A DNA stretch of 64,000 nt from an uncultured Mesorhizobium sp. Lineage in GTDB: Bacteria > Pseudomonadota > Alphaproteobacteria > Rhizobiales > Rhizobiaceae. Positions 1 through 64,000 of the stretch are shown here, in pieces (the stretch's first letter is position 1; every line of letters begins with the position of its first letter). The stretch covers positions 772 to 64,771 of the forward strand of contig CAZROU010000024.1 in NCBI GenBank assembly GCA_964601795.1, given 5' to 3'. The notes under the pieces are model-generated. The model did no database searches. It saw only the letters and a list, made by a program, of their open reading frames with translations, and had not been told where the DNA came from. A program made the translations under genes and the position numbers.

Positions 1-299
1 CCAGCCGCGCACATTTCAACCGCGCTGGCCGTCGCGCTGACAGGGCGGGGCGAGACATTGTGGCGCGTAACGCCGTGATTGCCGGCAAATATCGCAACCA
101 GCGGGCGATTGACTGAAGTGCGGGCACGGCCGGTCCAGGCTGCGAGCCACGCCGCAATGTCCTCGATGCGCCCCAATGAGCCTTCAGGCTTGTCCGCTTT
201 GGCGAAAACCTCCCGCACCGTCGCTTCGGCGTTGCCGTCGGCGGCAGGCAGCGTGGCGAGGAGGTTGCGGAAATCGTCGAAAGGCAATGCGCTGGTCAT
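1..299 (-). CDS. cobT: Nicotinate-nucleotide--dimethylbenzimidazole phosphoribosyltransferase (5' part; runs off window)
   Basis: Manual translation from ATG at 299: MTSALPFDDFRNLL...KPEGSLGRIEDIAAWL...VAIFAGNHGV, the CobT N-terminal signature. Not in the ORF track because it is truncated. Confidence 0.85.
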   Translation of the reverse strand, partial: MTSALPFDDFRNLLATLPAADGNAEATVREVFAKADKPEGSLGRIEDIAAWLAAWTGRARTSVNRPLVAIFAGNHGVTRHNVSPRPVSATASAVEMCAA

Positions 300-448
300 G
301 GGGTGTCCCTGGGTTTGCCAGCGGCATAAACCCCGTGAATTCCGGAGACAATGAAGAATGGCGCGAAAACGGCGACATGCGACGAAATAGGAAGGTCTTG
401 CATCGTCCCTTCCGTTGCACCATGTGGAGAAGAGTTCTGGACACAATC

Positions 449-682
449 ATGACTGCAATTGAATCGCCCTGCATTCTGGTCTGCTCGATAGACATAAAGA
501 CCGGATATTGCTTCGGCTGCGGGCGCACGCGCGATGAAATATCCGGCTGGATCAGCATGGCCCCCGAGACTCGGCGCGAGATCATGGGCGAGTTGCCGGC
601 GAGGCTGGAAACGGTGGAGCGCAAGCCGCGCCGCGAAACCCGGCGCTCGCGCATGGCGCGCGAACGCAGCGAAACATCCTGA
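449..682 (+). CDS. DUF1289 family small Cys-rich protein
   Basis: MTAIESPCILVCSID...GYCFGCGRTRDEISGW motif; ATG at 449 within ORF 176..682. Confidence 0.85.
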   Translation: MTAIESPCILVCSIDIKTGYCFGCGRTRDEISGWISMAPETRREIMGELPARLETVERKPRRETRRSRMARERSETS

Positions 683-687
683 GCGAC

Positions 688-1392
688 ATGAATCGCGGCC
701 TCTGGATCATCCTCGGCATCATTGGCGTGGCGCTCGCCATGCTCATTTTCAACCATTCCTCTGGCAGCACGCTGGGGTTCGCCAATGACGATTTCGGCCA
801 GTTGATCTGGCTCGGCGTACTGGGTGCGGTGATCGGCGCGGGATTGTTGCGGTCGGGCCGCCGTTTCGGCGAGATGTTTGGAACGCTGGGCCTCTGGGCC
901 GTGATCGTGCTCGGGCTGATCGCCGGCTATCAATATCGCTATGAACTGCAGGATTTCGCCAACCGCGTCACCGCCGGCCTTATTCCGGGCAGCCCGCTGA
1001 TGCTCAGCGTCGAGAACGGCCGCGCAGCCGTCACCTTGGACAAGGCGCGCAGCGGCCATTTCGAAACGCTGATGACGGTCAACGGCAAGCAGATCCGTGC
1101 CGTCGTCGACACCGGCGCGACATCAACGGTGCTGACTGCGGAAGACGCCCGGATTGCCGGCTACGATCCGGAGACGCTTCGCTATACCGTGCAGGTCTCT
1201 ACCGCCAACGGCACGGCGAGTGCCTCGGCGGTGCGCGCCGAGGAGATCGCAATCGGCAACATCGTGCGCCGCGACATGCCGGTGCTGGTCGCCGCGCCCG
1301 GCGCGCTGCAGCAGAGCCTGCTCGGCATGAACTTCATCGGCTCGCTGTCGGGTTTCGATGTGCGCGGCGACCGGATGACGCTCAGGGACTGA
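688..1392 (+). CDS. Clan AA aspartic protease (TIGR02281 type), membrane anchored
   Basis: N-terminal TM helices, GHF...VDTGAT catalytic motif, LLGMNF C-terminal motif. Confidence 0.9.
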   Translation: MNRGLWIILGIIGVALAMLIFNHSSGSTLGFANDDFGQLIWLGVLGAVIGAGLLRSGRRFGEMFGTLGLWAVIVLGLIAGYQYRYELQDFANRVTAGLIPGSPLMLSVENGRAAVTLDKARSGHFETLMTVNGKQIRAVVDTGATSTVLTAEDARIAGYDPETLRYTVQVSTANGTASASAVRAEEIAIGNIVRRDMPVLVAAPGALQQSLLGMNFIGSLSGFDVRGDRMTLRD

Positions 1393-1395
1393 TGC

Positions 1396-2193
1396 TCAGC
1401 TTGCCGGTCCCGGAAAAGGTGCGTCGATCCTTCCCGATAGCCAATAGGCTACAAGACCGACCCATTCGCGAATTGCCAGTGTCATGTTTTGCAGCGAATC
1501 TGCGGTGTTGTCGGTAAAGAAGCCTACGCCCTCCTTGCCCGAGGTACGATAGTCCACCGGCCAGGGAATCACGTCAAAGCCGGCCTTCTCGAACAGAGCG
1601 ATCGAGCGCGGCATATGGAAAGCGGAAGTAACGAGCAACCATCTCTCGCCGGACTTCGGCGCCACCAGTTCCTTGGTGAAGAGCGCGTTCTCGTAGGTGT
1701 CGCGGGATTTGCCCTCGAGGATCAAACGCTCCGGGGCAACGCCCAATGCCGTCAACAGCCGCGATGCGGTGGTGGCGTCTTCCTCGCCATCCAGCAACAC
1801 CGAACCGAGGCCACCGGATATGACAATCTTCGCATCAGGATAGCGCCGCGCCAGCACTGCCGCCTCGACGAAGCGATCGCCGGCCTTGTTCAACTCATAG
1901 CCACCACGGGCCAGATTGATCGCACCTTCGAAACCGCCACCAAGTACGACGATGCCGTCGATTGCGGCAGGCGGCTGCGGACGCTGGAAACGCTCCTCCA
2001 GTGGGTTCAGCATCAGCGCCCCCGCCGACGTCCAGGCGGATATCGCCAGGATGAGAAGGACCAGTGTGGAGCCAGCTACCGAAAGCCGCCTCCAACCAAT
2101 GAAGGCGGCCAAGAGCGCGGCCAGCAAGAGGATGATGGCAAGGTTGAGCGGTTGCGCGACGGCCCAGAAGAATTTGGAGAGGTAGAAGAACAT
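1396..2193 (-). CDS. YdcF/ElyC (DUF218) family protein
   Basis: IVVLGGG, ISGG, SRDTYENA, LVTSAFHMPRS motifs. Confidence 0.9.
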   Translation of the reverse strand: MFFYLSKFFWAVAQPLNLAIILLLAALLAAFIGWRRLSVAGSTLVLLILAISAWTSAGALMLNPLEERFQRPQPPAAIDGIVVLGGGFEGAINLARGGYELNKAGDRFVEAAVLARRYPDAKIVISGGLGSVLLDGEEDATTASRLLTALGVAPERLILEGKSRDTYENALFTKELVAPKSGERWLLVTSAFHMPRSIALFEKAGFDVIPWPVDYRTSGKEGVGFFTDNTADSLQNMTLAIREWVGLVAYWLSGRIDAPFPGPAS

Positions 2194-2219
2194 GCCCCAA
2201 CCTCACCCGATCAAGAAAC

Positions 2220-3785
2220 TCACCACCACTTCTGGGGTTGGAAGGTTCCCGCCGCCTGTTCGATGACATGCGCGGTCTGGAACAAGGTTTCTTCCTCGAA
2301 CGGCCGTCCAATGAGTTGCAAGCCAAGCGGCAAGCCGTTGGGATCGAGACCGGCCGGAACGGAAATGCCCGGAAGGCCGGCCATGTTCACGGTGACGGTG
2401 AAGATGTCGTTGAGGTACATCTTGACCGGATCGGAGGCCATATCCTCATCCGCGATGCCGAAGGCGGCAGATGGCGTCGCCGGGGTCAGGATGACATCGA
2501 CACCGGCCGCGAACACATTCTCGAAATCGCGCTTGATGAGGGTGCGCACCTTTTGCGCCCGCAGGTAGTAGGCGTCGTAATAGCCGGCCGACAGCACATA
2601 AGTGCCGATCATGATGCGGCGCTTGACCTCGTTGCCGAAGCCCGCTGCGCGCGTCTTCTCGTACATGTCGACGATATCCTTGCCCGGCACGCGCAGACCG
2701 TAGCGGACGCCGTCATAGCGCGCGAGGTTGGACGAAGCCTCGGCGGGCGCCACGATGTAGTAGGCGGGCAAGGCATATTTGGTGTGCGGCAGTGAGATAT
2801 CGACGATCTCGGCCCCGGCCTCCTTCAGCCAGGCAATGCCCTTCTGCCACAGCGCCTCGATTTCCTCCGGCATGCCGTCGACGCGGTATTCCTTCGGAAT
2901 GCCGACCTTCATGCCCTTGATCGAACGTCCGATTGCCGCTTCGTAATCCGGAACCGGCCTGTCGACGGAGGTCGTGTCCTTGGCATCGACGGACGCCATC
3001 GATTTCAGCAGGATCGCAGCATCGCGCACGTCGCGGGCAATCGGCCCGGCCTGATCGAGCGAGGAAGCGAAAGCGGCGATGCCCCAGCGTGAGCAGCGGC
3101 CGTAGGTCGGCTTGATGCCGACCGTGCCGGTGAAAGCGGCAGGCTGGCGGATCGATCCGCCGGTATCGGTTGCAGTGGCGCCAGCACAGAGGAAAGCGGA
3201 AACGGCGGCAGCCGAACCGCCCGAAGACCCACCCGGCACGAGTTGGGCATTGTCCAGCGCTCTTTCGGTCTTGATGCCGCTGGGAGACGTGAACCCGCCA
3301 TCGCCCTGATGCGTGGTCGGCGTCACAGATTTTTCGACACGCGAACGCCGCCAAGGATTGATGACTGGCCCGTAATAGGACGTCTCGTTGGACGAGCCCA
3401 TGGCGAACTCATCCATGTTGAGCTTGCCGAGCATGACGGCACCGTCAGCCCATAGGTTGGCGCTGACGGTCGATTCATAACGCGGCTTGAAGCCGTCGAG
3501 AACATGGCTGCACGCTTGGGTATGGATGCCCTCGGTGGCAAAGAGGTCCTTGATGCCAAGCGGTATGCCTTCAAGAGCACCGCCCTCACCCTTGCCTAGC
3601 CGCGCATCCGAGGCCTTGGCCATGTCGCGAGCCTTGTCGTGCGTCACGGTGATATAGGCGTTGAGGACCGGATTGGCCTGGTCGATTGCCGCGAGGTAGG
3701 CGTCGGTGATTTCCGCAGCCTTGATCTCCTTGCCGCGCAGCTTTTCTCGGGCCTCGGCTATCGTCAGTCTGGTCAGATCGGTCAT
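2220..3785 (-). CDS. gatA: Asp/Glu-tRNA amidotransferase subunit A
   Basis: Amidase signature [29 protein letters not shown]; start taken at MTDLT (3785). Confidence 0.97.
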
Positions 3786-4252
3786 CGGGAGAGCTTCTTT
3801 TCGTAAAATCGGGAATGGCCGGAATCGGGGTAGTCGAGCACCGCACCACATTTCTCGAAGCCGCCGCGCTCATAGACGCGGTAGGCGGGTTCAAAGCCGG
3901 TCGCCTCGCCGGTTTCGAGCACGAGACGGCCAATGCCTTTCTCGCGCGCCAGCGTCTCGATGCGTTGCAGGAGAAGCGAGCCAACACGCTGGCCGCGCAC
4001 TTCCGGCAATGTGAACATGCGCTTCACTTCGCCCAGGCCGGCACCGTGGTCTTTCAGCGCGCCCATGCCGGTGGCGCGACCTGATTGGTCACGCGCGACG
4101 AACAGCGTCACCGACGGCTCGGCCATCTGCTCGACCGTCAATTGAAACTGATACTCGCGGGGCGTCAGCGGAATAAGATAGGCATTCAACGCCGCGACAA
4201 GCGCGCGAACGTCGTCCTGCAAAGGCGTCTCGACGGTGATCTCGACTGCCAA
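3782..4252 (-). CDS. GNAT family N-acetyltransferase
   Basis: GEVKRMF...RGQRVG...LETG motifs; lies between gatC and gatA. Confidence 0.85.
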
Positions 4253-4255
4253 GGC

Positions 4256-4543
4256 CTACTCCACCACCTTCGGCACGAGAAAGAAATTTTCTTCGGTTGC
4301 CGGCGCGTTGGCAACGATGTCGGCGGCCTTGTTGCCGTCTGTCACCACGTCCTGGCGCTTGCGCATCTCCATCGGCGTGACCGAAGTCATCGGCTCGACG
4401 CCCGACACATCGACCTCCCCTAATTGCTCGACAAAGCCAAGGATCGTGTTGAGTTCGCCGGTCATGCGCGAAGCCTCCTCATCGCTCACAGCGATGCGGG
4501 CAAGGCGCGCCACGCGCTTTACTGTCTGAAGATCAACGGACAT
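4256..4543 (-). CDS. gatC: Asp/Glu-tRNA amidotransferase subunit C
   Basis: [10 protein letters not shown]...NAP...FFLVPKVVE. Confidence 0.97.
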
Positions 4544-4650
4544 CGGAAGCCTGCTTCAAGCCTTGGAGAAACCTGCTTGGGCTATAGCCGCGCGGCGGGC
4601 ACTGCGCAACCTTGCATGTCCCGCTCGCGCACCGACGATGAGCCGATCGA

Positions 4651-5358
4651 TCAAATTTCAATCGTCTGCCCGATCTTCGGCAGGGCGACCTTGACTCCGG
4701 AGCCTTCCATGCCGGCAACGAACTTTTCCGCCGTCTGGTCGATCATCGGGAAAGTGCCGAAATGGCAAGGCACCGTGGTTTCAAACTTGAAGAAGCGGCG
4801 GCAGGCAAGAGCTGCCACGGCTCCGCCCATGGTGAAGCGGTCGCCAACCGGCACGATGCCGATCTTCGGTTCATGCAACTCGTTGATGAGCGCCATGTCG
4901 GAAAAGATATCGGTGTCGCCCATATGATAGAGCGTATCTTCATCAGGGAAGTGCAGAACCAGTCCACCTGGATTGCCGAGATAAGTGTTCGAACCACCCT
5001 CTCCCTGCGATGACGAGGAATGCAGCGCCTGAACGAAGGTCGTTGTAAAGGCACCGCATTCAACCGTGCCGCCGATGTTACCCGGATTGACCCTGTCGCC
5101 GCTTACGCCCTTACCGACCAGGAACATGCATATCTCGAAATTGGCGACCAGCATTGCGCCGGATTTCTGCAGGACTTCCAATGCACCACTGATGTGGTCG
5201 TCATGACCATGTGTAAGCAGCACATGGGTAACGTCTTGAGCTGGCCCTTCCCACCCGTCCGACCACGAAGGATTACCGATCAGGTAAGGGTCTATCAGGA
5301 TCTTGGCGCCCTTGGTTTCTATGCGGAAAGCGGAATGGCCATACCAGGTCAGTTTCAT
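4651..5358 (-). CDS. Metallo-beta-lactamase-fold hydrolase (UPF0173)
   Basis: [29 protein letters not shown]. Confidence 0.9.
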
Positions 5359-5433
5359 AGCAAGCGTCCTCGATTTTCTTTATTGTGGAGGATAGAAGTC
5401 TGGCCACCCATGTCAAAGGAAGGCTGGCACGTA

Positions 5434-5910
5434 TTGAACGTAATTGAAGTGGAAGACCTTCCCGCGCATCTTGGATCGGGAATGACCGTGGCCGGTCTCG
5501 ATCTTGGCGACAAGACGATCGGCGTCGCCGTATCCGACCAGCGGTTCTCCTTCGCCCATCCGCGCCCGGTCATCATACGCCGGAAGTTTTCGCTCGATGC
5601 GGCTGCGCTCCTCCAGATGCTTCAAAAAGAGAGCGTTGGCGCAATCGTGATCGGCTTGCCGATCAATATGGACGGCTCGGAAGGCCCACGCGCGCAAAAA
5701 TCACGGGCGTTCGTGCGCAACATGGCGCAGCTGACCGACCTGCCATTTGCATTCTGGGATGAACGGTTATCGACCGTGGCTGCCGAGCGCACCTTGATCG
5801 AGATGGACTTTTCGCGGAACAAAAGATCCGGGAAGATCGATTCGGCCGCTGCTGCCTTTATCCTGCAGGGTGTTCTCGACAGGCTCCGTCAATTGAGTAT
5901 CGACAGTTGA
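5434..5910 (+). CDS. ruvX: Holliday junction resolvase-like protein RuvX/YqgF
   Basis: [40 protein letters not shown]; start uncertain (TTG 5434 or ATG 5410). Confidence 0.92.
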
Positions 5911-6198
5911 ACTATCAACTCCGCCCCGCTTTGCCTTGATCCAAGCCAGGATCAGCTTGCGTCGGCGAAATGCCCAAAAAGCCACCAGCAGTAACGTATC
6001 CACGATACATGCCTTGGCGACCATGCCGGGGATAATGGCGGGGTCAATGCCCAGGATATTGCCATAAATCTCAAACAGAAGGTCGTGGAATTGCCGGCTC
6101 AGCATGACATAGCCGAAGTTCATGTCGTTGAATGAGACGAAAAACCATCCCCAGAACATAACGAGCGGCGCAGCCCAAAGTGCGAACACGTAGCGCAT
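5767..6198 (-). CDS. Small rhizobial membrane protein (DUF6105-like)
   Basis: [19 protein letters not shown]...YGNILGIDP hydrophobic ORF; 3' end overlaps ruvX convergently. Confidence 0.65.
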
Positions 6199-6428
6199 CA
6201 GAACGCCCTCTCCATTTGCACATTTGCGCCTGGATCGACGAGCCAATGCCTGCCACCCAAATGGTCGAGCAGTGAGATCGGCAATGAATTGTGTTCGGTC
6301 CGCATGGCCTTGTCCGTTCAGGTATCGTTAACAGTGGGCCTTGCTGGCGAGCACCGCAAATGAAACCATTTATTAAGGTTAACGGATATGCACAGGCAGG
6401 CGGCAAACAGGCTCTGCGTTGGCTGAGG

Positions 6429-8060
6429 TCAGTTGGTTTGCGGATAAAGGGTGTCGATGATGAGGCGTGCGTCGTGGCGCGAATCGAGCATTCCGTAGGT
6501 CGTGCGCCATTGCCCGGCGAGACGTGTTTCCAAAAAGGCATCGGCGATTCGCCCTGCCCCAAGCCTGCGCAACTCGGCAGCGGCAGCAGCCAGAGCCAAC
6601 TGCTCGGTAAGCAATCTCGCCGATCCTTCATCCGTCGAAGCGACCTGCATAGCCGCCTTCAGGACACTTATCGTCCCTCTTCCGCTTGCTCCGAGATCGC
6701 GGTCAATACCGGACAGCACCTCTTCGAACAGCCCGGGCGCACGGTCTAGGACGCGCAACACGTCCAGCGCCATTACGTTGCCTGAACCTTCCCAAATCGC
6801 GTTGACCGGTGCTTCGCGATAATAGCGAGCTAGAGGTGCCTCTTCGACGTAGCCATTGCCGCCAAGGCATTCCATGGCCTCGTAGAGCAAGGCGGGCGCC
6901 AGCTTGCAGACCCAGTACTTGACCACCGGCGTCATTGCCCGGGCAAAAGCGGCTTCGCCACGATCGCCAGCGGCTTCGTCGAAAGAGCGGGCCAATCGGA
7001 ACGACAAGGCCGTGGCTGCGGCGACATCCAGCGCCATGTCGGCAAGAACACGCTGCATCAACGGCTGGTCGATGAGTTTTGCGCCGAACACTTGCCGGTA
7101 ACGTGTGTGGTGGACCGCCTCTGCCAACCCCGCGCGCATCAGCGCGGAGGAGGCTATCGCGCAATCCAGCCGGGTAAGCGTGACCATATCCATGATCGTC
7201 TTCACGCCAGCGCCGGGCTCTCCGACCATCTCGCCGATGGCACCCTCGAACTCCACCTCGGAAGAGGCATTCGATCTGTTTCCGAGCTTGTCCTTCAATC
7301 GCTGGAAGCGGAATCCATTGCCGGTTCCGTCACCCAGTATGCGCGGCACCAGAAAGCAGGATAGGCCTTCGGCCGCCTGCGCCAGCACAAGGAAGGCATC
7401 CGACATCGGAGCCGACATGAACCATTTGTGGCCGCTCAAACGATAGAAACCGGTGGACCCGGCGCGTTCCGCGCGCGTGAGGTTCGCACGCACATCCGTG
7501 CCGCCCTGCTTTTCGGTCATGCCCATTCCAAGCGTCAGCCCGGTCTTTTCAACCGGCGGCTTCTGGCCCTGATCATATTTGCGTGTCGTGACGCGCGGTG
7601 CCCATTCGCGGAACAGCTTGGTGTTGGCCATCAGCGCGGCAAGCGAGGCGCTTGTCATTGTGATCGGGCAGAGATGGCCCGTCTCGAGTTGCGCGGTGAG
7701 GAAAAAACGTGCGGCGCGCACCTGATGCCGCCGCCCGATTTCGGCATCACCATTTTCCCAGATGGAAGAATGCAGACCGCTGGCTACCGAGCGGCGCATC
7801 AATGCGTGGTATGCCGGATGGTATTCCACCTGGTCGATGCGGCGGCCTTGCCGATCATGCGTACGCAGCTTCGGCAGGTCCGTGTTGGCAAGTCGCGCCA
7901 ATTCCTGCGCTTCATGGGTCAGCACAAAACGGCCAAGGCCATCCAGATCCTTGCGCACCGGCTCGGAGAACTGCTCGGCCAATTGAATGAGCAAAGGATC
8001 GCCCCGCCAGGCATTGGCGCCGGTCAGCGGCGGCGGCTGGTTCGTCACGTCGTCGGTCAC
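6429..8060 (-). CDS. aidB: Acyl-CoA dehydrogenase, AidB family
   Basis: VTNQPPPL N-terminus, MGMTEKQGGTDV, GHKWFMSAP, ECLGGNGYVE, IWEGSGNV; GTG start 8060. Confidence 0.85.
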   Translation of the reverse strand: MTDDVTNQPPPLTGANAWRGDPLLIQLAEQFSEPVRKDLDGLGRFVLTHEAQELARLANTDLPKLRTHDRQGRRIDQVEYHPAYHALMRRSVASGLHSSIWENGDAEIGRRHQVRAARFFLTAQLETGHLCPITMTSASLAALMANTKLFREWAPRVTTRKYDQGQKPPVEKTGLTLGMGMTEKQGGTDVRANLTRAERAGSTGFYRLSGHKWFMSAPMSDAFLVLAQAAEGLSCFLVPRILGDGTGNGFRFQRLKDKLGNRSNASSEVEFEGAIGEMVGEPGAGVKTIMDMVTLTRLDCAIASSALMRAGLAEAVHHTRYRQVFGAKLIDQPLMQRVLADMALDVAAATALSFRLARSFDEAAGDRGEAAFARAMTPVVKYWVCKLAPALLYEAMECLGGNGYVEEAPLARYYREAPVNAIWEGSGNVMALDVLRVLDRAPGLFEEVLSGIDRDLGASGRGTISVLKAAMQVASTDEGSARLLTEQLALAAAAAELRRLGAGRIADAFLETRLAGQWRTTYGMLDSRHDARLIIDTLYPQTN

Positions 8061-8234
8061 GCGCGGTCCTTGTGATCTACCCGCCACGGTCGAATCCGCA
8101 GCAACAGCGGCTTTATAGACGATTGTCGCATGGGAGCGCGACGAAAATACCGGGGAGAATCGGCTCTGTCCAAAGGCAGCGCTTGCGGGGCCAGTGCGCG
8201 CGCCCTATAGCACCCGCCAGAGATGGTCCAGCCG

Positions 8235-9194
8235 ATGACAGACACCTACCTGCCAATCTACCCGCACCGCCACTTGCTTGGCATAAGAGACCTTTCCCCG
8301 ACAGATATAGAGACATTGCTGGAACGCGCCGACCGCGCGGTAGCGATTTCGCGTCAATCGGAAAAGAAAACGTCGACGCTGCGCGGACGCACGCAGATCA
8401 ACCTGTTCTACGAGGCATCGACCCGCACGCAGTCCTCTTTCGAGCTTGCCGGCAAACGCCTCGGCGCCGATGTCATGAACATGTCGGTGGCAAGTTCGTC
8501 GGTCAAAAAAGGCGAAACGCTGATCGACACGGCGATGACCTTGAACGCCATGCGCCCCGACATCCTCATCATTCGCCATCAATCCGCAGGCGCTGCGGCA
8601 CTGCTGGCCCAGAAAGTCGGCTGCTCTGTGGTCAACGCCGGCGACGGCACGCACGAACACCCGACACAGGCTTTGCTAGACGCACTGACCATCCGCCGCG
8701 CCAAGGGTCCGCTGTCGAAACTCATAGTGGCGATATGCGGCGACATCCTGCATTCGCGCGTGGCGCGCTCAAATATCATTTTGCTGAACGCGCTTGGTGC
8801 GCAGGTAAGGGTCGTTGCCCCGTCCACGCTTTTGCCATCCGGAATCGAGCGCATGGGTGTGATCGTGGCCCGTTCGATGTCTGAAGGTCTGAAAGACGCC
8901 GACGTCGTGATGATGCTGCGCCTGCAGCGCGAGCGCATGGCCGGTAGCTTTGTCCCGTCGGTGCGTGAGTATTTCCGCTACTTCGGCCTCGACGCCGAAA
9001 AGCTGAAGGCGGCCAAGGACGATGCGCTGGTGATGCACCCCGGGCCGATGAACAGGGGCGTGGAAATCGCCTCGGAAATCGCGGACGGGCCGCAGAGCGT
9101 GATCCAGGAACAGGTCGAGATGGGTGTTGCCGTGCGCATGGCGGCGATGGAAGCGCTGCTCGACCCGCGCCGCAACCCCGAGGGGCGCGGCTGA
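8235..9194 (+). CDS. pyrB: Aspartate carbamoyltransferase catalytic subunit
   Basis: [31 protein letters not shown]. Confidence 0.97.
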
Positions 9195-10480
9195 TGGCCA
9201 CGACAGTTTTCAGCCACGCCAGAGTCATCGACCCATCGCGGGGGATCGACGAGATCGGCTCGGTGATTGTCGATGGCAAGAAAATCGCTGCGGCCGGCAA
9301 GGCGGCACTGAATCAAGGCGCACCCGAAGGCGCCAATGTGATCGACTGCGCTGGCAAGGCCATCATTCCGGGGCTGGTGGACAGCCGCGTTTTCATCGGC
9401 GAACCGGGCGGTGAACATCGCGAAACGATCGCATCGGCCAGCGCGGCAGCGGCAGCGGGCGGCGTCACCTCGATCGTTATGATGCCGGACACCGACCCTG
9501 TGATCGACAATGTCGCCTTGGTGGAATTCGTGCTGCGCACCGCCAAGGACACGGCGAGCGTCAACGTCTTCCCTGCGGCGGCGATAACCAAGGGCCTGGA
9601 AGGCCGCGAAATGACGGAGTTCGGCCTGCTGCGCGAGGCCGGCGCCGTTGCCTTCACCGATGGGCGACATACCATCACCAACTCATTGGTGATGCGTCGC
9701 GCGCTGACTTATGCGCGCGATTTCGGAGCTGTGATCGTGCACGAGACACAGGATGTCGATCTTGCGTCCTCGGGTGTCATGAACGAAGGGCTTTATGCAA
9801 GCTGGCTGGGTCTGGCTGGTATTCCGCGCGAAGCGGAAACGATCCCGTTGGAACGAGACCTTGCGTTGGCTCGCTTGACGCACGGCAGTTACCACGCCGC
9901 CAAGATATCGACGGCGATGGCGGCCAATGCGGTCAACCGGGCGAAGAACGATGGAGCAAACGTGACAGCGGGCGTCGCCATCCACAACCTGTCACTGAAC
10001 GAGAACGATGTCGGTGAGTACCGCACTTTCTTCCGGCTGGCACCCCCGTTGCGAGCAGAAGAAGACAGGCTGGCGATGATCGAGGCGATCAAGGACGGCA
10101 CGGTCGATCTGATCGTTTCTTCGCATGACCCGCAGGACGTCGATACAAAACGCCTGCCCTTTGCCGATGCCGCAGCCGGTGCAGTGGGCCTAGAGACGCT
10201 TCTTGCGGTGGCGTTGCGCCTTCATCACAACGACGAAGTACCGCTGATACGTGTGATAGAAACCCTATCCACAGCCCCTGCCCGCTTGTTCGGCTTGCCG
10301 GGTGGTTCGTTGAGGCCCGGTGCGCTGGCTGATCTCGCTTTGATCGACCTCGAAGAACCTTGGTTCGTAAGCGAAAGCGCCATCCGCTCGCGATCCAAGA
10401 ATACCTGTTTCGAAGGCGCGCGGCTGCAAGGCAAGGTCTTGCAAACGATGGTTGCGGGCCGCACAGTATTTTCGGCCTAG
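9194..10480 (+). CDS. pyrC: Dihydroorotase-like protein (probably the non-catalytic PyrC' type)
   Basis: PGLVD...GEPG...[12 protein letters not shown] motifs; 1-bp overlap with pyrB; metal-binding HxH replaced (DSRVF). Confidence 0.88.
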
Positions 10481-10515
10481 ACTGGCGCTTCGAACCGGTC
10501 AGCCGAGGGGGAAAC

Positions 10516-11103
10516 ATGACCTACGCTGCAATCGCGGCCCTGATCTTCGGTTATCTGCTCGGATCGATTCCTTTCGGCCTGCTTTTGACCCGCGCCGCCG
10601 GCTTGGGCGACGTGCGCTCCATCGGCTCGGGTAACATCGGCGCAACCAACGTGCTTCGCACCGGCAACAAGAAGCTTGCAGCTGCCACCCTCATCCTGGA
10701 CATGCTGAAGGGAACTGCTGCCGTCCTGGTTGCCAGATACTACGGATTGGAGCTTGGGCTTTTCGCAGGGTTCGGGGCATTCCTCGGCCATCTGTTTCCA
10801 GTCTGGCTGGGTTTCAAGGGCGGCAAGGGTGTCGCAACCTATCTCGGCGTGCTGATCGGACTGGTCTGGCAAGCGGCACTGATCTTCGCTGCCGTGTGGT
10901 TGCTCATGGCGGTGCTGTTCCGCTATTCGTCGCTTGCGGCGTTGACTGCAGCAGTCGTCATTCCCATCGCGCTATGGTTTCTCGTGACACCGGCAATCGC
11001 CGGCCTGTTTGCGGTGATGAGCCTTATCCTGATCTACAAGCATCGCGCCAACATCTCGCGCCTACTGGCCGGCACCGAAGGCCGGATCGGGGCCAAGGGG
11101 TGA
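10516..11103 (+). CDS. plsY: Glycerol-3-phosphate acyltransferase PlsY
   Basis: [36 protein letters not shown]. Confidence 0.96.
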
Positions 11104-12236
11104 CACAGGTGCAGCCAGGACCAAGGCTGAGCGACCGGCAACGGATCGCCTGGCTCAGGCTGATCCGCACCCCCAATGTCGGTCCCGCGTCGTTTCGAGA
11201 TCTGGTCAACCGGTTCGGATCGGCGGAAAAAGCCCTTGAAATGCTGCCGGAACTGGTGGCGGCTTCCGGCTCCAAACGAACAATGCACATTCCAAGCATT
11301 GCGGACGCAGAAGCTGAGATGGACACAGCAAACCGGCATGGAGCAAGGTTTGTTTGTGTCGGCGAGCCGGACTATCCGCCGCTGCTCAAGGCGATCGACT
11401 ACCCGCCGCCTTTGCTGGCCACTATTGGCAAAGGGGAGGTTGTCCGCCTGCCTGCAATCGCCATCGTCGGCGCGCGCAACGCCTCGCTGGCCGGCATAAA
11501 GATGGCAAGAGCGCTGGCTGGCGAGATAGGGCGAGAGGGCTACAGTATCGTCTCAGGCCTTGCCCGAGGGATCGATACGGCTGCACATCAAGGGAGCTTG
11601 GCCAGCGGAACCATCGGCGTTCTGGCCGGGGGGTTGGATATGCCCTACCCGCCGGAGAACGCCGGTCTTTGCCGCGAGATTGCCGAGCGAGGCGGTGCGG
11701 TTGTATCGGAGATGCCATTCGGGTGGCAGCCACGCGCCCAGGATTTTCCGCGGCGTAACCGGCTGGTTGCCGGGATGGCTCTTGGGTTGGTTGTGATTGA
11801 GGCGGCGAAACGCTCTGGCTCGCTGATCAGCGCAAGGTTGGCTGGCGAAATGGGCCGACTGGTATTTGCCGTTCCCGGCTCACCGCTTGATCCGCGCGCC
11901 GGCGGCACCAACGGATTGCTGAAGGACGGCGCGATCCTTGTGACGGAAGCTTCGGACGTTCTGGACGCAGTGGCTCCGCTTTCCGCCCGGCCAAGATCGC
12001 CCAGTACGCCACTCGAGGAACCACCAGACCTATCTCAGGGTCCGTCTCACGGCGACGGTGAGCGCAACCTCATCATGGAAGCATTGGGACCGACCCCGGT
12101 AGAAGTCGATGAGATCATCGCACATACCGGATTGCATCCAGCGCAGGTCTCGATGGTACTTCTGGAACTCGATCTCGCCGGCCGTCTCGAACGCCACAGC
12201 GGCGGTAGCGTTTCGCTGGCATTTCCAGACATTTAA
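11100..12236 (+). CDS. dprA: DNA-processing protein DprA
   Basis: [41 protein letters not shown] start overlaps plsY stop. Confidence 0.95.
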
Positions 12237-12333
12237 GCTGGATTTCGTTCTTCCGTAGCAAATCATGAGAAAGCCCCGCTTGCCTGCTGAGGCCTCAATT
12301 CTCAATCTAGGGACAACTTGTGGCTTATCTTCG

Positions 12334-12657
12334 TCAGGCAGACCTGCGTAATGCAACGATGCCGTACGCGGCAAAGGCTACTGCCGCTCCAATCGCATAT
12401 CGAAACCAAGCATAGCCATAGTCGATAACGCCGCCGCCTGCCGCGGTGTAGGCTCCTGCCACGACAAAACTGGCTACAAGCAACCCGAGGCCGAACCCCT
12501 CTCCTAAAGATAGATTGCCGCAAAGCCACGCGATCTTTGGATTGGTGATACGGCGACTTACAAAGCGCAATGCTTCGCCTGCGACTGCGCCCGCCACGCC
12601 CACCACGACGGCGGCGCCGACAATCCAAGCTAATATTTCGAAAATCTGCTCGAGCAT
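12334..12657 (-). CDS. Hypothetical small membrane protein
   Basis: 107-aa ORF with about 3 hydrophobic segments and AT-richer flanks; no recognised family. Confidence 0.5.
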   Translation of the reverse strand: MLEQIFEILAWIVGAAVVVGVAGAVAGEALRFVSRRITNPKIAWLCGNLSLGEGFGLGLLVASFVVAGAYTAAGGGVIDYGYAWFRYAIGAAVAFAAYGIVALRRSA

Positions 12658-12869
12658 TGCATTATCCGATACCGCTGGATTTTATTAGTGCCAGATATAG
12701 GCAGGCAGTCAAGCGAGGTCGCTGCTCTAAGTCTCTAATTCCAGAGAGCTCAAAAGGATACTCTGGGGTTCCAACGGCAAGACAAATAGTCTTGGATACG
12801 CGGGAATTAGGGATTGGCGATATTCCCCCTAATCCTGGCGCCGCTCTCGATCCCGCAGTTTAATGACGC

Positions 12870-13310
12870 CTAATCTGGGGCTTGGTAACCACCTCGCTCC
12901 AATGCGGCCTGCACCTCGCGCGGCATGTAGTTTTCGTCATGCTTTGCCAAAACAGTGGCAGCTTCAAAGGTGCCGTCACGCATCTGCCCTTCTGCCACCA
13001 CACCCTGTCCTTCGCGAAAAAGGTCCGGCAAGATGCCGTGATAAGAAACGGGCAACGACTCCGTCCCGTCCGTGACGCGGAAGGCGACCTGCAAGCCGTC
13101 TGCCGATCGGGTAATCGAACCTTCCTCAACCATGCCGCCCAGTCTGATCTGCATTCCTTCCGCAACCGCGCCGGTGGCGATTTCAGTCGGAGAGCGGAAA
13201 AAAACGATGTCATCACGAAGCGCGCTTAGCACCAGCGTCGCCGAAACACCAAGCACCAAGCCAGCCGCACCGAGGATCAGAAGGCGCTTCGATTTCCTGC
13301 TACGAGCCAA
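12870..13310 (-). CDS. ccmE: Cytochrome c maturation heme chaperone CcmE
   Basis: IRLGGMV, GILPDLFREGQGVV, LAKHDENYMP (HxxxY heme-binding motif). Confidence 0.96.
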   Translation of the reverse strand: MARSRKSKRLLILGAAGLVLGVSATLVLSALRDDIVFFRSPTEIATGAVAEGMQIRLGGMVEEGSITRSADGLQVAFRVTDGTESLPVSYHGILPDLFREGQGVVAEGQMRDGTFEAATVLAKHDENYMPREVQAALERGGYQAPD

Positions 13311-13311
13311 A

Positions 13312-14601
13312 TCAACTCACCTTTCTCGCAAACGGGAGTTGCAAGTCCCGCCAGACATCGGCCAGACCCGACACGAGGTCGTCGATCATCTGATCGGTGT
13401 GGAAGGGTGACGTCGTGATTCGCAGGCGCTCGCTGCCACATGGCACCGTCGGGTAGTTGATCGGCTGGACGTAGATCGAATGTCGATCGAACAATAGATC
13501 GCAGACGGTCTTGCAACGGGCGGCATCTCCGACGATCACCGGCACAATGTGGCTTTGCGCGTCGAGTATCGGGATGCGCTCCTCGCGCAGGCGCGCGCGC
13601 AGTTTACGCACGTTGGCGTGCATCTTTTCGCGTTCAGCATCGCTGGCCCGCAGGTGCCGGATGCTTGCCGCTGCGCCTGCTGCAACCGCCGGCGGCAGCG
13701 CGGAGGTGAAGATGAAGCCGTTCGCATGGCTGCGGATGGCATCGATCACAACGGCCGAACCAGCAACATAACCGCCGACGACACCAAAGGCCTTGGCAAG
13801 CGTGCCCTGAACAAGATCAATGCGGTGGGCCAGCCCGTCGCGTTCGGCCACACCCGCCCCTGTCGGGCCATACATGCCTACGGCATGGACCTCGTCGAGA
13901 TAGGTCATGGCGCCATAACGCTGGCATAGGTCCACGATTTCGCGGATCGGTGCGATGTCTCCATCCATCGAATAGACGGATTCGAAGGCGACCACCTTGC
14001 AGCGATGCTTGGGAATGGAGCGCAGGATTTCCTCCAGATGCAGCATGTCGTTGTGCTGGAAGACGCGCTTCTCGGCACGGCTGGCGCTGATACCCTGGAT
14101 CATGGAAGCATGGTTGAGTTGGTCGGATATAAGGATGCAGTTGGGCAGGAGACGGCCCAAAGCCGCCAGCGTCGAGAGATTGGCGAGATAGCCGCAGCCG
14201 AATACGAGAGCGGCCTCCTTGCCGTGGAGCGCCGCAAGCTCATTTTCCAGTTCGATGATAGGCGAGTGGTTTCCAGAAATGTTGCGGGTGCCACCGGCCC
14301 CTGCCCCATAGACGTCTACAGCATCATGCATGGCGGCGCGCACGGCAGGATGCTGGCCCATGCCGAGATAGTCGTTCGAGCACCAGACGGTGACGACGCG
14401 CTCGCCCTCGGCAGTCACGGCGACCGACAGGGGAAATTCGCCGACGATGCGCCGGTGCTCCTGAAAGACCCGGTAGCGACCTTCCTGCTTCAATTCCAGC
14501 AACGACATATGGAGCAGTCCATCATAGTCAGGACCAACGCCCCATGAAGCGTATGCGGGCCGGTCATCTCTTACGGGCGTCTCGCCTAAGCGACGTTCCA
14601 T
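13312..14601 (-). CDS. hemA: 5-aminolevulinate synthase (ALAS, PLP-dependent)
   Basis: [51 protein letters not shown]; start 14601 follows AGGAG (alternative 14628). Confidence 0.93.
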
Positions 14602-14730
14602 ATCCTTGCTCCTAGGTCGTGAACTCATAAATCTGGTCGAAATGGTGTGAGGCCATCTGTTCGGATACGCGGAGAAAGAGCGCAGGAAATGTCATTCATT
14701 TTCAAGCTCTTTCGACAAAATAGCCGGGCA

Positions 14731-14804
14731 GATGGACCACATCCGAAGGACGCCGGAACGGCTGCAAGCTGCCGCGTCGAACCGCTCGGCCGATGGTCCA
14801 CATC
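14731..14804. promoter_or_regulatory. 13-bp near-perfect direct repeat GATGG(A/T)CCACATC upstream of hemA; candidate regulator sites
   Basis: GATGGACCACATC at 14731-14743 and GATGGTCCACATC at 14792-14804, 61 bp apart, in the ccmI-hemA gap. Confidence 0.5.
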
Positions 14805-14876
14805 GCCCTTCGCGCTTCTCCTTGCATCTTTTTGCCGTTCCAGGCGCCATTTCGATCACATTTATGAGTCCACGAC

Positions 14877-15839
14877 CTAGTTCTGCGGCTGGGCCTGGTC
14901 GTGCTGGGGAATATCGATGCGGGCAAGAAGCGTGCGGACCGCTTCCGCCGCCTGCGGGTTGTCGGCAACCATGGGCTCCAACGCGCGCAACTCCTTTCGG
15001 GCGACGTCGAGTTGGCCTTTCCGGATCAAGAACAGGCTGTGATACCAGCGTGCCTCGGCGAGGTTCGGTTGCGCGGCCAGAAGATCGGACAGCATCTTTT
15101 CGGCGCGGTCGAGGTGAGCCTGGTCGGTGCCTGCCAATGCGGCATCGACAAATGCGAGCCTGACTTGAGGGTCTTCGGGGAATTTTGCTGCCGCCTTGTC
15201 GAGCAGCGCTTCGCTTTCGGCCTCGCGGCCCAGAACGCGGTAGCTGCGCAACAGCATCGCGACATCATCGGGCGAATAGTCATCGCTTGCGATGCGCCCT
15301 TCCAGCCGCGCCACCATTGCACCGATGTCAGGCACGCCATCGGCGCCCATCGGCATTCCGGCAGGCACGCCCGCGGCATCGCCCGCGTCGGCCACAGGCG
15401 GCGTGTCGCCGTGCGGCGAACGCGTCATGTCGATATCGCTCATCGAGGCAAAGCTATGGACGCCGTAGGCTGCTGCGACGACAAACCCGACGATCAGCGC
15501 AACTGTCCACCAGCGCTCGCTGCGTGGCGTTGACGGATAGGTCGGTGTCAAGGCGCCGCGCACCTCCCGCAGTCGCGAAAGCGCGTGCTCAGCTTCGCCG
15601 GCAAGCCGGGTTGCGATCGAAGAATGCTGCGCAGTATCGACGCGCCCTTCGGCAAGCGCCAGATCGTTGTCGCGTAGCTGGCCCGTCAGCCGGTCCTTTT
15701 CCTCCTGCCAGCGCCGCACAGGGCTGGCGTCCTCCAAGCCTGTGCCGAGCGGAAGACTGGCGCCCTTGCGCAACAACGGACTAACGATGATGACCACGGC
15801 AGCAGCGCAAAGCAGGAATGCGATCAGCGATGTGGTCAT
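14877..15839 (-). CDS. ccmI: CcmI/CycH-like TPR cytochrome c maturation protein
   Basis: N-terminal TM, coiled segment, second TM, MVARLEGRI and TPR-like C-terminus; position in ccm cluster. Confidence 0.75.
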   Translation of the reverse strand: MTTSLIAFLLCAAAVVIIVSPLLRKGASLPLGTGLEDASPVRRWQEEKDRLTGQLRDNDLALAEGRVDTAQHSSIATRLAGEAEHALSRLREVRGALTPTYPSTPRSERWWTVALIVGFVVAAAYGVHSFASMSDIDMTRSPHGDTPPVADAGDAAGVPAGMPMGADGVPDIGAMVARLEGRIASDDYSPDDVAMLLRSYRVLGREAESEALLDKAAAKFPEDPQVRLAFVDAALAGTDQAHLDRAEKMLSDLLAAQPNLAEARWYHSLFLIRKGQLDVARKELRALEPMVADNPQAAEAVRTLLARIDIPQHDQAQPQN

Positions 15840-16294
15840 AGTTCCAGTCTCCGCAGTTGTTGTTCGTTTAGCGGTTCAAGGGTGTTGGCTTCCTCGTGCG
15901 CGTGCGTAGCCCTATCGGCGCTGCGGCGCACGAGAAGCAGATAGGCCGCCCCGGCCAGCAGAAGCAGCACCGGCGGCACTGTCCAGATGATGCCGCCAAA
16001 GCCGGCAACGGGCGGCGACAGAAGCACGTAGTCACCGTAGCGGCTTCGGAAATACTCGACGATCTCGCCTTCGGTACGCCCCTGCGCAAGCTGTTCGCGC
16101 AACATGACGATCATTTCGCGCGCCGTTCCCGATTGCGAATCGAGGATGTTCTCGCTTTGACAGACCGGGCATCGCAGCTTGGCGCCGATGTCGCGCACTT
16201 GCGTTTCCACCGGGGACTCCGTCTGGAACGGCGCTGCCACTGCCGATATCGTCATGGCAAGAGCGAAAGCGAGAGCCGCCGCATATCGCCTCAT
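15836..16294 (-). CDS. ccmH: CcmH/CycL cytochrome c maturation protein
   Basis: LRCPVCQSENI...YFRSRYGDYVLLSPP. Confidence 0.93.
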   Translation of the reverse strand: MRRYAAALAFALAMTISAVAAPFQTESPVETQVRDIGAKLRCPVCQSENILDSQSGTAREMIVMLREQLAQGRTEGEIVEYFRSRYGDYVLLSPPVAGFGGIIWTVPPVLLLLAGAAYLLLVRRSADRATHAHEEANTLEPLNEQQLRRLEL

Positions 16295-16851
16295 CGCACC
16301 GCTCCGATCAGCTTCAAGTTCTGTTCGATCGCCTGTGGCGTCAAAGGTCCAACCTGACGCGCCTGTACGACCCCTTCTGCATCGACAAAGAAGGTTTCAG
16401 GCATGCCGTAGACACCGAAATCGATGCCAAGCCGCCCACGCTTGTCCTGCCCTGACGGATAAGGAAAATGCCCTTGGCGGTCGAGGAACTGTGCTGCTGC
16501 GACCGGGCTGTCACGATAGTTGATGCCGACGATATCGAACTCGTCAAACAGGTCCGCGCGGTCGCCAAGCGGGACCAGCAGCGGATGCTCCTCGCGGCAG
16601 GACACGCACCACGACGCCCAGAAATTGATGACCAGCGGCTTTCCAAGCAGCTTTTCGGACGCCACCTGTTCGCTGCCGTTCAGCGGTTCCAGGGAAAAGG
16701 TTGGAAGCGAGCGCCCCACAATCATTGACGGGATAAAGGACGGGTCCTTGGTAAGCCCGATGCCAAGCAGCAACGGAATGACGACCACGGCAGCGCCGAG
16801 CAGCCATTTCCAGCGCGGTATGGGACGCTTTTGTGAAGCGAGCATCGTCAT
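16291..16851 (-). CDS. ccmG: CcmG/DsbE thiol:disulfide oxidoreductase
   Basis: INFWASWCVSCREEH, FGVYGMPETF. Confidence 0.93.
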   Translation of the reverse strand: MTMLASQKRPIPRWKWLLGAAVVVIPLLLGIGLTKDPSFIPSMIVGRSLPTFSLEPLNGSEQVASEKLLGKPLVINFWASWCVSCREEHPLLVPLGDRADLFDEFDIVGINYRDSPVAAAQFLDRQGHFPYPSGQDKRGRLGIDFGVYGMPETFFVDAEGVVQARQVGPLTPQAIEQNLKLIGAVR

Positions 16852-18857
16852 TCGGCCGGCACTCCCCTTGCCGGCGGAGCAGCCGCCGGTGCCGAGCGCT
16901 CGGCCCTGCGCCTGCTCGTACCGGACAGCGACAGAAGCGAACCGCAGGCAACGATCACCCAGCCGGCCCAGATCCAGTTCACCAGCGGATTCCAGTAACC
17001 GCGTATGGTCACTCCACCCTGCTGCGTCTCTTCACCGATGATCATGTAAAGGTCGCCGCTGAAAGAAGAGCGGATGGCGATCTCGGTCGTTGCCATTGAA
17101 CGCACGGTGTAGAAGCGCTTTTCCGGCTGCATCTCGTAAAGCGGCTTGCCGTCACGCGCGACACTCAAGATGGCCGCGCGGCCCTGGTAGTTGGAGCCGC
17201 TGGCGTCCGACACTTCGCGCAACGTGATGACATTGCCTGCGAGTTCAAAGCTGTCACCGGGCTTCAGCGAAACCGTTACCGCCGTCTGGAACAGACCGGA
17301 GGCGATCATGCCAGCCCCGATGAGGGCGATGCCGAGATGGACTATGAGACCGCCGAAACGCTGGCGCCCAAGCGAAAGAACGTTGCGCGCAGCCCGCGGC
17401 CAGGATTCGCCGGTAACGCGGCGGCGCGCATATATTCCGGTACCGATGTCGGCCAGCGTCGCCGAGAAGGCGAAGGCCACTGCCGCGATGGCGCTCAGTG
17501 TCAGCAGATCGCGCACGCCAGCAATCAGCGCAATACCGACGGCCAACGATCCACCGACAAGCGGCTTGCGCAACATTGCCGACAGACGCCGCGCATCGAC
17601 CTTGCGCCAAGGGATCGACGGACCGATGCCGAGCAGGAAGACCACCGCCAGCATCAAAGGCACGACGACCTTGTTGAAGTAAGGTGCGCCGACGCTCAAC
17701 CGCTCGCCCGATACCGCCTCGACGAACAGCGGATAAAGCGTGCCTAGAAAAACGGTTGCTGCCGCAAAAAGCAGCAGCACATTGTTGGCGAGGATCGCGC
17801 TTTCACGCGAATACGGGCTTTCGACCAGCGCATCCGACAACAGCCGGTCGGAGCGGAACAGGATAAGCCCGTAGCCGAATACCATCGTCACCGTGAGGAA
17901 GCCCAGCATGTAGGCCCCTCGCCCCGGGTCAACCGCAAAGGCATGGACGGAAGTCAGAACGCCGGAACGGACTAGGAAAGTGCCGATAAGGGTGAGCAGG
18001 AATGTCGTTACAACAAGGAAGACGTTCCAGGTGCGGAACAGGCCGCGCTTGTCCTGCGCCATCATCGAATGCAGCAGCGCCGTACCCGTCAGCCACGGCA
18101 TCAGCGAGGCATTCTCTACCGGGTCCCAGGCCCAATAACCGCCCCAGCCCAGCTCATAATAGGCCCAGAAGCCACCCATCAGGATGCCGCTGGTTAGCAT
18201 CGTCCAGGCGAACAGCGTCCAGCGCCGCACGGCACGAACCCATTCGGCGCCGGAATGTGTGCGGATCAGCGAAGCGACAGCAAAAGCGAACGGAACGGCA
18301 AAGCCGACATAGCCGAGATAAAGCACCGGCGGATGGAAGACGAGCCCAGGATCCTGCAGCAGCGGATTGAGGTCCTGACCGTCGGGAAGCGCCGGCGTCA
18401 TGGTCAGGAACGGATTGGACAGGAAAACAATGAACGCAAGGAAGCCGAACTGGATCGCGCCCAGCGTGGCGATGATCCACGGCATCGACAGCGGATGATC
18501 TTTCCAGTGCACCTTCACCGCAATCGCCGACAGCAGCACCAGATAGAACAGCCACAGCATCAGCGAGCCTTCATGCGCGCCCCACATGGCCGTCAGGCGG
18601 TAGATCATCGGCAATTGCGAATTGCTGTTCTGCGCCACGTAGGCGACCGAATAGTCGAGCGTGGCGAACGACCAGATAAGCGTCGCGCATCCGAAAGCGA
18701 CCAGCACCAGATTGGCGAAAAGCGCATTGCGCGCTGCACGCAACCAGGCCGGCGAGGAGCGCAGGGACGCCAACGTTGCTCCAGCGACCGCCGCCACGCT
18801 GAGCACGAGCGCAAGCGAGGTTGCAAGCTGGCCAAGCTTGATAAGGGACTCAACCAT
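16848..18857 (-). CDS. ccmF: Heme lyase CcmF/NrfE family
   Basis: WGAHEGS, LNPLLQ, HPPVLYLGY, WGGYWAWDPVENAS (WWD domain), SVHAFA; start 18857 overlaps the regulator stop. Confidence 0.95.
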   Translation of the reverse strand: MVESLIKLGQLATSLALVLSVAAVAGATLASLRSSPAWLRAARNALFANLVLVAFGCATLIWSFATLDYSVAYVAQNSNSQLPMIYRLTAMWGAHEGSLMLWLFYLVLLSAIAVKVHWKDHPLSMPWIIATLGAIQFGFLAFIVFLSNPFLTMTPALPDGQDLNPLLQDPGLVFHPPVLYLGYVGFAVPFAFAVASLIRTHSGAEWVRAVRRWTLFAWTMLTSGILMGGFWAYYELGWGGYWAWDPVENASLMPWLTGTALLHSMMAQDKRGLFRTWNVFLVVTTFLLTLIGTFLVRSGVLTSVHAFAVDPGRGAYMLGFLTVTMVFGYGLILFRSDRLLSDALVESPYSRESAILANNVLLLFAAATVFLGTLYPLFVEAVSGERLSVGAPYFNKVVVPLMLAVVFLLGIGPSIPWRKVDARRLSAMLRKPLVGGSLAVGIALIAGVRDLLTLSAIAAVAFAFSATLADIGTGIYARRRVTGESWPRAARNVLSLGRQRFGGLIVHLGIALIGAGMIASGLFQTAVTVSLKPGDSFELAGNVITLREVSDASGSNYQGRAAILSVARDGKPLYEMQPEKRFYTVRSMATTEIAIRSSFSGDLYMIIGEETQQGGVTIRGYWNPLVNWIWAGWVIVACGSLLSLSGTSRRRAERSAPAAAPPARGVPAE

Positions 18858-20352
18858 CCGCCGCTCCCCTGCCGCCAACTGCCACGATATCCGCGATGCG
18901 GGCAGTCGCGATCCTGATGCTCTTTTCTGAAAGGGCTGCATAACCAAACAGCAGCGTATCTTTCGCACGGGGGTTGTCCGGGGTGATGAACGCACCTCCG
19001 GAACCCGGCACGTAGATGCCAACCCCGCGCTCTGCGGCGCGCCGCTCTATGTCGCGCGTGTCCCCGAAGCGCGATGGCAAACGTAGCGACAGGTGCATGC
19101 CGCCGCGCATACCCTTGAACTCGCACCCTTCGAAAGTCGGCATCAACGTTTCGACCAGTACGTCGCGGCGCGCTTTATAGATCGCGCGGATGCGCCTCAA
19201 ATGGCGCATGAAGCCACCGCTGTTCATGAACTCGGCCATCGCCGATTGCTCAAGCCAGGGATTGCCGTTGCTGGTCAGGGATTTCCATTCGCGCAACGCG
19301 CGCGCCAGCGCCGGCGGCGCCACGATGAAGCCCAGTCTCAAGCCCGCCGCCAGCGACTTCGAGAATGTACCGAGATAAAGCACCCGCCCTCGGCAATCGA
19401 GCCCGCGCAGCGCCGTCAGCGGCGCGCCTTCATAGCGGAAGTCGCCGTCGTAATCGTCTTCGATCACATAACTGTCGGTGCGCGCCGCCCATTCGAGCAA
19501 AGCCAGGCGCCGTTCCAGTGACAGCGTCACGCCAAGCGGATATTGGTGCGACGGGGTGACATAGAGCAGGTTGCGCCTGGTTTCAGGCAATCGCGAAACA
19601 TCGATGCCGTCCTGATCGACAGGAACGGGAACCGGTTTGAAGCCGCAGCTTTCGAACAGGAAGCGGGAGCCTTGATAACAAGGGTCTTCGTGGACGAAGT
19701 ATTTCGCGTAGCCGCTCAGGGTGCGGGCTATGAGATCCAGCCCGTCCTGTGAACCGTTGACCACGACGATATCATCGGGCTTCGCCGCAACCCCGCGCGA
19801 CGGACCGATGTGGTCGGCAATGCCTTGCCTGAGCTCGGGCAGGCCCTGCGGGTCCTGGTACTCGGCGAACCGCGCCCCGCCATAGCGCACCTTGGCGTCG
19901 AGTATCCTGCGCCACTCGTTGACGGGAAAGGTCGAGGCGTCGACGCGCCCGATCCAGAAATCATGCTCGAACCTGCCACGGTTCGGGCTGATGACCGTCT
20001 GGGCCCTCACCCGGCTCGACAGCGGGTGGATGTCGCCATTGTTGTCGTTAGCCTGAAATTCTTCGCCGCCTGAGCCACGCAGCGTGATCGACATGCCATT
20101 TTCCGGCAGGCTCGAACTGACAAAGGTGCCTACATTGGGACGGCTTTCGATATAACCTTCGCTCAGCAACTGTTCGTAAGCGAGCATGACTGTATTGCGC
20201 GACACGCCGAGCTGTTCGCTCAACGCGCGTGATGCCGGTACCGGATCCCCGCTTCGCAGCTTGTTTTCCAGGATCAGTCCCCTGATCTGATCAAACAATT
20301 GACGCTGCAACGTGCGGGAATCACTCGGATTGATCGTCAATACGACCTGCAT
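18850..20352 (-). CDS. MocR/GabR family PLP-dependent transcriptional regulator
   Basis: GntR wHTH (PASRALSEQLGVSRNTV) plus aminotransferase-like domain (YVTPSHQYPLG, IEDDYD, GTFSKSL with PLP Lys). Confidence 0.95.
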   Translation of the reverse strand: MQVVLTINPSDSRTLQRQLFDQIRGLILENKLRSGDPVPASRALSEQLGVSRNTVMLAYEQLLSEGYIESRPNVGTFVSSSLPENGMSITLRGSGGEEFQANDNNGDIHPLSSRVRAQTVISPNRGRFEHDFWIGRVDASTFPVNEWRRILDAKVRYGGARFAEYQDPQGLPELRQGIADHIGPSRGVAAKPDDIVVVNGSQDGLDLIARTLSGYAKYFVHEDPCYQGSRFLFESCGFKPVPVPVDQDGIDVSRLPETRRNLLYVTPSHQYPLGVTLSLERRLALLEWAARTDSYVIEDDYDGDFRYEGAPLTALRGLDCRGRVLYLGTFSKSLAAGLRLGFIVAPPALARALREWKSLTSNGNPWLEQSAMAEFMNSGGFMRHLRRIRAIYKARRDVLVETLMPTFEGCEFKGMRGGMHLSLRLPSRFGDTRDIERRAAERGVGIYVPGSGGAFITPDNPRAKDTLLFGYAALSEKSIRIATARIADIVAVGGRGAADG

Positions 20353-20398
20353 CGCGAGCCCTCCCTGGTCTCATAGGCTAGCTGAAATTCCAGCAGTG

Positions 20399-20409
20399 CA
20401 TGGTACCAC
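20399..20409. promoter_or_regulatory. CATGGTACCAC (palindromic TGGTACCA core) upstream of the MocR gene
   Basis: Matches CATGGAACCAC upstream of haoA at 10 of 11 positions. Confidence 0.4.
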
Positions 20410-20466
20410 AGGAGAAAAATTTACTGATGCCGGTTGAGTCCGGTTCAGGTCTTGCGGGCCAAGGCA

Positions 20467-21483
20467 TTAGCCAGCGCGCACCGCGGCAATCCGATAAACC
20501 CAATAGCCGCCGTTCTGGTAGACGAGGGTCGCGTCCGGAACCTGCCCGATCTGGGCGGAATTGAACGGCAACAACTGGCCAAGCAGCGAGGATTTGCCGG
20601 CGCTATCTGCAAGGTAGTAGGCGCGCACGGCGTTTTCATCGCGCGGGATCACCGCATAGGCGGCAAAGCCCTCATCCTTCACCCAGGTCTTCACCAGTTT
20701 GGTGACGTCGTGAACATCGCTGGCGCCGGGAAAATCGCGCAGGCCGACGGAAAACCGATCAGGCGCTGCCACGCCGATGTCGAAGGCATCACGCACATGC
20801 AAGACGACATAGCTTTCCTGTGTATCCGCCATCACCTGAAGGCGGGCGACACCATATTTGTCTTCAGCCCCGAGTGCATCAAGGAAAGCGGCATATTTTT
20901 CATCTGCCTGACTGTCGGGCGGAGCCCGCCACTGCCTTTCCGTTTCGACTATCGCCTCCTTCGAGCCGACCCAGACGTCAGGAGAACGCAGCGTGGCGCT
21001 GTCGTCGGCTCCCGCCAGCGGGAACCGGGCAAGCACAAGCGCCGCCAGTCTTTGCGACAAGCCGGGCATGGCAAAAACGAGGCTGTCCACCGGCAAATGC
21101 GCCTTCAACGCCTGCGCCAGCTTCAGGTCTTCCTCGACGGAAATATCCGAACGAAGAACCGGCTCACCGATTTCGCTCTTCCAGCCAATGATGAGGCCCG
21201 GTTGTCCTTGTCGCTCCAGAACCTCGCCGCTGACAAGCAACTTGCCTGTATCGGCAGTCTTGAGGCTGACGGACTTCAGCGTCGCGTCGGGTAACATCTG
21301 CGCGAGAGCACGGCTGGTCTCGCCCGGCTTTTCGACATCCTTCAACTCGTAGACATAAGGCGTCGGACGCTTTTCCACCTGAAACGCATAGGCGGTCAGC
21401 AGGCCGCCAGACACCAGCATCGCAGCACCAATCCCGGCAACGAGGCCGGGAGTGGTTCCTATCTTGGAGAGTTTCATCATCAT
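20467..21483 (-). CDS. haoB: HaoB (hao-associated Orf2) family protein
   Basis: Immediately downstream of haoA; single N-terminal TM; C-terminal LLPF...LVYQNGGYWVYRI resembles HaoB as I recall it. Confidence 0.75.
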   Translation of the reverse strand: MMMKLSKIGTTPGLVAGIGAAMLVSGGLLTAYAFQVEKRPTPYVYELKDVEKPGETSRALAQMLPDATLKSVSLKTADTGKLLVSGEVLERQGQPGLIIGWKSEIGEPVLRSDISVEEDLKLAQALKAHLPVDSLVFAMPGLSQRLAALVLARFPLAGADDSATLRSPDVWVGSKEAIVETERQWRAPPDSQADEKYAAFLDALGAEDKYGVARLQVMADTQESYVVLHVRDAFDIGVAAPDRFSVGLRDFPGASDVHDVTKLVKTWVKDEGFAAYAVIPRDENAVRAYYLADSAGKSSLLGQLLPFNSAQIGQVPDATLVYQNGGYWVYRIAAVRAG

Positions 21484-21498
21484 CTCCCCTTTGCGTGA

Positions 21499-23202
21499 CT
21501 AGTCGCGACGGCGGCGGCGGAAGGCCGGCAGGAGCATGAGACCAAGCCCGAGCCCGGCGAGCGTGACACCCGCACCCCCGGCTGCCGCACGCTTCATCGG
21601 CGTGTCGAGGTCCAGCCAGCCTTGCTTGCCTCCTGCGGCTTCAAGAGCTTCCACCCGCTGCATGAGCGCAGCCTTCTCACGCAGTTGCGTGTCGGTGTCC
21701 TTGATGCGCGCCAGGCTGCGGATCAGGCGTGACCAGCCTTCCGAATAGGTGAAGCCACCGGGATGCACATGGGCAAGGCCCTTGAAGTGCTTCATGACGT
21801 GCTGCTCCCACATTTCCGCGAACTCATAGTCGATCGCGGTCGGGAAGTTGCCAGCCGAGAAGAACAGCCCGGCAAAGGCACCCGCGCTGTCGGCGTCAGG
21901 CTTGGGAGGAGCCGGACGGTTGGTTGTCTGGCCAACAAGGAGCTTGTCCTCATAAAGCTTGTTCATGACGCCGCGAGCTTCTTTAACCAGCTCGATGCCC
22001 TGCTTGGTGCCGTTGTCCATCATATCGAGATAGGAGCGGGCAAAGGCCGGCGAGTGGCAGTTCGAACAAGTCTGTATCCAGGATTCCTTGCGGTCGGAGA
22101 ACCATTCGTGGTCGAGATTGTCGGCAATCTCCGGCTTCGGCTCGAAGCCCCAGCGAACCTTGCGCACGAGGTTGTGGCCATATTCTCCGTTGAATTCCAT
22201 GTGGCAGGTCTGGCATGTCGGGCCGGTTTGGCCACCTTCGCCAAGCGCGGCCGCCAGCGGCTTTTCCCAATCCCACGAAGCGCCCTGCGTCTTGTAGACG
22301 ACTCCGTGCTTGGACAGGCTGAACGCCTCGAACTCGTTATGGTCGACGCCATTGTGGCAAGTCGAGCAGGCTTCGGGCTTGCGCGCCTCGGCAGCGGAGA
22401 ATTCGTGGCGGGTATGGCAGGAATTGCAAGTGTTCTGCATTGTGTGGCAGAGCGAGCAGCCATCGGCCACTTCGCGCTGCGCCATGCCTGCCCAGATCGC
22501 GGTTTCCACATTGGCCTGCCATGAGAGCGCATGAGAAGGCCGGCCGGCAGGCCATTGGTCTTGCGGCCAGGTTATGGTGTCGCGCTCGGATTCGCGTTCG
22601 GCAAACTGCTGCACATGGCACTGACCGCAATTGGCTGCATCCGGCATGTGGAGGTCGGCCTTGTGGTTTCCGGCCTGCTTGCCGATGCCCATGTGGCAAT
22701 CGATACAGCCGACATCGCCAAGCTTCTGGCCTTCAGGCAGCACGCCCATCGAATGAAGATTCGCCTCGACCTGGTCGATCAGTTCCTTCTTATAGGCGCG
22801 GGAATCTTCAGCCGGCAGGTTGCGGATTTCGTTGAGGTCGCCATGGACGCTCTTCTGCCAGGAATGGACCCAGCCCGGCGTCACGCTAGTATGGCATTCC
22901 ACGCATTCGTCGCGCTTGGCTTCGAAATCCATGTCGGGCGCGATGTAAAGTGTCTTCGGATCGAGATAGCGCGTAAAGGGGGTCGGCTCCCAAAGTTCAC
23001 CGAACGCGCCCTTTCCATGCCCTTGCTTGGGATCGTGGTAGCGCTTGACCAGCGCATCGTAGAGCTCCTTGGGGGAAGCTTCCTTGGTCAGGCCGAGCGC
23101 CGTGTAGGTCTCATCCGGGATATCCGCCCGCGCCGGCAAGGCAAAAAGGAGCAAGACCGAGCAGAACAACCCGAGCAGCAGGTGAAACAGATGGCGTGGC
23201 AT
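21499..23202 (-). CDS. haoA: Octaheme hydroxylamine oxidoreductase (HAO) family cytochrome c
   Basis: Signal peptide; 8 CxxCH (CVECH, CIDCH, CGQCH, CSLCH, CNSCH, CSTCH, CQTCH, CSNCH); WPAGRPSHAL, TRHEFSAAEARKPEA, GVDHN, GLAHVHPGGFTYSEGW; C-terminal TM with basic tail. Confidence 0.93.
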   Translation of the reverse strand: MPRHLFHLLLGLFCSVLLLFALPARADIPDETYTALGLTKEASPKELYDALVKRYHDPKQGHGKGAFGELWEPTPFTRYLDPKTLYIAPDMDFEAKRDECVECHTSVTPGWVHSWQKSVHGDLNEIRNLPAEDSRAYKKELIDQVEANLHSMGVLPEGQKLGDVGCIDCHMGIGKQAGNHKADLHMPDAANCGQCHVQQFAERESERDTITWPQDQWPAGRPSHALSWQANVETAIWAGMAQREVADGCSLCHTMQNTCNSCHTRHEFSAAEARKPEACSTCHNGVDHNEFEAFSLSKHGVVYKTQGASWDWEKPLAAALGEGGQTGPTCQTCHMEFNGEYGHNLVRKVRWGFEPKPEIADNLDHEWFSDRKESWIQTCSNCHSPAFARSYLDMMDNGTKQGIELVKEARGVMNKLYEDKLLVGQTTNRPAPPKPDADSAGAFAGLFFSAGNFPTAIDYEFAEMWEQHVMKHFKGLAHVHPGGFTYSEGWSRLIRSLARIKDTDTQLREKAALMQRVEALEAAGGKQGWLDLDTPMKRAAAGGAGVTLAGLGLGLMLLPAFRRRRRD

Positions 23203-23285
23203 GTCGATCCCCCGATCCGGCTTTCCGATCACGCCTCAAACTTGCACAACCTCCAAACAAGCGTAGGTCCATCGGGGGCAAAAGC

Positions 23286-23296
23286 CATGGAACCAC
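23286..23296. promoter_or_regulatory. CATGGAACCAC upstream of haoA; candidate regulator site
   Basis: Shared with the motifs upstream of the MocR gene and hemA. Confidence 0.4.
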
Positions 23297-23425
23297 TAAA
23301 AGCAGGCTGACGCCCAATGATGCATTTTTCAGATGAAATTCTATTCCGTAGCTGCTTGGCCGGCGTCAGCGCTGCGTTGGCAATAGCGGACAGCAAGTCG
23401 ATCCGGCCCGCGTTTCGTGCCCCGC

Positions 23426-23581
23426 CTATGGTGCCAAGAGATCGAGGTAGAAGATGTTTGCTGGCTGTCGTCCAATTGCCATGACGATGCCGATCAGCAG
23501 CAGTGCATAAAATATCGACAAGCTGGGCAAAATGAGCCTGCCGGGTAAATATCTGGCAAGCAGGCGATAGGTAGGGGTCAT
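23426..23581 (-). CDS. 51-aa single-TM peptide, DltX-like acyl-shuttle candidate
   Basis: ATG overlaps MBOAT stop (TAATG); MTPTYRLLARYLPGRLILPSLSIFYALLLIGIVMAIGRQPANIFYLDLLAP. Confidence 0.65.
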   Translation of the reverse strand: MTPTYRLLARYLPGRLILPSLSIFYALLLIGIVMAIGRQPANIFYLDLLAP

Positions 23582-24663
23582 TAAAAATTCTCCAACGTCA
23601 TAGTGATGACGGGTCGTGCCAGCGAGAGCCAAGCTAGCACGACAAGCGGGCCTGAGGCTCGTAACAGGCCGTCAGGTAGCTTGGGCATGCCGGGACGGGA
23701 CAGGAGATTCTGCACCAAGCGGGTCAGGATGAGGCCAAGTGCTTGCCAGCCCGACCATAACAAGTAGTAGGCTGACGCCTCATGCCATAATCCGATTGCT
23801 GCCATGGCAGCGAACACGCCCAGCACCGGAGAGCGTGTGATCGCAGTTACAGGCTGGAAAACATAGTCCCGGCACCATTGCGACAGGGTGATATGCCAGC
23901 GCGACCAGAAGTCGATAAGGTTGCGCGCCAGATAAGGACGGTTGAAATTTTCTTCCAACCGTAGCCCCAGCATCAGTGAGAGCCCAAGGGCGGTCGAACT
24001 GAACCCGGCAAAGATGAAGTAGAGCGCCATCCAGTCCAGGATCGAGGCACACCATTGCGCCAAAAAAGGATTCGCGGGAAAATTGCTTTGCTTGATCAGC
24101 AGGTCAATATTCTTGACCAACCAATTACCCAGCAAGAGCGCCTGCGCCAGCCCCAAAAGCACCCGCTCGGCGCCAGCTGCAATTTCGGAGACATCGTTTC
24201 TTCGCCGCGCCAACTGTCGCTCGAAATTCTGGAAGCGGTGGATAGGACCAGCCACGATGACCGGCAAGAACAACTGGTAGCGCAAGATCCGGCCCAAGCC
24301 GGGATTTGCGAGCCGGCCCATCCACCAATCGAACAGCAGGTGGAGGTTGCGCAAGGTGAAATAGGCTGCACCCACCCAAAGAAATAAGGTCGTGCCACGT
24401 GACAGCAACAGCGCAAATATCAATATGGCTGCCCATAGGGACGTGACCAGATCACGCCTGCCGCTGCGTTCGCCTACTACCATGGCGACCCAAGTCAGGC
24501 TGGAAGATCCCACTAGCCAGATGGCTGAGAGCGGAGAGAGTACAAATACTGTACAGGCGGTGACAATTGCCACAGCACCGGCAAATTGAGCGGCCGGCAT
24601 CAGTCTCGTGATCGGCACGAGAGCCAAGGACGCTATCAACAGGAAAAGCAGCTCCAGGGTCAC
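23581..24663 (-). CDS. MBOAT family O-acyltransferase (DltB/AlgI-like)
   Basis: AGPIHR, ENFNRPYLARNLIDFWSRWHITLSQW, GLWH catalytic His; GTG 24663 overlaps the upstream stop. Confidence 0.92.
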   Translation of the reverse strand: MTLELLFLLIASLALVPITRLMPAAQFAGAVAIVTACTVFVLSPLSAIWLVGSSSLTWVAMVVGERSGRRDLVTSLWAAILIFALLLSRGTTLFLWVGAAYFTLRNLHLLFDWWMGRLANPGLGRILRYQLFLPVIVAGPIHRFQNFERQLARRRNDVSEIAAGAERVLLGLAQALLLGNWLVKNIDLLIKQSNFPANPFLAQWCASILDWMALYFIFAGFSSTALGLSLMLGLRLEENFNRPYLARNLIDFWSRWHITLSQWCRDYVFQPVTAITRSPVLGVFAAMAAIGLWHEASAYYLLWSGWQALGLILTRLVQNLLSRPGMPKLPDGLLRASGPLVVLAWLSLARPVITMTLENF

Positions 24664-25511
24664 CGGCGCTTCCACCACCACGTGGTTAGTTCTTCCTGGA
24701 ATCGGAGGGCGCCGGCACGGTTCAAATGAGCCTGATCATTGAAGAACCGATCCGGCCATGCGAATTCGGGTTGGAACAACCGCACTCCCAACTCCTCGGC
24801 CAAGATTGCGAAGTGCTCCTGCGCCAGCAGCGCGGCTTGCCTGCCAATATAGCTCGCCGCAGTCGCCGAACGTGGCGGAACACTCAACACTATCTCGATG
24901 CCCTGCTCCTGGGCCTTGGCAATTAGCCGCCGCAGGCGCCCAGTCTCACGCGGTGCTCGCAGGAAGAGTGGATAGAGCCTCGCCAAGTCATCGGCGTCGA
25001 CGTGGAACCGTTGGTCAAGGGGCGCCGAGCTTGTCATTTTTTGGACGATCGAAGCGGCTCCGCCTAGCCCGGCAACCAAAACCCTGAAGCCGCGTCGGGC
25101 CTCCGCGGAAAACTGTCGCAACTCGTTGAATGGCATCAGGATGGAGGCTGCCCACGAATCCTGCGCCTGCCTTTGAAAAGCGAAATCAAACGCGATGGGA
25201 TTGATCTCGACCAGAACTAGCTCGGTCGGTCTTTTCAATACGAGACTCAAGAGGTCAAGCGTCTGAGCTTCGTCAATTCCACTTATGGCAAAGCGGACGT
25301 AGGTTAGTCGATCATCTACAGGCCACTTGGCGGGACTCTGCTCGGGGAAAGCGTGAAGCATCAGTGAAGAACCGATGATGACAACGGGAGCCTGCGGCAA
25401 CCGATCGGGCTCGGACCACCACTGCCTTTCGAAGCGAGCAAGTCCAACCAGGACTAGTACCGCAAATGCGATAGCCATCAGCCAAGCCAGAAGAACGGCG
25501 CGGGAATTCAT
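24660..25511 (-). CDS. Membrane-anchored SGNH-like protein (DltD/AlgJ-like)
   Basis: N-terminal TM, IIGSS, C-terminal DQAHLN (DxxH); adjacent to MBOAT. Confidence 0.7.
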   Translation of the reverse strand: MNSRAVLLAWLMAIAFAVLVLVGLARFERQWWSEPDRLPQAPVVIIGSSLMLHAFPEQSPAKWPVDDRLTYVRFAISGIDEAQTLDLLSLVLKRPTELVLVEINPIAFDFAFQRQAQDSWAASILMPFNELRQFSAEARRGFRVLVAGLGGAASIVQKMTSSAPLDQRFHVDADDLARLYPLFLRAPRETGRLRRLIAKAQEQGIEIVLSVPPRSATAASYIGRQAALLAQEHFAILAEELGVRLFQPEFAWPDRFFNDQAHLNRAGALRFQEELTTWWWKRR

Positions 25512-27316
25512 CGAAGACCGGTTTTAACCGCATCGATCAGGTCGGCCAGCGATCGGATCGCAGCCGTTCTGGAAGCTGGAACCCGAATGCCGAAACGCTC
25601 CTCGACAGCAAAAATCAGTGCAATCTGGCTAAAGGAGTCCCAACCGCTTACACTTTCGGGTGTAGAAGCGACGCCAAGAGTGGCCGGGGTAACGCGGAAC
25701 ACGCCACTGGCGATCTCGATAACATCCTTCGCAACGTCATCTGTCTTCGTTTCGGCCTGAGTGACATCCTTCTTGAGCGCTGCAATGACTGCAGCGCGCA
25801 GTGCCTCCAAATCCGGCTTGCCTGATATTCCTCGGGGAATCTCAGATAGCGCAACGATATGTTTGGGCACTTTCAATGCCTCGAGTCGCTCACGAGCAAA
25901 GGCTGCAAGTTCGGCTTCATTAGCAGTTCCATCGAGGATCACGGCTGTTATCGCGATCTCGTCGAACGTATCGTCCGGCATGGAAAGCGTGACTGCTTGC
26001 GCGACAGCCGGATGACCGACCATGACCTCGTCTATTTCTTCGGGCCGAATAAGGAAGCCACCGCTCATTATGACGGTCTTCAACCGGCCTGCGATAGCAA
26101 AAGACCCATCCGGCAATATCCGAGCCAGGTCACCGGTACGCATCCAGCCATCCGGAGTGAACGTATCCTGTGTGCGGCCGTCGTCTTGCCAGTAACCTGG
26201 AAAGACATTGTCGCCGCGCAATTGCAGTTCACCCACCCCTTCATCATCTGTCGCCTCGGGATCGAGGCGGGCGGTACAGTCCACGGGCCGTCCGATCGTT
26301 CCTCGCGCGCCCATTTCTGGACGCGGACCGGCGTAGAGAGCGCTCGCCACCGTTTCGGTTAGGCCATACTGGTTAAAGAGGGGGCGTCGAAAGCGGGTTT
26401 CCAGTCGTGACCAAAGGCCGGCATCCAATCGAGCCGCCACGGACATAAGACAACGGCACTCGGGCGCATCGAAGTAGTCGTCGTGCTGGCCGAAACGGTC
26501 AATCATGGACCACACGGTGGGCACGGTAATCACATGGCTCGCGTGCTCGTGCCGCACACGATTCAGCCAAGTCTCCATTCCCGGCACACTGAACCCGCCG
26601 GAACGAATCACGGCACAACCCGATGCGAGTGCGAGTATCGGGCCCTGGATCATCCCATCGGCGTGAGCAAGAACCATGTCGTTGAAGATGCGAGACTGGC
26701 GACCGCAGCCGAAAAGCCGGCGCAACGTGGTCAAATTGGCCAGCAGATTTCGCCGCGTGACCTTTACGCCCGTCGGCGCTTTTGTCGTTCCAGATGTAAA
26801 CAGCACATAGGCGAGATCATCCGGTGCATCAGGCAGCCGTGGTTCTCGGCCTGCCTCTGGGAGTTCCAACAAATCGGCCAGACGAATGCCTTCAGACCCC
26901 TGCCCCCGCGCAAGAAACCAACTACTCCGTTTCGCAACGGGCTTCGCAGATACTTTGAGCACCTGCAAATCACGGACCCAGCCTTCGATACAGCGCTCGT
27001 CGTCCAAGATCGCCCATTGCGGCGCAACGGAGGCTGCAATACCTGCCACGCGGTGCGGTGAGGAATCGGCTGCGAGGACAACTGGAACCAGTCCATCAAG
27101 CAGCGCGGCAACAAATGCAGCGATAGTCAATGTCTCGTTTCTGGTCACGATCAGGATGCGTTCGCCCATCGTTAGACCGGTGCGGTCAAAGGCACTAAAA
27201 AAACGACGCAGAAGCTCGGCAAGGCCGCCGTAATCCAATCGCAGTTCAGGCGTAACCAGGAATTCCGCAGATGACCGCTCTACGATCCGTTCCCAAATCT
27301 CGGCAAGAGTCAGCAT
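25508..27316 (-). CDS. AMP-binding adenylation enzyme fused to C-terminal acyl carrier domain
   Basis: YVLFTSGTTKAPTG, QYGLTET, RTGDL, SGKPD; C-terminal GWDSFSQIALIFAVEERF phosphopantetheine-site motif. Confidence 0.88.
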   Translation of the reverse strand: MLTLAEIWERIVERSSAEFLVTPELRLDYGGLAELLRRFFSAFDRTGLTMGERILIVTRNETLTIAAFVAALLDGLVPVVLAADSSPHRVAGIAASVAPQWAILDDERCIEGWVRDLQVLKVSAKPVAKRSSWFLARGQGSEGIRLADLLELPEAGREPRLPDAPDDLAYVLFTSGTTKAPTGVKVTRRNLLANLTTLRRLFGCGRQSRIFNDMVLAHADGMIQGPILALASGCAVIRSGGFSVPGMETWLNRVRHEHASHVITVPTVWSMIDRFGQHDDYFDAPECRCLMSVAARLDAGLWSRLETRFRRPLFNQYGLTETVASALYAGPRPEMGARGTIGRPVDCTARLDPEATDDEGVGELQLRGDNVFPGYWQDDGRTQDTFTPDGWMRTGDLARILPDGSFAIAGRLKTVIMSGGFLIRPEEIDEVMVGHPAVAQAVTLSMPDDTFDEIAITAVILDGTANEAELAAFARERLEALKVPKHIVALSEIPRGISGKPDLEALRAAVIAALKKDVTQAETKTDDVAKDVIEIASGVFRVTPATLGVASTPESVSGWDSFSQIALIFAVEERFGIRVPASRTAAIRSLADLIDAVKTGLR

Positions 27317-27317
27317 C

Positions 27318-27968
27318 TCACTCGCCATCCTCGATGTGCAGGGACGACCTTGCCGCATGAAAGGGGCGTTTGGTTGCCGGGTTGCCGACGACCAAGGTGT
27401 TCTCGGGCACGTGCCGGCGCACGACGGAACCCGCCGCAACGATTGCTTGGGCACCGATGCGGATATCGGGCAGGATGACTGCTCCCGCACCGATCATGGC
27501 TCCAGCCCCAACATGGATGTTTCCGGCGAGCGTGGCGCCCGGTCCAACGCTGACGTGATCTTGCAAAACTGAATGGTGACCAATCGAGGCTGCCCTGTTG
27601 ATGAGCACGCCCTCACCGATAATGGAGACGGCTCCAATGACCACCCCTGCATTGATGAAGGTTCCATCGCCGACGCGAACTGAACTGGCCATAACGGCAG
27701 TTGGGTCGATCAAGGCGTGGGCCAAGGTCAAGCCGGCTTCGCGCCCCATAGCAATAAGTTGTGCGCGACGTGCAGGCGTGAACGCACAGGCTACGAATGC
27801 ATCCTGGACTTCTTTTGACCTGAGATCCGCAAGCTCTACGATACGGTCTCGGGCCAGAAGTCTCGGCGTTCCATTGACATTTACAGCCAACGAAATCGCA
27901 ATACCCAACCGCCTGCAGGTTTCCTCATATTCGACAACGATCGGGGAACGAACACCAAAGAGGATCAT
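27318..27968 (-). CDS. NeuD/PglD-family hexapeptide-repeat sugar acetyltransferase
   Basis: MILFG N-terminus, LIDPTAV, INRAASIGHH, hexapeptide repeats, VVGNPA. Confidence 0.85.
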   Translation of the reverse strand: MILFGVRSPIVVEYEETCRRLGIAISLAVNVNGTPRLLARDRIVELADLRSKEVQDAFVACAFTPARRAQLIAMGREAGLTLAHALIDPTAVMASSVRVGDGTFINAGVVIGAVSIIGEGVLINRAASIGHHSVLQDHVSVGPGATLAGNIHVGAGAMIGAGAVILPDIRIGAQAIVAAGSVVRRHVPENTLVVGNPATKRPFHAARSSLHIEDGE

Positions 27969-28193
27969 GAGTTTTTTTACTCGTCCCTTGGCCTGCGGCG
28001 CAAAGACCGCAGCGCGGAAGGCTGTGCATTCGCTAATGATGCCTTGGGCGAGTATCCCCTCGCTTGGTCCGGTCGGTCCGTTACAAATTATTGCCTCTTG
28101 CACCCAATCGCATCAACAATTCCTGCCATGCCGTTGGCATCTGGGCAATATCCTTTGCTATGCGCTGGACGCCAAAATAATGGGAAGACGATT

Positions 28194-28268
28194 TGGTGAG
28201 CCGGGAGGGGATCGAACCCTCGACCACATGATTAAAAGTCACGTGCTCTACCGCTGAGCTACCGGCCC
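28194..28268 (-). tRNA. tRNA-Lys (anticodon UUU)
   Basis: Reverse complement GGGCCGGTAGCTCAGCGGTAGAGCACGTGACTTTTAATCATGTGGTCGAGGGTTCGATCCCCTCCCGGCTCACCA: cloverleaf, TTT anticodon, CCA end. Confidence 0.96.
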
Positions 28269-28652
28269 ACCCAAAGCGTCCAAACCTCAGTCTGGACAAC
28301 CTGCCCTTCGGGTCTTTTCCAAAGGAAATTTGCTTCGCGCTGCCCAGAACAGAGCCGCAGCAATTCCCAGGTGCGATCAACCTCGGAATGGCGCGGAACA
28401 TAGGGAGGGAGTTCTAACCGGTCAACCGGAAAAAATGCGGCGTTTTCGGTCTTATTCACATTTGTAACATGCGGCATCGAGAACCAGATTTCTGAAATGA
28501 GGTCGACCTAATCCGGCGCGTTCCCAAAACAATGCCTGAGAGCGGACATCATTATATTATGAATATTAAATATAATCTCCGACGGGAACAATTTCCGCAA
28601 ATTCACGTTGCGCTAGCTAGGGAATTTTGTTTCGCGTTGTCAGGAGAAGATC

Positions 28653-29105
28653 ATGAAACGCCTTGTTACAGGTCTACTGGCCTCTGTTCTTTCGGTTTCA
28701 TTTCTTGCCGTGAGCCCAATCGCCGTAGAGGCGGCACCGATCTATGTGCCGTATACACAACCTACCTCATCATCATTCAACGTACAGCCGGTCGACCATC
28801 GGCCATGGCAAAGACGCGGATTCTACCGTTCTCGCGATGGCGTATATTACAACGGCCATCGCGGCTATCGCGAATATCACCGCGGTTACCGCCGTCATGG
28901 TGACTTCTGGTTCCCGCTTGCTGCCTTTGCCACCGGCGCAATCATCGCCGGAGCCATAGCGAATGACGCGCCGCCTCCATATGCGGGCGGCAACGCCCAT
29001 GTGCGGTGGTGCTACGATCACTATCGGAGCTACCGGGCCTCCGACAACACATTTCAGCCTTATAACGGCCCGCGGCGGCGGCAGTGCTATTCGCCTTATC
29101 GCTAG
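28653..29105 (+). CDS. BA14K family protein
   Basis: Signal peptide, R/Y/H-rich segment, [39 protein letters not shown]. Confidence 0.93.
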
Positions 29106-29126
29106 TCGGCAGGGTTAGCTCCAAAA

Positions 29127-29160
29127 GAAAAGCCCGCTGGAGCGATCTAGCGGGCTTTTC
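29127..29160. terminator. Bidirectional intrinsic terminator between the BA14K gene and hppA
   Basis: GAAAAGCCCGCTGG-AGCGAT-CTAGCGGGCTTTTC inverted repeat. Confidence 0.8.
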
Positions 29161-29180
29161 TATTGACGAGACGTCTTGTC

Positions 29181-31322
29181 TTAGCTGTGAGCGAGAACCG
29201 CCAGCAGCAGAAGCGCCACGATGTTGGTGATCTTGATCGCCGGGTTGACGGCCGGACCAGCGGTATCCTTGTAGGGATCGCCGACGGTATCGCCCGTGAC
29301 CGAAGCCTTGTGTGCTTCAGAGCCCTTGAGATGCTTGACGCCGTCCTTGTCCGTGAAGCCGTCTTCGAACGACTTCTTGGCGTTGTCCCATGCGCCGCCG
29401 CCCGAGGTCATCGAGATGGCGACGAAAAGGCCGTTGACGATAACGCCGAGCAGCGAGGCGCCGAGCGCGGCAAAGGCAGAAGCCTTCGAGCCCGAGATCA
29501 GCAGCACGCCGAAGTAGACGACAAGCGGAGCAAGGACAGGCAAAAGCGACGGAATGATCATTTCCTTGATCGCTGCCTTGGTCAGAAGATCGACCGCACG
29601 TGCGTAGTTGGGCTTGGAAGTGCCCTGCATGATGCCCGGATCTTCACGGAACTGCTTGCGCACTTCCTCGACGATGGAGCCCGCTGCACGTCCGACAGCC
29701 GTCATGGCGATGCCGCCGAACAGGTACGGGATCAGGCCGCCGAAGATCAGGCCGGCGACAACATACGGGTTCGAAAGATCGAACGATACAGTGCCCATAT
29801 CAGCGAAGTACGGGTACTGCGCACCATTCGCGGCAAAGAACTGCAGATCGTTGGAATATGCAGCGAACAGCACCAGCGCGCCGAGGCCGGCAGAACCGAT
29901 GGCATAACCCTTGGTGACTGCCTTGGTGGTGTTGCCAACCGCGTCGAGCGCGTCTGTTGAATGACGCACTTCCTTGGGCAGGCCGGACATTTCGGCAATA
30001 CCGCCGGCATTGTCAGTCACCGGCCCGAAAGCGTCGAGCGCCACGATCATGCCGGCCAAGCCGAGCATGGTGGTGACGGCAATCGCCGTGCCGAACAAAC
30101 CTGCGAGCTGGAACGTGGCAATGATGCCACCGACAATGACGATGGCCGGCAGAGCGGTCGATTCCAGCGAAACCGCGAGGCCCTGGATGACATTGGTGCC
30201 GTGTCCCGTCACCGAAGCCTGAGCGATCGAGTTGACCGGGCGCTTGTTGGTGCCGGTATAGTACTCGGTGATCACCACGATCAATGCCGTGACCAAAAGG
30301 CCGATCAAGCCGCAGACAAACAGGTTGGTACCCGTCAAGGCGATGCCGTTGGCAGTACCAACGTCGCCCCAGCCGATCGTCAATTGGTTGGCAACGGCAA
30401 GACCACCCACCGACAGAATGCCGGTGACGATGAGGCCCTTGTAGAGAGCGCCCATGATCGAACCATTGGAGCCGAGCTTGACGAAGAAGGTGCCGATGAT
30501 CGAGGTCACGATGCAAACGCCGCAGATGACCAGCGGATAAAGCATCATTTCAGCGAGGTTCGGAGCTGCGCCAAAGAAGATGGCAGCCAGAACCATCGTC
30601 GCAACAACCGTCACCGCGTAGGTCTCGAACAGGTCCGCAGCCATGCCTGCGCAGTCGCCGACATTGTCGCCAACGTTGTCGGCGATGGTAGCCGGGTTGC
30701 GCGGATCATCTTCCGGGATACCTGCTTCGACCTTCCCGACGAGGTCGCCGCCGACGTCCGCACCCTTTGTGAAGATGCCACCGCCGAGACGAGCAAAGAT
30801 AGAGATCAGCGAAGCGCCGAAACCGAGCGCGACAAGAGCGTCGACAACCTCACGGCTGGCAGGCGCATGGCCGAGCGGGCCGGTAAGAACCCAATAGTAA
30901 ACCGACACGCCAAGCAGCGCGAGGCCAGCGACCAGCATGCCGGTAATGGCGCCCGACTTGAAAGCGATGTCCAGGCCTGCAGCGAGGCTGTTGGAAGCAG
31001 CCTGTGCGGTGCGTACATTGGCACGGACCGAGACATGCATGCCGATGAAGCCGGCAGCGCCCGACAAGACCGCGCCAATCAAGAAACCGAATGCAGCGGT
31101 TGCCGAAAGCAGCCACCAAGCCAGAATAAATACAACGACGCCAACGATGGCGATGGTGGTGTACTGGCGCGCCAGGTAGGCTTGGGCGCCTTCGCGGATG
31201 GCCGCGGAGATTTCCTGCATGCGTGCATTGCCCTGGTCGGAAGCTAGTACCGACTGTGTCGCCCAGATGGCGTATAGGACAGAGAGCAGACCGCAGGCGA
31301 TGACGACGTAGAGCATGGTCAT
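29181..31322 (-). CDS. hppA: Membrane H+-translocating pyrophosphatase (K+-independent type)
   Basis: [36 protein letters not shown] has Lys at the K+-dependence determinant. Confidence 0.96.
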
Positions 31323-31573
31323 GCCGGATTTTCCTCGAGTGATGGCCCGAAAGAACCCCCCTCCGGGCCGATGGAGACGAAACCGGACCCGGTTGCGGAA
31401 TCCGATCGTTCGCAGCGGCTTATGCGAAACAGGTAAACGAACGTCAAGATATTGTTCGGTTTTTGCCCCGTTTTCGCCCTAAAGGATAAGATATCGGCGA
31501 TGCATTTCGCGCCGTCGACCAATTTTATCGATTGAAACTAGTGACCTGTTTGGCAAACGCCGCGAACCGTCCA

Positions 31574-32782
31574 TCAAGCAGGCTGCCGGCGAGTGCTCTG
31601 AAGCAAGCCGAGCAAGACCAGGCACAGAAATGCTACGGGCAGGACAACCCAGGCGAGCATGTTCCAACCCCAGGCATTATAGACGGCACCGGACATCAGT
31701 GATGCGAAGGCGACGCTGGAAAACAGCACAAAGTCGTGAAAACCTTGCGTCTTGCCCTTCTCTTCAGGCCGATAGCACTCGGCCACCATAGCTGTCGAGC
31801 CAATGAAGCCGAAGTTCCAGCCTAGCCCGAGCAGGATCAGCGCGACCCAGAATTGCCAGAGTTGAATACCCGACAACGCCACTACGCCGCAGCCGATCAG
31901 CAAAGCGAAACCCACCGCAACGATGGTCGGAGCACCGAACCGATGGATCAAGCGACCGGTAAAGAAGCTTGGCGCAAACATCGCCATGACGTGCCATGAG
32001 ATACCAAGCGTCGCCTCGTCGGAGGTAAAGCCGCAGCCAACCATCGCGAGCGGCGCGCCCGTCATGACGAAAGTCATCAGCGCATAGGAGCCGACTGCAC
32101 ACAATAAGGAGACCGCAAAGCGCGGCTGGGTAACGATCTCGCCCAGTGAGCGGCCTGTATCCGCTGCGGCCTTCGCAGTATGTGCGGTGGAGTCGTTCCG
32201 AAGAAAAGCAAGGATAATGCCCCCAATGCCAGCTAGAATGATGAGTGCTGCGAATGCGCCGGCAAACATGACCGGGGCAAGAAGATCCTTGGTGAAAATG
32301 ACGACCTGAGGTCCGAGCACCGCGGTGAAAACGCCGCCCGCCAGAACGAAAGAAATGGCGCGCGCCTTGAATTCGGGTGGCGCATTGTCGGCCGCAGCAA
32401 AGCGGAACTGCTGGACGAATGCCCCGCCAGCCCCGACCAGCAGCAAGCCGAATGCAAAACCCCAGAAACTGGATTGGAACAACGCGATCGTCGCTGCAAG
32501 TGCACCCAGTGCGGTAATGCCGGTGCCGGTCAAAAAGCCGTCACGCTGACCGAGCCTGCGGATAATCGCCGCTGCCGGCAGCGCGCCCAGAGCCACGCCG
32601 ACGTTGTAGCCCGTCAGTGGGGCCGTCGCCAAAGATTTGTCCGTACCAAGCATGTAGTGCCCGGCAAGCGCGCCGAGCGCGAAACAGATCGGCCCCGCCG
32701 ACCCGATGATCGCCTGTGCCGCTGCAAGAATAATGGCTGTACGCCGCGCTTCCCGCTCGGCTTCAGCGTGCTCGATTGTCAT
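31574..32782 (-). CDS. MFS transporter
   Basis: About 12 [36 protein letters not shown]. Confidence 0.88.
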
Positions 32783-33285
32783 GAAAATTCCTTACCTTTG
32801 CCCCGTCCCTCGCCGCGCACCCGGCGCGACACGCGGTCCAATACCGCGTTGACGAGCTTTGGCTCGTCCTCATCATAGAACGCTTTGGCAATATCAATAT
32901 ATTCCGAGACAATGACGGCGACAGGAACTTCCTCGCGCCGCATCAACTCGTAGGTGCCCGCGCGAAGGATTGCGCGCAGCGTGGAATCGAGGCGCGACAG
33001 CGGCCAGTCTTCAGTCAACGCCTGCCGGATGATGGGGTCGAGCGTCTTCTGGTTTTCCACGACACCGGCCAGTATGCCACGAAACCACTGCGCATCCGCC
33101 TCGCGGTAAAGCGCGCCGTCAACTTCCTTGCCAAGCCGGAAGGCTTCATATTCCGCGGTGATTTCCAGCAGGCCGCTACCGGCGACATCCATCTGGTAAA
33201 GCGCTTGCACTGCCGCGAGGCGCGCGGCGCCGCGCTTGTTGGCTTGTCGTACCGGCGGCTGGCCGCTGCCCGTTGGATCAGTCAC
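32779..33285 (-). CDS. nusB: Transcription antitermination factor NusB
   Basis: [28 protein letters not shown]. Confidence 0.96.
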
Positions 33286-33290
33286 GTCGT

Positions 33291-33746
33291 TCAGGCTCCG
33301 AGTTGCGCGCGAAGAGAAATCATGGTCAGGGCCGCACGCACTGCGAATCCACCCTTGTCGCCTTCGCTACGTTTGGCGCGCGCCCAGGCTTGCTTCTCGT
33401 TCTCCGTCGTCAGGATGCCGTTGCCGACACAAATCGCTTCCTGCACCGACAGGTCCATGAGGGCGCGCGCCGATTCGTTGGCAACGATATCGAAATGATG
33501 CGTCTCCCCGCGGATCACAGTACCCAGCGCCACGTAGCCGTCATAGCCCTTGCCGCCGGATGCTTCCGCATCAAGCGCAAACGAGATCACGGCGGGGATT
33601 TCCAGCGCGCCGGGAACGGTGACGACGTCGTACTTGGCGCCGGCGTCCTCAAGGGCAGCCTTTGCGCCATCAAGCAGCGCGTCCGCGAGGTCGTCGTAGA
33701 AGCGCGCCTCGATGATCAGAAGCTTGAGTTTCTTGTCCTTGGCCAT
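33291..33746 (-). CDS. ribH: 6,7-dimethyl-8-ribityllumazine synthase
   Basis: [29 protein letters not shown]. Confidence 0.96.
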
Positions 33747-33842
33747 GTCTTTGCGTCTCCGGAGGAGCCGGTCAATTAGGCCGAAGCGCGACTGTCCGCA
33801 AGCCTTGGAAACTTTCTATCGGGTAATCACGCGCAGTTGCAG

Positions 33843-34460
33843 TTACAGACCCTGCGCGGATGCCTCCATAAGGCGAGCCGCGTAACGCGCCATGGTGTCG
33901 ACCTCCAGGTTGACGCTGTCGCCAACCTTGCGCTCCCCCCAGGTGGTGACCGCCAGCGAATGATGGATCAGAAGTACGTCGAAACGTGTGCCCTCCACCT
34001 TGTTGACGGTGAGCGAAGTGCCGTCCAAGGCAATCGACCCTTTCGGCGCGATGAATTTGGCCAATCCGGGCGGTGCATCCAGCGTAAATCGCACCGCATC
34101 GCCCTCGTCCTGTCGCGCCACGATCCCCGCCATGCCGTCCACGTGTCCGGAAACGATGTGGCCGCCCAGTTCGTCGCCAATCTTGAGCGCGCGTTCGAGA
34201 TTGATGCGGCTACCGATTTGCCAGGCAGATGCTGTCGTCAACCGCAGCGCCTCCTCCCATGCCTCGACCTCGAACCAACGCGCGTCTGTCTTTGTCTCAG
34301 GCAAGGCAGTAACGGTAAGACAGACACCCGAGCATGCAATCGAGGCTCCAATGGCGATGGTTTCGGGATCGTAGGTCGTTTCGATACGCAGGCCGACGCC
34401 CTTCCTCAGCGGCTTGATCGCCGCAACCGTGCCCACGTCGGTGACGATACCCGTAAACAT
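33843..34460 (-). CDS. ribE: Riboflavin synthase alpha chain
   Basis: MFTGIV, GASIACSGVCLTV, GGHIVSGHVD. Confidence 0.96.
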   Translation of the reverse strand: MFTGIVTDVGTVAAIKPLRKGVGLRIETTYDPETIAIGASIACSGVCLTVTALPETKTDARWFEVEAWEEALRLTTASAWQIGSRINLERALKIGDELGGHIVSGHVDGMAGIVARQDEGDAVRFTLDAPPGLAKFIAPKGSIALDGTSLTVNKVEGTRFDVLLIHHSLAVTTWGERKVGDSVNLEVDTMARYAARLMEASAQGL

Positions 34461-35584
34461 CAATAACCTCTTACCCACTCGGCGTAGCTATCCTCGCCAA
34501 GGCGCATCTCACGCAATTTGTGGAAACCCTGCGGTATATGGTCAGGATCGATCGGCGCCGCAATTCCGTTCGGTCCGATCTCGCGGGGTCCGTGAAATAG
34601 TACGATACGGTCAACAAGTCCGTCGCCCAGGAAAGAACGCGCAACCGCGGCACCGCCTTCGACGAGGACACTGGCCATACCGAGAGCAGCCAGATCTTCC
34701 ATCAACTCCGGCAATGCTATCTGACCATCATGCATTTCGACGCCGATGAAGCGTACACCACGACGCTCCAGAGTTGCCCTCCGATGTGGGGCCGCCGACA
34801 CGTCGGAAGCAATGTAGAGCGGCACGCGGTCCGCATCGGCCACTAGCTTCGACGTTTCCGGCAAGCGTATTTCGCGATCGAGCACGATGCGGGCCGGCGA
34901 GCGGTTCTCCAGGCCAGGCAGACGAGCGGTGAGCGCCGGATCGTCCTCCAATGCCGTGCCGATACCGATCAGGACAGCGTCGGCTTCCGCTCGAAGAAGA
35001 TGCACCTCGCGTCTCGCCGCTTCACCGGTGATCGCGACCTGGCCCTGCCCGGCAGCGCCGATCTTTCCATCAGACGAAATCGCAAGCTTTAGAATAACCT
35101 CCGGTCTCTTTCTCAATGACCGGATCAAATAACCAGCCATCTGATCGGAGGCCTGCGCCGAGAGCAGGCGTTCGACCACCTCTATGCCTGCTTCGCGCAG
35201 GATCGCATATCCTTTGCCGGAGACCCGGGTATCCGGATCGCTGGCTGCACCTACCACGCGCGCGATCCCGGCATTGACCAAGGCATTTGCACATGGCGGC
35301 GTGCGGCCATGATGCGCGCAAGGCTCAAGCGTAACGTAGGCCGTGGCCCCGCGCGCCAGTTCGCCCGCCTGGGCCAGGGCTTCGGCTTCAGCGTGAGGGC
35401 GTCCACCGACAGCGGTAATGCCCGTCCCGACAATCATAGGGCCCGTACCATCGTCACGCACGATGATGGTACCGACAGCCGGGTTGGTCGAGGTGCGACC
35501 GGCATTGCGCCGCGACAGGCGGAGTGCCGCCGCCATATAGCGGCGATCAAGCCTCGCCTGCCTGGTCATTGCCGGGTCATCCAT
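34460..35584 (-). CDS. ribD: Bifunctional riboflavin deaminase/reductase
   Basis: HAE, TLEPCAHHGRTPPC, LVEGG. Confidence 0.96.
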   Translation of the reverse strand: MDDPAMTRQARLDRRYMAAALRLSRRNAGRTSTNPAVGTIIVRDDGTGPMIVGTGITAVGGRPHAEAEALAQAGELARGATAYVTLEPCAHHGRTPPCANALVNAGIARVVGAASDPDTRVSGKGYAILREAGIEVVERLLSAQASDQMAGYLIRSLRKRPEVILKLAISSDGKIGAAGQGQVAITGEAARREVHLLRAEADAVLIGIGTALEDDPALTARLPGLENRSPARIVLDREIRLPETSKLVADADRVPLYIASDVSAAPHRRATLERRGVRFIGVEMHDGQIALPELMEDLAALGMASVLVEGGAAVARSFLGDGLVDRIVLFHGPREIGPNGIAAPIDPDHIPQGFHKLREMRLGEDSYAEWVRGY

Positions 35585-35587
35585 TAC

Positions 35588-36052
35588 TCAACCACCGTCC
35601 TCGTCACCCTTCAATTCGCCAAGAACCTCATGAAAGTCCTTCGCTTCCCGAAAGTTGCGATAAACGGATGCGAAGCGCACATAAGCGACGTCATCAAGCG
35701 ACTTGAGCGCCTCCATGACCAGCCTGCCCACCTCCGCCGATGGGATTTCCGTTTCACCCGAGCTTTCAAGCTGGCGCACGATACCGGTCACGGCGCGGTC
35801 GATGCGCTCTGGATCAACGTTGCGCTTGCGAACGGCAATCTCGACCGAGCGCAAGAGCTTGTCGCGATCGAAGGGCACTTTGCGGCCAGATTTCTTGACC
35901 ACGACGAGGTCGCGCAACTGTACCCTTTCGAAAGTCGTGAAGCGACCGCCGCAGTCCGGACACACCCGCCGCCTGCGGATGGCCGAACCATCCTCTGCGG
36001 GTCGGGAATCCTTCACCTGCGTATCTTCGGACTGGCAATAGGGACAGCGCAT
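35588..36052 (-). CDS. nrdR: Transcriptional repressor NrdR
   Basis: MRCPYC...[28 protein letters not shown]. Confidence 0.97.
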
Positions 36053-36177
36053 ATGAAGCCTTTGCTACGCGATTCTGATTGCGTGAAAGGCTAGAGTGTT
36101 TTGCTGCAACGGCAAAGACAGCACAGCCCCGCTCCCCACAGATAGCGAGGCTGCACCCGAATTTCTATTCCCGTGGT

Positions 36178-37491
36178 TTATCCAAGATATGGATACAGCG
36201 GGAAGCGCTCGGTCAGAGCCACGACCTTCTTCTGAACGGCCGCCTCGACTGCGGCATTGCCTTCGTCAGAGTTTGCGGCTTTCAACCCGTCGAGTACCTC
36301 GGCAATGAACTTGCCGATTTCACGGAATTCGGCCTGACCGAAGCCGCGTGTGGTGCCTGCCGGTGTGCCGAGGCGAACGCCGGAGGTGACAAACGGCTTT
36401 TCCGGATCGAAGGGGATGCCGTTCTTGTTGCAGGTGATGTTGGCGCGCCCCAAGGCTGCCTCGGCGCGCTTGCCGGTGGCATTCTTCGGCCGCAGATCGA
36501 CGAGCATCAAGTGGTTGTCCGTACCGCCCGAAACGATGTCGAGGCCCGTTTCCTTGAGGCTGGATGCCAGAGCCTTGGCGTTGTCCGCAACGTTCTGGGC
36601 GTAAACCTTGAAGCTCGGCTTCAGCGCCTCGCCGAACGCGACGGCCTTGGCGGCAATGACGTGCATCAGCGGACCACCCTGCAAGCCCGGAAACACAGCC
36701 GAATTCATCTTCTTGGCGATGTCCTCGTCATTGGTGAGGATCATGCCGCCGCGGGGGCCGCGAAGCGATTTGTGGGTAGTAGTCGTCACCACATGGGCAT
36801 GCGGCAAAGGCGAAGGATGCACGCCGCCGGCAACGAGGCCGGCGATATGCGCCATATCGACCATCAGGTAAGCACCAATGGAATCAGCTATTTCGCGGAA
36901 TCTCTTCCAGTCCCAGATGCGTGAGTAGGCGGTGCCTCCGGCCAGGATCAGCTTCGGCTTGTGCTGCTGCGCCAACTTTTCGATTTCGTCCATGTCCAGC
37001 AGGTGATCGTCCTTACGCACGCCGTAGGAGACGACCTTGAACCACTTGCCGCTCATGTTGACCGGCGAGCCGTGGGTAAGGTGCCCGCCCGAGTTGAGAT
37101 CGAGGCCCATGAAGGTGTCGCCCGGCTGCAATAGCGCCAGGAAAACGGCCTGGTTCATCTGGCTGCCGGAGTTCGGCTGAACATTGGCAAAGTTGCAGCC
37201 GAACAGCTTCTTGGCGCGCTCGATGGCAAGCTCTTCGGCAACGTCTACGAACTGGCAACCACCATAGTAGCGCTTGCCCGGATAACCCTCGGCATACTTG
37301 TTGGTCATGATCGAGCCTTGCGCTTCCAGAACGGCGCGCGAGACGATGTTTTCCGAGGCAATCAACTCGATTTCGTGGCGCTGGCGGCCAAGCTCATTGC
37401 GGATCGAGCCGAAGATTTCCGGATCGGCTTCAGAGAGCGGCGTTTCGAAGAAAGAATTGAGTTGGCTGGAGGCGGCCGACTGTGTTGCCAT
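36178..37491 (-). CDS. glyA: Serine hydroxymethyltransferase
   Basis: [36 protein letters not shown]. Confidence 0.98.
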
Positions 37492-37658
37492 GGCGTGAAA
37501 CTTCCTTGCTGCAAAGGTCTGCGCGCCATTAACATACTTGCCTTGCGGTCGCCACGTGCGCGTGGCGAAATTTGCTGGCCCGATTGCGGCAATGCGTCGC
37601 CAGGAAGGAAAAAGGCCGCCCTGGCGGACGGCCCTTTTGAATTGCCAAGCGGCGATCG

Positions 37659-38927
37659 TTAAAGCGAGGATGTGATCTGCAACTCGTCCACGCCGTCCCA
37701 GCCGTAGACGTCGTCGCGGAACTGGGCCACCCCGTCGCCGGTCGACCAGGCTGAAACGTAAAGGAAGTGGACCGGCACAGGATTTGTGACAGCGACCGGC
37801 TGAGACTCGCCGGTCTTGATCGCCGCCTCGAAATGCTGGCGATCCCAACCGGGCGTGTCACGCAAAATCCAGGTCACGAGATCACGTACGTTCTGTACGC
37901 GCACGCAGCCCGAGGAGTCGAAGCGCATCAGCTTACCGAACAAGCTCTGCTGCGGCGTATCATGCATGTAAACGCCATCCGGGCTCGGGAAGTTGATCTT
38001 GACCGAAGCCATGGCATTTCCGCTGCCCGGATCCTGGCGGAATCGGTACTTTGCGGCTTCTTCCGTCGACCAGTCGATGGTCATCGGATCGACTTCGCTC
38101 CCGTCCGGCGCGAAAAGCCGGATGTTGCTGTTCTTGAGGTAGTCGGGGTCCTTGCGCATCAACGGAATGATGTCCTTGCGCACGATGGAAACCGGAGCAT
38201 TCCAATATGGATTGACGATGATCTCGTTGATCCTGGAATTGACGATCGGCGTCTGGCGATCGATCTTGCCGACGATTGCGGTATGACGCAGCACGACGCG
38301 CCCGTTCTCCACCGCCTCGATCTGCGCGGCGGGGATGTTGACGAGCACGTAGCGGTCGCCGAGCGTACCCACCTTTTCGCGCAGCCGGCCGAGGTTGGTT
38401 TCCAACTGCCCGAGGCGAGTCTGTGCGGCAACATTCATCGCCAGATAGGAATATTTGCCGAGTACACCGTCTTCCGGCAATCCGTGGCGGGCCTGGAAGC
38501 GCTTGACTGCAGCATCGACGTAAGAATCGAAGGACTCCGACAGGCCCGCGCTCTGCGGCAGGTCACCGGACACCATCAGGCGCCTGCGCAATGGAACGAC
38601 GTCGGGGTCGATGACACCAAGCTTCAGCTTCTTGGTCGCCGGCACCTGTTCCCAACCACCACGCGAAACGATGCCCTGATATTGAGCGATCGCCTGCTCG
38701 GTGTATGAAATTGTCTGGGGGCTAAAGATGGGCAGCGTCGACGCCACCTTGCCGCGGCCTGTAGCACGAGCGTCGAAAGTGTCGTCCCAGTTACCGCGAC
38801 CGGCAGCCTTCAGGATATCGTCAACGACGTTTTGCGCACTGGCGCTGCCAGCGACTATGGAAGCTGCGAGCGCGGAAGCTCCGGACAAAAACAAACGGCG
38901 GCTGGTTCTCATGGGCGTTCCAGACAT
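37659..38927 (-). CDS. L,D-transpeptidase (YcbB-like) with peptidoglycan-binding domain and Tat-like signal
   Basis: SRRLFL signal, [17 protein letters not shown]...SSGCVRV. Confidence 0.9.
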
Positions 38928-39156
38928 TCTTCCAGTCAATGTTCAGGCGATACGGGTCGGCACTCTAGGCTGGCCGAACTTAATAATTCGCCAACCATGC
39001 CGGCATCACATCGGCGTGAAAAAACGCACCGCGCCGAAACAGGTTCCAGATGGGCAGAAGCATTCCCGCTCCTGCCTTACTCGTCTTTCGCTTTCATTTG
39101 AATATGGCGGCAACGTGGCGCAGCGCCCAATCAATCCAGTCGCCAAAGCACAAATA

Positions 39157-39190
39157 ACAAGGCCAGTGCTTTTTGGGCACCGGCCTTGTT
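39157..39190. terminator. Stem-loop downstream of ldtR
   Basis: AACAAGGCC...GGCCTTGTT inverted repeat. Confidence 0.5.
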
Positions 39191-39227
39191 GCTTCCTGTC
39201 ACTTGCGCCTACGGGCGCATCAAATGC

Positions 39228-39743
39228 CTACATGCGATAGGCGATGGTGTCGTTCCAGAACCTGTCGAGACGCTGTAAGGCGCGGTTCATCTGCTTAAAC
39301 TCATCGGTGTTGATGCCGCCCACTTGCTCGATGGAGCCAACGTGGCGTTCGTAAAGGCCTGCCACAACTTCAGCGACTTCAGACCCCTTGTCCGTCAAGC
39401 TGACGCGGACCGAACGGCGGTCGATGCGCGAGCGTTGGTGGTTGATGAAGCCAAGATCGACCAGCTTCTTCAGATTGTAGGAGACGTTGGAGCCGAGGTA
39501 GTAACCACGCGAGCGCAACTCACCTGCAGTCAATTCCGCGTTGCCGATGTTGAATAAAAGCAACGCCTGGATAGCGTTGATGTCGGAACGGCCGTTGCGA
39601 TCGAACTCATCCTTGATGACGTCAAGAAGACGGCGGTGCAACCGCTCGACGAGCTGGAGCGATTCCATGTAAAGCGAGCGGATCGCCTCGCGGCGGTCGT
39701 CGGATACGTTTGCGGACTTCGCCGCAGGACGCGGGTTGTTCAT
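39228..39743 (-). CDS. ldtR: MarR-family regulator LdtR
   Basis: VERLHRRLLDVIKDEFDR...RGYYLGSNVSYNLKKL; upstream of the L,D-transpeptidase gene. Confidence 0.9.
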   Translation of the reverse strand: MNNPRPAAKSANVSDDRREAIRSLYMESLQLVERLHRRLLDVIKDEFDRNGRSDINAIQALLLFNIGNAELTAGELRSRGYYLGSNVSYNLKKLVDLGFINHQRSRIDRRSVRVSLTDKGSEVAEVVAGLYERHVGSIEQVGGINTDEFKQMNRALQRLDRFWNDTIAYRM

Positions 39744-39944
39744 TGTCTTTGCCTCTCGTTTGTCGCCCGGTGATTTTTTGTTTTTGTCACCTTGGGACCG
39801 ACACTATCGAATACTCATAAAATTCGACTTAAACGCCAAGGCTAACAAGAGCTTACCGGTAACAGGTCGCTAAGAGGCTTAATGAATGGTCACGCTCATT
39901 CTGAAAGTTAACCTAAACATTTACTGAACGCGCAGAGACCCAAT

Positions 39945-40367
39945 CTACCGAGTTTGCTGCCGCTTTTGCATGTGCATAACCAGTCTCAGCACAATGTAGA
40001 TCAACGCCACGACGCCGTGAACAAATACGATCGGCCAACGCTCACCGAAATATTGCGATAAGCCGACATACATTGCGATTTCCGAAGCCGCGCACAAAAA
40101 CCAGATAACAGGCGCCCAGGGCGCAAGCATCCAAAGGCCAGCGGCCGCGAATGGAAAAAGCACTGCAAGCGCGGAGGCAGCGATCTGCCAATGAACGGGC
40201 ATCAGGTCGAAACGGAACAAGGTTCCGGGATAAAATCCGATCAACCTGGTCCAGTATAGAACGCCGAAAAGAAGGCAGTAAGCCGCAACGACGCGCATGA
40301 ACCATGTGAAGATGGCTTCGGTGGCGGTCGGCTGAAGGGCTGGCCGTCTCGAAACGCTGTCGCTCAC
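39945..40367 (-). CDS. Membrane protein (DUF6163-like)
   Basis: 4 TM; GLWMLAPWAPVIW; overlaps the upstream stop. Confidence 0.65.
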   Translation of the reverse strand: MSDSVSRRPALQPTATEAIFTWFMRVVAAYCLLFGVLYWTRLIGFYPGTLFRFDLMPVHWQIAASALAVLFPFAAAGLWMLAPWAPVIWFLCAASEIAMYVGLSQYFGERWPIVFVHGVVALIYIVLRLVMHMQKRQQTR

Positions 40368-41407
40368 AGGATCAATTCCTGCCCGCCCAGAGAAGCAAAA
40401 TAGGCTTCAACGGTATCCTCGCTTACCTCTTCCAGCTTAGCAGGCTGCCACACAGGCACTGAGCCCTTGTCGATAAGGGCGGCACGGATACCTTCATAAA
40501 AGTCGTGTCCGGCCAACATGCGGTTGAGGATGCGAAACTCCATGCGCATGCAATCGTCCATTGACAGTTTCGCCCCTGCCCTGATCTGCCGCCAGGCGAC
40601 TTTGAGGCTGGTCGGCGAGCGCGACAGGATCGTAGCCAATGTCTTGGCGGCGAATTCGTCGGACGCGGCTGCCTGTTCGAGGCTCACTAGTATGGCATCC
40701 AACGAACTGGCGGAGAAATGCCGGTGGATGGACGCAAGCGTTGCCGCATCGGTTTCGGCGGCAGCGGATGCATGAAAACGGGCCAGCACCTTGTTCGGCT
40801 CCCCACTCTCGACCAGTGCGTTGAAGAGTTCCGCCTGTTCCGCGGACTTGATCGTATGCGTGGCCAAGCCGCAGGCCAGCGCGTCGCCATACCTGATGCG
40901 GTTTCCGGTGAGGCCTAGGTACATTCCGAAACTATCGGCAAGGCGAGGCAGGATGTGGCTGCCCCCGACATCGGGGAAGAAGCCGATACCGACCTCCGGC
41001 ATAGCGAACACCGCATTTTCGGTCAGGACGCGATGGGAACCATGAAATGAAACTCCAAAGCCGCCACCCATGACAATGCCGTCGATAAGCGCGACGTACG
41101 GTTTGCCGAAATCGGCGATCCGGGCATTAAGCCGGTATTCGTCGGCGAAGAATTCGACCGGGAGTTTCCCGGCCTTGCCGGCTTCGTAGACCTGAAGAAT
41201 GTCCCCGCCCGCCGAGAACGCCCTGCCCTCGCCCCGGATCACGACAAGCCGAATACGATCATCGTCGTGCCATGCTTCCAAGGCTTTGGCGAGCGCACGG
41301 ATCATCTTGTGGGTGACCGCATTAAGGGCCTTGGGCCGATTCAGCGTGACGACCCCTGCCCGCCCCTCGACCTCAAAACGGATCTCATCGCCGCCGCCAA
41401 AGTCCAT
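40364..41407 (-). CDS. Enoyl-CoA hydratase/3-hydroxyisobutyryl-CoA hydrolase family
   Basis: LNRPKALNA, AFSAGGD, GIVMGGG, AMPEVGIGFFPDVG, DFYEGIRA. Confidence 0.92.
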   Translation of the reverse strand: MDFGGGDEIRFEVEGRAGVVTLNRPKALNAVTHKMIRALAKALEAWHDDDRIRLVVIRGEGRAFSAGGDILQVYEAGKAGKLPVEFFADEYRLNARIADFGKPYVALIDGIVMGGGFGVSFHGSHRVLTENAVFAMPEVGIGFFPDVGGSHILPRLADSFGMYLGLTGNRIRYGDALACGLATHTIKSAEQAELFNALVESGEPNKVLARFHASAAAETDAATLASIHRHFSASSLDAILVSLEQAAASDEFAAKTLATILSRSPTSLKVAWRQIRAGAKLSMDDCMRMEFRILNRMLAGHDFYEGIRAALIDKGSVPVWQPAKLEEVSEDTVEAYFASLGGQELIL

Positions 41408-41508
41408 TTACAGCGATTCCCCATCACCAGCATTGCCTCGAAAGTGCTAAGGGTGGGACACGGATGCGTCAATGGCGGCCCCGCATCGCAGCACGCTAAG
41501 AGGCAAGA

Positions 41509-42339
41509 TTGGCAACAAAACTAAAAATCCCATGCGACACGGTTCGCCGTATGTTGCGCCTCGTAGGCATGGTGACCATCCTGATCGCAGGCTTAAGCGA
41601 TCTTGCCACCGCACAACCATCGCAGGACCTATACAGCGCACAGACCATCGTTACCGGCACGGGTGAGCCAAACCGCGTCATCGGCTTTCGCGCCTGTCTC
41701 GATCAAGTGATCGTCAAGGTATCGGGCGATCAACGCCTGCTTGCCGATCCGAAGATGACGAAGTTGCGAGATCAGGCCGGAGACTTCATCGACAGTTTCC
41801 GCTATCGCGATCGCCTTGAAGGCATCCCCGTTCATGACGAGCAAGGCACCCATGACCGGCCACACGATCTGACATGTCTCTATAAGCCCACGACTATCGA
41901 CGCTGTGCTGGCGGAACTTGGTCGCCGCCCCTGGTTGGATGAAAGGCCGAACTTGGCAATCATCCTTAACGTGACTGACCAGAACCGCTCCTTCCAACTA
42001 ACCGCAGACGGCACCGAAAGCCCCTACATGGCAGAATCGCTGGAGGCCGCGGCCACTCCTATGGCACTAGCCGTGACGCTACCCGAAACACGCCAACTCT
42101 CGGACCTGCAGAAGGGAACGCTGAAGGTTGATGAGATTGTCCGAGAGCTAGGGGCAGATCTCGCGCTCACCGGCAAGCTCATCTGGAGTCGCAAAGACCT
42201 TGGCTGGGTCGCCGAATGGCAACTCGCCTTTCATGGTCAAACCTATGAATGGCAAGAGCGCGGCGTCAGCTTCGACGAGGCTTTTCGTTTAGCCATACGC
42301 GGCGCTGCCCGGATATTGTCCGGCAATGGCCGGCCATGA
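41509..42339 (+). CDS. Exported protein (DUF2066-like); start uncertain
   Basis: Signal-like segment, DLYSAQTIVTG, VKVSGD, HDEQGTHDRP. Confidence 0.6.
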   Translation: MATKLKIPCDTVRRMLRLVGMVTILIAGLSDLATAQPSQDLYSAQTIVTGTGEPNRVIGFRACLDQVIVKVSGDQRLLADPKMTKLRDQAGDFIDSFRYRDRLEGIPVHDEQGTHDRPHDLTCLYKPTTIDAVLAELGRRPWLDERPNLAIILNVTDQNRSFQLTADGTESPYMAESLEAAATPMALAVTLPETRQLSDLQKGTLKVDEIVRELGADLALTGKLIWSRKDLGWVAEWQLAFHGQTYEWQERGVSFDEAFRLAIRGAARILSGNGRP

Positions 42340-42496
42340 GGGAATGGCACAACGATGTCGCATTGGTAGGCAAGGCCCCAGCGTGCTAAAAACCGCAGCA
42401 GAGAGCCAACGCGGGAATAGTCAGGGCCTTTTTTCCGTTTGGTAGCGTAGACAAAGTACCCGAGCGCAGCAGTTGCCGCTCGAGCGGAGTTTGGAA

Positions 42497-43528
42497 ATGA
42501 ACAGGTTCGCACCCACCAAAGCGGCAGGCGCGCTGAGCGTAGACGAGGTCACCAACTCCCGGCGGCTGAGGCGCATGCGCAAGGCGGCTTGGTCGCGCCG
42601 CCTCGTTCAGGAAAACCACCTCACCGTCGACGACCTGATCTGGCCGATGTTCGTCGTGGAAGGCACCAATGTGCGCCAACCGGTCGAAGCGATGCCCGGC
42701 GTCTTCCGCTACTCTGTCGATATCGCCGTCAAGCAAGCCGAACGCGCGGCCAAACTCGGCATTCCAGCCATCGCCACTTTCCCCAAGGTGGACCTCAGCC
42801 TGCGCGACGAAACGGGCTCGCACATTCTCGACCCTGACAACCTCATCAACCGCACCACCCGCGCCATCAAGGCAGCAGTGCCGGAGATCGGCATCATCAC
42901 CGATGCCGCGCTCGACCCATTCACCAGCCATGGCCATGACGGCATCCTTCGCGACGGCATTATCGTCAACGACGAGAGTGTGGAACAGATCACAGCAGCA
43001 GCGGTGCTGCAGGCGGCTGCCGGTTCGGACATCATCGCGCCATCGGACATGATGGATGGCCGCATCGGAGTTATCCGCTCGGCGCTCGACGCCAACGGTT
43101 TCCAGGACGTGGCGATCATGTCCTACGCGACGAAATTCGATTCAGCCTTCTATGGCCCCTACCGCGACGCGATCGGCACCGCTGGACTGCTCAAAGGCGA
43201 CAAGAAGACCTACTACATCAACAACGCCAATTCCGCCGAGGCGCTGCGCGAGGCCGAGCAGGACATTCTCGAAGGCGCGGACATGATCATGGTGAAGCCC
43301 GGCCTGCCCTATCTGGACATCGTGCGCCAGTTGAAGGACCAGTTCGCAATGCCGACCTTCGCCTATCAGGTGTCCGGCGAATATTCGATGATCAAGGCGG
43401 CGGCAGCCAATGGCTGGATCGACGGCGATCGCGCGATGCTGGAAAGCCTGCTCGCGCTGAAGCGGGCGGGCTGCGACGGCGTCCTCACCTATTTCGCGCC
43501 GACGGTCGCGGAGATGCTGAAGCGATAG
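42497..43528 (+). CDS. hemB: Porphobilinogen synthase (non-Zn, Asp-rich type)
   Basis: RRLRR, DAALDPFTSHGHDG, APSDMMDGRI, MVKPG, YQVSGEY. Confidence 0.97.
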   Translation: MNRFAPTKAAGALSVDEVTNSRRLRRMRKAAWSRRLVQENHLTVDDLIWPMFVVEGTNVRQPVEAMPGVFRYSVDIAVKQAERAAKLGIPAIATFPKVDLSLRDETGSHILDPDNLINRTTRAIKAAVPEIGIITDAALDPFTSHGHDGILRDGIIVNDESVEQITAAAVLQAAAGSDIIAPSDMMDGRIGVIRSALDANGFQDVAIMSYATKFDSAFYGPYRDAIGTAGLLKGDKKTYYINNANSAEALREAEQDILEGADMIMVKPGLPYLDIVRQLKDQFAMPTFAYQVSGEYSMIKAAAANGWIDGDRAMLESLLALKRAGCDGVLTYFAPTVAEMLKR

Positions 43529-43653
43529 CTGCATTCCTGACGGGTTTGTGTTCGAATGAACGTGCCGCCATGTGATATGCCCGGCACCACCGGCGTGCCC
43601 GACAATGAAAATTGCACGCGCCGCCGGTTTTGCGAACCAGTCAGGAATATCCA

Positions 43654-44703
43654 ATGGAATACCGCTATCTTGGCCGCTCAGGCCTGAAAATCTCGACGCT
43701 GACCATGGGCACCATGACGTTCGGCGGTGCCGGCAAATTCGCTGCCGTCGGCAAAACCGACGTAGCGGACGCCCGCCGCCTGATCGACATCTGCCTCGAT
43801 GCGGGCATCAACCTGATCGACACGGCGAACGTCTATTCCAACGGATTGTCGGAAGAGATCATAGGCGAGGTGTTGGACGGCAAGCGCAAGAACGATGTTC
43901 TGATCGCTTCCAAGGCGCGCCTCAAGATCGGCTCCGGCCCGAATGACGAGGGCCTGTCGCGCCACCACCTGATCCGCGAATGCGAGCGCAGCCTGAAGCG
44001 GCTCAAGACCGACGTGATCGACATCTATCTTTTGCATGAGTGGGATGGGCTGACGCCGGTTGAGGAAACCATGGCGGCGCTCGACACGCTGGTGGAACAG
44101 GGCAAGGTCCGCTACGTCGGCTGCTCCAATTTTTCCGGCTGGCACATCATGAAGGCGTTGGGCGTAGCTGAGCGAAACAACCATCCGCGCTTCGTGACGC
44201 AACAGATCCACTACACGCTGGAAGCGCGTGAGGCGGAATACGAGTTGCTGCCGATCTCCGTCGACCAAGGTCTTGGCATCATGGTCTGGAGCCCGCTTGC
44301 CGGCGGCCTTTTGTCTGGAAAATATAGCCGCGAGCAGGAAACCGCACGGCAATTGTCGGGATGGCATGAACCGCCGATCCGCGATGAAGACCGGCTTTGG
44401 CGCATCGTCGATGCGCTCAACGGCATCGCCAAGGAGCGCAACGTCTCGTCCGCCCAGATCGCGCTTGCCTGGCTGCTGCAGCGCCCGGCTATATCGACGC
44501 TGGTGATCGGAGGGCGCAACGAAGCGCAGTTCAAGGACAATATCGCCGCAGCCAGCCTTGTTCTGAGCGAGGAAGAAAAGAAGCGGCTCGACGCAGTCAG
44601 CCTGCCGCCGGTGATCTATCCCTACTGGCACCAGCAGGCCACCGCCCACAGGAGTTTTGGCGCCGCGGATATGGTTCTGGATCGTAAAAGCCCGCGAAGC
44701 TGA
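43654..44703 (+). CDS. Aldo/keto reductase
   Basis: MEYRYLGRSGL, IDTANVYS, GKVRYVGCSN, WSPLAGG. Confidence 0.93.
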   Translation: MEYRYLGRSGLKISTLTMGTMTFGGAGKFAAVGKTDVADARRLIDICLDAGINLIDTANVYSNGLSEEIIGEVLDGKRKNDVLIASKARLKIGSGPNDEGLSRHHLIRECERSLKRLKTDVIDIYLLHEWDGLTPVEETMAALDTLVEQGKVRYVGCSNFSGWHIMKALGVAERNNHPRFVTQQIHYTLEAREAEYELLPISVDQGLGIMVWSPLAGGLLSGKYSREQETARQLSGWHEPPIRDEDRLWRIVDALNGIAKERNVSSAQIALAWLLQRPAISTLVIGGRNEAQFKDNIAAASLVLSEEEKKRLDAVSLPPVIYPYWHQQATAHRSFGAADMVLDRKSPRS

Positions 44704-44715
44704 GACCAGTTCCCC

Positions 44716-45936
44716 GTGACGACCGCAACCGGTGCCCCTGACGACGCGCTAAGCATCCACTGGCGGCGAAATCTCGCCGTCTGCTTCCTTGGCTCGTTCA
44801 CCACCATCGTGGCGATGACGCTCCTGTTGCCGTTTCTCCCGCTCTATGTGGAGGAACTCGGCGCACAGGGCCATGCAGCGATCGTGCAGTGGTCCGGTAT
44901 CGCCTATGGCGCGACATTCCTCGCAGCCGCACTCGTCGCGCCGCTTTGGGGCAGGCTCGGCGACCGCTACGGCCGCAAGCTGATGCTAGTGCGCGCCAGC
45001 CTCGGCATGGCCGTCTGCATGTCGCTGATGGGCATGGTGCAAAGCGTCGAGCAACTTGTGCTGTTGCGGCTGCTGGTCGGCTTTGCCGGCGGATACTCTT
45101 CCGGCTCGACGATCCTGGTTGCCATGCAGACGCCGAAGGAACGCTCCGGCTGGGCGCTGGGCGTTCTGTCGGCCGGTATCATGGGAGGTAATCTCGTTGG
45201 GCCACTGATTGGTGGCGGGCTGCCGCCGCTGATCGGCATCCGCGCCACTTTCCTGCTTTGCGGCGGCGTCATCTTTCTTGCCTTTCTTGCCACGAGTTTC
45301 CTGATCAAGGAGGAACGGCAAGCCCCGGGCAAGACCAAAGCGAAGCAGGAAGGCGCATGGCAGGCGATCCCAGACAAGCGCCCGGTCGTTGCGATGCTGT
45401 TCACCGGCATGCTCTTGATGTTTGCGAACATGTCGATCGAGCCGATCATCACCGTCTACGTAGCGCAACTGGTGGAAGACCAGGCCCGGGTGACACTCGT
45501 TGCCGGCGTGGTGATGTCGGCGGCGGCACTAGGCAGCATCGTATCGGCTTCGCGACTTGGCAGGCTTGCAGACCACGTGGGGCACTGGAACGTCGTGACA
45601 GTAGCGCTCGCAGTCGCATCGCTGTTGCTCATCCCGCAGGCCTTCGTCACCGAAGGCTGGCAATTGGTGGTGCTGCGCTTTCTCATGGGGCTTGCACTCG
45701 GCGGTCTTTTGCCATCGATCACCAGCGTCATCCGCCACAACGTGCCGGATCGCGTCGGCGGGAATGTGCTTGGCTATTCGATCTCGGCCCAATATGTCGG
45801 ACAGGTAGCTGGCCCGGTGCTTGGCGGCTTTGTCGGGGGCCATTTCGGCATGCCGGCAGTTTTCCTTGGAACAAGCGTGCTTCTGGCATTTGGCGCAGCG
45901 TACAACTGGCTTGCCCAAACCCATCGCAATCAGTGA
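44716..45936 (+). CDS. MFS efflux transporter (MdtG-like)
   Basis: WRRNL, PFLPLY, WGRLGDRYGRKLMLVRA. Confidence 0.88.
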   Translation: MTTATGAPDDALSIHWRRNLAVCFLGSFTTIVAMTLLLPFLPLYVEELGAQGHAAIVQWSGIAYGATFLAAALVAPLWGRLGDRYGRKLMLVRASLGMAVCMSLMGMVQSVEQLVLLRLLVGFAGGYSSGSTILVAMQTPKERSGWALGVLSAGIMGGNLVGPLIGGGLPPLIGIRATFLLCGGVIFLAFLATSFLIKEERQAPGKTKAKQEGAWQAIPDKRPVVAMLFTGMLLMFANMSIEPIITVYVAQLVEDQARVTLVAGVVMSAAALGSIVSASRLGRLADHVGHWNVVTVALAVASLLLIPQAFVTEGWQLVVLRFLMGLALGGLLPSITSVIRHNVPDRVGGNVLGYSISAQYVGQVAGPVLGGFVGGHFGMPAVFLGTSVLLAFGAAYNWLAQTHRNQ

Positions 45937-45954
45937 CTTCGCGGAGATACCGAC

Positions 45955-46320
45955 ATGAATCGCATTCTTGTGTTTGCCGCCGGGCTTTGTGGAGCGGCGG
46001 GCGTTGTGCTGTCAGCGGCAGCATCGCATCGTGGCGGTGCATTTATCGGCACGGCAGCATCTTTCCTGCTCATGCATGCGCCAGTATTTCTTGCCGTCGG
46101 CCTGTTTGATGCCAACCGCATACTGCGCACGGCAAGCTACATCCTGCTAGTCGGACTGGTTCTTTTCAGCGGCGATCTGCTGGCTCGCGACTTCGTGGGC
46201 TCGCGGCTGTTCCCGTTTGCCGCGCCAGTCGGCGGCACGCTTCTCATCGCCGGATGGCTTGCCATCGTCCTTTCGGCGCTGCGCCCGACAGCGAAGCAAG
46301 AAGCGGCCGACGAATCTTGA
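45955..46320 (+). CDS. DUF423 family membrane protein
   Basis: AAASH, LFSGDL, APVGGTLLIAGW. Confidence 0.8.
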   Translation: MNRILVFAAGLCGAAGVVLSAAASHRGGAFIGTAASFLLMHAPVFLAVGLFDANRILRTASYILLVGLVLFSGDLLARDFVGSRLFPFAAPVGGTLLIAGWLAIVLSALRPTAKQEAADES

Positions 46321-46390
46321 AATAGGCCACCTATTCTCCCATCTGATGCCTACCGGCTTAAACGAGTAAGCCGAACCAGAAGGGGTAATC

Positions 46391-46861
46391 ATGAACGCGC
46401 GCGTTCTCGACGGTGAAATCGTTACCAATCGACTGGACGACGTGCGCGCCTATGAGGGAGTACGCACCCGCCGTATCCTGGCTTTTGCGATCGACTATCT
46501 CATCGTCGGATTGCTGACTATCCCGTTCGCCATACTGGTTCTAGTTCTCGGTCTGCTGACATTCGGCATTGGTTGGGCGCTGTTCGGCATTCTGGTGCCG
46601 GTCGTGGCCATCCTCTACATCTGGAACACCTTGGGCAGCGCCGATCAGGCAACCACCGGCATGAAGATGATGAATATACGCCTTGACCGGCTCGATGGGC
46701 GGCGTATCGACGGGCTGACCGCCGTGGTTCATTCCGTGCTGTTTTGGGCGGGCAACGTAATCCTGACACCGCTAATCCTGCTGGTTACGCTATTTTCCAA
46801 CCGCAAGCGCACATTGCATGACCTTTTGCTCGGAACGGTGGTTTCGCGCACCGACCGCTGA
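46391..46861 (+). CDS. RDD family protein
   Basis: RRILAFAIDY, ATTGMK, RTLHDLLLGT. Confidence 0.9.
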   Translation: MNARVLDGEIVTNRLDDVRAYEGVRTRRILAFAIDYLIVGLLTIPFAILVLVLGLLTFGIGWALFGILVPVVAILYIWNTLGSADQATTGMKMMNIRLDRLDGRRIDGLTAVVHSVLFWAGNVILTPLILLVTLFSNRKRTLHDLLLGTVVSRTDR

Positions 46862-46904
46862 GCGGGCTTGTGTAAATCTTTGCTCCCGCATAAGCTACCC
46901 GCGA

Positions 46905-46955
46905 TGGGGATGGAGTTCCCCCGAAACCGCCTGTAAAGGCTGATGACTCCTACCG
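46905..46955 (+). promoter_or_regulatory. Fluoride riboswitch (crcB motif)
   Basis: GGGGATGGAGTTCCCC...AACCGCC...GGCTGATGACTCCTAC matches the fluoride aptamer; directly upstream of crcB. Confidence 0.92.
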
Positions 46956-46988
46956 CAACGAAACCGCGGTAGGGGTGCGTCTTCAAGA

Positions 46989-47011
46989 CCCCGCCGCAAG
47001 CGGGTTTTTTT
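46989..47011 (+). terminator. Intrinsic terminator in the riboswitch leader
   Basis: CCCGC-CGCAA-GCGGG followed by T7. Confidence 0.7.
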
Positions 47012-47038
47012 ATGCCCGCTCATATGGGGTATGACCAA

Positions 47039-47491
47039 ATGTCCTTTTACACGTGCCTCGCAGTCATGATCGGTGGCGCGATCGGTAGCCTCGCCCGCTA
47101 TGTGATCTCGGTCCTGGCGCTGCCAATCTCAGGCTCACTGCCGTGGGGCACCATTCTCATCAATATCGTTGGCTCGTTTGTCATAGGTCTGTTTGGCACG
47201 CTGACACTGGCAGATGGTCGCTACCCGGCGTCGGAAAGCGCGCGCCTGTTTGTGATGATCGGCCTTTGCGGAGGTTTCACCACTTTCTCTTCATTCAGCC
47301 TGCAGACGCTGGACCTGCTGCGCAACGGCGCAGTCGTGCGGGCGTCGGCAAATATCGCGGCATCGGTGATACTGTGCGTCGGCGCAGTGGCCGTCGGACA
47401 CCTCATTGCGACGCATTTCAATCGGGATGTTCGCATAGCCCAGATTGCCATCGAAGAAGAAGGCAGTCCTGTACCACCGCAAAACTCTTGA
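47039..47491 (+). CDS. crcB: Fluoride channel CrcB/FluC
   Basis: GGAIGSLARY, PWGTILINIVGSF, GLCGGFTTFSSF. Confidence 0.95.
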   Translation: MSFYTCLAVMIGGAIGSLARYVISVLALPISGSLPWGTILINIVGSFVIGLFGTLTLADGRYPASESARLFVMIGLCGGFTTFSSFSLQTLDLLRNGAVVRASANIAASVILCVGAVAVGHLIATHFNRDVRIAQIAIEEEGSPVPPQNS

Positions 47492-47546
47492 ATTTTTTGC
47501 AGACCACGCCAAGGTAGAGCGAGTCGTGGAGTTACTTTTTGGCTAG

Positions 47547-48299
47547 ATGACGCACCACCCGACCCAGTCGCCGCAGTTTTTCCTGACAGCGCCATCGCCC
47601 TGCCCGTATCTCGATGGCCAGTTTGAGCGCAAGGTTTTCACCCACCTTGTCGGCGACAAGGCTCCAGAGATGAACGATCTGCTGACGCAAGGCGGTTTCC
47701 GACGTTCGCAAAACATCGCCTACCGTCCGGCGTGCGAGACCTGCCGCGCCTGTGTTTCGGTGCGCATCGTGACCCAGGAATTCGTACCGAGCCGCAACAT
47801 GCGCCGCGTGATGCAGGAAAATGACGACCTTGTCGGCGTCATGCAGGCTGCGGAACCATCGACCGAGCAATACTCGCTGTTTCGTGCCTATCTGGATGCC
47901 CGTCACCGTCGTGGCGGCATGTCGGACATGACCGTGCTGGACTATGCCATGATGGTTGAGGACACGCACGTCGATACGAAGATCATCGAATATCGCCGTC
48001 GCGGCCCGGATACCTTCATCACGGGCAAGGGTCAGGGCGAACTCATCGCGGTGGCGTTGACAGACAAGATGGCTGATGGGCTGTCGATGGTCTATTCCTA
48101 CTTCAATCCCGAGTTGGACAGCCGCTCCCTCGGCACGTTCATGATTCTCGACCACATCAATCGCGCCAAGGCAATGGGATTGCCCCATGTCTATCTCGGC
48201 TACTGGGTCAATGGCTCACGCAAGATGAACTATAAGATGCGCTTCCAGCCGCAGGAGCACTTGGGCCCAAAAGGCTGGGAGCGCTACTCGGGTACGTGA
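47547..48299 (+). CDS. ate: Bacterial Ate-like aminoacyl transferase (Bpt)
   Basis: [39 protein letters not shown]...MNYK. Confidence 0.92.
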
Positions 48300-48372
48300 C
48301 GACGCGCATCCGGCCTAAACAGAATGGCCTGCCGTTAGCCCTGCAGGACTGACCTTCTTCATTTAAATCTGG

Positions 48373-49302
48373 ATGTCCCTTCATCCGCCAGCCGGGGTCT
48401 TTGCCTTGCCAGAAACAAACCACCACACCAAGGGTCTTGTTTTGACCGCCATAGGCGGCATGGCCTTGACGGTGGATATTCCATTGATCCGTCTCGCCAA
48501 TGGTGAAGCATGGTCAATTCTTCTCGTTCGCAGCGGCACGACTTTTCTGGCTGCCCTCGTGATCTGGGCGGTCTGGCGTTGGCTGACACCGAAAGCGCCG
48601 CAACTGATACCCGGACGGGACGGGCTGGTAGTCGCAACGCTTTACGGCGTTGGGTCGATCACTTTCATTACCGCGGTGTTTCACACTTCAACTGCAGATC
48701 TCGTCTTCATTCTCGCGTTCAACACGATGTTTGCAGCGCTTCTGTCATGGCTGTTTCTGCGCGAGAGACCTCGCCCTGCAACATTGATTGCAATGGCATT
48801 GATGATCTTCGGCGTGATGATCATCGTCAGCAGTTCGCTTGGAACCGGCAACCTGTTCGGCAACCTGATGGCGCTTGCCTCGGCGTTCTGCATTGCCTCG
48901 GCCATCACCATTTCACGCGCCAGCGGCAAGGACATGGGCTTTACCGCACTGGTCGGCGTGATCTTTCCGTTCGCCATCGCGGCCTACATGGTGTCCGGCA
49001 TCGGCTTCCATATCGCCGAACCGTGGTGGATCATCTTCAACGGCGCTGTCATCATGCCAATTTCGTTTTTCTGTCTCGCAAATGGACCCAAATACATTTC
49101 GGGCCCTGAGGTAGCGATGTTCTACCTGCTCGAGACCGTGCTTGCGCCAGTCTGGGTCTGGATGATCTTTTTGGAAGTGCCGACGCGCAACAGCCTGATC
49201 GGCGGAGCGATTCTGATCGTCACGCTTATCGCGCATTCAACATGGCAGTTGCTCGAGGGGCGCAAGCGGCGGGCCGCTTCCGTGGTTCGTCACCCGGCCT
49301 GA
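48373..49302 (+). CDS. DMT (EamA) family transporter
   Basis: About 10 TM, two EamA-like halves, LLETVLAPVWVW. Confidence 0.85.
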   Translation: MSLHPPAGVFALPETNHHTKGLVLTAIGGMALTVDIPLIRLANGEAWSILLVRSGTTFLAALVIWAVWRWLTPKAPQLIPGRDGLVVATLYGVGSITFITAVFHTSTADLVFILAFNTMFAALLSWLFLRERPRPATLIAMALMIFGVMIIVSSSLGTGNLFGNLMALASAFCIASAITISRASGKDMGFTALVGVIFPFAIAAYMVSGIGFHIAEPWWIIFNGAVIMPISFFCLANGPKYISGPEVAMFYLLETVLAPVWVWMIFLEVPTRNSLIGGAILIVTLIAHSTWQLLEGRKRRAASVVRHPA

Positions 49303-50561
49303 GTCGTTCGCGACGAGCGATATTCTGACGTCTGTTCTTCCTCGATTGTCAGCGTCGTTTCGCGCTGCCCAACAAGCACGGACGAAACCGGCACAACTTC
49401 GGTCACTTCCGTCTCGTGCAGCCATTCGCGCCAGATCGCCACCAGCAGCGCCATCAACACCGGCCCAACGAAGAGGCCGACAAACCCCATCGTCTTGACC
49501 CCACCGACCAAACCAAAAAATGTCGGCAGGAATGGGAGCTTGATGGGTCCACCAACCAACTTTGGCCGCAACGTCTTGTCGACGATGAAGAGTTCCACCG
49601 TTCCCCACATGAATAGTGCGACACCGGCAAAAGGCGAGCCGCTGGCAATGAGATACATCGATACGAGCGTGAAGGAGAGCGGCGCACCACCCGGAATCAA
49701 GGCCATGAGACCGGTCAGGGCGCCAAGCGTCACCGGCGATGGAACGCCCGCCAACCAATAGGCGATGCCGAGCACGACACCCTCGCCTATTGCGATCAGC
49801 GTCATGCCCGTTACCGTAGAGCTGATCGTCGCCGGTACCACGCGAGATATCCGCTCCCAGCGCGTCGGAAGTATACGCTCGCCGATCCGGTCGATCTGGG
49901 CTGCAAAGGCTTCGCCGTCCCGATAGGTAAAAAAGAGCGCAATCAGCATGAAAAGCAGCGCCAATAGCAGGCTGAAGACGCTACCGCCGGCAGCGACCAC
50001 ACCACGATAGATGCTGCCGATGTTGGCACCGCTGACCAGTTGGATCAATTCGCCGATACCGCCCGGATGGTTGAAGGTAACCGTCCACTGTTCATCAAGC
50101 CACCCGCCGACTACCGGTAGCGCCATGATCCAGTGCGGCGTTGGCGCGCCGATCCTGTTGGCCTCGACAGCCCAGACCACCCATTCGTGGATTTCGTTGA
50201 AGGCATAGGTGCTGGCGAAGGCAATTGGCACGATCAGGAACGTCAGGATCAAAAGGATCGCACAGGTGGCAGCTATCGTACGACTCCCACCGACTGCAGC
50301 CAGCAGCCGCCGATAAAGCGGCCAACTCGCAAAGGCGATTATGAGCGCCGCCAACACGGGCACCAGAAAGCCGTGGAAGAAGTAGACACCTGCAGCGACG
50401 ATCAGGATAAGAAGCCAGCGCGCTGCCGACAGAGGCTGAACCACTGCGGCCCGGACGGGTGCGGCGCGGCCCATCAAACGCAATTCGCGCCTGTTCTTGT
50501 GAATTTCCTGTTCGTTCAAACGCTGTTTCTCCAATCCCGCGCCATTGGTGATCTTAAGCAC
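49290..50561 (-). CDS. AI-2E family transporter; start uncertain
   Basis: FFTYRDG, DKTLRPKLVGG, GLVGGVKTMGFVGLFVGPV. Confidence 0.88.
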   Translation of the reverse strand: MLKITNGAGLEKQRLNEQEIHKNRRELRLMGRAAPVRAAVVQPLSAARWLLILIVAAGVYFFHGFLVPVLAALIIAFASWPLYRRLLAAVGGSRTIAATCAILLILTFLIVPIAFASTYAFNEIHEWVVWAVEANRIGAPTPHWIMALPVVGGWLDEQWTVTFNHPGGIGELIQLVSGANIGSIYRGVVAAGGSVFSLLLALLFMLIALFFTYRDGEAFAAQIDRIGERILPTRWERISRVVPATISSTVTGMTLIAIGEGVVLGIAYWLAGVPSPVTLGALTGLMALIPGGAPLSFTLVSMYLIASGSPFAGVALFMWGTVELFIVDKTLRPKLVGGPIKLPFLPTFFGLVGGVKTMGFVGLFVGPVLMALLVAIWREWLHETEVTEVVPVSSVLVGQRETTLTIEEEQTSEYRSSRTTQAG

Positions 50562-50647
50562 TATGCGCCGGCATTGTGCAGCAATCGTTACAGCAAGCCA
50601 ACCTGACGAAAGTTTGCCCGATTGCGCAATTGGACTTCAGGCTCGGC

Positions 50648-52906
<2,259 letters not shown>

Positions 52907-53165
52907 GAGTTTGGACTAGCCGAGGCACTGATTCGCGGCAAGGGCAAGACGCAAACGACAAAATCCACGTCCCAGTTTCCACAGATCGGCCAACGCCGAG
53001 GTCAGGACCTGTTAAACAACAGGCGAGGTGTCGCGTGGCGGCAATTGCCTTTTTTCGCGAATTTCGACCAATGTGACGCGACTGCCTTGCTCCGGTCCAG
53101 TTCTTTCCGGACTGAAATTACAGATGAAGAAATTCCACCAGCCTCAGGCACTTTTGGAGCCCGCG

Positions 53166-54359
53166 ATGATTATCCACCGCACGACTTTTCAGAAACTGGC
53201 TTTCTCAACCTTTCTGTTCGGCATGACCTTGAGCCCCGCGCTGGCCCAGGACACAGCGGCGGTTGCCGAGCGACTGAAGGCGCTTCTTTCAAATCAGGGC
53301 ATGGATATCGGCTGGTCCGGAATTTCTGGCGATACCTCCAGCATGGTTCTTGAAGGCGTGACCGTGAAGCCAGTTGCGGAAAAGGAGGGGCTGGCCATCG
53401 GGAACATAACGCTGGAAGGAATCAGCGAGGCCAATGGCGGCTATGTGGTCGACACGGTCTCGACCGACACGTTCTCCAAAAGCGAGGACGGCGCGACCAT
53501 AGATGTAAGTCCATTCATTATTCACGACATGACGATTGCCGCCGAAGGCAGCACGGATCCGCTCGCTTCGGTGATGATCTACAAGTCGGCTGAACTGGCC
53601 AACCTGTCCGTCAAGGTGGCCGACAAGACGGCGTTTTCAATGGAAAACTTTTCTGTGGAAGTAACGCCGCCTGCTGACGGCGAGGCGATGGCTTTCACCG
53701 GTTCAGCCGAAAAGTTTACCGGCGACCTCTCGCTGGTCCAAGATCCTAAATCCCGTGAAGTCATTGACGCTCTCGGCTACCAGACAATTTCGGGCCACCT
53801 GGGGCTTGCAGGCTCATGGCAGCCAACCGACGGCAAGATGAAGCTTTCCCAGTATGACATCACCATCGACGATGCCGGAACGTTCGGTATGACCTTCGAT
53901 GTCAGCGGCTACACTGTCGACTTCATCAAGTCGCTCCAGGATATGCAGAAACAAATGGCTGCGCAGCCTGAGGGTGCGGACAAGTCGGCACAAGGCATGG
54001 CGATGCTGGGTCTGATGCAGCAATTGACCTTCAATGGAGCGTCAATCCGCTTTCACGACGATTCGCTGACCGGCCGGCTTCTGGAATATTTCGGCAAGCA
54101 GCAGGGCATGTCCGCCAAAGATGTCGCCAACCAGGCAAAGGCGATCGTGCCTTTCGGACTGGCTCAGCTCAATAACCCCGAACTGACGGCGCAAGCTGCT
54201 GCCGCCGTCAGCCAATACCTCGACGACCCCAAAAGCATCGCGATTTCGGCGCAACCGGCCTCCCCGGTTCCCTTTGCGATGATCATGGCAGATGCAATGT
54301 CCAATCCGCTCAATCTTACGAAGACTCTTGGCGTGGCGGTCAAGGCAAACGAGAACTGA
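53166..54359 (+). CDS. Exported hypothetical protein
   Basis: Signal peptide ending ALA-QD; GGAG before ATG 53166; long ORF followed by a terminator. Confidence 0.75.
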   Translation: MIIHRTTFQKLAFSTFLFGMTLSPALAQDTAAVAERLKALLSNQGMDIGWSGISGDTSSMVLEGVTVKPVAEKEGLAIGNITLEGISEANGGYVVDTVSTDTFSKSEDGATIDVSPFIIHDMTIAAEGSTDPLASVMIYKSAELANLSVKVADKTAFSMENFSVEVTPPADGEAMAFTGSAEKFTGDLSLVQDPKSREVIDALGYQTISGHLGLAGSWQPTDGKMKLSQYDITIDDAGTFGMTFDVSGYTVDFIKSLQDMQKQMAAQPEGADKSAQGMAMLGLMQQLTFNGASIRFHDDSLTGRLLEYFGKQQGMSAKDVANQAKAIVPFGLAQLNNPELTAQAAAAVSQYLDDPKSIAISAQPASPVPFAMIMADAMSNPLNLTKTLGVAVKANEN

Positions 54360-54380
54360 TGGTAGAACGCTTGAAATCAG

Positions 54381-54412
54381 GAAAGGCCGCACCGTCGCAG
54401 TTGCGGCCTTTC
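54381..54412. terminator. Bidirectional intrinsic terminator
   Basis: GAAAGGCCGCA...TGCGGCCTTTC between convergent genes. Confidence 0.8.
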
Positions 54413-54436
54413 TTTATTGAACAATCGGTAAGTCGT

Positions 54437-54988
54437 TCAGCCAAACCGAAGCGGCCACTTCGGCACCGCACCCGAGGCGATCAGACTGAGCGGCATCAGC
54501 GGGTCAAGATGAATCGTGCCGACCGTCTCGCCATCCTCGAACACGAGTGTGGCGTTGTAGCGCCGGGCCAAGGCTCGCATCGCCGCGTTCTGAGGATGGG
54601 TGGTAACGCGCAACTGAGTATAGCCTAGCCCCCTCGCCTGCATGATCAAACGCTCGAACAAGCTTGCTCCGATGCCTCGGCCCTGCAAATGCCGCTCGAC
54701 GCTGAAGGCGATCTCCGCGGTCGGCTCAGCCTCTTCGGCACGCTCATGCAGTTCCGCCGCACCCAGGACCTCGTTATCCTCGACGTAACCGATCACGGTC
54801 GTGCCTGAGGCGAAGGAGCGATTTGCGTAGTGCTCGATAAACGTATTGTCGGTCATGCCGTTGAAGCGGTCGCGCCGGCTCTCCGGATCAAGCCTCAGAA
54901 GGTGATCCCGAAATCGTGGAAGATCGGAAGGTCTTAGCTGCCGGATCGTCCCCATCAAGGGAACGGCTCTTTGAAGATCCTGCTTCAT
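54437..54988 (-). CDS. GNAT family N-acetyltransferase
   Basis: HLLRLDPESRRDRF, AEIAFSV...QGRGIG, NAAMRALA. Confidence 0.85.
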   Translation of the reverse strand: MKQDLQRAVPLMGTIRQLRPSDLPRFRDHLLRLDPESRRDRFNGMTDNTFIEHYANRSFASGTTVIGYVEDNEVLGAAELHERAEEAEPTAEIAFSVERHLQGRGIGASLFERLIMQARGLGYTQLRVTTHPQNAAMRALARRYNATLVFEDGETVGTIHLDPLMPLSLIASGAVPKWPLRFG

Positions 54989-55171
54989 GTCGCACTCCTC
55001 GTGGGTTCCTCCCCGAGTCGCTTTTCGACAGGGCAAATATTGTGCATCGCAACATAAATTGCAAGTCAGATAGGCTCTATAAGGCTTGGCAGAAGTGGAT
55101 AGCTACTATGACGTAACGGAATGCGCAAAGCTGGGATTCCGAGCTTGATGCTCAAAATTTCCGGAATAAGG

Positions 55172-55186
55172 TGACAAATTAATTCA
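55172..55186. promoter_or_regulatory. IRO box (RirA operator, TGA-N9-TCA) upstream of rirA
   Basis: TGA-CAAATTAAT-TCA. Confidence 0.65.
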
Positions 55187-55205
55187 TCTATCCTGTTTCG
55201 GCTTG

Positions 55206-55222
55206 TCTAGAACTATTCCAAG
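55206..55222. promoter_or_regulatory. ICE box (Irr operator) upstream of rirA
   Basis: TCTAGAACTATTCCAAG versus consensus TTTRGAAYNRTTCYAAA. Confidence 0.7.
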
Positions 55223-55264
55223 GTATACCCCATATTCCGGCAAGCAGTTTTGCGAGGAATGACC

Positions 55265-55726
55265 ATGCGGCTCACGCGCCAGACCAACTACGCTATGCGC
55301 ATCCTGATGTATTGCGGAACCAACAAGGACAAGTTGAGCCGCATCCCGGAAATCGCCGCAGCCTATTCGGTGTCGGAACTGTTCCTGTTCAAGATTCTCC
55401 AACCCCTAGTTGAGAATGGATTAGTGGAGACAGTGCGAGGCCGCAATGGCGGCGTGCGCCTTGGCCGCCCCGCCGAAAAGATCACATTGTTCGATGTGGT
55501 TCGCGTCACCGAAGACAGCTTTTCGATGGCAGAATGTTTTGACAACGACGCCGCTGAATGCCCGCTAATCGATAGCTGCGGCCTCAATTCTGCGTTGCGC
55601 GAGGCCCTTGGTGCCTTCTTCGCGGTGCTTGAGCGTCAAACCATCGCGGACCTTATCGCGGCACGCCCGAATATGCGTATGGCGCTGGGCATCGACCACC
55701 TCGACCATCGCGCACCGGCCGCGTAA
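55265..55726 (+). CDS. rirA: Iron-responsive Rrf2 regulator RirA
   Basis: MRLTRQTNYAMRILMYC, SELFLFKIL, three Cys (ECF...CPLIDSC). Confidence 0.95.
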   Translation: MRLTRQTNYAMRILMYCGTNKDKLSRIPEIAAAYSVSELFLFKILQPLVENGLVETVRGRNGGVRLGRPAEKITLFDVVRVTEDSFSMAECFDNDAAECPLIDSCGLNSALREALGAFFAVLERQTIADLIAARPNMRMALGIDHLDHRAPAA

Positions 55727-55793
55727 TCCTGCCGGTCGCTTCTCGTTCGGGCACCTCGCACGACAGGCGAAAGAAAGCCGTCTGATCTGATAT

Positions 55794-56597
55794 TTAGAGC
55801 GCGGACTGTGGCAATACGAAGGGGACATTGCCGGCTGGCAACGCTCCTACCCGCAACCGGCAGCCAAATACCTGCTCGATCAACGTATCCTTGAGAACGT
55901 CACGCGGCGTTCCAGCAGCAGCCAGATTGCCCCGATGCATGACGTAGATGCGATCAGCAAACATGGCCGTCAGGTTGAGGTCATGAAGAATGGCCACGAC
56001 ACCGCCTCCCCGCTGGGCGAAGTCGCGGGCGATGTTCATGATAATCAACTGGTGCTTGATATCGAGGCTGGACACGGGTTCATCCAGAAAAAGATATCGC
56101 GGCTGGCCGTCTACAACCGGCGTCCAAACCTGACACAGTACGCGCGCAAGCTGCACGCGCTGCTGCTCGCCACCGGATAATTCCTGATAAAAGCGGCCGG
56201 CAAAGCCCTCGAGATCGACCTTTGCCAGAGCCCGTTCCGGCAGGCGCTCCGCCTCTCCGGCCGAAACACCCGACCGCCCTCCAACAAGACCGAGCTTGAC
56301 GATCTCGCGAACGGTGAATGGAAAAGACAGGCTCGTTGCCTGAGGTAGGACCGCGCGCAAGCTGGCCGCTTCCGCCGGCGCCAAATCAGACAGGTCACTG
56401 CCGTTGATGGCGATACGCCCGCTATAGGCAAGTTCACCCGACAACGCCTTGAGGAAGGTGGTCTTGCCCGACCCGTTAGGGCCGACCATCGTGGCGATCT
56501 CGCCTGGCCGGGCTTCGAAATCTATATCCGAGACGATGCACTTCCTGCCGATCGATACCGATACGCCACGAGCTTCAATCATTTCCTGCTCGCTCAC
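55794..56597 (-). CDS. hmuV: Heme ABC transporter ATPase
   Basis: GPNGSGKT, LSGGEQQRVQLARVL, LDEP. Confidence 0.93.
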   Translation of the reverse strand: MSEQEMIEARGVSVSIGRKCIVSDIDFEARPGEIATMVGPNGSGKTTFLKALSGELAYSGRIAINGSDLSDLAPAEAASLRAVLPQATSLSFPFTVREIVKLGLVGGRSGVSAGEAERLPERALAKVDLEGFAGRFYQELSGGEQQRVQLARVLCQVWTPVVDGQPRYLFLDEPVSSLDIKHQLIIMNIARDFAQRGGGVVAILHDLNLTAMFADRIYVMHRGNLAAAGTPRDVLKDTLIEQVFGCRLRVGALPAGNVPFVLPQSAL

Positions 56598-57697
56598 AAA
56601 TCAATGATGCCGCGCTTGCGCAGCAGTATCCAGAGGAAGAACGGCGCTCCGGCCAGCGCCGTAACAATGCCGATCGGCAGCTCGGCAGGCGCAACAATGG
56701 TGCGTGCCACGGAATCGGCCAGTAGCAGCAACGAAGCTCCCAGCAATGCGGATGCAGGCAAAAGATAGCGATTGTCCGGCCCGATCAGTAGGCGCAGAAG
56801 ATGGGGCACGACGATACCCACAAAGCCTATGCCACCGCTCACGGCGACCGCAGCGCCAACCGCAGCCGAGACGCTCAGGATAGCGATGTATTTCAGCCGC
56901 TGCACGGATATGCCGAGATGGCTGGCCGTTGCCTCGCCAAGGGCCAATGCATTCAGCCCCCGCGCCAGAAATGGCATCGAAACCATCGCCGCCACTATCA
57001 CCGGTCCGACAGCACCGATCTTTTGCCAGGTCGCGCCCGCCAGCGAACCCAGTTGCCAGAACGTCAGGTCACGCAACTGGCGATCATCCGCCATGAATAT
57101 CAGAACGCCGGTCAACGCCATCGCAAGCGCCGCAAGCGCAATACCGGCAAGAAGCATGGTTGCCACCGAGGTCCGGCCCTGCCGCGTCGCAACCTGATAA
57201 AGCACGAGCGTAGTTACAAGCCCGCCGACGAATGCCGCAAGCGGCAAAGTGAATGTGCCGAATATCGCCGTAAGCGGTGCAAGCATTGTGCCGCCCAGCA
57301 CGATGACCGAGACAGCACCGAGGCTGGCTCCCGCCGATACGCCTATCAGGCCAGGATCTGCCAAGGGATTACGAAACAACCCCTGCATGACCGCTCCGGA
57401 CACGGCCAAGGCCGCTCCTACGAGCGCGCCAAGGACAACACGTGGCAAGCGGATATCGTAGACGATGATGTTGTCGCGAATGCTCATCAGATCGGTACCG
57501 GCCGTAGCGCCAAACAACCAGTTGCGAACAACGCTGACGGCCGATGCATCCGATGCGCCAGAGGCGAGGCTGAACAGCATCGTGAAAACAAGCGCCAAGC
57601 CGAGCAGAAAAATGACAAGCCGTGCCCGTGACGAGCGATCCCCAACGGAGACGTATCTCAACGCGCCCGGCACACCGGCAACAGTCTGATCGGCCAT
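56594..57697 (-). CDS. hmuU: Heme ABC transporter permease (FecCD)
   Basis: IRLPRV, QGLFRNPLADP, IGFVGIVVPH, ELPIG. Confidence 0.93.
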   Translation of the reverse strand: MADQTVAGVPGALRYVSVGDRSSRARLVIFLLGLALVFTMLFSLASGASDASAVSVVRNWLFGATAGTDLMSIRDNIIVYDIRLPRVVLGALVGAALAVSGAVMQGLFRNPLADPGLIGVSAGASLGAVSVIVLGGTMLAPLTAIFGTFTLPLAAFVGGLVTTLVLYQVATRQGRTSVATMLLAGIALAALAMALTGVLIFMADDRQLRDLTFWQLGSLAGATWQKIGAVGPVIVAAMVSMPFLARGLNALALGEATASHLGISVQRLKYIAILSVSAAVGAAVAVSGGIGFVGIVVPHLLRLLIGPDNRYLLPASALLGASLLLLADSVARTIVAPAELPIGIVTALAGAPFFLWILLRKRGIIDL

Positions 57698-57710
57698 GTC
57701 TGGTGCCCGT

Positions 57711-58604
57711 TCAATCAGTAATCTTGTCGCCGTAAAGCGATACGGCAAGGTCGTGGATGGCATCGGCAGTGCGAGGACCGAAGCCAAGCAGGTAGCCACC
57801 CTCCACCCGCAGGATTGCGTGCGCCTCACCTGCTGGAGTCGGCGCTATCGCGGGGTGCTTGAACAAGTCGTCATTTGCAACCGAGTGGTCGCCGCCGCGG
57901 TCCATCATCAAGATGACATCCGGGCGTGAAGTCACGACGGCTTCATCCGCCAGTTGCTTGTAGCCGGAGAAACCCTCGATCGCGTTCACGCCACCGGCCA
58001 TGCGGATGATGCCGTCCGCCGCTGTGTCGGAACCCGAGGCAAGTATCTTTCCACCTTGCATCGACAGGATGAACAGGATGCGCTTGCGCTCCTTGATCGA
58101 AGCGGTCTGCGCTTCGGCCTTCTTTAGCTTGCCGTCAACTTCGGAGGCGAGCGTCGCAGCCTTCTCGGGAACTCCGAGAGCAGCACCAACGATACGAATT
58201 TTTTCGAGAATGCCTTCGTGGTCGAATGTCTCCGGCACCTCGATGAAGGGCACGCTGGCCTTCTTCAGAACATCGATGGCTTCCTTCGGGCCACTTCCTT
58301 CCAGAGCGAGAATGCCGCTTGGATTGACCGACAGGACGCCTTCCGGCGATAGCTGGCGCATATATCCGACGTCGGGGAGCTTCAACGCGGCTTCCGGGAA
58401 CATGCTGGTCGAATCGCGCGCGACAAGACGGGCTTCCTCGCCCAATGCATAGACGATCTCGGTGATCGACCCTCCAATGGAAGCGATCTTCGAAGGGTCC
58501 TTGAACGCGCCTACGGCTTCATCGGCAACAGAAGGCATGCTGACTGCCAGCAAGACCGCAAGCCCTAACGTCGCCCTTGCGGCAAACCGCGAAAACACTG
58601 ACAT
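57711..58604 (-). CDS. hmuT: Heme ABC transporter substrate-binding protein
   Basis: SIGGSITEIVYALG, DVGYMRQLSPEG, LGFGPR. Confidence 0.93.
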   Translation of the reverse strand: MSVFSRFAARATLGLAVLLAVSMPSVADEAVGAFKDPSKIASIGGSITEIVYALGEEARLVARDSTSMFPEAALKLPDVGYMRQLSPEGVLSVNPSGILALEGSGPKEAIDVLKKASVPFIEVPETFDHEGILEKIRIVGAALGVPEKAATLASEVDGKLKKAEAQTASIKERKRILFILSMQGGKILASGSDTAADGIIRMAGGVNAIEGFSGYKQLADEAVVTSRPDVILMMDRGGDHSVANDDLFKHPAIAPTPAGEAHAILRVEGGYLLGFGPRTADAIHDLAVSLYGDKITD

Positions 58605-58614
58605 CTTTATACCC

Positions 58615-59673
58615 TCAAACCGGCGTGGAGCCGGGAACCTTCGGCAGGTTTTCCGCCAGGAAGCGCCAGTCCGCACGCTCGGTTTCGCCTTCGTGACGCT
58701 CGCCGAAGAACTGAATGATTATTCTGCCTTGGGCGTCATACGCCTCTACCGAGGTGACGAAGCCATCCTTGGTCGGCTTGCGCACGCCCCAAACCTCGCA
58801 GATATGATCCAAGCGCAGATGCAGGTGAAATGTCTCGTCGAGGACGTTCAGCCACGGCCCCATGGGCTTGATCGTCTTGATCGGGCCCGAGTGGATCTGG
58901 ATACAGCCCCGATTGCCGACAAAGCACATGATTGGCGTCGCTTCGGAAGCGGCGTGATGCATCAGGGCCGCCACGGCCTCATTATCAACCTTCCAAGCAT
59001 AATCTTCCCCCACCATGCGCACGGCTTGGCGACGATTTAGCTTCAGGGTTTTCAACATGCCGAAGAACTGATGGACGTCGGTCAGCTTGCTCCAACGATC
59101 GCGCAAGTCTTCGACGCCGGCAGCATCGGAAGATTCCTCGATATCCGTAGCCGCCTGCGGAAACACATCGATGGACGGAACCTGGTCCGCCGATTGAAGG
59201 TCTGCAACCAACTTCTGGAATGCATAGAGGTTCGAGGCCGGGCGCAGGTGAACCTTGTGGATCGCGTCTCCCGCGCCGTCGAAGAACTGCAAGCTATGGC
59301 GAACCTCGCCCTCGCTGCGCTTCTCCACGGCAAAACCGTGTACCCAGTTCTTCGGGAAAATACGAAGGTCGATATCACGATTGAGCACGATGGCGTTGTG
59401 TTCGCCCACCGATACCTTGTCGTAGACACCAATCTTTTCATGGACCGCGCTTTCATTGCGCGTCAGCGCCATGACCTCGCCGACTGCGGTCAAGCCCTTG
59501 AGAACGGCGCTGACTCGCGGATCGATCCGCACCACACCCTCACCGCAATGAGCAGCGACCAACTCTGCTTCAGAAATACCGAGCTGACTGGAGAGATCGC
59601 GCTCACGCATTTTGGGGTTGTCGGATCGAGCCCTACGAATTTCGTTCGGGCTGGGTTTTACGCGCTGGTCCAT
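58615..59673 (-). CDS. hmuS: Hemin-degrading/trafficking protein HmuS
   Basis: RERDL...GISEAELV, TRNESAVHEK, FVGNRGCIQIHSG. Confidence 0.93.
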   Translation of the reverse strand: MDQRVKPSPNEIRRARSDNPKMRERDLSSQLGISEAELVAAHCGEGVVRIDPRVSAVLKGLTAVGEVMALTRNESAVHEKIGVYDKVSVGEHNAIVLNRDIDLRIFPKNWVHGFAVEKRSEGEVRHSLQFFDGAGDAIHKVHLRPASNLYAFQKLVADLQSADQVPSIDVFPQAATDIEESSDAAGVEDLRDRWSKLTDVHQFFGMLKTLKLNRRQAVRMVGEDYAWKVDNEAVAALMHHAASEATPIMCFVGNRGCIQIHSGPIKTIKPMGPWLNVLDETFHLHLRLDHICEVWGVRKPTKDGFVTSVEAYDAQGRIIIQFFGERHEGETERADWRFLAENLPKVPGSTPV

Positions 59674-59738
59674 TGTTCACCTGTGTTCTCGACGCTGCGT
59701 GTCGACTGATTTTGCGGCGCCTATGCCGACGACGACTA

Positions 59739-59948
59739 CTACTTGTTGAGGATGAGTTTCCCCTGCCGGGTAATCTTCAGCCGGTAGAGCGCACCGTGAT
59801 GCTCGATGCCAATTTCGTGCTCACCCTGGAACAGGCTGTTGCTTGAAAGCGTCCTGACGGAGAACGGAGCGCGTTCAACCCGGACCGGTGTCGCCTGGTC
59901 CGGGCGGCGGAAGCGGTAGCGAAAGTCGTTGGGAGTATGAGCATTCAT
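59739..59948 (-). CDS. hmuP: Hemin uptake protein HemP/HmuP
   Basis: IEHHGALYRLKITRQGKLILNK. Confidence 0.93.
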   Translation of the reverse strand: MNAHTPNDFRYRFRRPDQATPVRVERAPFSVRTLSSNSLFQGEHEIGIEHHGALYRLKITRQGKLILNK

Positions 59949-60008
59949 CGGTCTCGGTCCCTTTCGTTAGGTGGCCACGGGTAATTCAGAAATGACGAAT
60001 TCATTTCT

Positions 60009-60061
60009 TGACTCGAATAATCATGTTTACTAGTCAGTGCAATACCGGACCAAATGAGTCA
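60009..60061. promoter_or_regulatory. IRO-like boxes in the divergent hmuP/receptor promoter
   Basis: TGA-CTCGAATAA-TCA at 60009-60023 and GGA-CCAAATGAG-TCA at 60047-60061. Confidence 0.65.
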
Positions 60062-60147
60062 ACATTTAACGTGCGGTAAGTGATCAAAAATGCCAGCAAG
60101 CGTACGCGAGCCAGCAACGGATGGTTTCAAACACCAGGAGTTGGGAC

Positions 60148-62289
60148 ATGGGGCTGGTGGCTCGGAATACGGCTGCTCTGATGTGCGGAGCGGCGATAGC
60201 GGTTCTTGTGGGAGCGCAGGTCTCCCATGCACAGCAAATAAACGAGGCTGAGAAAAAGGGGCGGGTTACCCTGCTTCAGCGTTTGATCCTGGGGGCGGGT
60301 GTCGAAAAGGTAGCGATTGACACCCCTCAATCAGTGACGGTCGTTGAGCAGGAAGATATCGACCGGGAACAGGCCACCACTGTCGGCGACGTGCTGAAGC
60401 GCATTCCCGGAGTGAATACGTCGGGTTCGGACCGCGTATTCGGTCAGACGTTCAATATTCGAGGCATTGGCGCTCCCGAATCTGCAAATGAGGAAGGTCG
60501 CATTATCGTAACCGTGGACGGTGCCAATAAATATTACGAGCAGTACCGTATGGGCGGATTTTTCTCCGATCCAGAACTCTACAAGAAGGTGGAAGTACTG
60601 CGTGGACCCGCGTCATCCACACTTTATGGCTCGGGCGCCATTGGCGGAGTCATCAACTTTTCTACGAAAGACGCGTCTGACTTTATCGGCGAAGGTCAGA
60701 ACGGCGCTTTGAAATTGAAAAGCGCCTACAATAGCAACAAGGACGGCTGGCTGGGTTCTGCAGTGTTGGCGCAGCGCCTGAGCGAAAATGCGGAATTTCT
60801 GTTCGCCGGCAACTATCGTCGCGCCGACTCTTACGAAACTGGCAACGGAACATTGGTACCGAGTTCTGATTTTGCCGCATGGTCAGGACTGGCCAAGGGC
60901 ACTTTCAACGTCGGCGACGAGGGCAAGCTGCGCGTCTCATACCAGCAATGGGACTCCGATGCCGATAACCAGAACTATGCCCAAGTTGGTACGGACGCCA
61001 CTTTCGGTACGGTTGATCGTCACGTCATAGATAAGACAGCCGTCGTATCCTACAAGAACCCGTTCAGCGATAGCGACATGCTCGACCTGAAAGTTTCGGC
61101 ATCATTTTCTGACACGACCGTTGACCAGACCAATGCCAGCGGAAACCCGATGTTCGGGATTACCTGCGCGACCAGCCTGCTCATCTGCGACACGGAGTAT
61201 GGCTACCAGACCTGGCAATTCAACGTACAGAACACCAGCGAGTGGAGCGGCGACAACTGGCAGAATTTCCTGACCTATGGCTGGCAAAACGGCTATCAGG
61301 TGCGTAGTGCCGAATCCATCACCGTGGCCGGGACTCCGTCTGGCATCAACTTCCACCCGGAAGGTTCAGATTTGAAGACGGGTGTATTTATCCAGAACGA
61401 ATTCATCTGGGACGAGCGGCTAACAATCATTCCCGGTGTTCGAGTCGATTGGCATCGCTTGTCACCCAGCGATTCAACTTTCCTGACGGAAGACGACACC
61501 GATACCGCTTTGTCGCCAAAGATTGCCGCGCACTACAAATTCAACGACAACTTAGCGGTATTCGGTTCAATTGCGCATACTGAGCGCTTCCCCACGCTGG
61601 ATGAGGTTTATTCAACGGGGGGCAGCAGCAATACGTTTAATCCGAGCCTTGATCTGTCAAAGGAACGTTCGAATAACTACGAACTGGGCTTTGCCGTTTC
61701 TGCCTTCGATTTGCTGCAGCAAGATGATAGTCTGCAAATAAAGACCACCGGTTTCTACAACGACATCAAGGACCTCATCAGCCTGAACCCTGCACTGCTC
61801 GCCGGGCCCAACGCGCTACCTGGTTACGTCAATATTAATCAGGCAGAGATCTATGGCTTTGAAGTCGAAGCCGCCTACGATTCGGACTATGTCTTCGCCA
61901 ACGCCGGGTATTCCCACGTGATCGGCAAGAACAAGATTACAGGCGCTTATCTCACTACCGTTGCGCCTCACGAATTCTCGTTGACCCTGGGCGGAAAGGT
62001 TCCCGAGCACGACCTCAAATTCGGCTGGACGGCCCGATTTGTTGCCGGCCCGCAAGATCCGGCAAGGGATACGTCGGTGCCACCACCACGGTCCACTCGT
62101 TTCGCGGAATCGTTCAATGTCCATGACGTGTTCCTGTCCTGGACACCACTAGAAGGACAATTCGCCGGTTGGAGTGCAGAGGCAGGCGTGGAGAACATCT
62201 TCAACACCCAATATAAGGAGTTCCTTCACAACGACGCTGCAAAGGGCCGGACATTCAAGGTGTCCCTGTCCAAGCAGTTCGGCTGGTAG
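60148..62289 (+). CDS. TonB-dependent heme/hemoglobin receptor
   Basis: Signal peptide, plug motifs (NIRG, VEVLRGPASSTLYGSGAIGG), C-terminal GRTFKVSLSKQFGW; divergent from hmu genes. Confidence 0.92.
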   Translation: MGLVARNTAALMCGAAIAVLVGAQVSHAQQINEAEKKGRVTLLQRLILGAGVEKVAIDTPQSVTVVEQEDIDREQATTVGDVLKRIPGVNTSGSDRVFGQTFNIRGIGAPESANEEGRIIVTVDGANKYYEQYRMGGFFSDPELYKKVEVLRGPASSTLYGSGAIGGVINFSTKDASDFIGEGQNGALKLKSAYNSNKDGWLGSAVLAQRLSENAEFLFAGNYRRADSYETGNGTLVPSSDFAAWSGLAKGTFNVGDEGKLRVSYQQWDSDADNQNYAQVGTDATFGTVDRHVIDKTAVVSYKNPFSDSDMLDLKVSASFSDTTVDQTNASGNPMFGITCATSLLICDTEYGYQTWQFNVQNTSEWSGDNWQNFLTYGWQNGYQVRSAESITVAGTPSGINFHPEGSDLKTGVFIQNEFIWDERLTIIPGVRVDWHRLSPSDSTFLTEDDTDTALSPKIAAHYKFNDNLAVFGSIAHTERFPTLDEVYSTGGSSNTFNPSLDLSKERSNNYELGFAVSAFDLLQQDDSLQIKTTGFYNDIKDLISLNPALLAGPNALPGYVNINQAEIYGFEVEAAYDSDYVFANAGYSHVIGKNKITGAYLTTVAPHEFSLTLGGKVPEHDLKFGWTARFVAGPQDPARDTSVPPPRSTRFAESFNVHDVFLSWTPLEGQFAGWSAEAGVENIFNTQYKEFLHNDAAKGRTFKVSLSKQFGW

Positions 62290-62303
62290 AGGGAGTCGGA
62301 GCC

Positions 62304-62738
62304 ATGAAACAAAGAAACCGTTTCCTGACGGCCACCGTGATCATGGCTTCGATAACGTGCGCAGCTCTTGCCCAGGAGGCTGCGCCCGGTCCTTCCCTGT
62401 CGCTTGAACTCAATGGTGCGCAGCCCTCCGACAAGGGCTGCCGCCTCACCTTCGTAGTCAACAATGGCCTCGGGTCGGATCTTTCAAAGGCGGCCTTCGA
62501 GATCGCGCTGTTCAACGAGACCGGTGTCGTCGACCGCCTGACCATTCTTGACTTCAAGGAGCTTCCGGCTGGAAAGACAAAGGTGGTCCGTTTCGATCTT
62601 GCGGGAACGGATTGCGCCAAGGTTTCACGGGCGCTGGTCAACAATTCCACAGAATGCGCAGGTGCCGGCATTGAACCGGCAACATGCATGCAGCGGTTGA
62701 AGACCAGCACGAAGACGGGCATAGCCTTCGGCATATGA
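62304..62738 (+). CDS. Exported Cys-containing hypothetical protein in the heme-uptake operon
   Basis: Signal peptide, LSLELN...CRLTFV...LDF, 4 Cys in the mature part. Confidence 0.75.
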   Translation: MKQRNRFLTATVIMASITCAALAQEAAPGPSLSLELNGAQPSDKGCRLTFVVNNGLGSDLSKAAFEIALFNETGVVDRLTILDFKELPAGKTKVVRFDLAGTDCAKVSRALVNNSTECAGAGIEPATCMQRLKTSTKTGIAFGI

Positions 62739-62750
62739 TCTTGGGGTGTT

Positions 62751-64000
62751 GTGGCGTTGGGTCTGGAACCGGCATTTTCGCGTAGCACGACGGCGGTCTG
62801 GCCACTGGCCGGGCTCTCCGTTTTGCAACCCGAGCCGGACGATCCCGATTTCGCCATTCCGCGTGGCTCGCTCCAGATCGGCATACGCGATAAATCCGAA
62901 CAGGCAACGCTTACCGGAACCAGCGCGGAGCTGGCGCCAGCGACATTGGAGCCGCTCGATCCAGTCCGCACAAAGCCGACTGCGCGCAGCCGCAAGTGGA
63001 AAGCTTCACTGATCGCATCGTGCTTGTTCCACGCGGCGGTCGCGTTTGCCTTCATCGCCACAGGTTCCGACGAAATTCTCATCGAGGGCGGCGAGGAAGC
63101 CGGCCTGATGCTGCTCGGCAATGCGCCCGAAGACCAAAGCGCTGCCGGCGATATCGCAGTCGAGGCGGATGTCACCAAGGTGACGATCATTCCCCTGCTC
63201 GATGCCAAGCCCGTCGAGACGGTGGAGGCCAGACCGGTGGAAACCGCCGAGGCCGCGGAACCGGTCGAAGAGGTCATGCCGGAGGTGGCTGTCCAGGAGA
63301 CCGTCCAGCCGGTGGCCGAAGATGCCCCGGACGCGGCAGCCGTTCCCGACAAGGTCGAACCGGTTCCCGAAGAGCCAATGCAAGTTGCAGTCGCAAGCCC
63401 GGCGCCCGAAGTGCTGACTGCAACGACGGTCACGCCCGAGAACACCGAAAATGTCGTCGCGCCGGTGGTTGAAGCCGCAGAGCCTGAGACCCTCGAGGTC
63501 GTGGAGGCAGTGCCGGAGCCAAAGCCCGAGCACGTGACTGCCGAAACCGAGCCGGAGCCCAAACCGGTCGAAAAGCCAAAGCCTGCCGAGGTCAAAAAGC
63601 CGGAGCCGGTGAAGAAGGCCGAGAAAAAGCCGCAAGAGAAAAAAGCTCCCGCAAAGCAGCCGGCGAAGGAAAAGGCCGCGGCCGGTTCCGGCGGCAAGAA
63701 CCAGGCCGACAGCAAGCGCGGTGTCGTGGACGGCGATGCGCAGGGCAAGACGGCCAGCGCCGCCAACAAGGGCGCCAATTCGAGCGCGGGCAATGCAGCC
63801 GTATCCAACTACCCGGGCAAGGTTGCCGCCAAGCTGCGCCGCGCCGTTCGCTCCATCTCGCGCGCGGCGCGCTCCAAGGCCCGCAGCGACGTCCACGTGA
63901 CGTTCGTCGTCAACGCCGGCGGCGGTGTCGGCGGCGTCAGCGTGGTGCGCAGCTCAGGCTCGCCGGAACTCGATCAGGCAGCCATTGCCATGGTGCGCCG
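62751..64000 (+). CDS. tonB: TonB family energy transducer (runs off window)
   Basis: Manual translation: TM with SCLFH (SxxxH), long E/P/K-rich spacer, C-terminal SNYPGKV...VVRSSGSPELDQAA; start GTG 62751 uncertain. Confidence 0.85.
   Translation, partial: MALGLEPAFSRSTTAVWPLAGLSVLQPEPDDPDFAIPRGSLQIGIRDKSEQATLTGTSAELAPATLEPLDPVRTKPTARSRKWKASLIASCLFHAAVAFAFIATGSDEILIEGGEEAGLMLLGNAPEDQSAAGDIAVEADVTKVTIIPLLDAKPVETVEARPVETAEAAEPVEEVMPEVAVQETVQPVAEDAPDAAAVPDKVEPVPEEPMQVAVASPAPEVLTATTVTPENTENVVAPVVEAAEPETLEVVEAVPEPKPEHVTAETEPEPKPVEKPKPAEVKKPEPVKKAEKKPQEKKAPAKQPAKEKAAAGSGGKNQADSKRGVVDGDAQGKTASAANKGANSSAGNAAVSNYPGKVAAKLRRAVRSISRAARSKARSDVHVTFVVNAGGGVGGVSVVRSSGSPELDQAAIAMVR

Follow-up and report, generated by a model that had tools for sequence, protein, structure and literature searches.

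We report that the hao locus of a Mesorhizobium-like genome combines an oxidative-type hydroxylamine oxidoreductase (HAO) with a co-inherited MocR regulator and a predicted operator, and that it likely represents an inducible periplasmic scrubber of hydroxylamine released by other cells. New here is a predicted operator that travels with one MocR subfamily upstream of haoA. As judged from sequence comparison, the PLP-bound regulator would probably sense hydroxylamine and switch on its oxidation to NO. The same regulator-operator pair is likely to control haoAB in some methane oxidisers as well.

The cassette lies in a window of 64,000 nucleotides, the whole stretch of DNA that was analysed, and comprises nine minus-strand genes in the order haoA-haoB-mocR-ccmFGHI-hemA-ccmE (window positions 12870-23295; Table 1). 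All nine reading frames match the families, order and orientation given in the initial annotation, and the overlapping stop and start codons it described are found between ccmF and ccmG, ccmG and ccmH, and ccmH and ccmI (4 nt each) and between mocR and ccmF (8 nt, with the ccmF start given in Table 1); hemA and ccmE are spaced by 1 nt. Its bounds are right, because nucleotide similarity with the cassette in two named Mesorhizobium records covers positions 23294 to about 12875. The proposed portability is supported by synteny and by empty sites in two genomes, and the spread is patchy (2 of 37 genomes of the host genus). The 263-bp miniature element between ccmI and hemA was found only in this strain and disrupts neither the stop codon of ccmI nor the ribosome site of hemA; four further full copies exist at 98-99% identity, and contigs join across the element. 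Samples containing cassette DNA come from wastewater, sludge and a bioanode. Related alleles of haoA, haoB, mocR, ccm and hemA, one of them differing at 62 of 1613 bases, occur on contigs from four RNA libraries; such contigs cannot reveal transcription, strand or level, DNA may be present, and they are not counted as support here.

Table 1. Features of the hao cassette and its surroundings (window positions).
Feature	Position	Strand	Remarks
haoA, octahaem hydroxylamine oxidoreductase, oxidative type	21499-23202	minus	most likely start ATG 23202, 567 aa
haoB (orf2)	20467-21483	minus	TIGR04392, 263 bits, cut-off 200
mocR, MocR/GabR-family regulator	18850-20352	minus	GntR and aminotransferase domains; PLP lysine K332
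ccmF paralogue (haem lyase)	16848-18857	minus	family match; ATG 18857
ccmG/dsbE paralogue	16291-16851	minus	DsbE/CcmG family match
ccmH paralogue	15836-16294	minus	family match
ccmI/cycH-like TPR protein	14877-15839	minus	below PF23914 cut-off; position of the R. pomeroyi TPR gene
Miniature inverted-repeat element	14615-14877	.	263 bp, TA duplication; between ccmI and hemA
hemA, second 5-aminolevulinate synthase of the genome	13312-14601	minus	TIGR01821; start ATG 14601
ccmE paralogue (haem chaperone)	12870-13310	minus	family match
Predicted MocR operator	23264-23295	minus	direct repeat of two 8-bp boxes with a 24-bp period; box 2 abuts predicted -35; comparative, binding presumed
Predicted -10 of haoAB promoter	23237-23244	minus	from aligned loci; weak match in this strain
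Operator-like boxes upstream of mocR	20366-20408	minus	one box direct, the other inverted; mocR-ccm-hemA-ccmE predicted to be autoregulated
Insertion at 3' end of tRNA-Lys	12726-28193		15.5 kb; cassette and unrelated MBOAT / acyl-ligase / acetyltransferase cluster; site unoccupied in G061 and G062
tRNA-Lys	28194-28268		adjoins 15.5-kb insertion

HaoA reads as a protein with a signal peptide and a C-terminal membrane anchor. It matches PF13447 (E 1e-147) and eight CxxCH motifs were counted, in agreement with the initial description, as is the model match of HaoB. Among solved structures, that of N. europaea HAO comes nearest (E 5.5e-190), with anammox and reductive HAOs at E 6e-49 or worse. Residue Y496 aligns with the cross-link tyrosine Y467 of N. 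europaea and is kept in all close relatives, and D297/H298 align with N. europaea D267/H268, the distal pair at haem 4. The cross-link tyrosine is tied to oxidative catalysis (PMC8042395, partial text). Because the eight CxxCH motifs and this tyrosine are present, HaoA is by its residues an oxidative-type HAO; a reductive HAO (epsilon-Hao, HAOr) was rejected on account of the same tyrosine. The active-site loop is GFEP where nitrifier HAO has ANYP, and methanotroph HaoA has the same loop (RW[AG]FxP). HaoA groups with methanotroph HaoA (97% SH-aLRT in a quick tree of 23 of 50 rows, trimmed to 545 aa). All HaoA trees were quick trees, one without rows below 400 aa (L023 among them), the others with 30 or 23 of 50 rows trimmed to 545 aa. 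Rooting on the branch of gammaproteobacterial methanotrophs was not rejected (p 0.27); rooting on the branch of nitrifiers plus their sister group was borderline (p 0.054).

The regulator fuses a GntR winged helix-turn-helix (wHTH) to a class I aminotransferase domain with its PLP lysine, which is retained in 55 of 55 aligned rows; the proposal of a PLP-dependent regulator dedicated to this locus gains support from synteny with haoA and from the predicted operator. A mocR match adjoins haoA in 24 of 26 loci, both exceptions lying at contig ends. The carboxylate-binding residues R207 and R430 of GabR (PMC11669113, partial text) are replaced by Gly and mostly Ala, so a small non-carboxylate ligand would fit. 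According to the same partial text, hydroxylamine cleaves the aldimine of GabR with PLP in vitro, giving an oxime; overnight treatment at 50 mM was needed, so this chemistry is no demonstration of sensing at natural concentrations. Within the literature searched on MocR regulators and hydroxylamine only the dirammox work was relevant. That the regulator is exclusive to hao was rejected: 15 matches above 390 bits occur in genomes without a haoA match (401 genomes drawn from the same order), and they nest among the hao-linked regulators. The neighbours of such sister regulators in 20 loci include YiiM-type MOSC genes (2), BisC/TorA-type reductases (2), an Mo-Fe-S oxidoreductase of unassigned type (6) and one nirS cluster, the reductases being putative N-O-bond reductases. 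Others of the 20 adjoin urea transporters (2), a flavin reductase or no recognisable gene, and the regulator ligand therefore need not be hydroxylamine.

The predicted operator, YGGNNCCA-N16-YGGNNCTW, lies upstream of haoA in 32 of 35 regulator-linked loci, against 0.14 expected, and in 21 of the 24 loci outside those used to spot the motif. These locus counts overstate the support because related loci are not independent. None of nine regulator-less hao loci has it (one of the nine is truncated), and it is absent from regulator-less nitrifier loci and from gammaproteobacterial methanotroph loci (order examined: regulator 0/16, operator 0/28). In a separate test with the motif fixed beforehand, presence or absence of the operator matched that of the regulator in all 20 genomes from a pMMO-bearing alphaproteobacterial genus: both occur in 8 and neither in 12. 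The latter 12 keep haoAB nonetheless, an observation that speaks against the preferred explanation. Downstream of box 2, one fixed position in the predicted -10 is T in 21 of 26 loci, and two more are A (16/26 and 14/26). Box pairs with the 24-bp period also precede mocR in 15 of 34 loci; this strain lacks a full pair. The strict pattern has five sites in the host genome, four of them outside the cassette and resembling coding or mobile DNA by eye, so no wider regulon is claimed.

The haem-related genes encode, as first annotated, a haem-attachment set (CcmF, DsbE/CcmG, CcmH, a CcmI-like TPR protein and CcmE) and a haem-precursor enzyme (5-aminolevulinate, or ALA, synthase). The attribute "self-provisioning" holds in part: extra ccmFGHI, ccmE and hemA are present, but the cassette lacks ccmABCD, and with it a complete cytochrome c maturation system I, as well as an electron carrier, and provides only the first step of haem synthesis. 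The host ccmB is single-copy and on another contig (C10). Most regulator-linked loci lack maturation genes; within the DNA available per locus, ccmF occurs in 16 of 35 and ccmF, hemA and ccmE together in 5 of 35. The constant core is haoAB with one MocR subfamily.

As to the host, amoA/pmoA (PF02461) had no match in its 99.98% complete genome, the same search being positive in G375; of 35 genomes searched, 34 are without amoA/pmoA; the AmoC search lacked a positive control. Since there is no pMMO, no internal hydroxylamine source is evident. The host genome gave no cycA/cycB match to CycA/CycB of locus L021, and canonical NorB, clade I nosZ and an AurF-like di-iron oxygenase were not found in it; two nirK and aa3 and cbb3 oxidases are present, hcp is not. 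A search for cytochrome P460 had no match anywhere, its controls being equally silent.

We propose that hydroxylamine would convert the lysine-bound PLP of the regulator to an oxime, as in the GabR chemistry in vitro, and that the regulator might then activate haoAB from the direct repeat beside the -35 region, a site predicted by comparison, while tuning its own mocR-ccmFGHI-hemA-ccmE unit. The extra haem lyase, chaperone and ALA synthase could supplement the host CcmABCD with capacity for the 24 haems of each trimer. HaoA would oxidise NH2OH to NO at the P460 haem, judged by aligned residues and, for the product, by analogy. As there is no c554/cM552, electrons would pass to host cytochromes c, and host enzymes are candidates for removing NO. 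Since the locus encodes no electron acceptor and searches did not turn up a canonical NorB, oxidation to NO could trade one toxin for another.

A use of the locus for energy, in which electrons from nitrifier-leaked hydroxylamine feed the oxidases (lithoheterotrophy) and detoxification is a side benefit, seems rather unlikely here and is most plausible for relatives with haoAB-cycAB-mocR. Such a haoAB-cycA-cycB-mocR set occurs in amo-less genomes (among them G083, one contig, 98% complete, and G435, 4 contigs, 99%), and CycA of L021 scores 355 against a Nitrosomonas-model cut-off of 400; the large haem-supply investment and both host oxidases point the same way. The window's cassette, however, is without cycAB, its spread is patchy, and its HaoA groups with methanotroph enzymes reported as detoxifying (PMC3794950, partial text). 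We give slightly less credence to a signal or substrate other than free hydroxylamine, which would at most be a breakdown product of another carbonyl-reactive or N-O compound (hydrazine, N-alkylhydroxylamines, oximes, hydroxamates, N-hydroxylated bases). In vitro, hydrazine is a substrate of HAOs (PMC8042395, partial text), the sister regulators nested among hao-linked ones adjoin S/N-oxide and N-hydroxy reductase families, and the active-site loop differs from that of nitrifier HAO. Yet methanotroph HaoA shares this loop, the examined cassette flanks hold no conserved transporter, hydrolase or oxime enzyme, and the same regulator and operator stand at haoAB in pMMO-bearing bacteria, whose known problem is ammonia-derived hydroxylamine.

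It is very improbable that the regulator is a PdxR-like gauge reading the PLP loss caused by hydroxylamine rather than the oxime, or merely controlling HemA, itself a PLP enzyme, together with the ccm set. It passes the PdxR model NF052282 (437, cut-off 320), its best PDB match is a PdxR/GabR-type protein and the PLP-dependent hemA lies downstream of mocR; but PdxR models are broad, the flanks examined contain no pdxST, and conserved neighbour and operator point to haoAB, the operator preceding haoA even at loci without hemA and ccm. Hardly to be expected at all is the second step of heterotrophic nitrification, i.e. oxidation of hydroxylamine made by the same cell from ammonia. An oxidative HAO, nirK and the wastewater habitat would suit it, and dirammox is controlled by another MocR, DnfR (PMC13689441, partial text); the missing PF02461 match speaks against this proposal of the initial annotation. 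The missing AurF-like oxygenase does so weakly, DnfA being presumably of that family.

In nitrification the routes to NO and N2O branch off at hydroxylamine, and hao serves as a nitrifier marker. If the scrubber reading is true, regulated HAO in non-nitrifiers would represent a sink for hydroxylamine and a source of NO/N2O that have gone unrecognised in sludge, soil and sea, and would lead to false nitrifier calls from hao. The regulator-operator pair provides a direct handle on hao switching outside nitrifiers and could become a genetically encoded reporter for hydroxylamine. In quick trees the haoAB-cycAB-mocR loci of amo-less genomes are sister to hao of betaproteobacterial nitrifiers, and they bear on the origin of the nitrifier cluster. 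Taken jointly, and only tentatively, a scattered but widespread amo-less proteobacterial guild may run a hydroxylamine-inducible HAO regulon, some members with a full haoAB-cycAB chain, taking up poison and electrons leaked by nitrifiers; the hao cluster of betaproteobacterial ammonia oxidisers would derive from the regulated module by loss of the regulator, and MocR would be the first dedicated hydroxylamine sensor, methanotrophs included.

Among known systems, N. europaea HAO (PDB 1fgj, 4fas, 6m0p) shares the eight CxxCH motifs, cross-link tyrosine, distal Asp/His, membrane anchor and a haoB adjoining haoA; its loop tyrosine (Y334 mature) is replaced in the cassette HaoA. In contrast to the hao-orf2-cycA-cycB cluster of ammonia oxidisers, the cassette lacks cycAB, its host lacks amo and hao is single-copy; nitrifier-type loci are also without regulator and predicted operator. 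E. coli NrfEFG is a dedicated haem-lyase set, and in both cases paralogous ccmF/H/I adjoin a multihaem enzyme. The cassette CcmF passes one NrfE subfamily model (432, cut-off 394), whereas the stricter NrfE and NrfF models are not passed and hemA and ccmE are additional. Unlike in NrfEFG, ordinary CxxCH makes up all eight HaoA motifs, and the haem lyase is therefore likely there for capacity and not to serve an odd motif. GabR of B. subtilis, PdxR of B. clausii and DnfR of Alcaligenes share the wHTH and PLP domains and paired boxes with a long spacer; the DnfR site is GGTCTG-N17-GGTCTG and DnfR also works in hydroxylamine metabolism (PMC13689441, partial text). The cassette regulator differs in its box, 24-bp period, HAO target and lack of the GabR carboxylate site; for DnfR the comparison covers the published site, from which the cassette operator differs. 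Methanotroph haoAB (e.g. Methylocystis sp. SC2), for which a detoxifying role has been proposed, is likewise without cycAB and shares loop type, HaoA clade and, in the 8 genomes above, regulator and operator; there ccm and hemA do not adjoin the locus, and our host lacks pMMO. A further counterpart is the hao locus on the megaplasmid of Ruegeria (Silicibacter) pomeroyi DSS-3, whose hao gene is mentioned in PMC2802487 (partial text). The architecture, initially thought undescribed, is thus not unique, although the literature searched held no description of the DSS-3 neighbours: the nine genes stand in the same order, HaoA is 74% identical and the predicted operator is present, while the DSS-3 locus is plasmid-borne and followed by truncated haemoglobin and cbb3 oxidase genes.

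An initial annotation had described nine genes here, haoA-haoB-mocR-ccmFGHI-hemA-ccmE, and all nine open reading frames were found as described, each fitting its family. The host genome (completeness 99.98%) is Mesorhizobium-like, with HaoA identities of 98% and 93% to two named Mesorhizobium records. The cassette is scarce in the genus (2/37 genomes, its own counted) and was matched in 9/401 genomes of an order-wide draw (one match partial), 5/400 of a gammaproteobacterial and 10/301 of a Burkholderiales-type draw, the latter two including the centre genome. The architecture is not unique to this genome: the identical nine genes lie in identical order on the R. pomeroyi megaplasmid. Five studies, one each on wastewater, a bioanode and an organism and two on sludge, contributed DNA libraries with at least half of the sequence words, a count that leaves out three possible source runs.

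Portability was supported. In two close Mesorhizobium genomes (G061 and G062) the site between dprA and tRNA-Lys is empty and the cassette is found at another place, with different flanks in each. In the window it sits within a 15.5-kb insertion alongside an unrelated acyltransferase cluster, which is missing from the relatives' empty site; no integrase was found among the four genes of this cluster that were scanned. The 263-bp element within the cassette has four further full copies in the genome plus many partial ones at contig ends, and occurs in related genomes too. The cassette is real, mobile and present beyond this genome.

Location of the features in the window and in compared loci (L-handles)
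Feature	Location	Remark
Predicted operator	window 23264-23295	exactly at start of likeness to relatives
Surface-acylation cluster: MBOAT, a protein of 283 aa with no assigned family, carrier-domain acyl-CoA ligase, NeuD-type acetyltransferase	window 23581-28103	same insertion as cassette
Inverted-repeat element, 263 bp, non-coding, TA duplication	window 14615-14877	between ccmI and hemA in this strain
haoAB-cycA-cycB with regulator and ccm-hemA, complete	L046 11522-14428; L047 11739-14844	nearly closed Rhizobiales genomes without amoA/pmoA
Sister MocR divergent to PQQ alcohol dehydrogenase, then YiiM-type MOSC gene	L103 2261-6759; L112 2221-6717	
Sister MocR divergent to Mo-bisPGD Fe4S4 oxidoreductase	L105, L106, L108, L109, L110, L111	same operator between
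ba3-like haem-copper oxidase, active-site tyrosine replaced	L127 848-4012 (own contig C32)	near nnrS and Crp/Fnr gene

The predicted operator of the MocR regulator is a direct repeat that precedes haoA, YGGNNCCA-N16-YGGNNCTW. It was found in 32 of the 35 regulator-linked loci, where shuffles expect 0.14, in 21/24 loci not used to spot the motif, and in 0/9 regulator-less loci, one of them truncated; a 24-bp period is common to 31 regulator-linked loci. With the motif fixed beforehand, 20 of the 36 haoA-bearing genomes from the genus of a pMMO-bearing alphaproteobacterium (G375, the only member tested for pmoA) were fetched: regulator and operator occur together in 8/20 and are both missing in 12/20. 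In the order of another pMMO-bearing genome (G757) the regulator was seen in 0/16 long loci and the operator in 0/28 short ones. Kinship among the genomes inflates these counts, and such a match would still be hard to obtain without direct binding. A −10-like signal at fixed distance from the operator (26 thinned loci) would bring the second box right up to the −35 element, where activators usually sit, and box pairs upstream of mocR in 15/34 loci suggest autoregulation.

The PLP lysine of the regulator is retained in every row aligned, whereas the carboxylate-binding arginines of GabR are absent. The part of PMC11669113 available to us names the external aldimine as the GabR trigger and has hydroxylamine splitting the internal aldimine to an oxime, but at 50 mM. 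Regulators closely related to this one are found without hao as well. Their neighbours, in the 20 loci looked at, are a Mo-Fe-S oxidoreductase of no assigned family (six), a PQQ dehydrogenase with a YiiM-type MOSC gene (two), a BisC/TorA-type reductase with cytochrome (two), urea transporters (two), a nirS cluster, ccm-hemA without hao, and hao genes (one each), the remainder being unclear. Beyond their family names, we take YiiM and BisC to be reducers of N-hydroxy compounds. These neighbourhoods favour an N-O compound as ligand, short of proof for hydroxylamine, and the six oxidoreductase pairs are candidates for a reductive hydroxylamine or N-oxide system. An EptA-type phosphoethanolamine transferase, under every MCR cut-off, adjoins one sister regulator (L103 6803-8632).

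The mocR gene adjoins haoA in 24/26 genome loci, both misses being contig-end cuts, whereas ccmF is present in 16/35 regulator-linked loci and ccmF, hemA and ccmE together in 5/35, within the stretch available per locus. The maturation genes are therefore optional. The term "self-provisioning" is too strong, also since the host's single ccmB lies on another contig. Housekeeping copies of hemA, ccmE, ccmF, ccmG and ccmH are present elsewhere in the genome, and a haem uptake cluster (ABC transporter, haem-binding protein, TonB receptor; window 55794-63808, from ORF sequences only) lies about 30 kb from the cassette. One locus (L121 5040-11501) keeps mocR-ccmF-ccmG-ccmH-ccmI-hemA with haoAB gone, as if the cassette had decayed or been split. 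In three betaproteobacterial loci (L019-L021) ccmE/F/G, apparently with ccmA-C, adjoin hao; their hosts presumably use another maturation system otherwise, hinting that HAO needs system I.

No match to cycA, cycB or amoA/pmoA was found in the host genome. PF02461 is missing in 34/35 haoA-bearing genomes (two apparently one genome), with completeness stated for only 10, and in two nitrifier-like assemblies as well, so that its absence from metagenome bins is weak evidence. It is secure for the nearly closed G083 and G435, which carry haoAB-cycA-cycB-mocR-ccm-hemA. As to the products, the host has two nirK copies; hcp and clade I nosZ were not found in its genome, nor a canonical NorB among its six COX1-family matches. 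One of these, the ba3-like oxidase, lacks the active-site tyrosine, which we take as a mark of eNOR-type NO reductases, and is possibly such an enzyme. The cassette abuts nnrS in one relative, and in another (L059 6217-8290) a haem-copper oxidase pair, COX2 and COX1, immediately follows mocR, resembling, we assume, the sNOR of nitrifiers.

Most terminal clades are common to the regulator and HaoA trees. A single group of regulator-less HaoAs (betaproteobacterial amoA-bearing plus gammaproteobacterial pMMO-bearing) is rejected (p-AU 1e-48). The sister of nitrifier-type HaoA consists of haoAB-cycAB-mocR loci from bins resembling Polaromonas and Rhodocyclales (99%). Placing the root on the nitrifier branch is rejected at p-AU 0.009. 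The outgroups were long, the model was simple and the tree had no comammox, Nitrosococcus or verrucomicrobial rows; rooting and sister placement are suggestive only.

We found no description of cassette, regulator or operator in the open-access library searched; subscription work on hao cluster evolution and supplements may contain one. What gives the locus its value is the regulator-operator pair, together with the amo-less HAO radiation; each can be tested in a model strain. As far as the texts were available, non-nitrifier hao is in print with S. pomeroyi among the carriers (PMC2802487), as is haoAB in Comamonas and Burkholderiales bins (PMC8061750). The HaoA of the window has eight CxxCH motifs, and among solved structures N. 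europaea HAO comes closest to it (E 5.5e-190; anammox enzymes 6e-49 or weaker). Counted along the alignment, Y496 corresponds to Y467 and D297/H298 to D267/H268, presumably the cross-link and distal residues. The nitrifier loop motif ANYP is replaced by GFEP, and its tyrosine is likewise replaced in every relative without cycAB and in genomes that carry pMMO. The accessible part of PMC8042395 ties oxidative catalysis to the HAO tyrosine. In a rooted quick tree, this HaoA groups with methanotroph-type enzymes (12 rows, 97% SH-aLRT), and for Methylocystis a detoxifying role of haoAB appears in the portion seen of PMC3794950.
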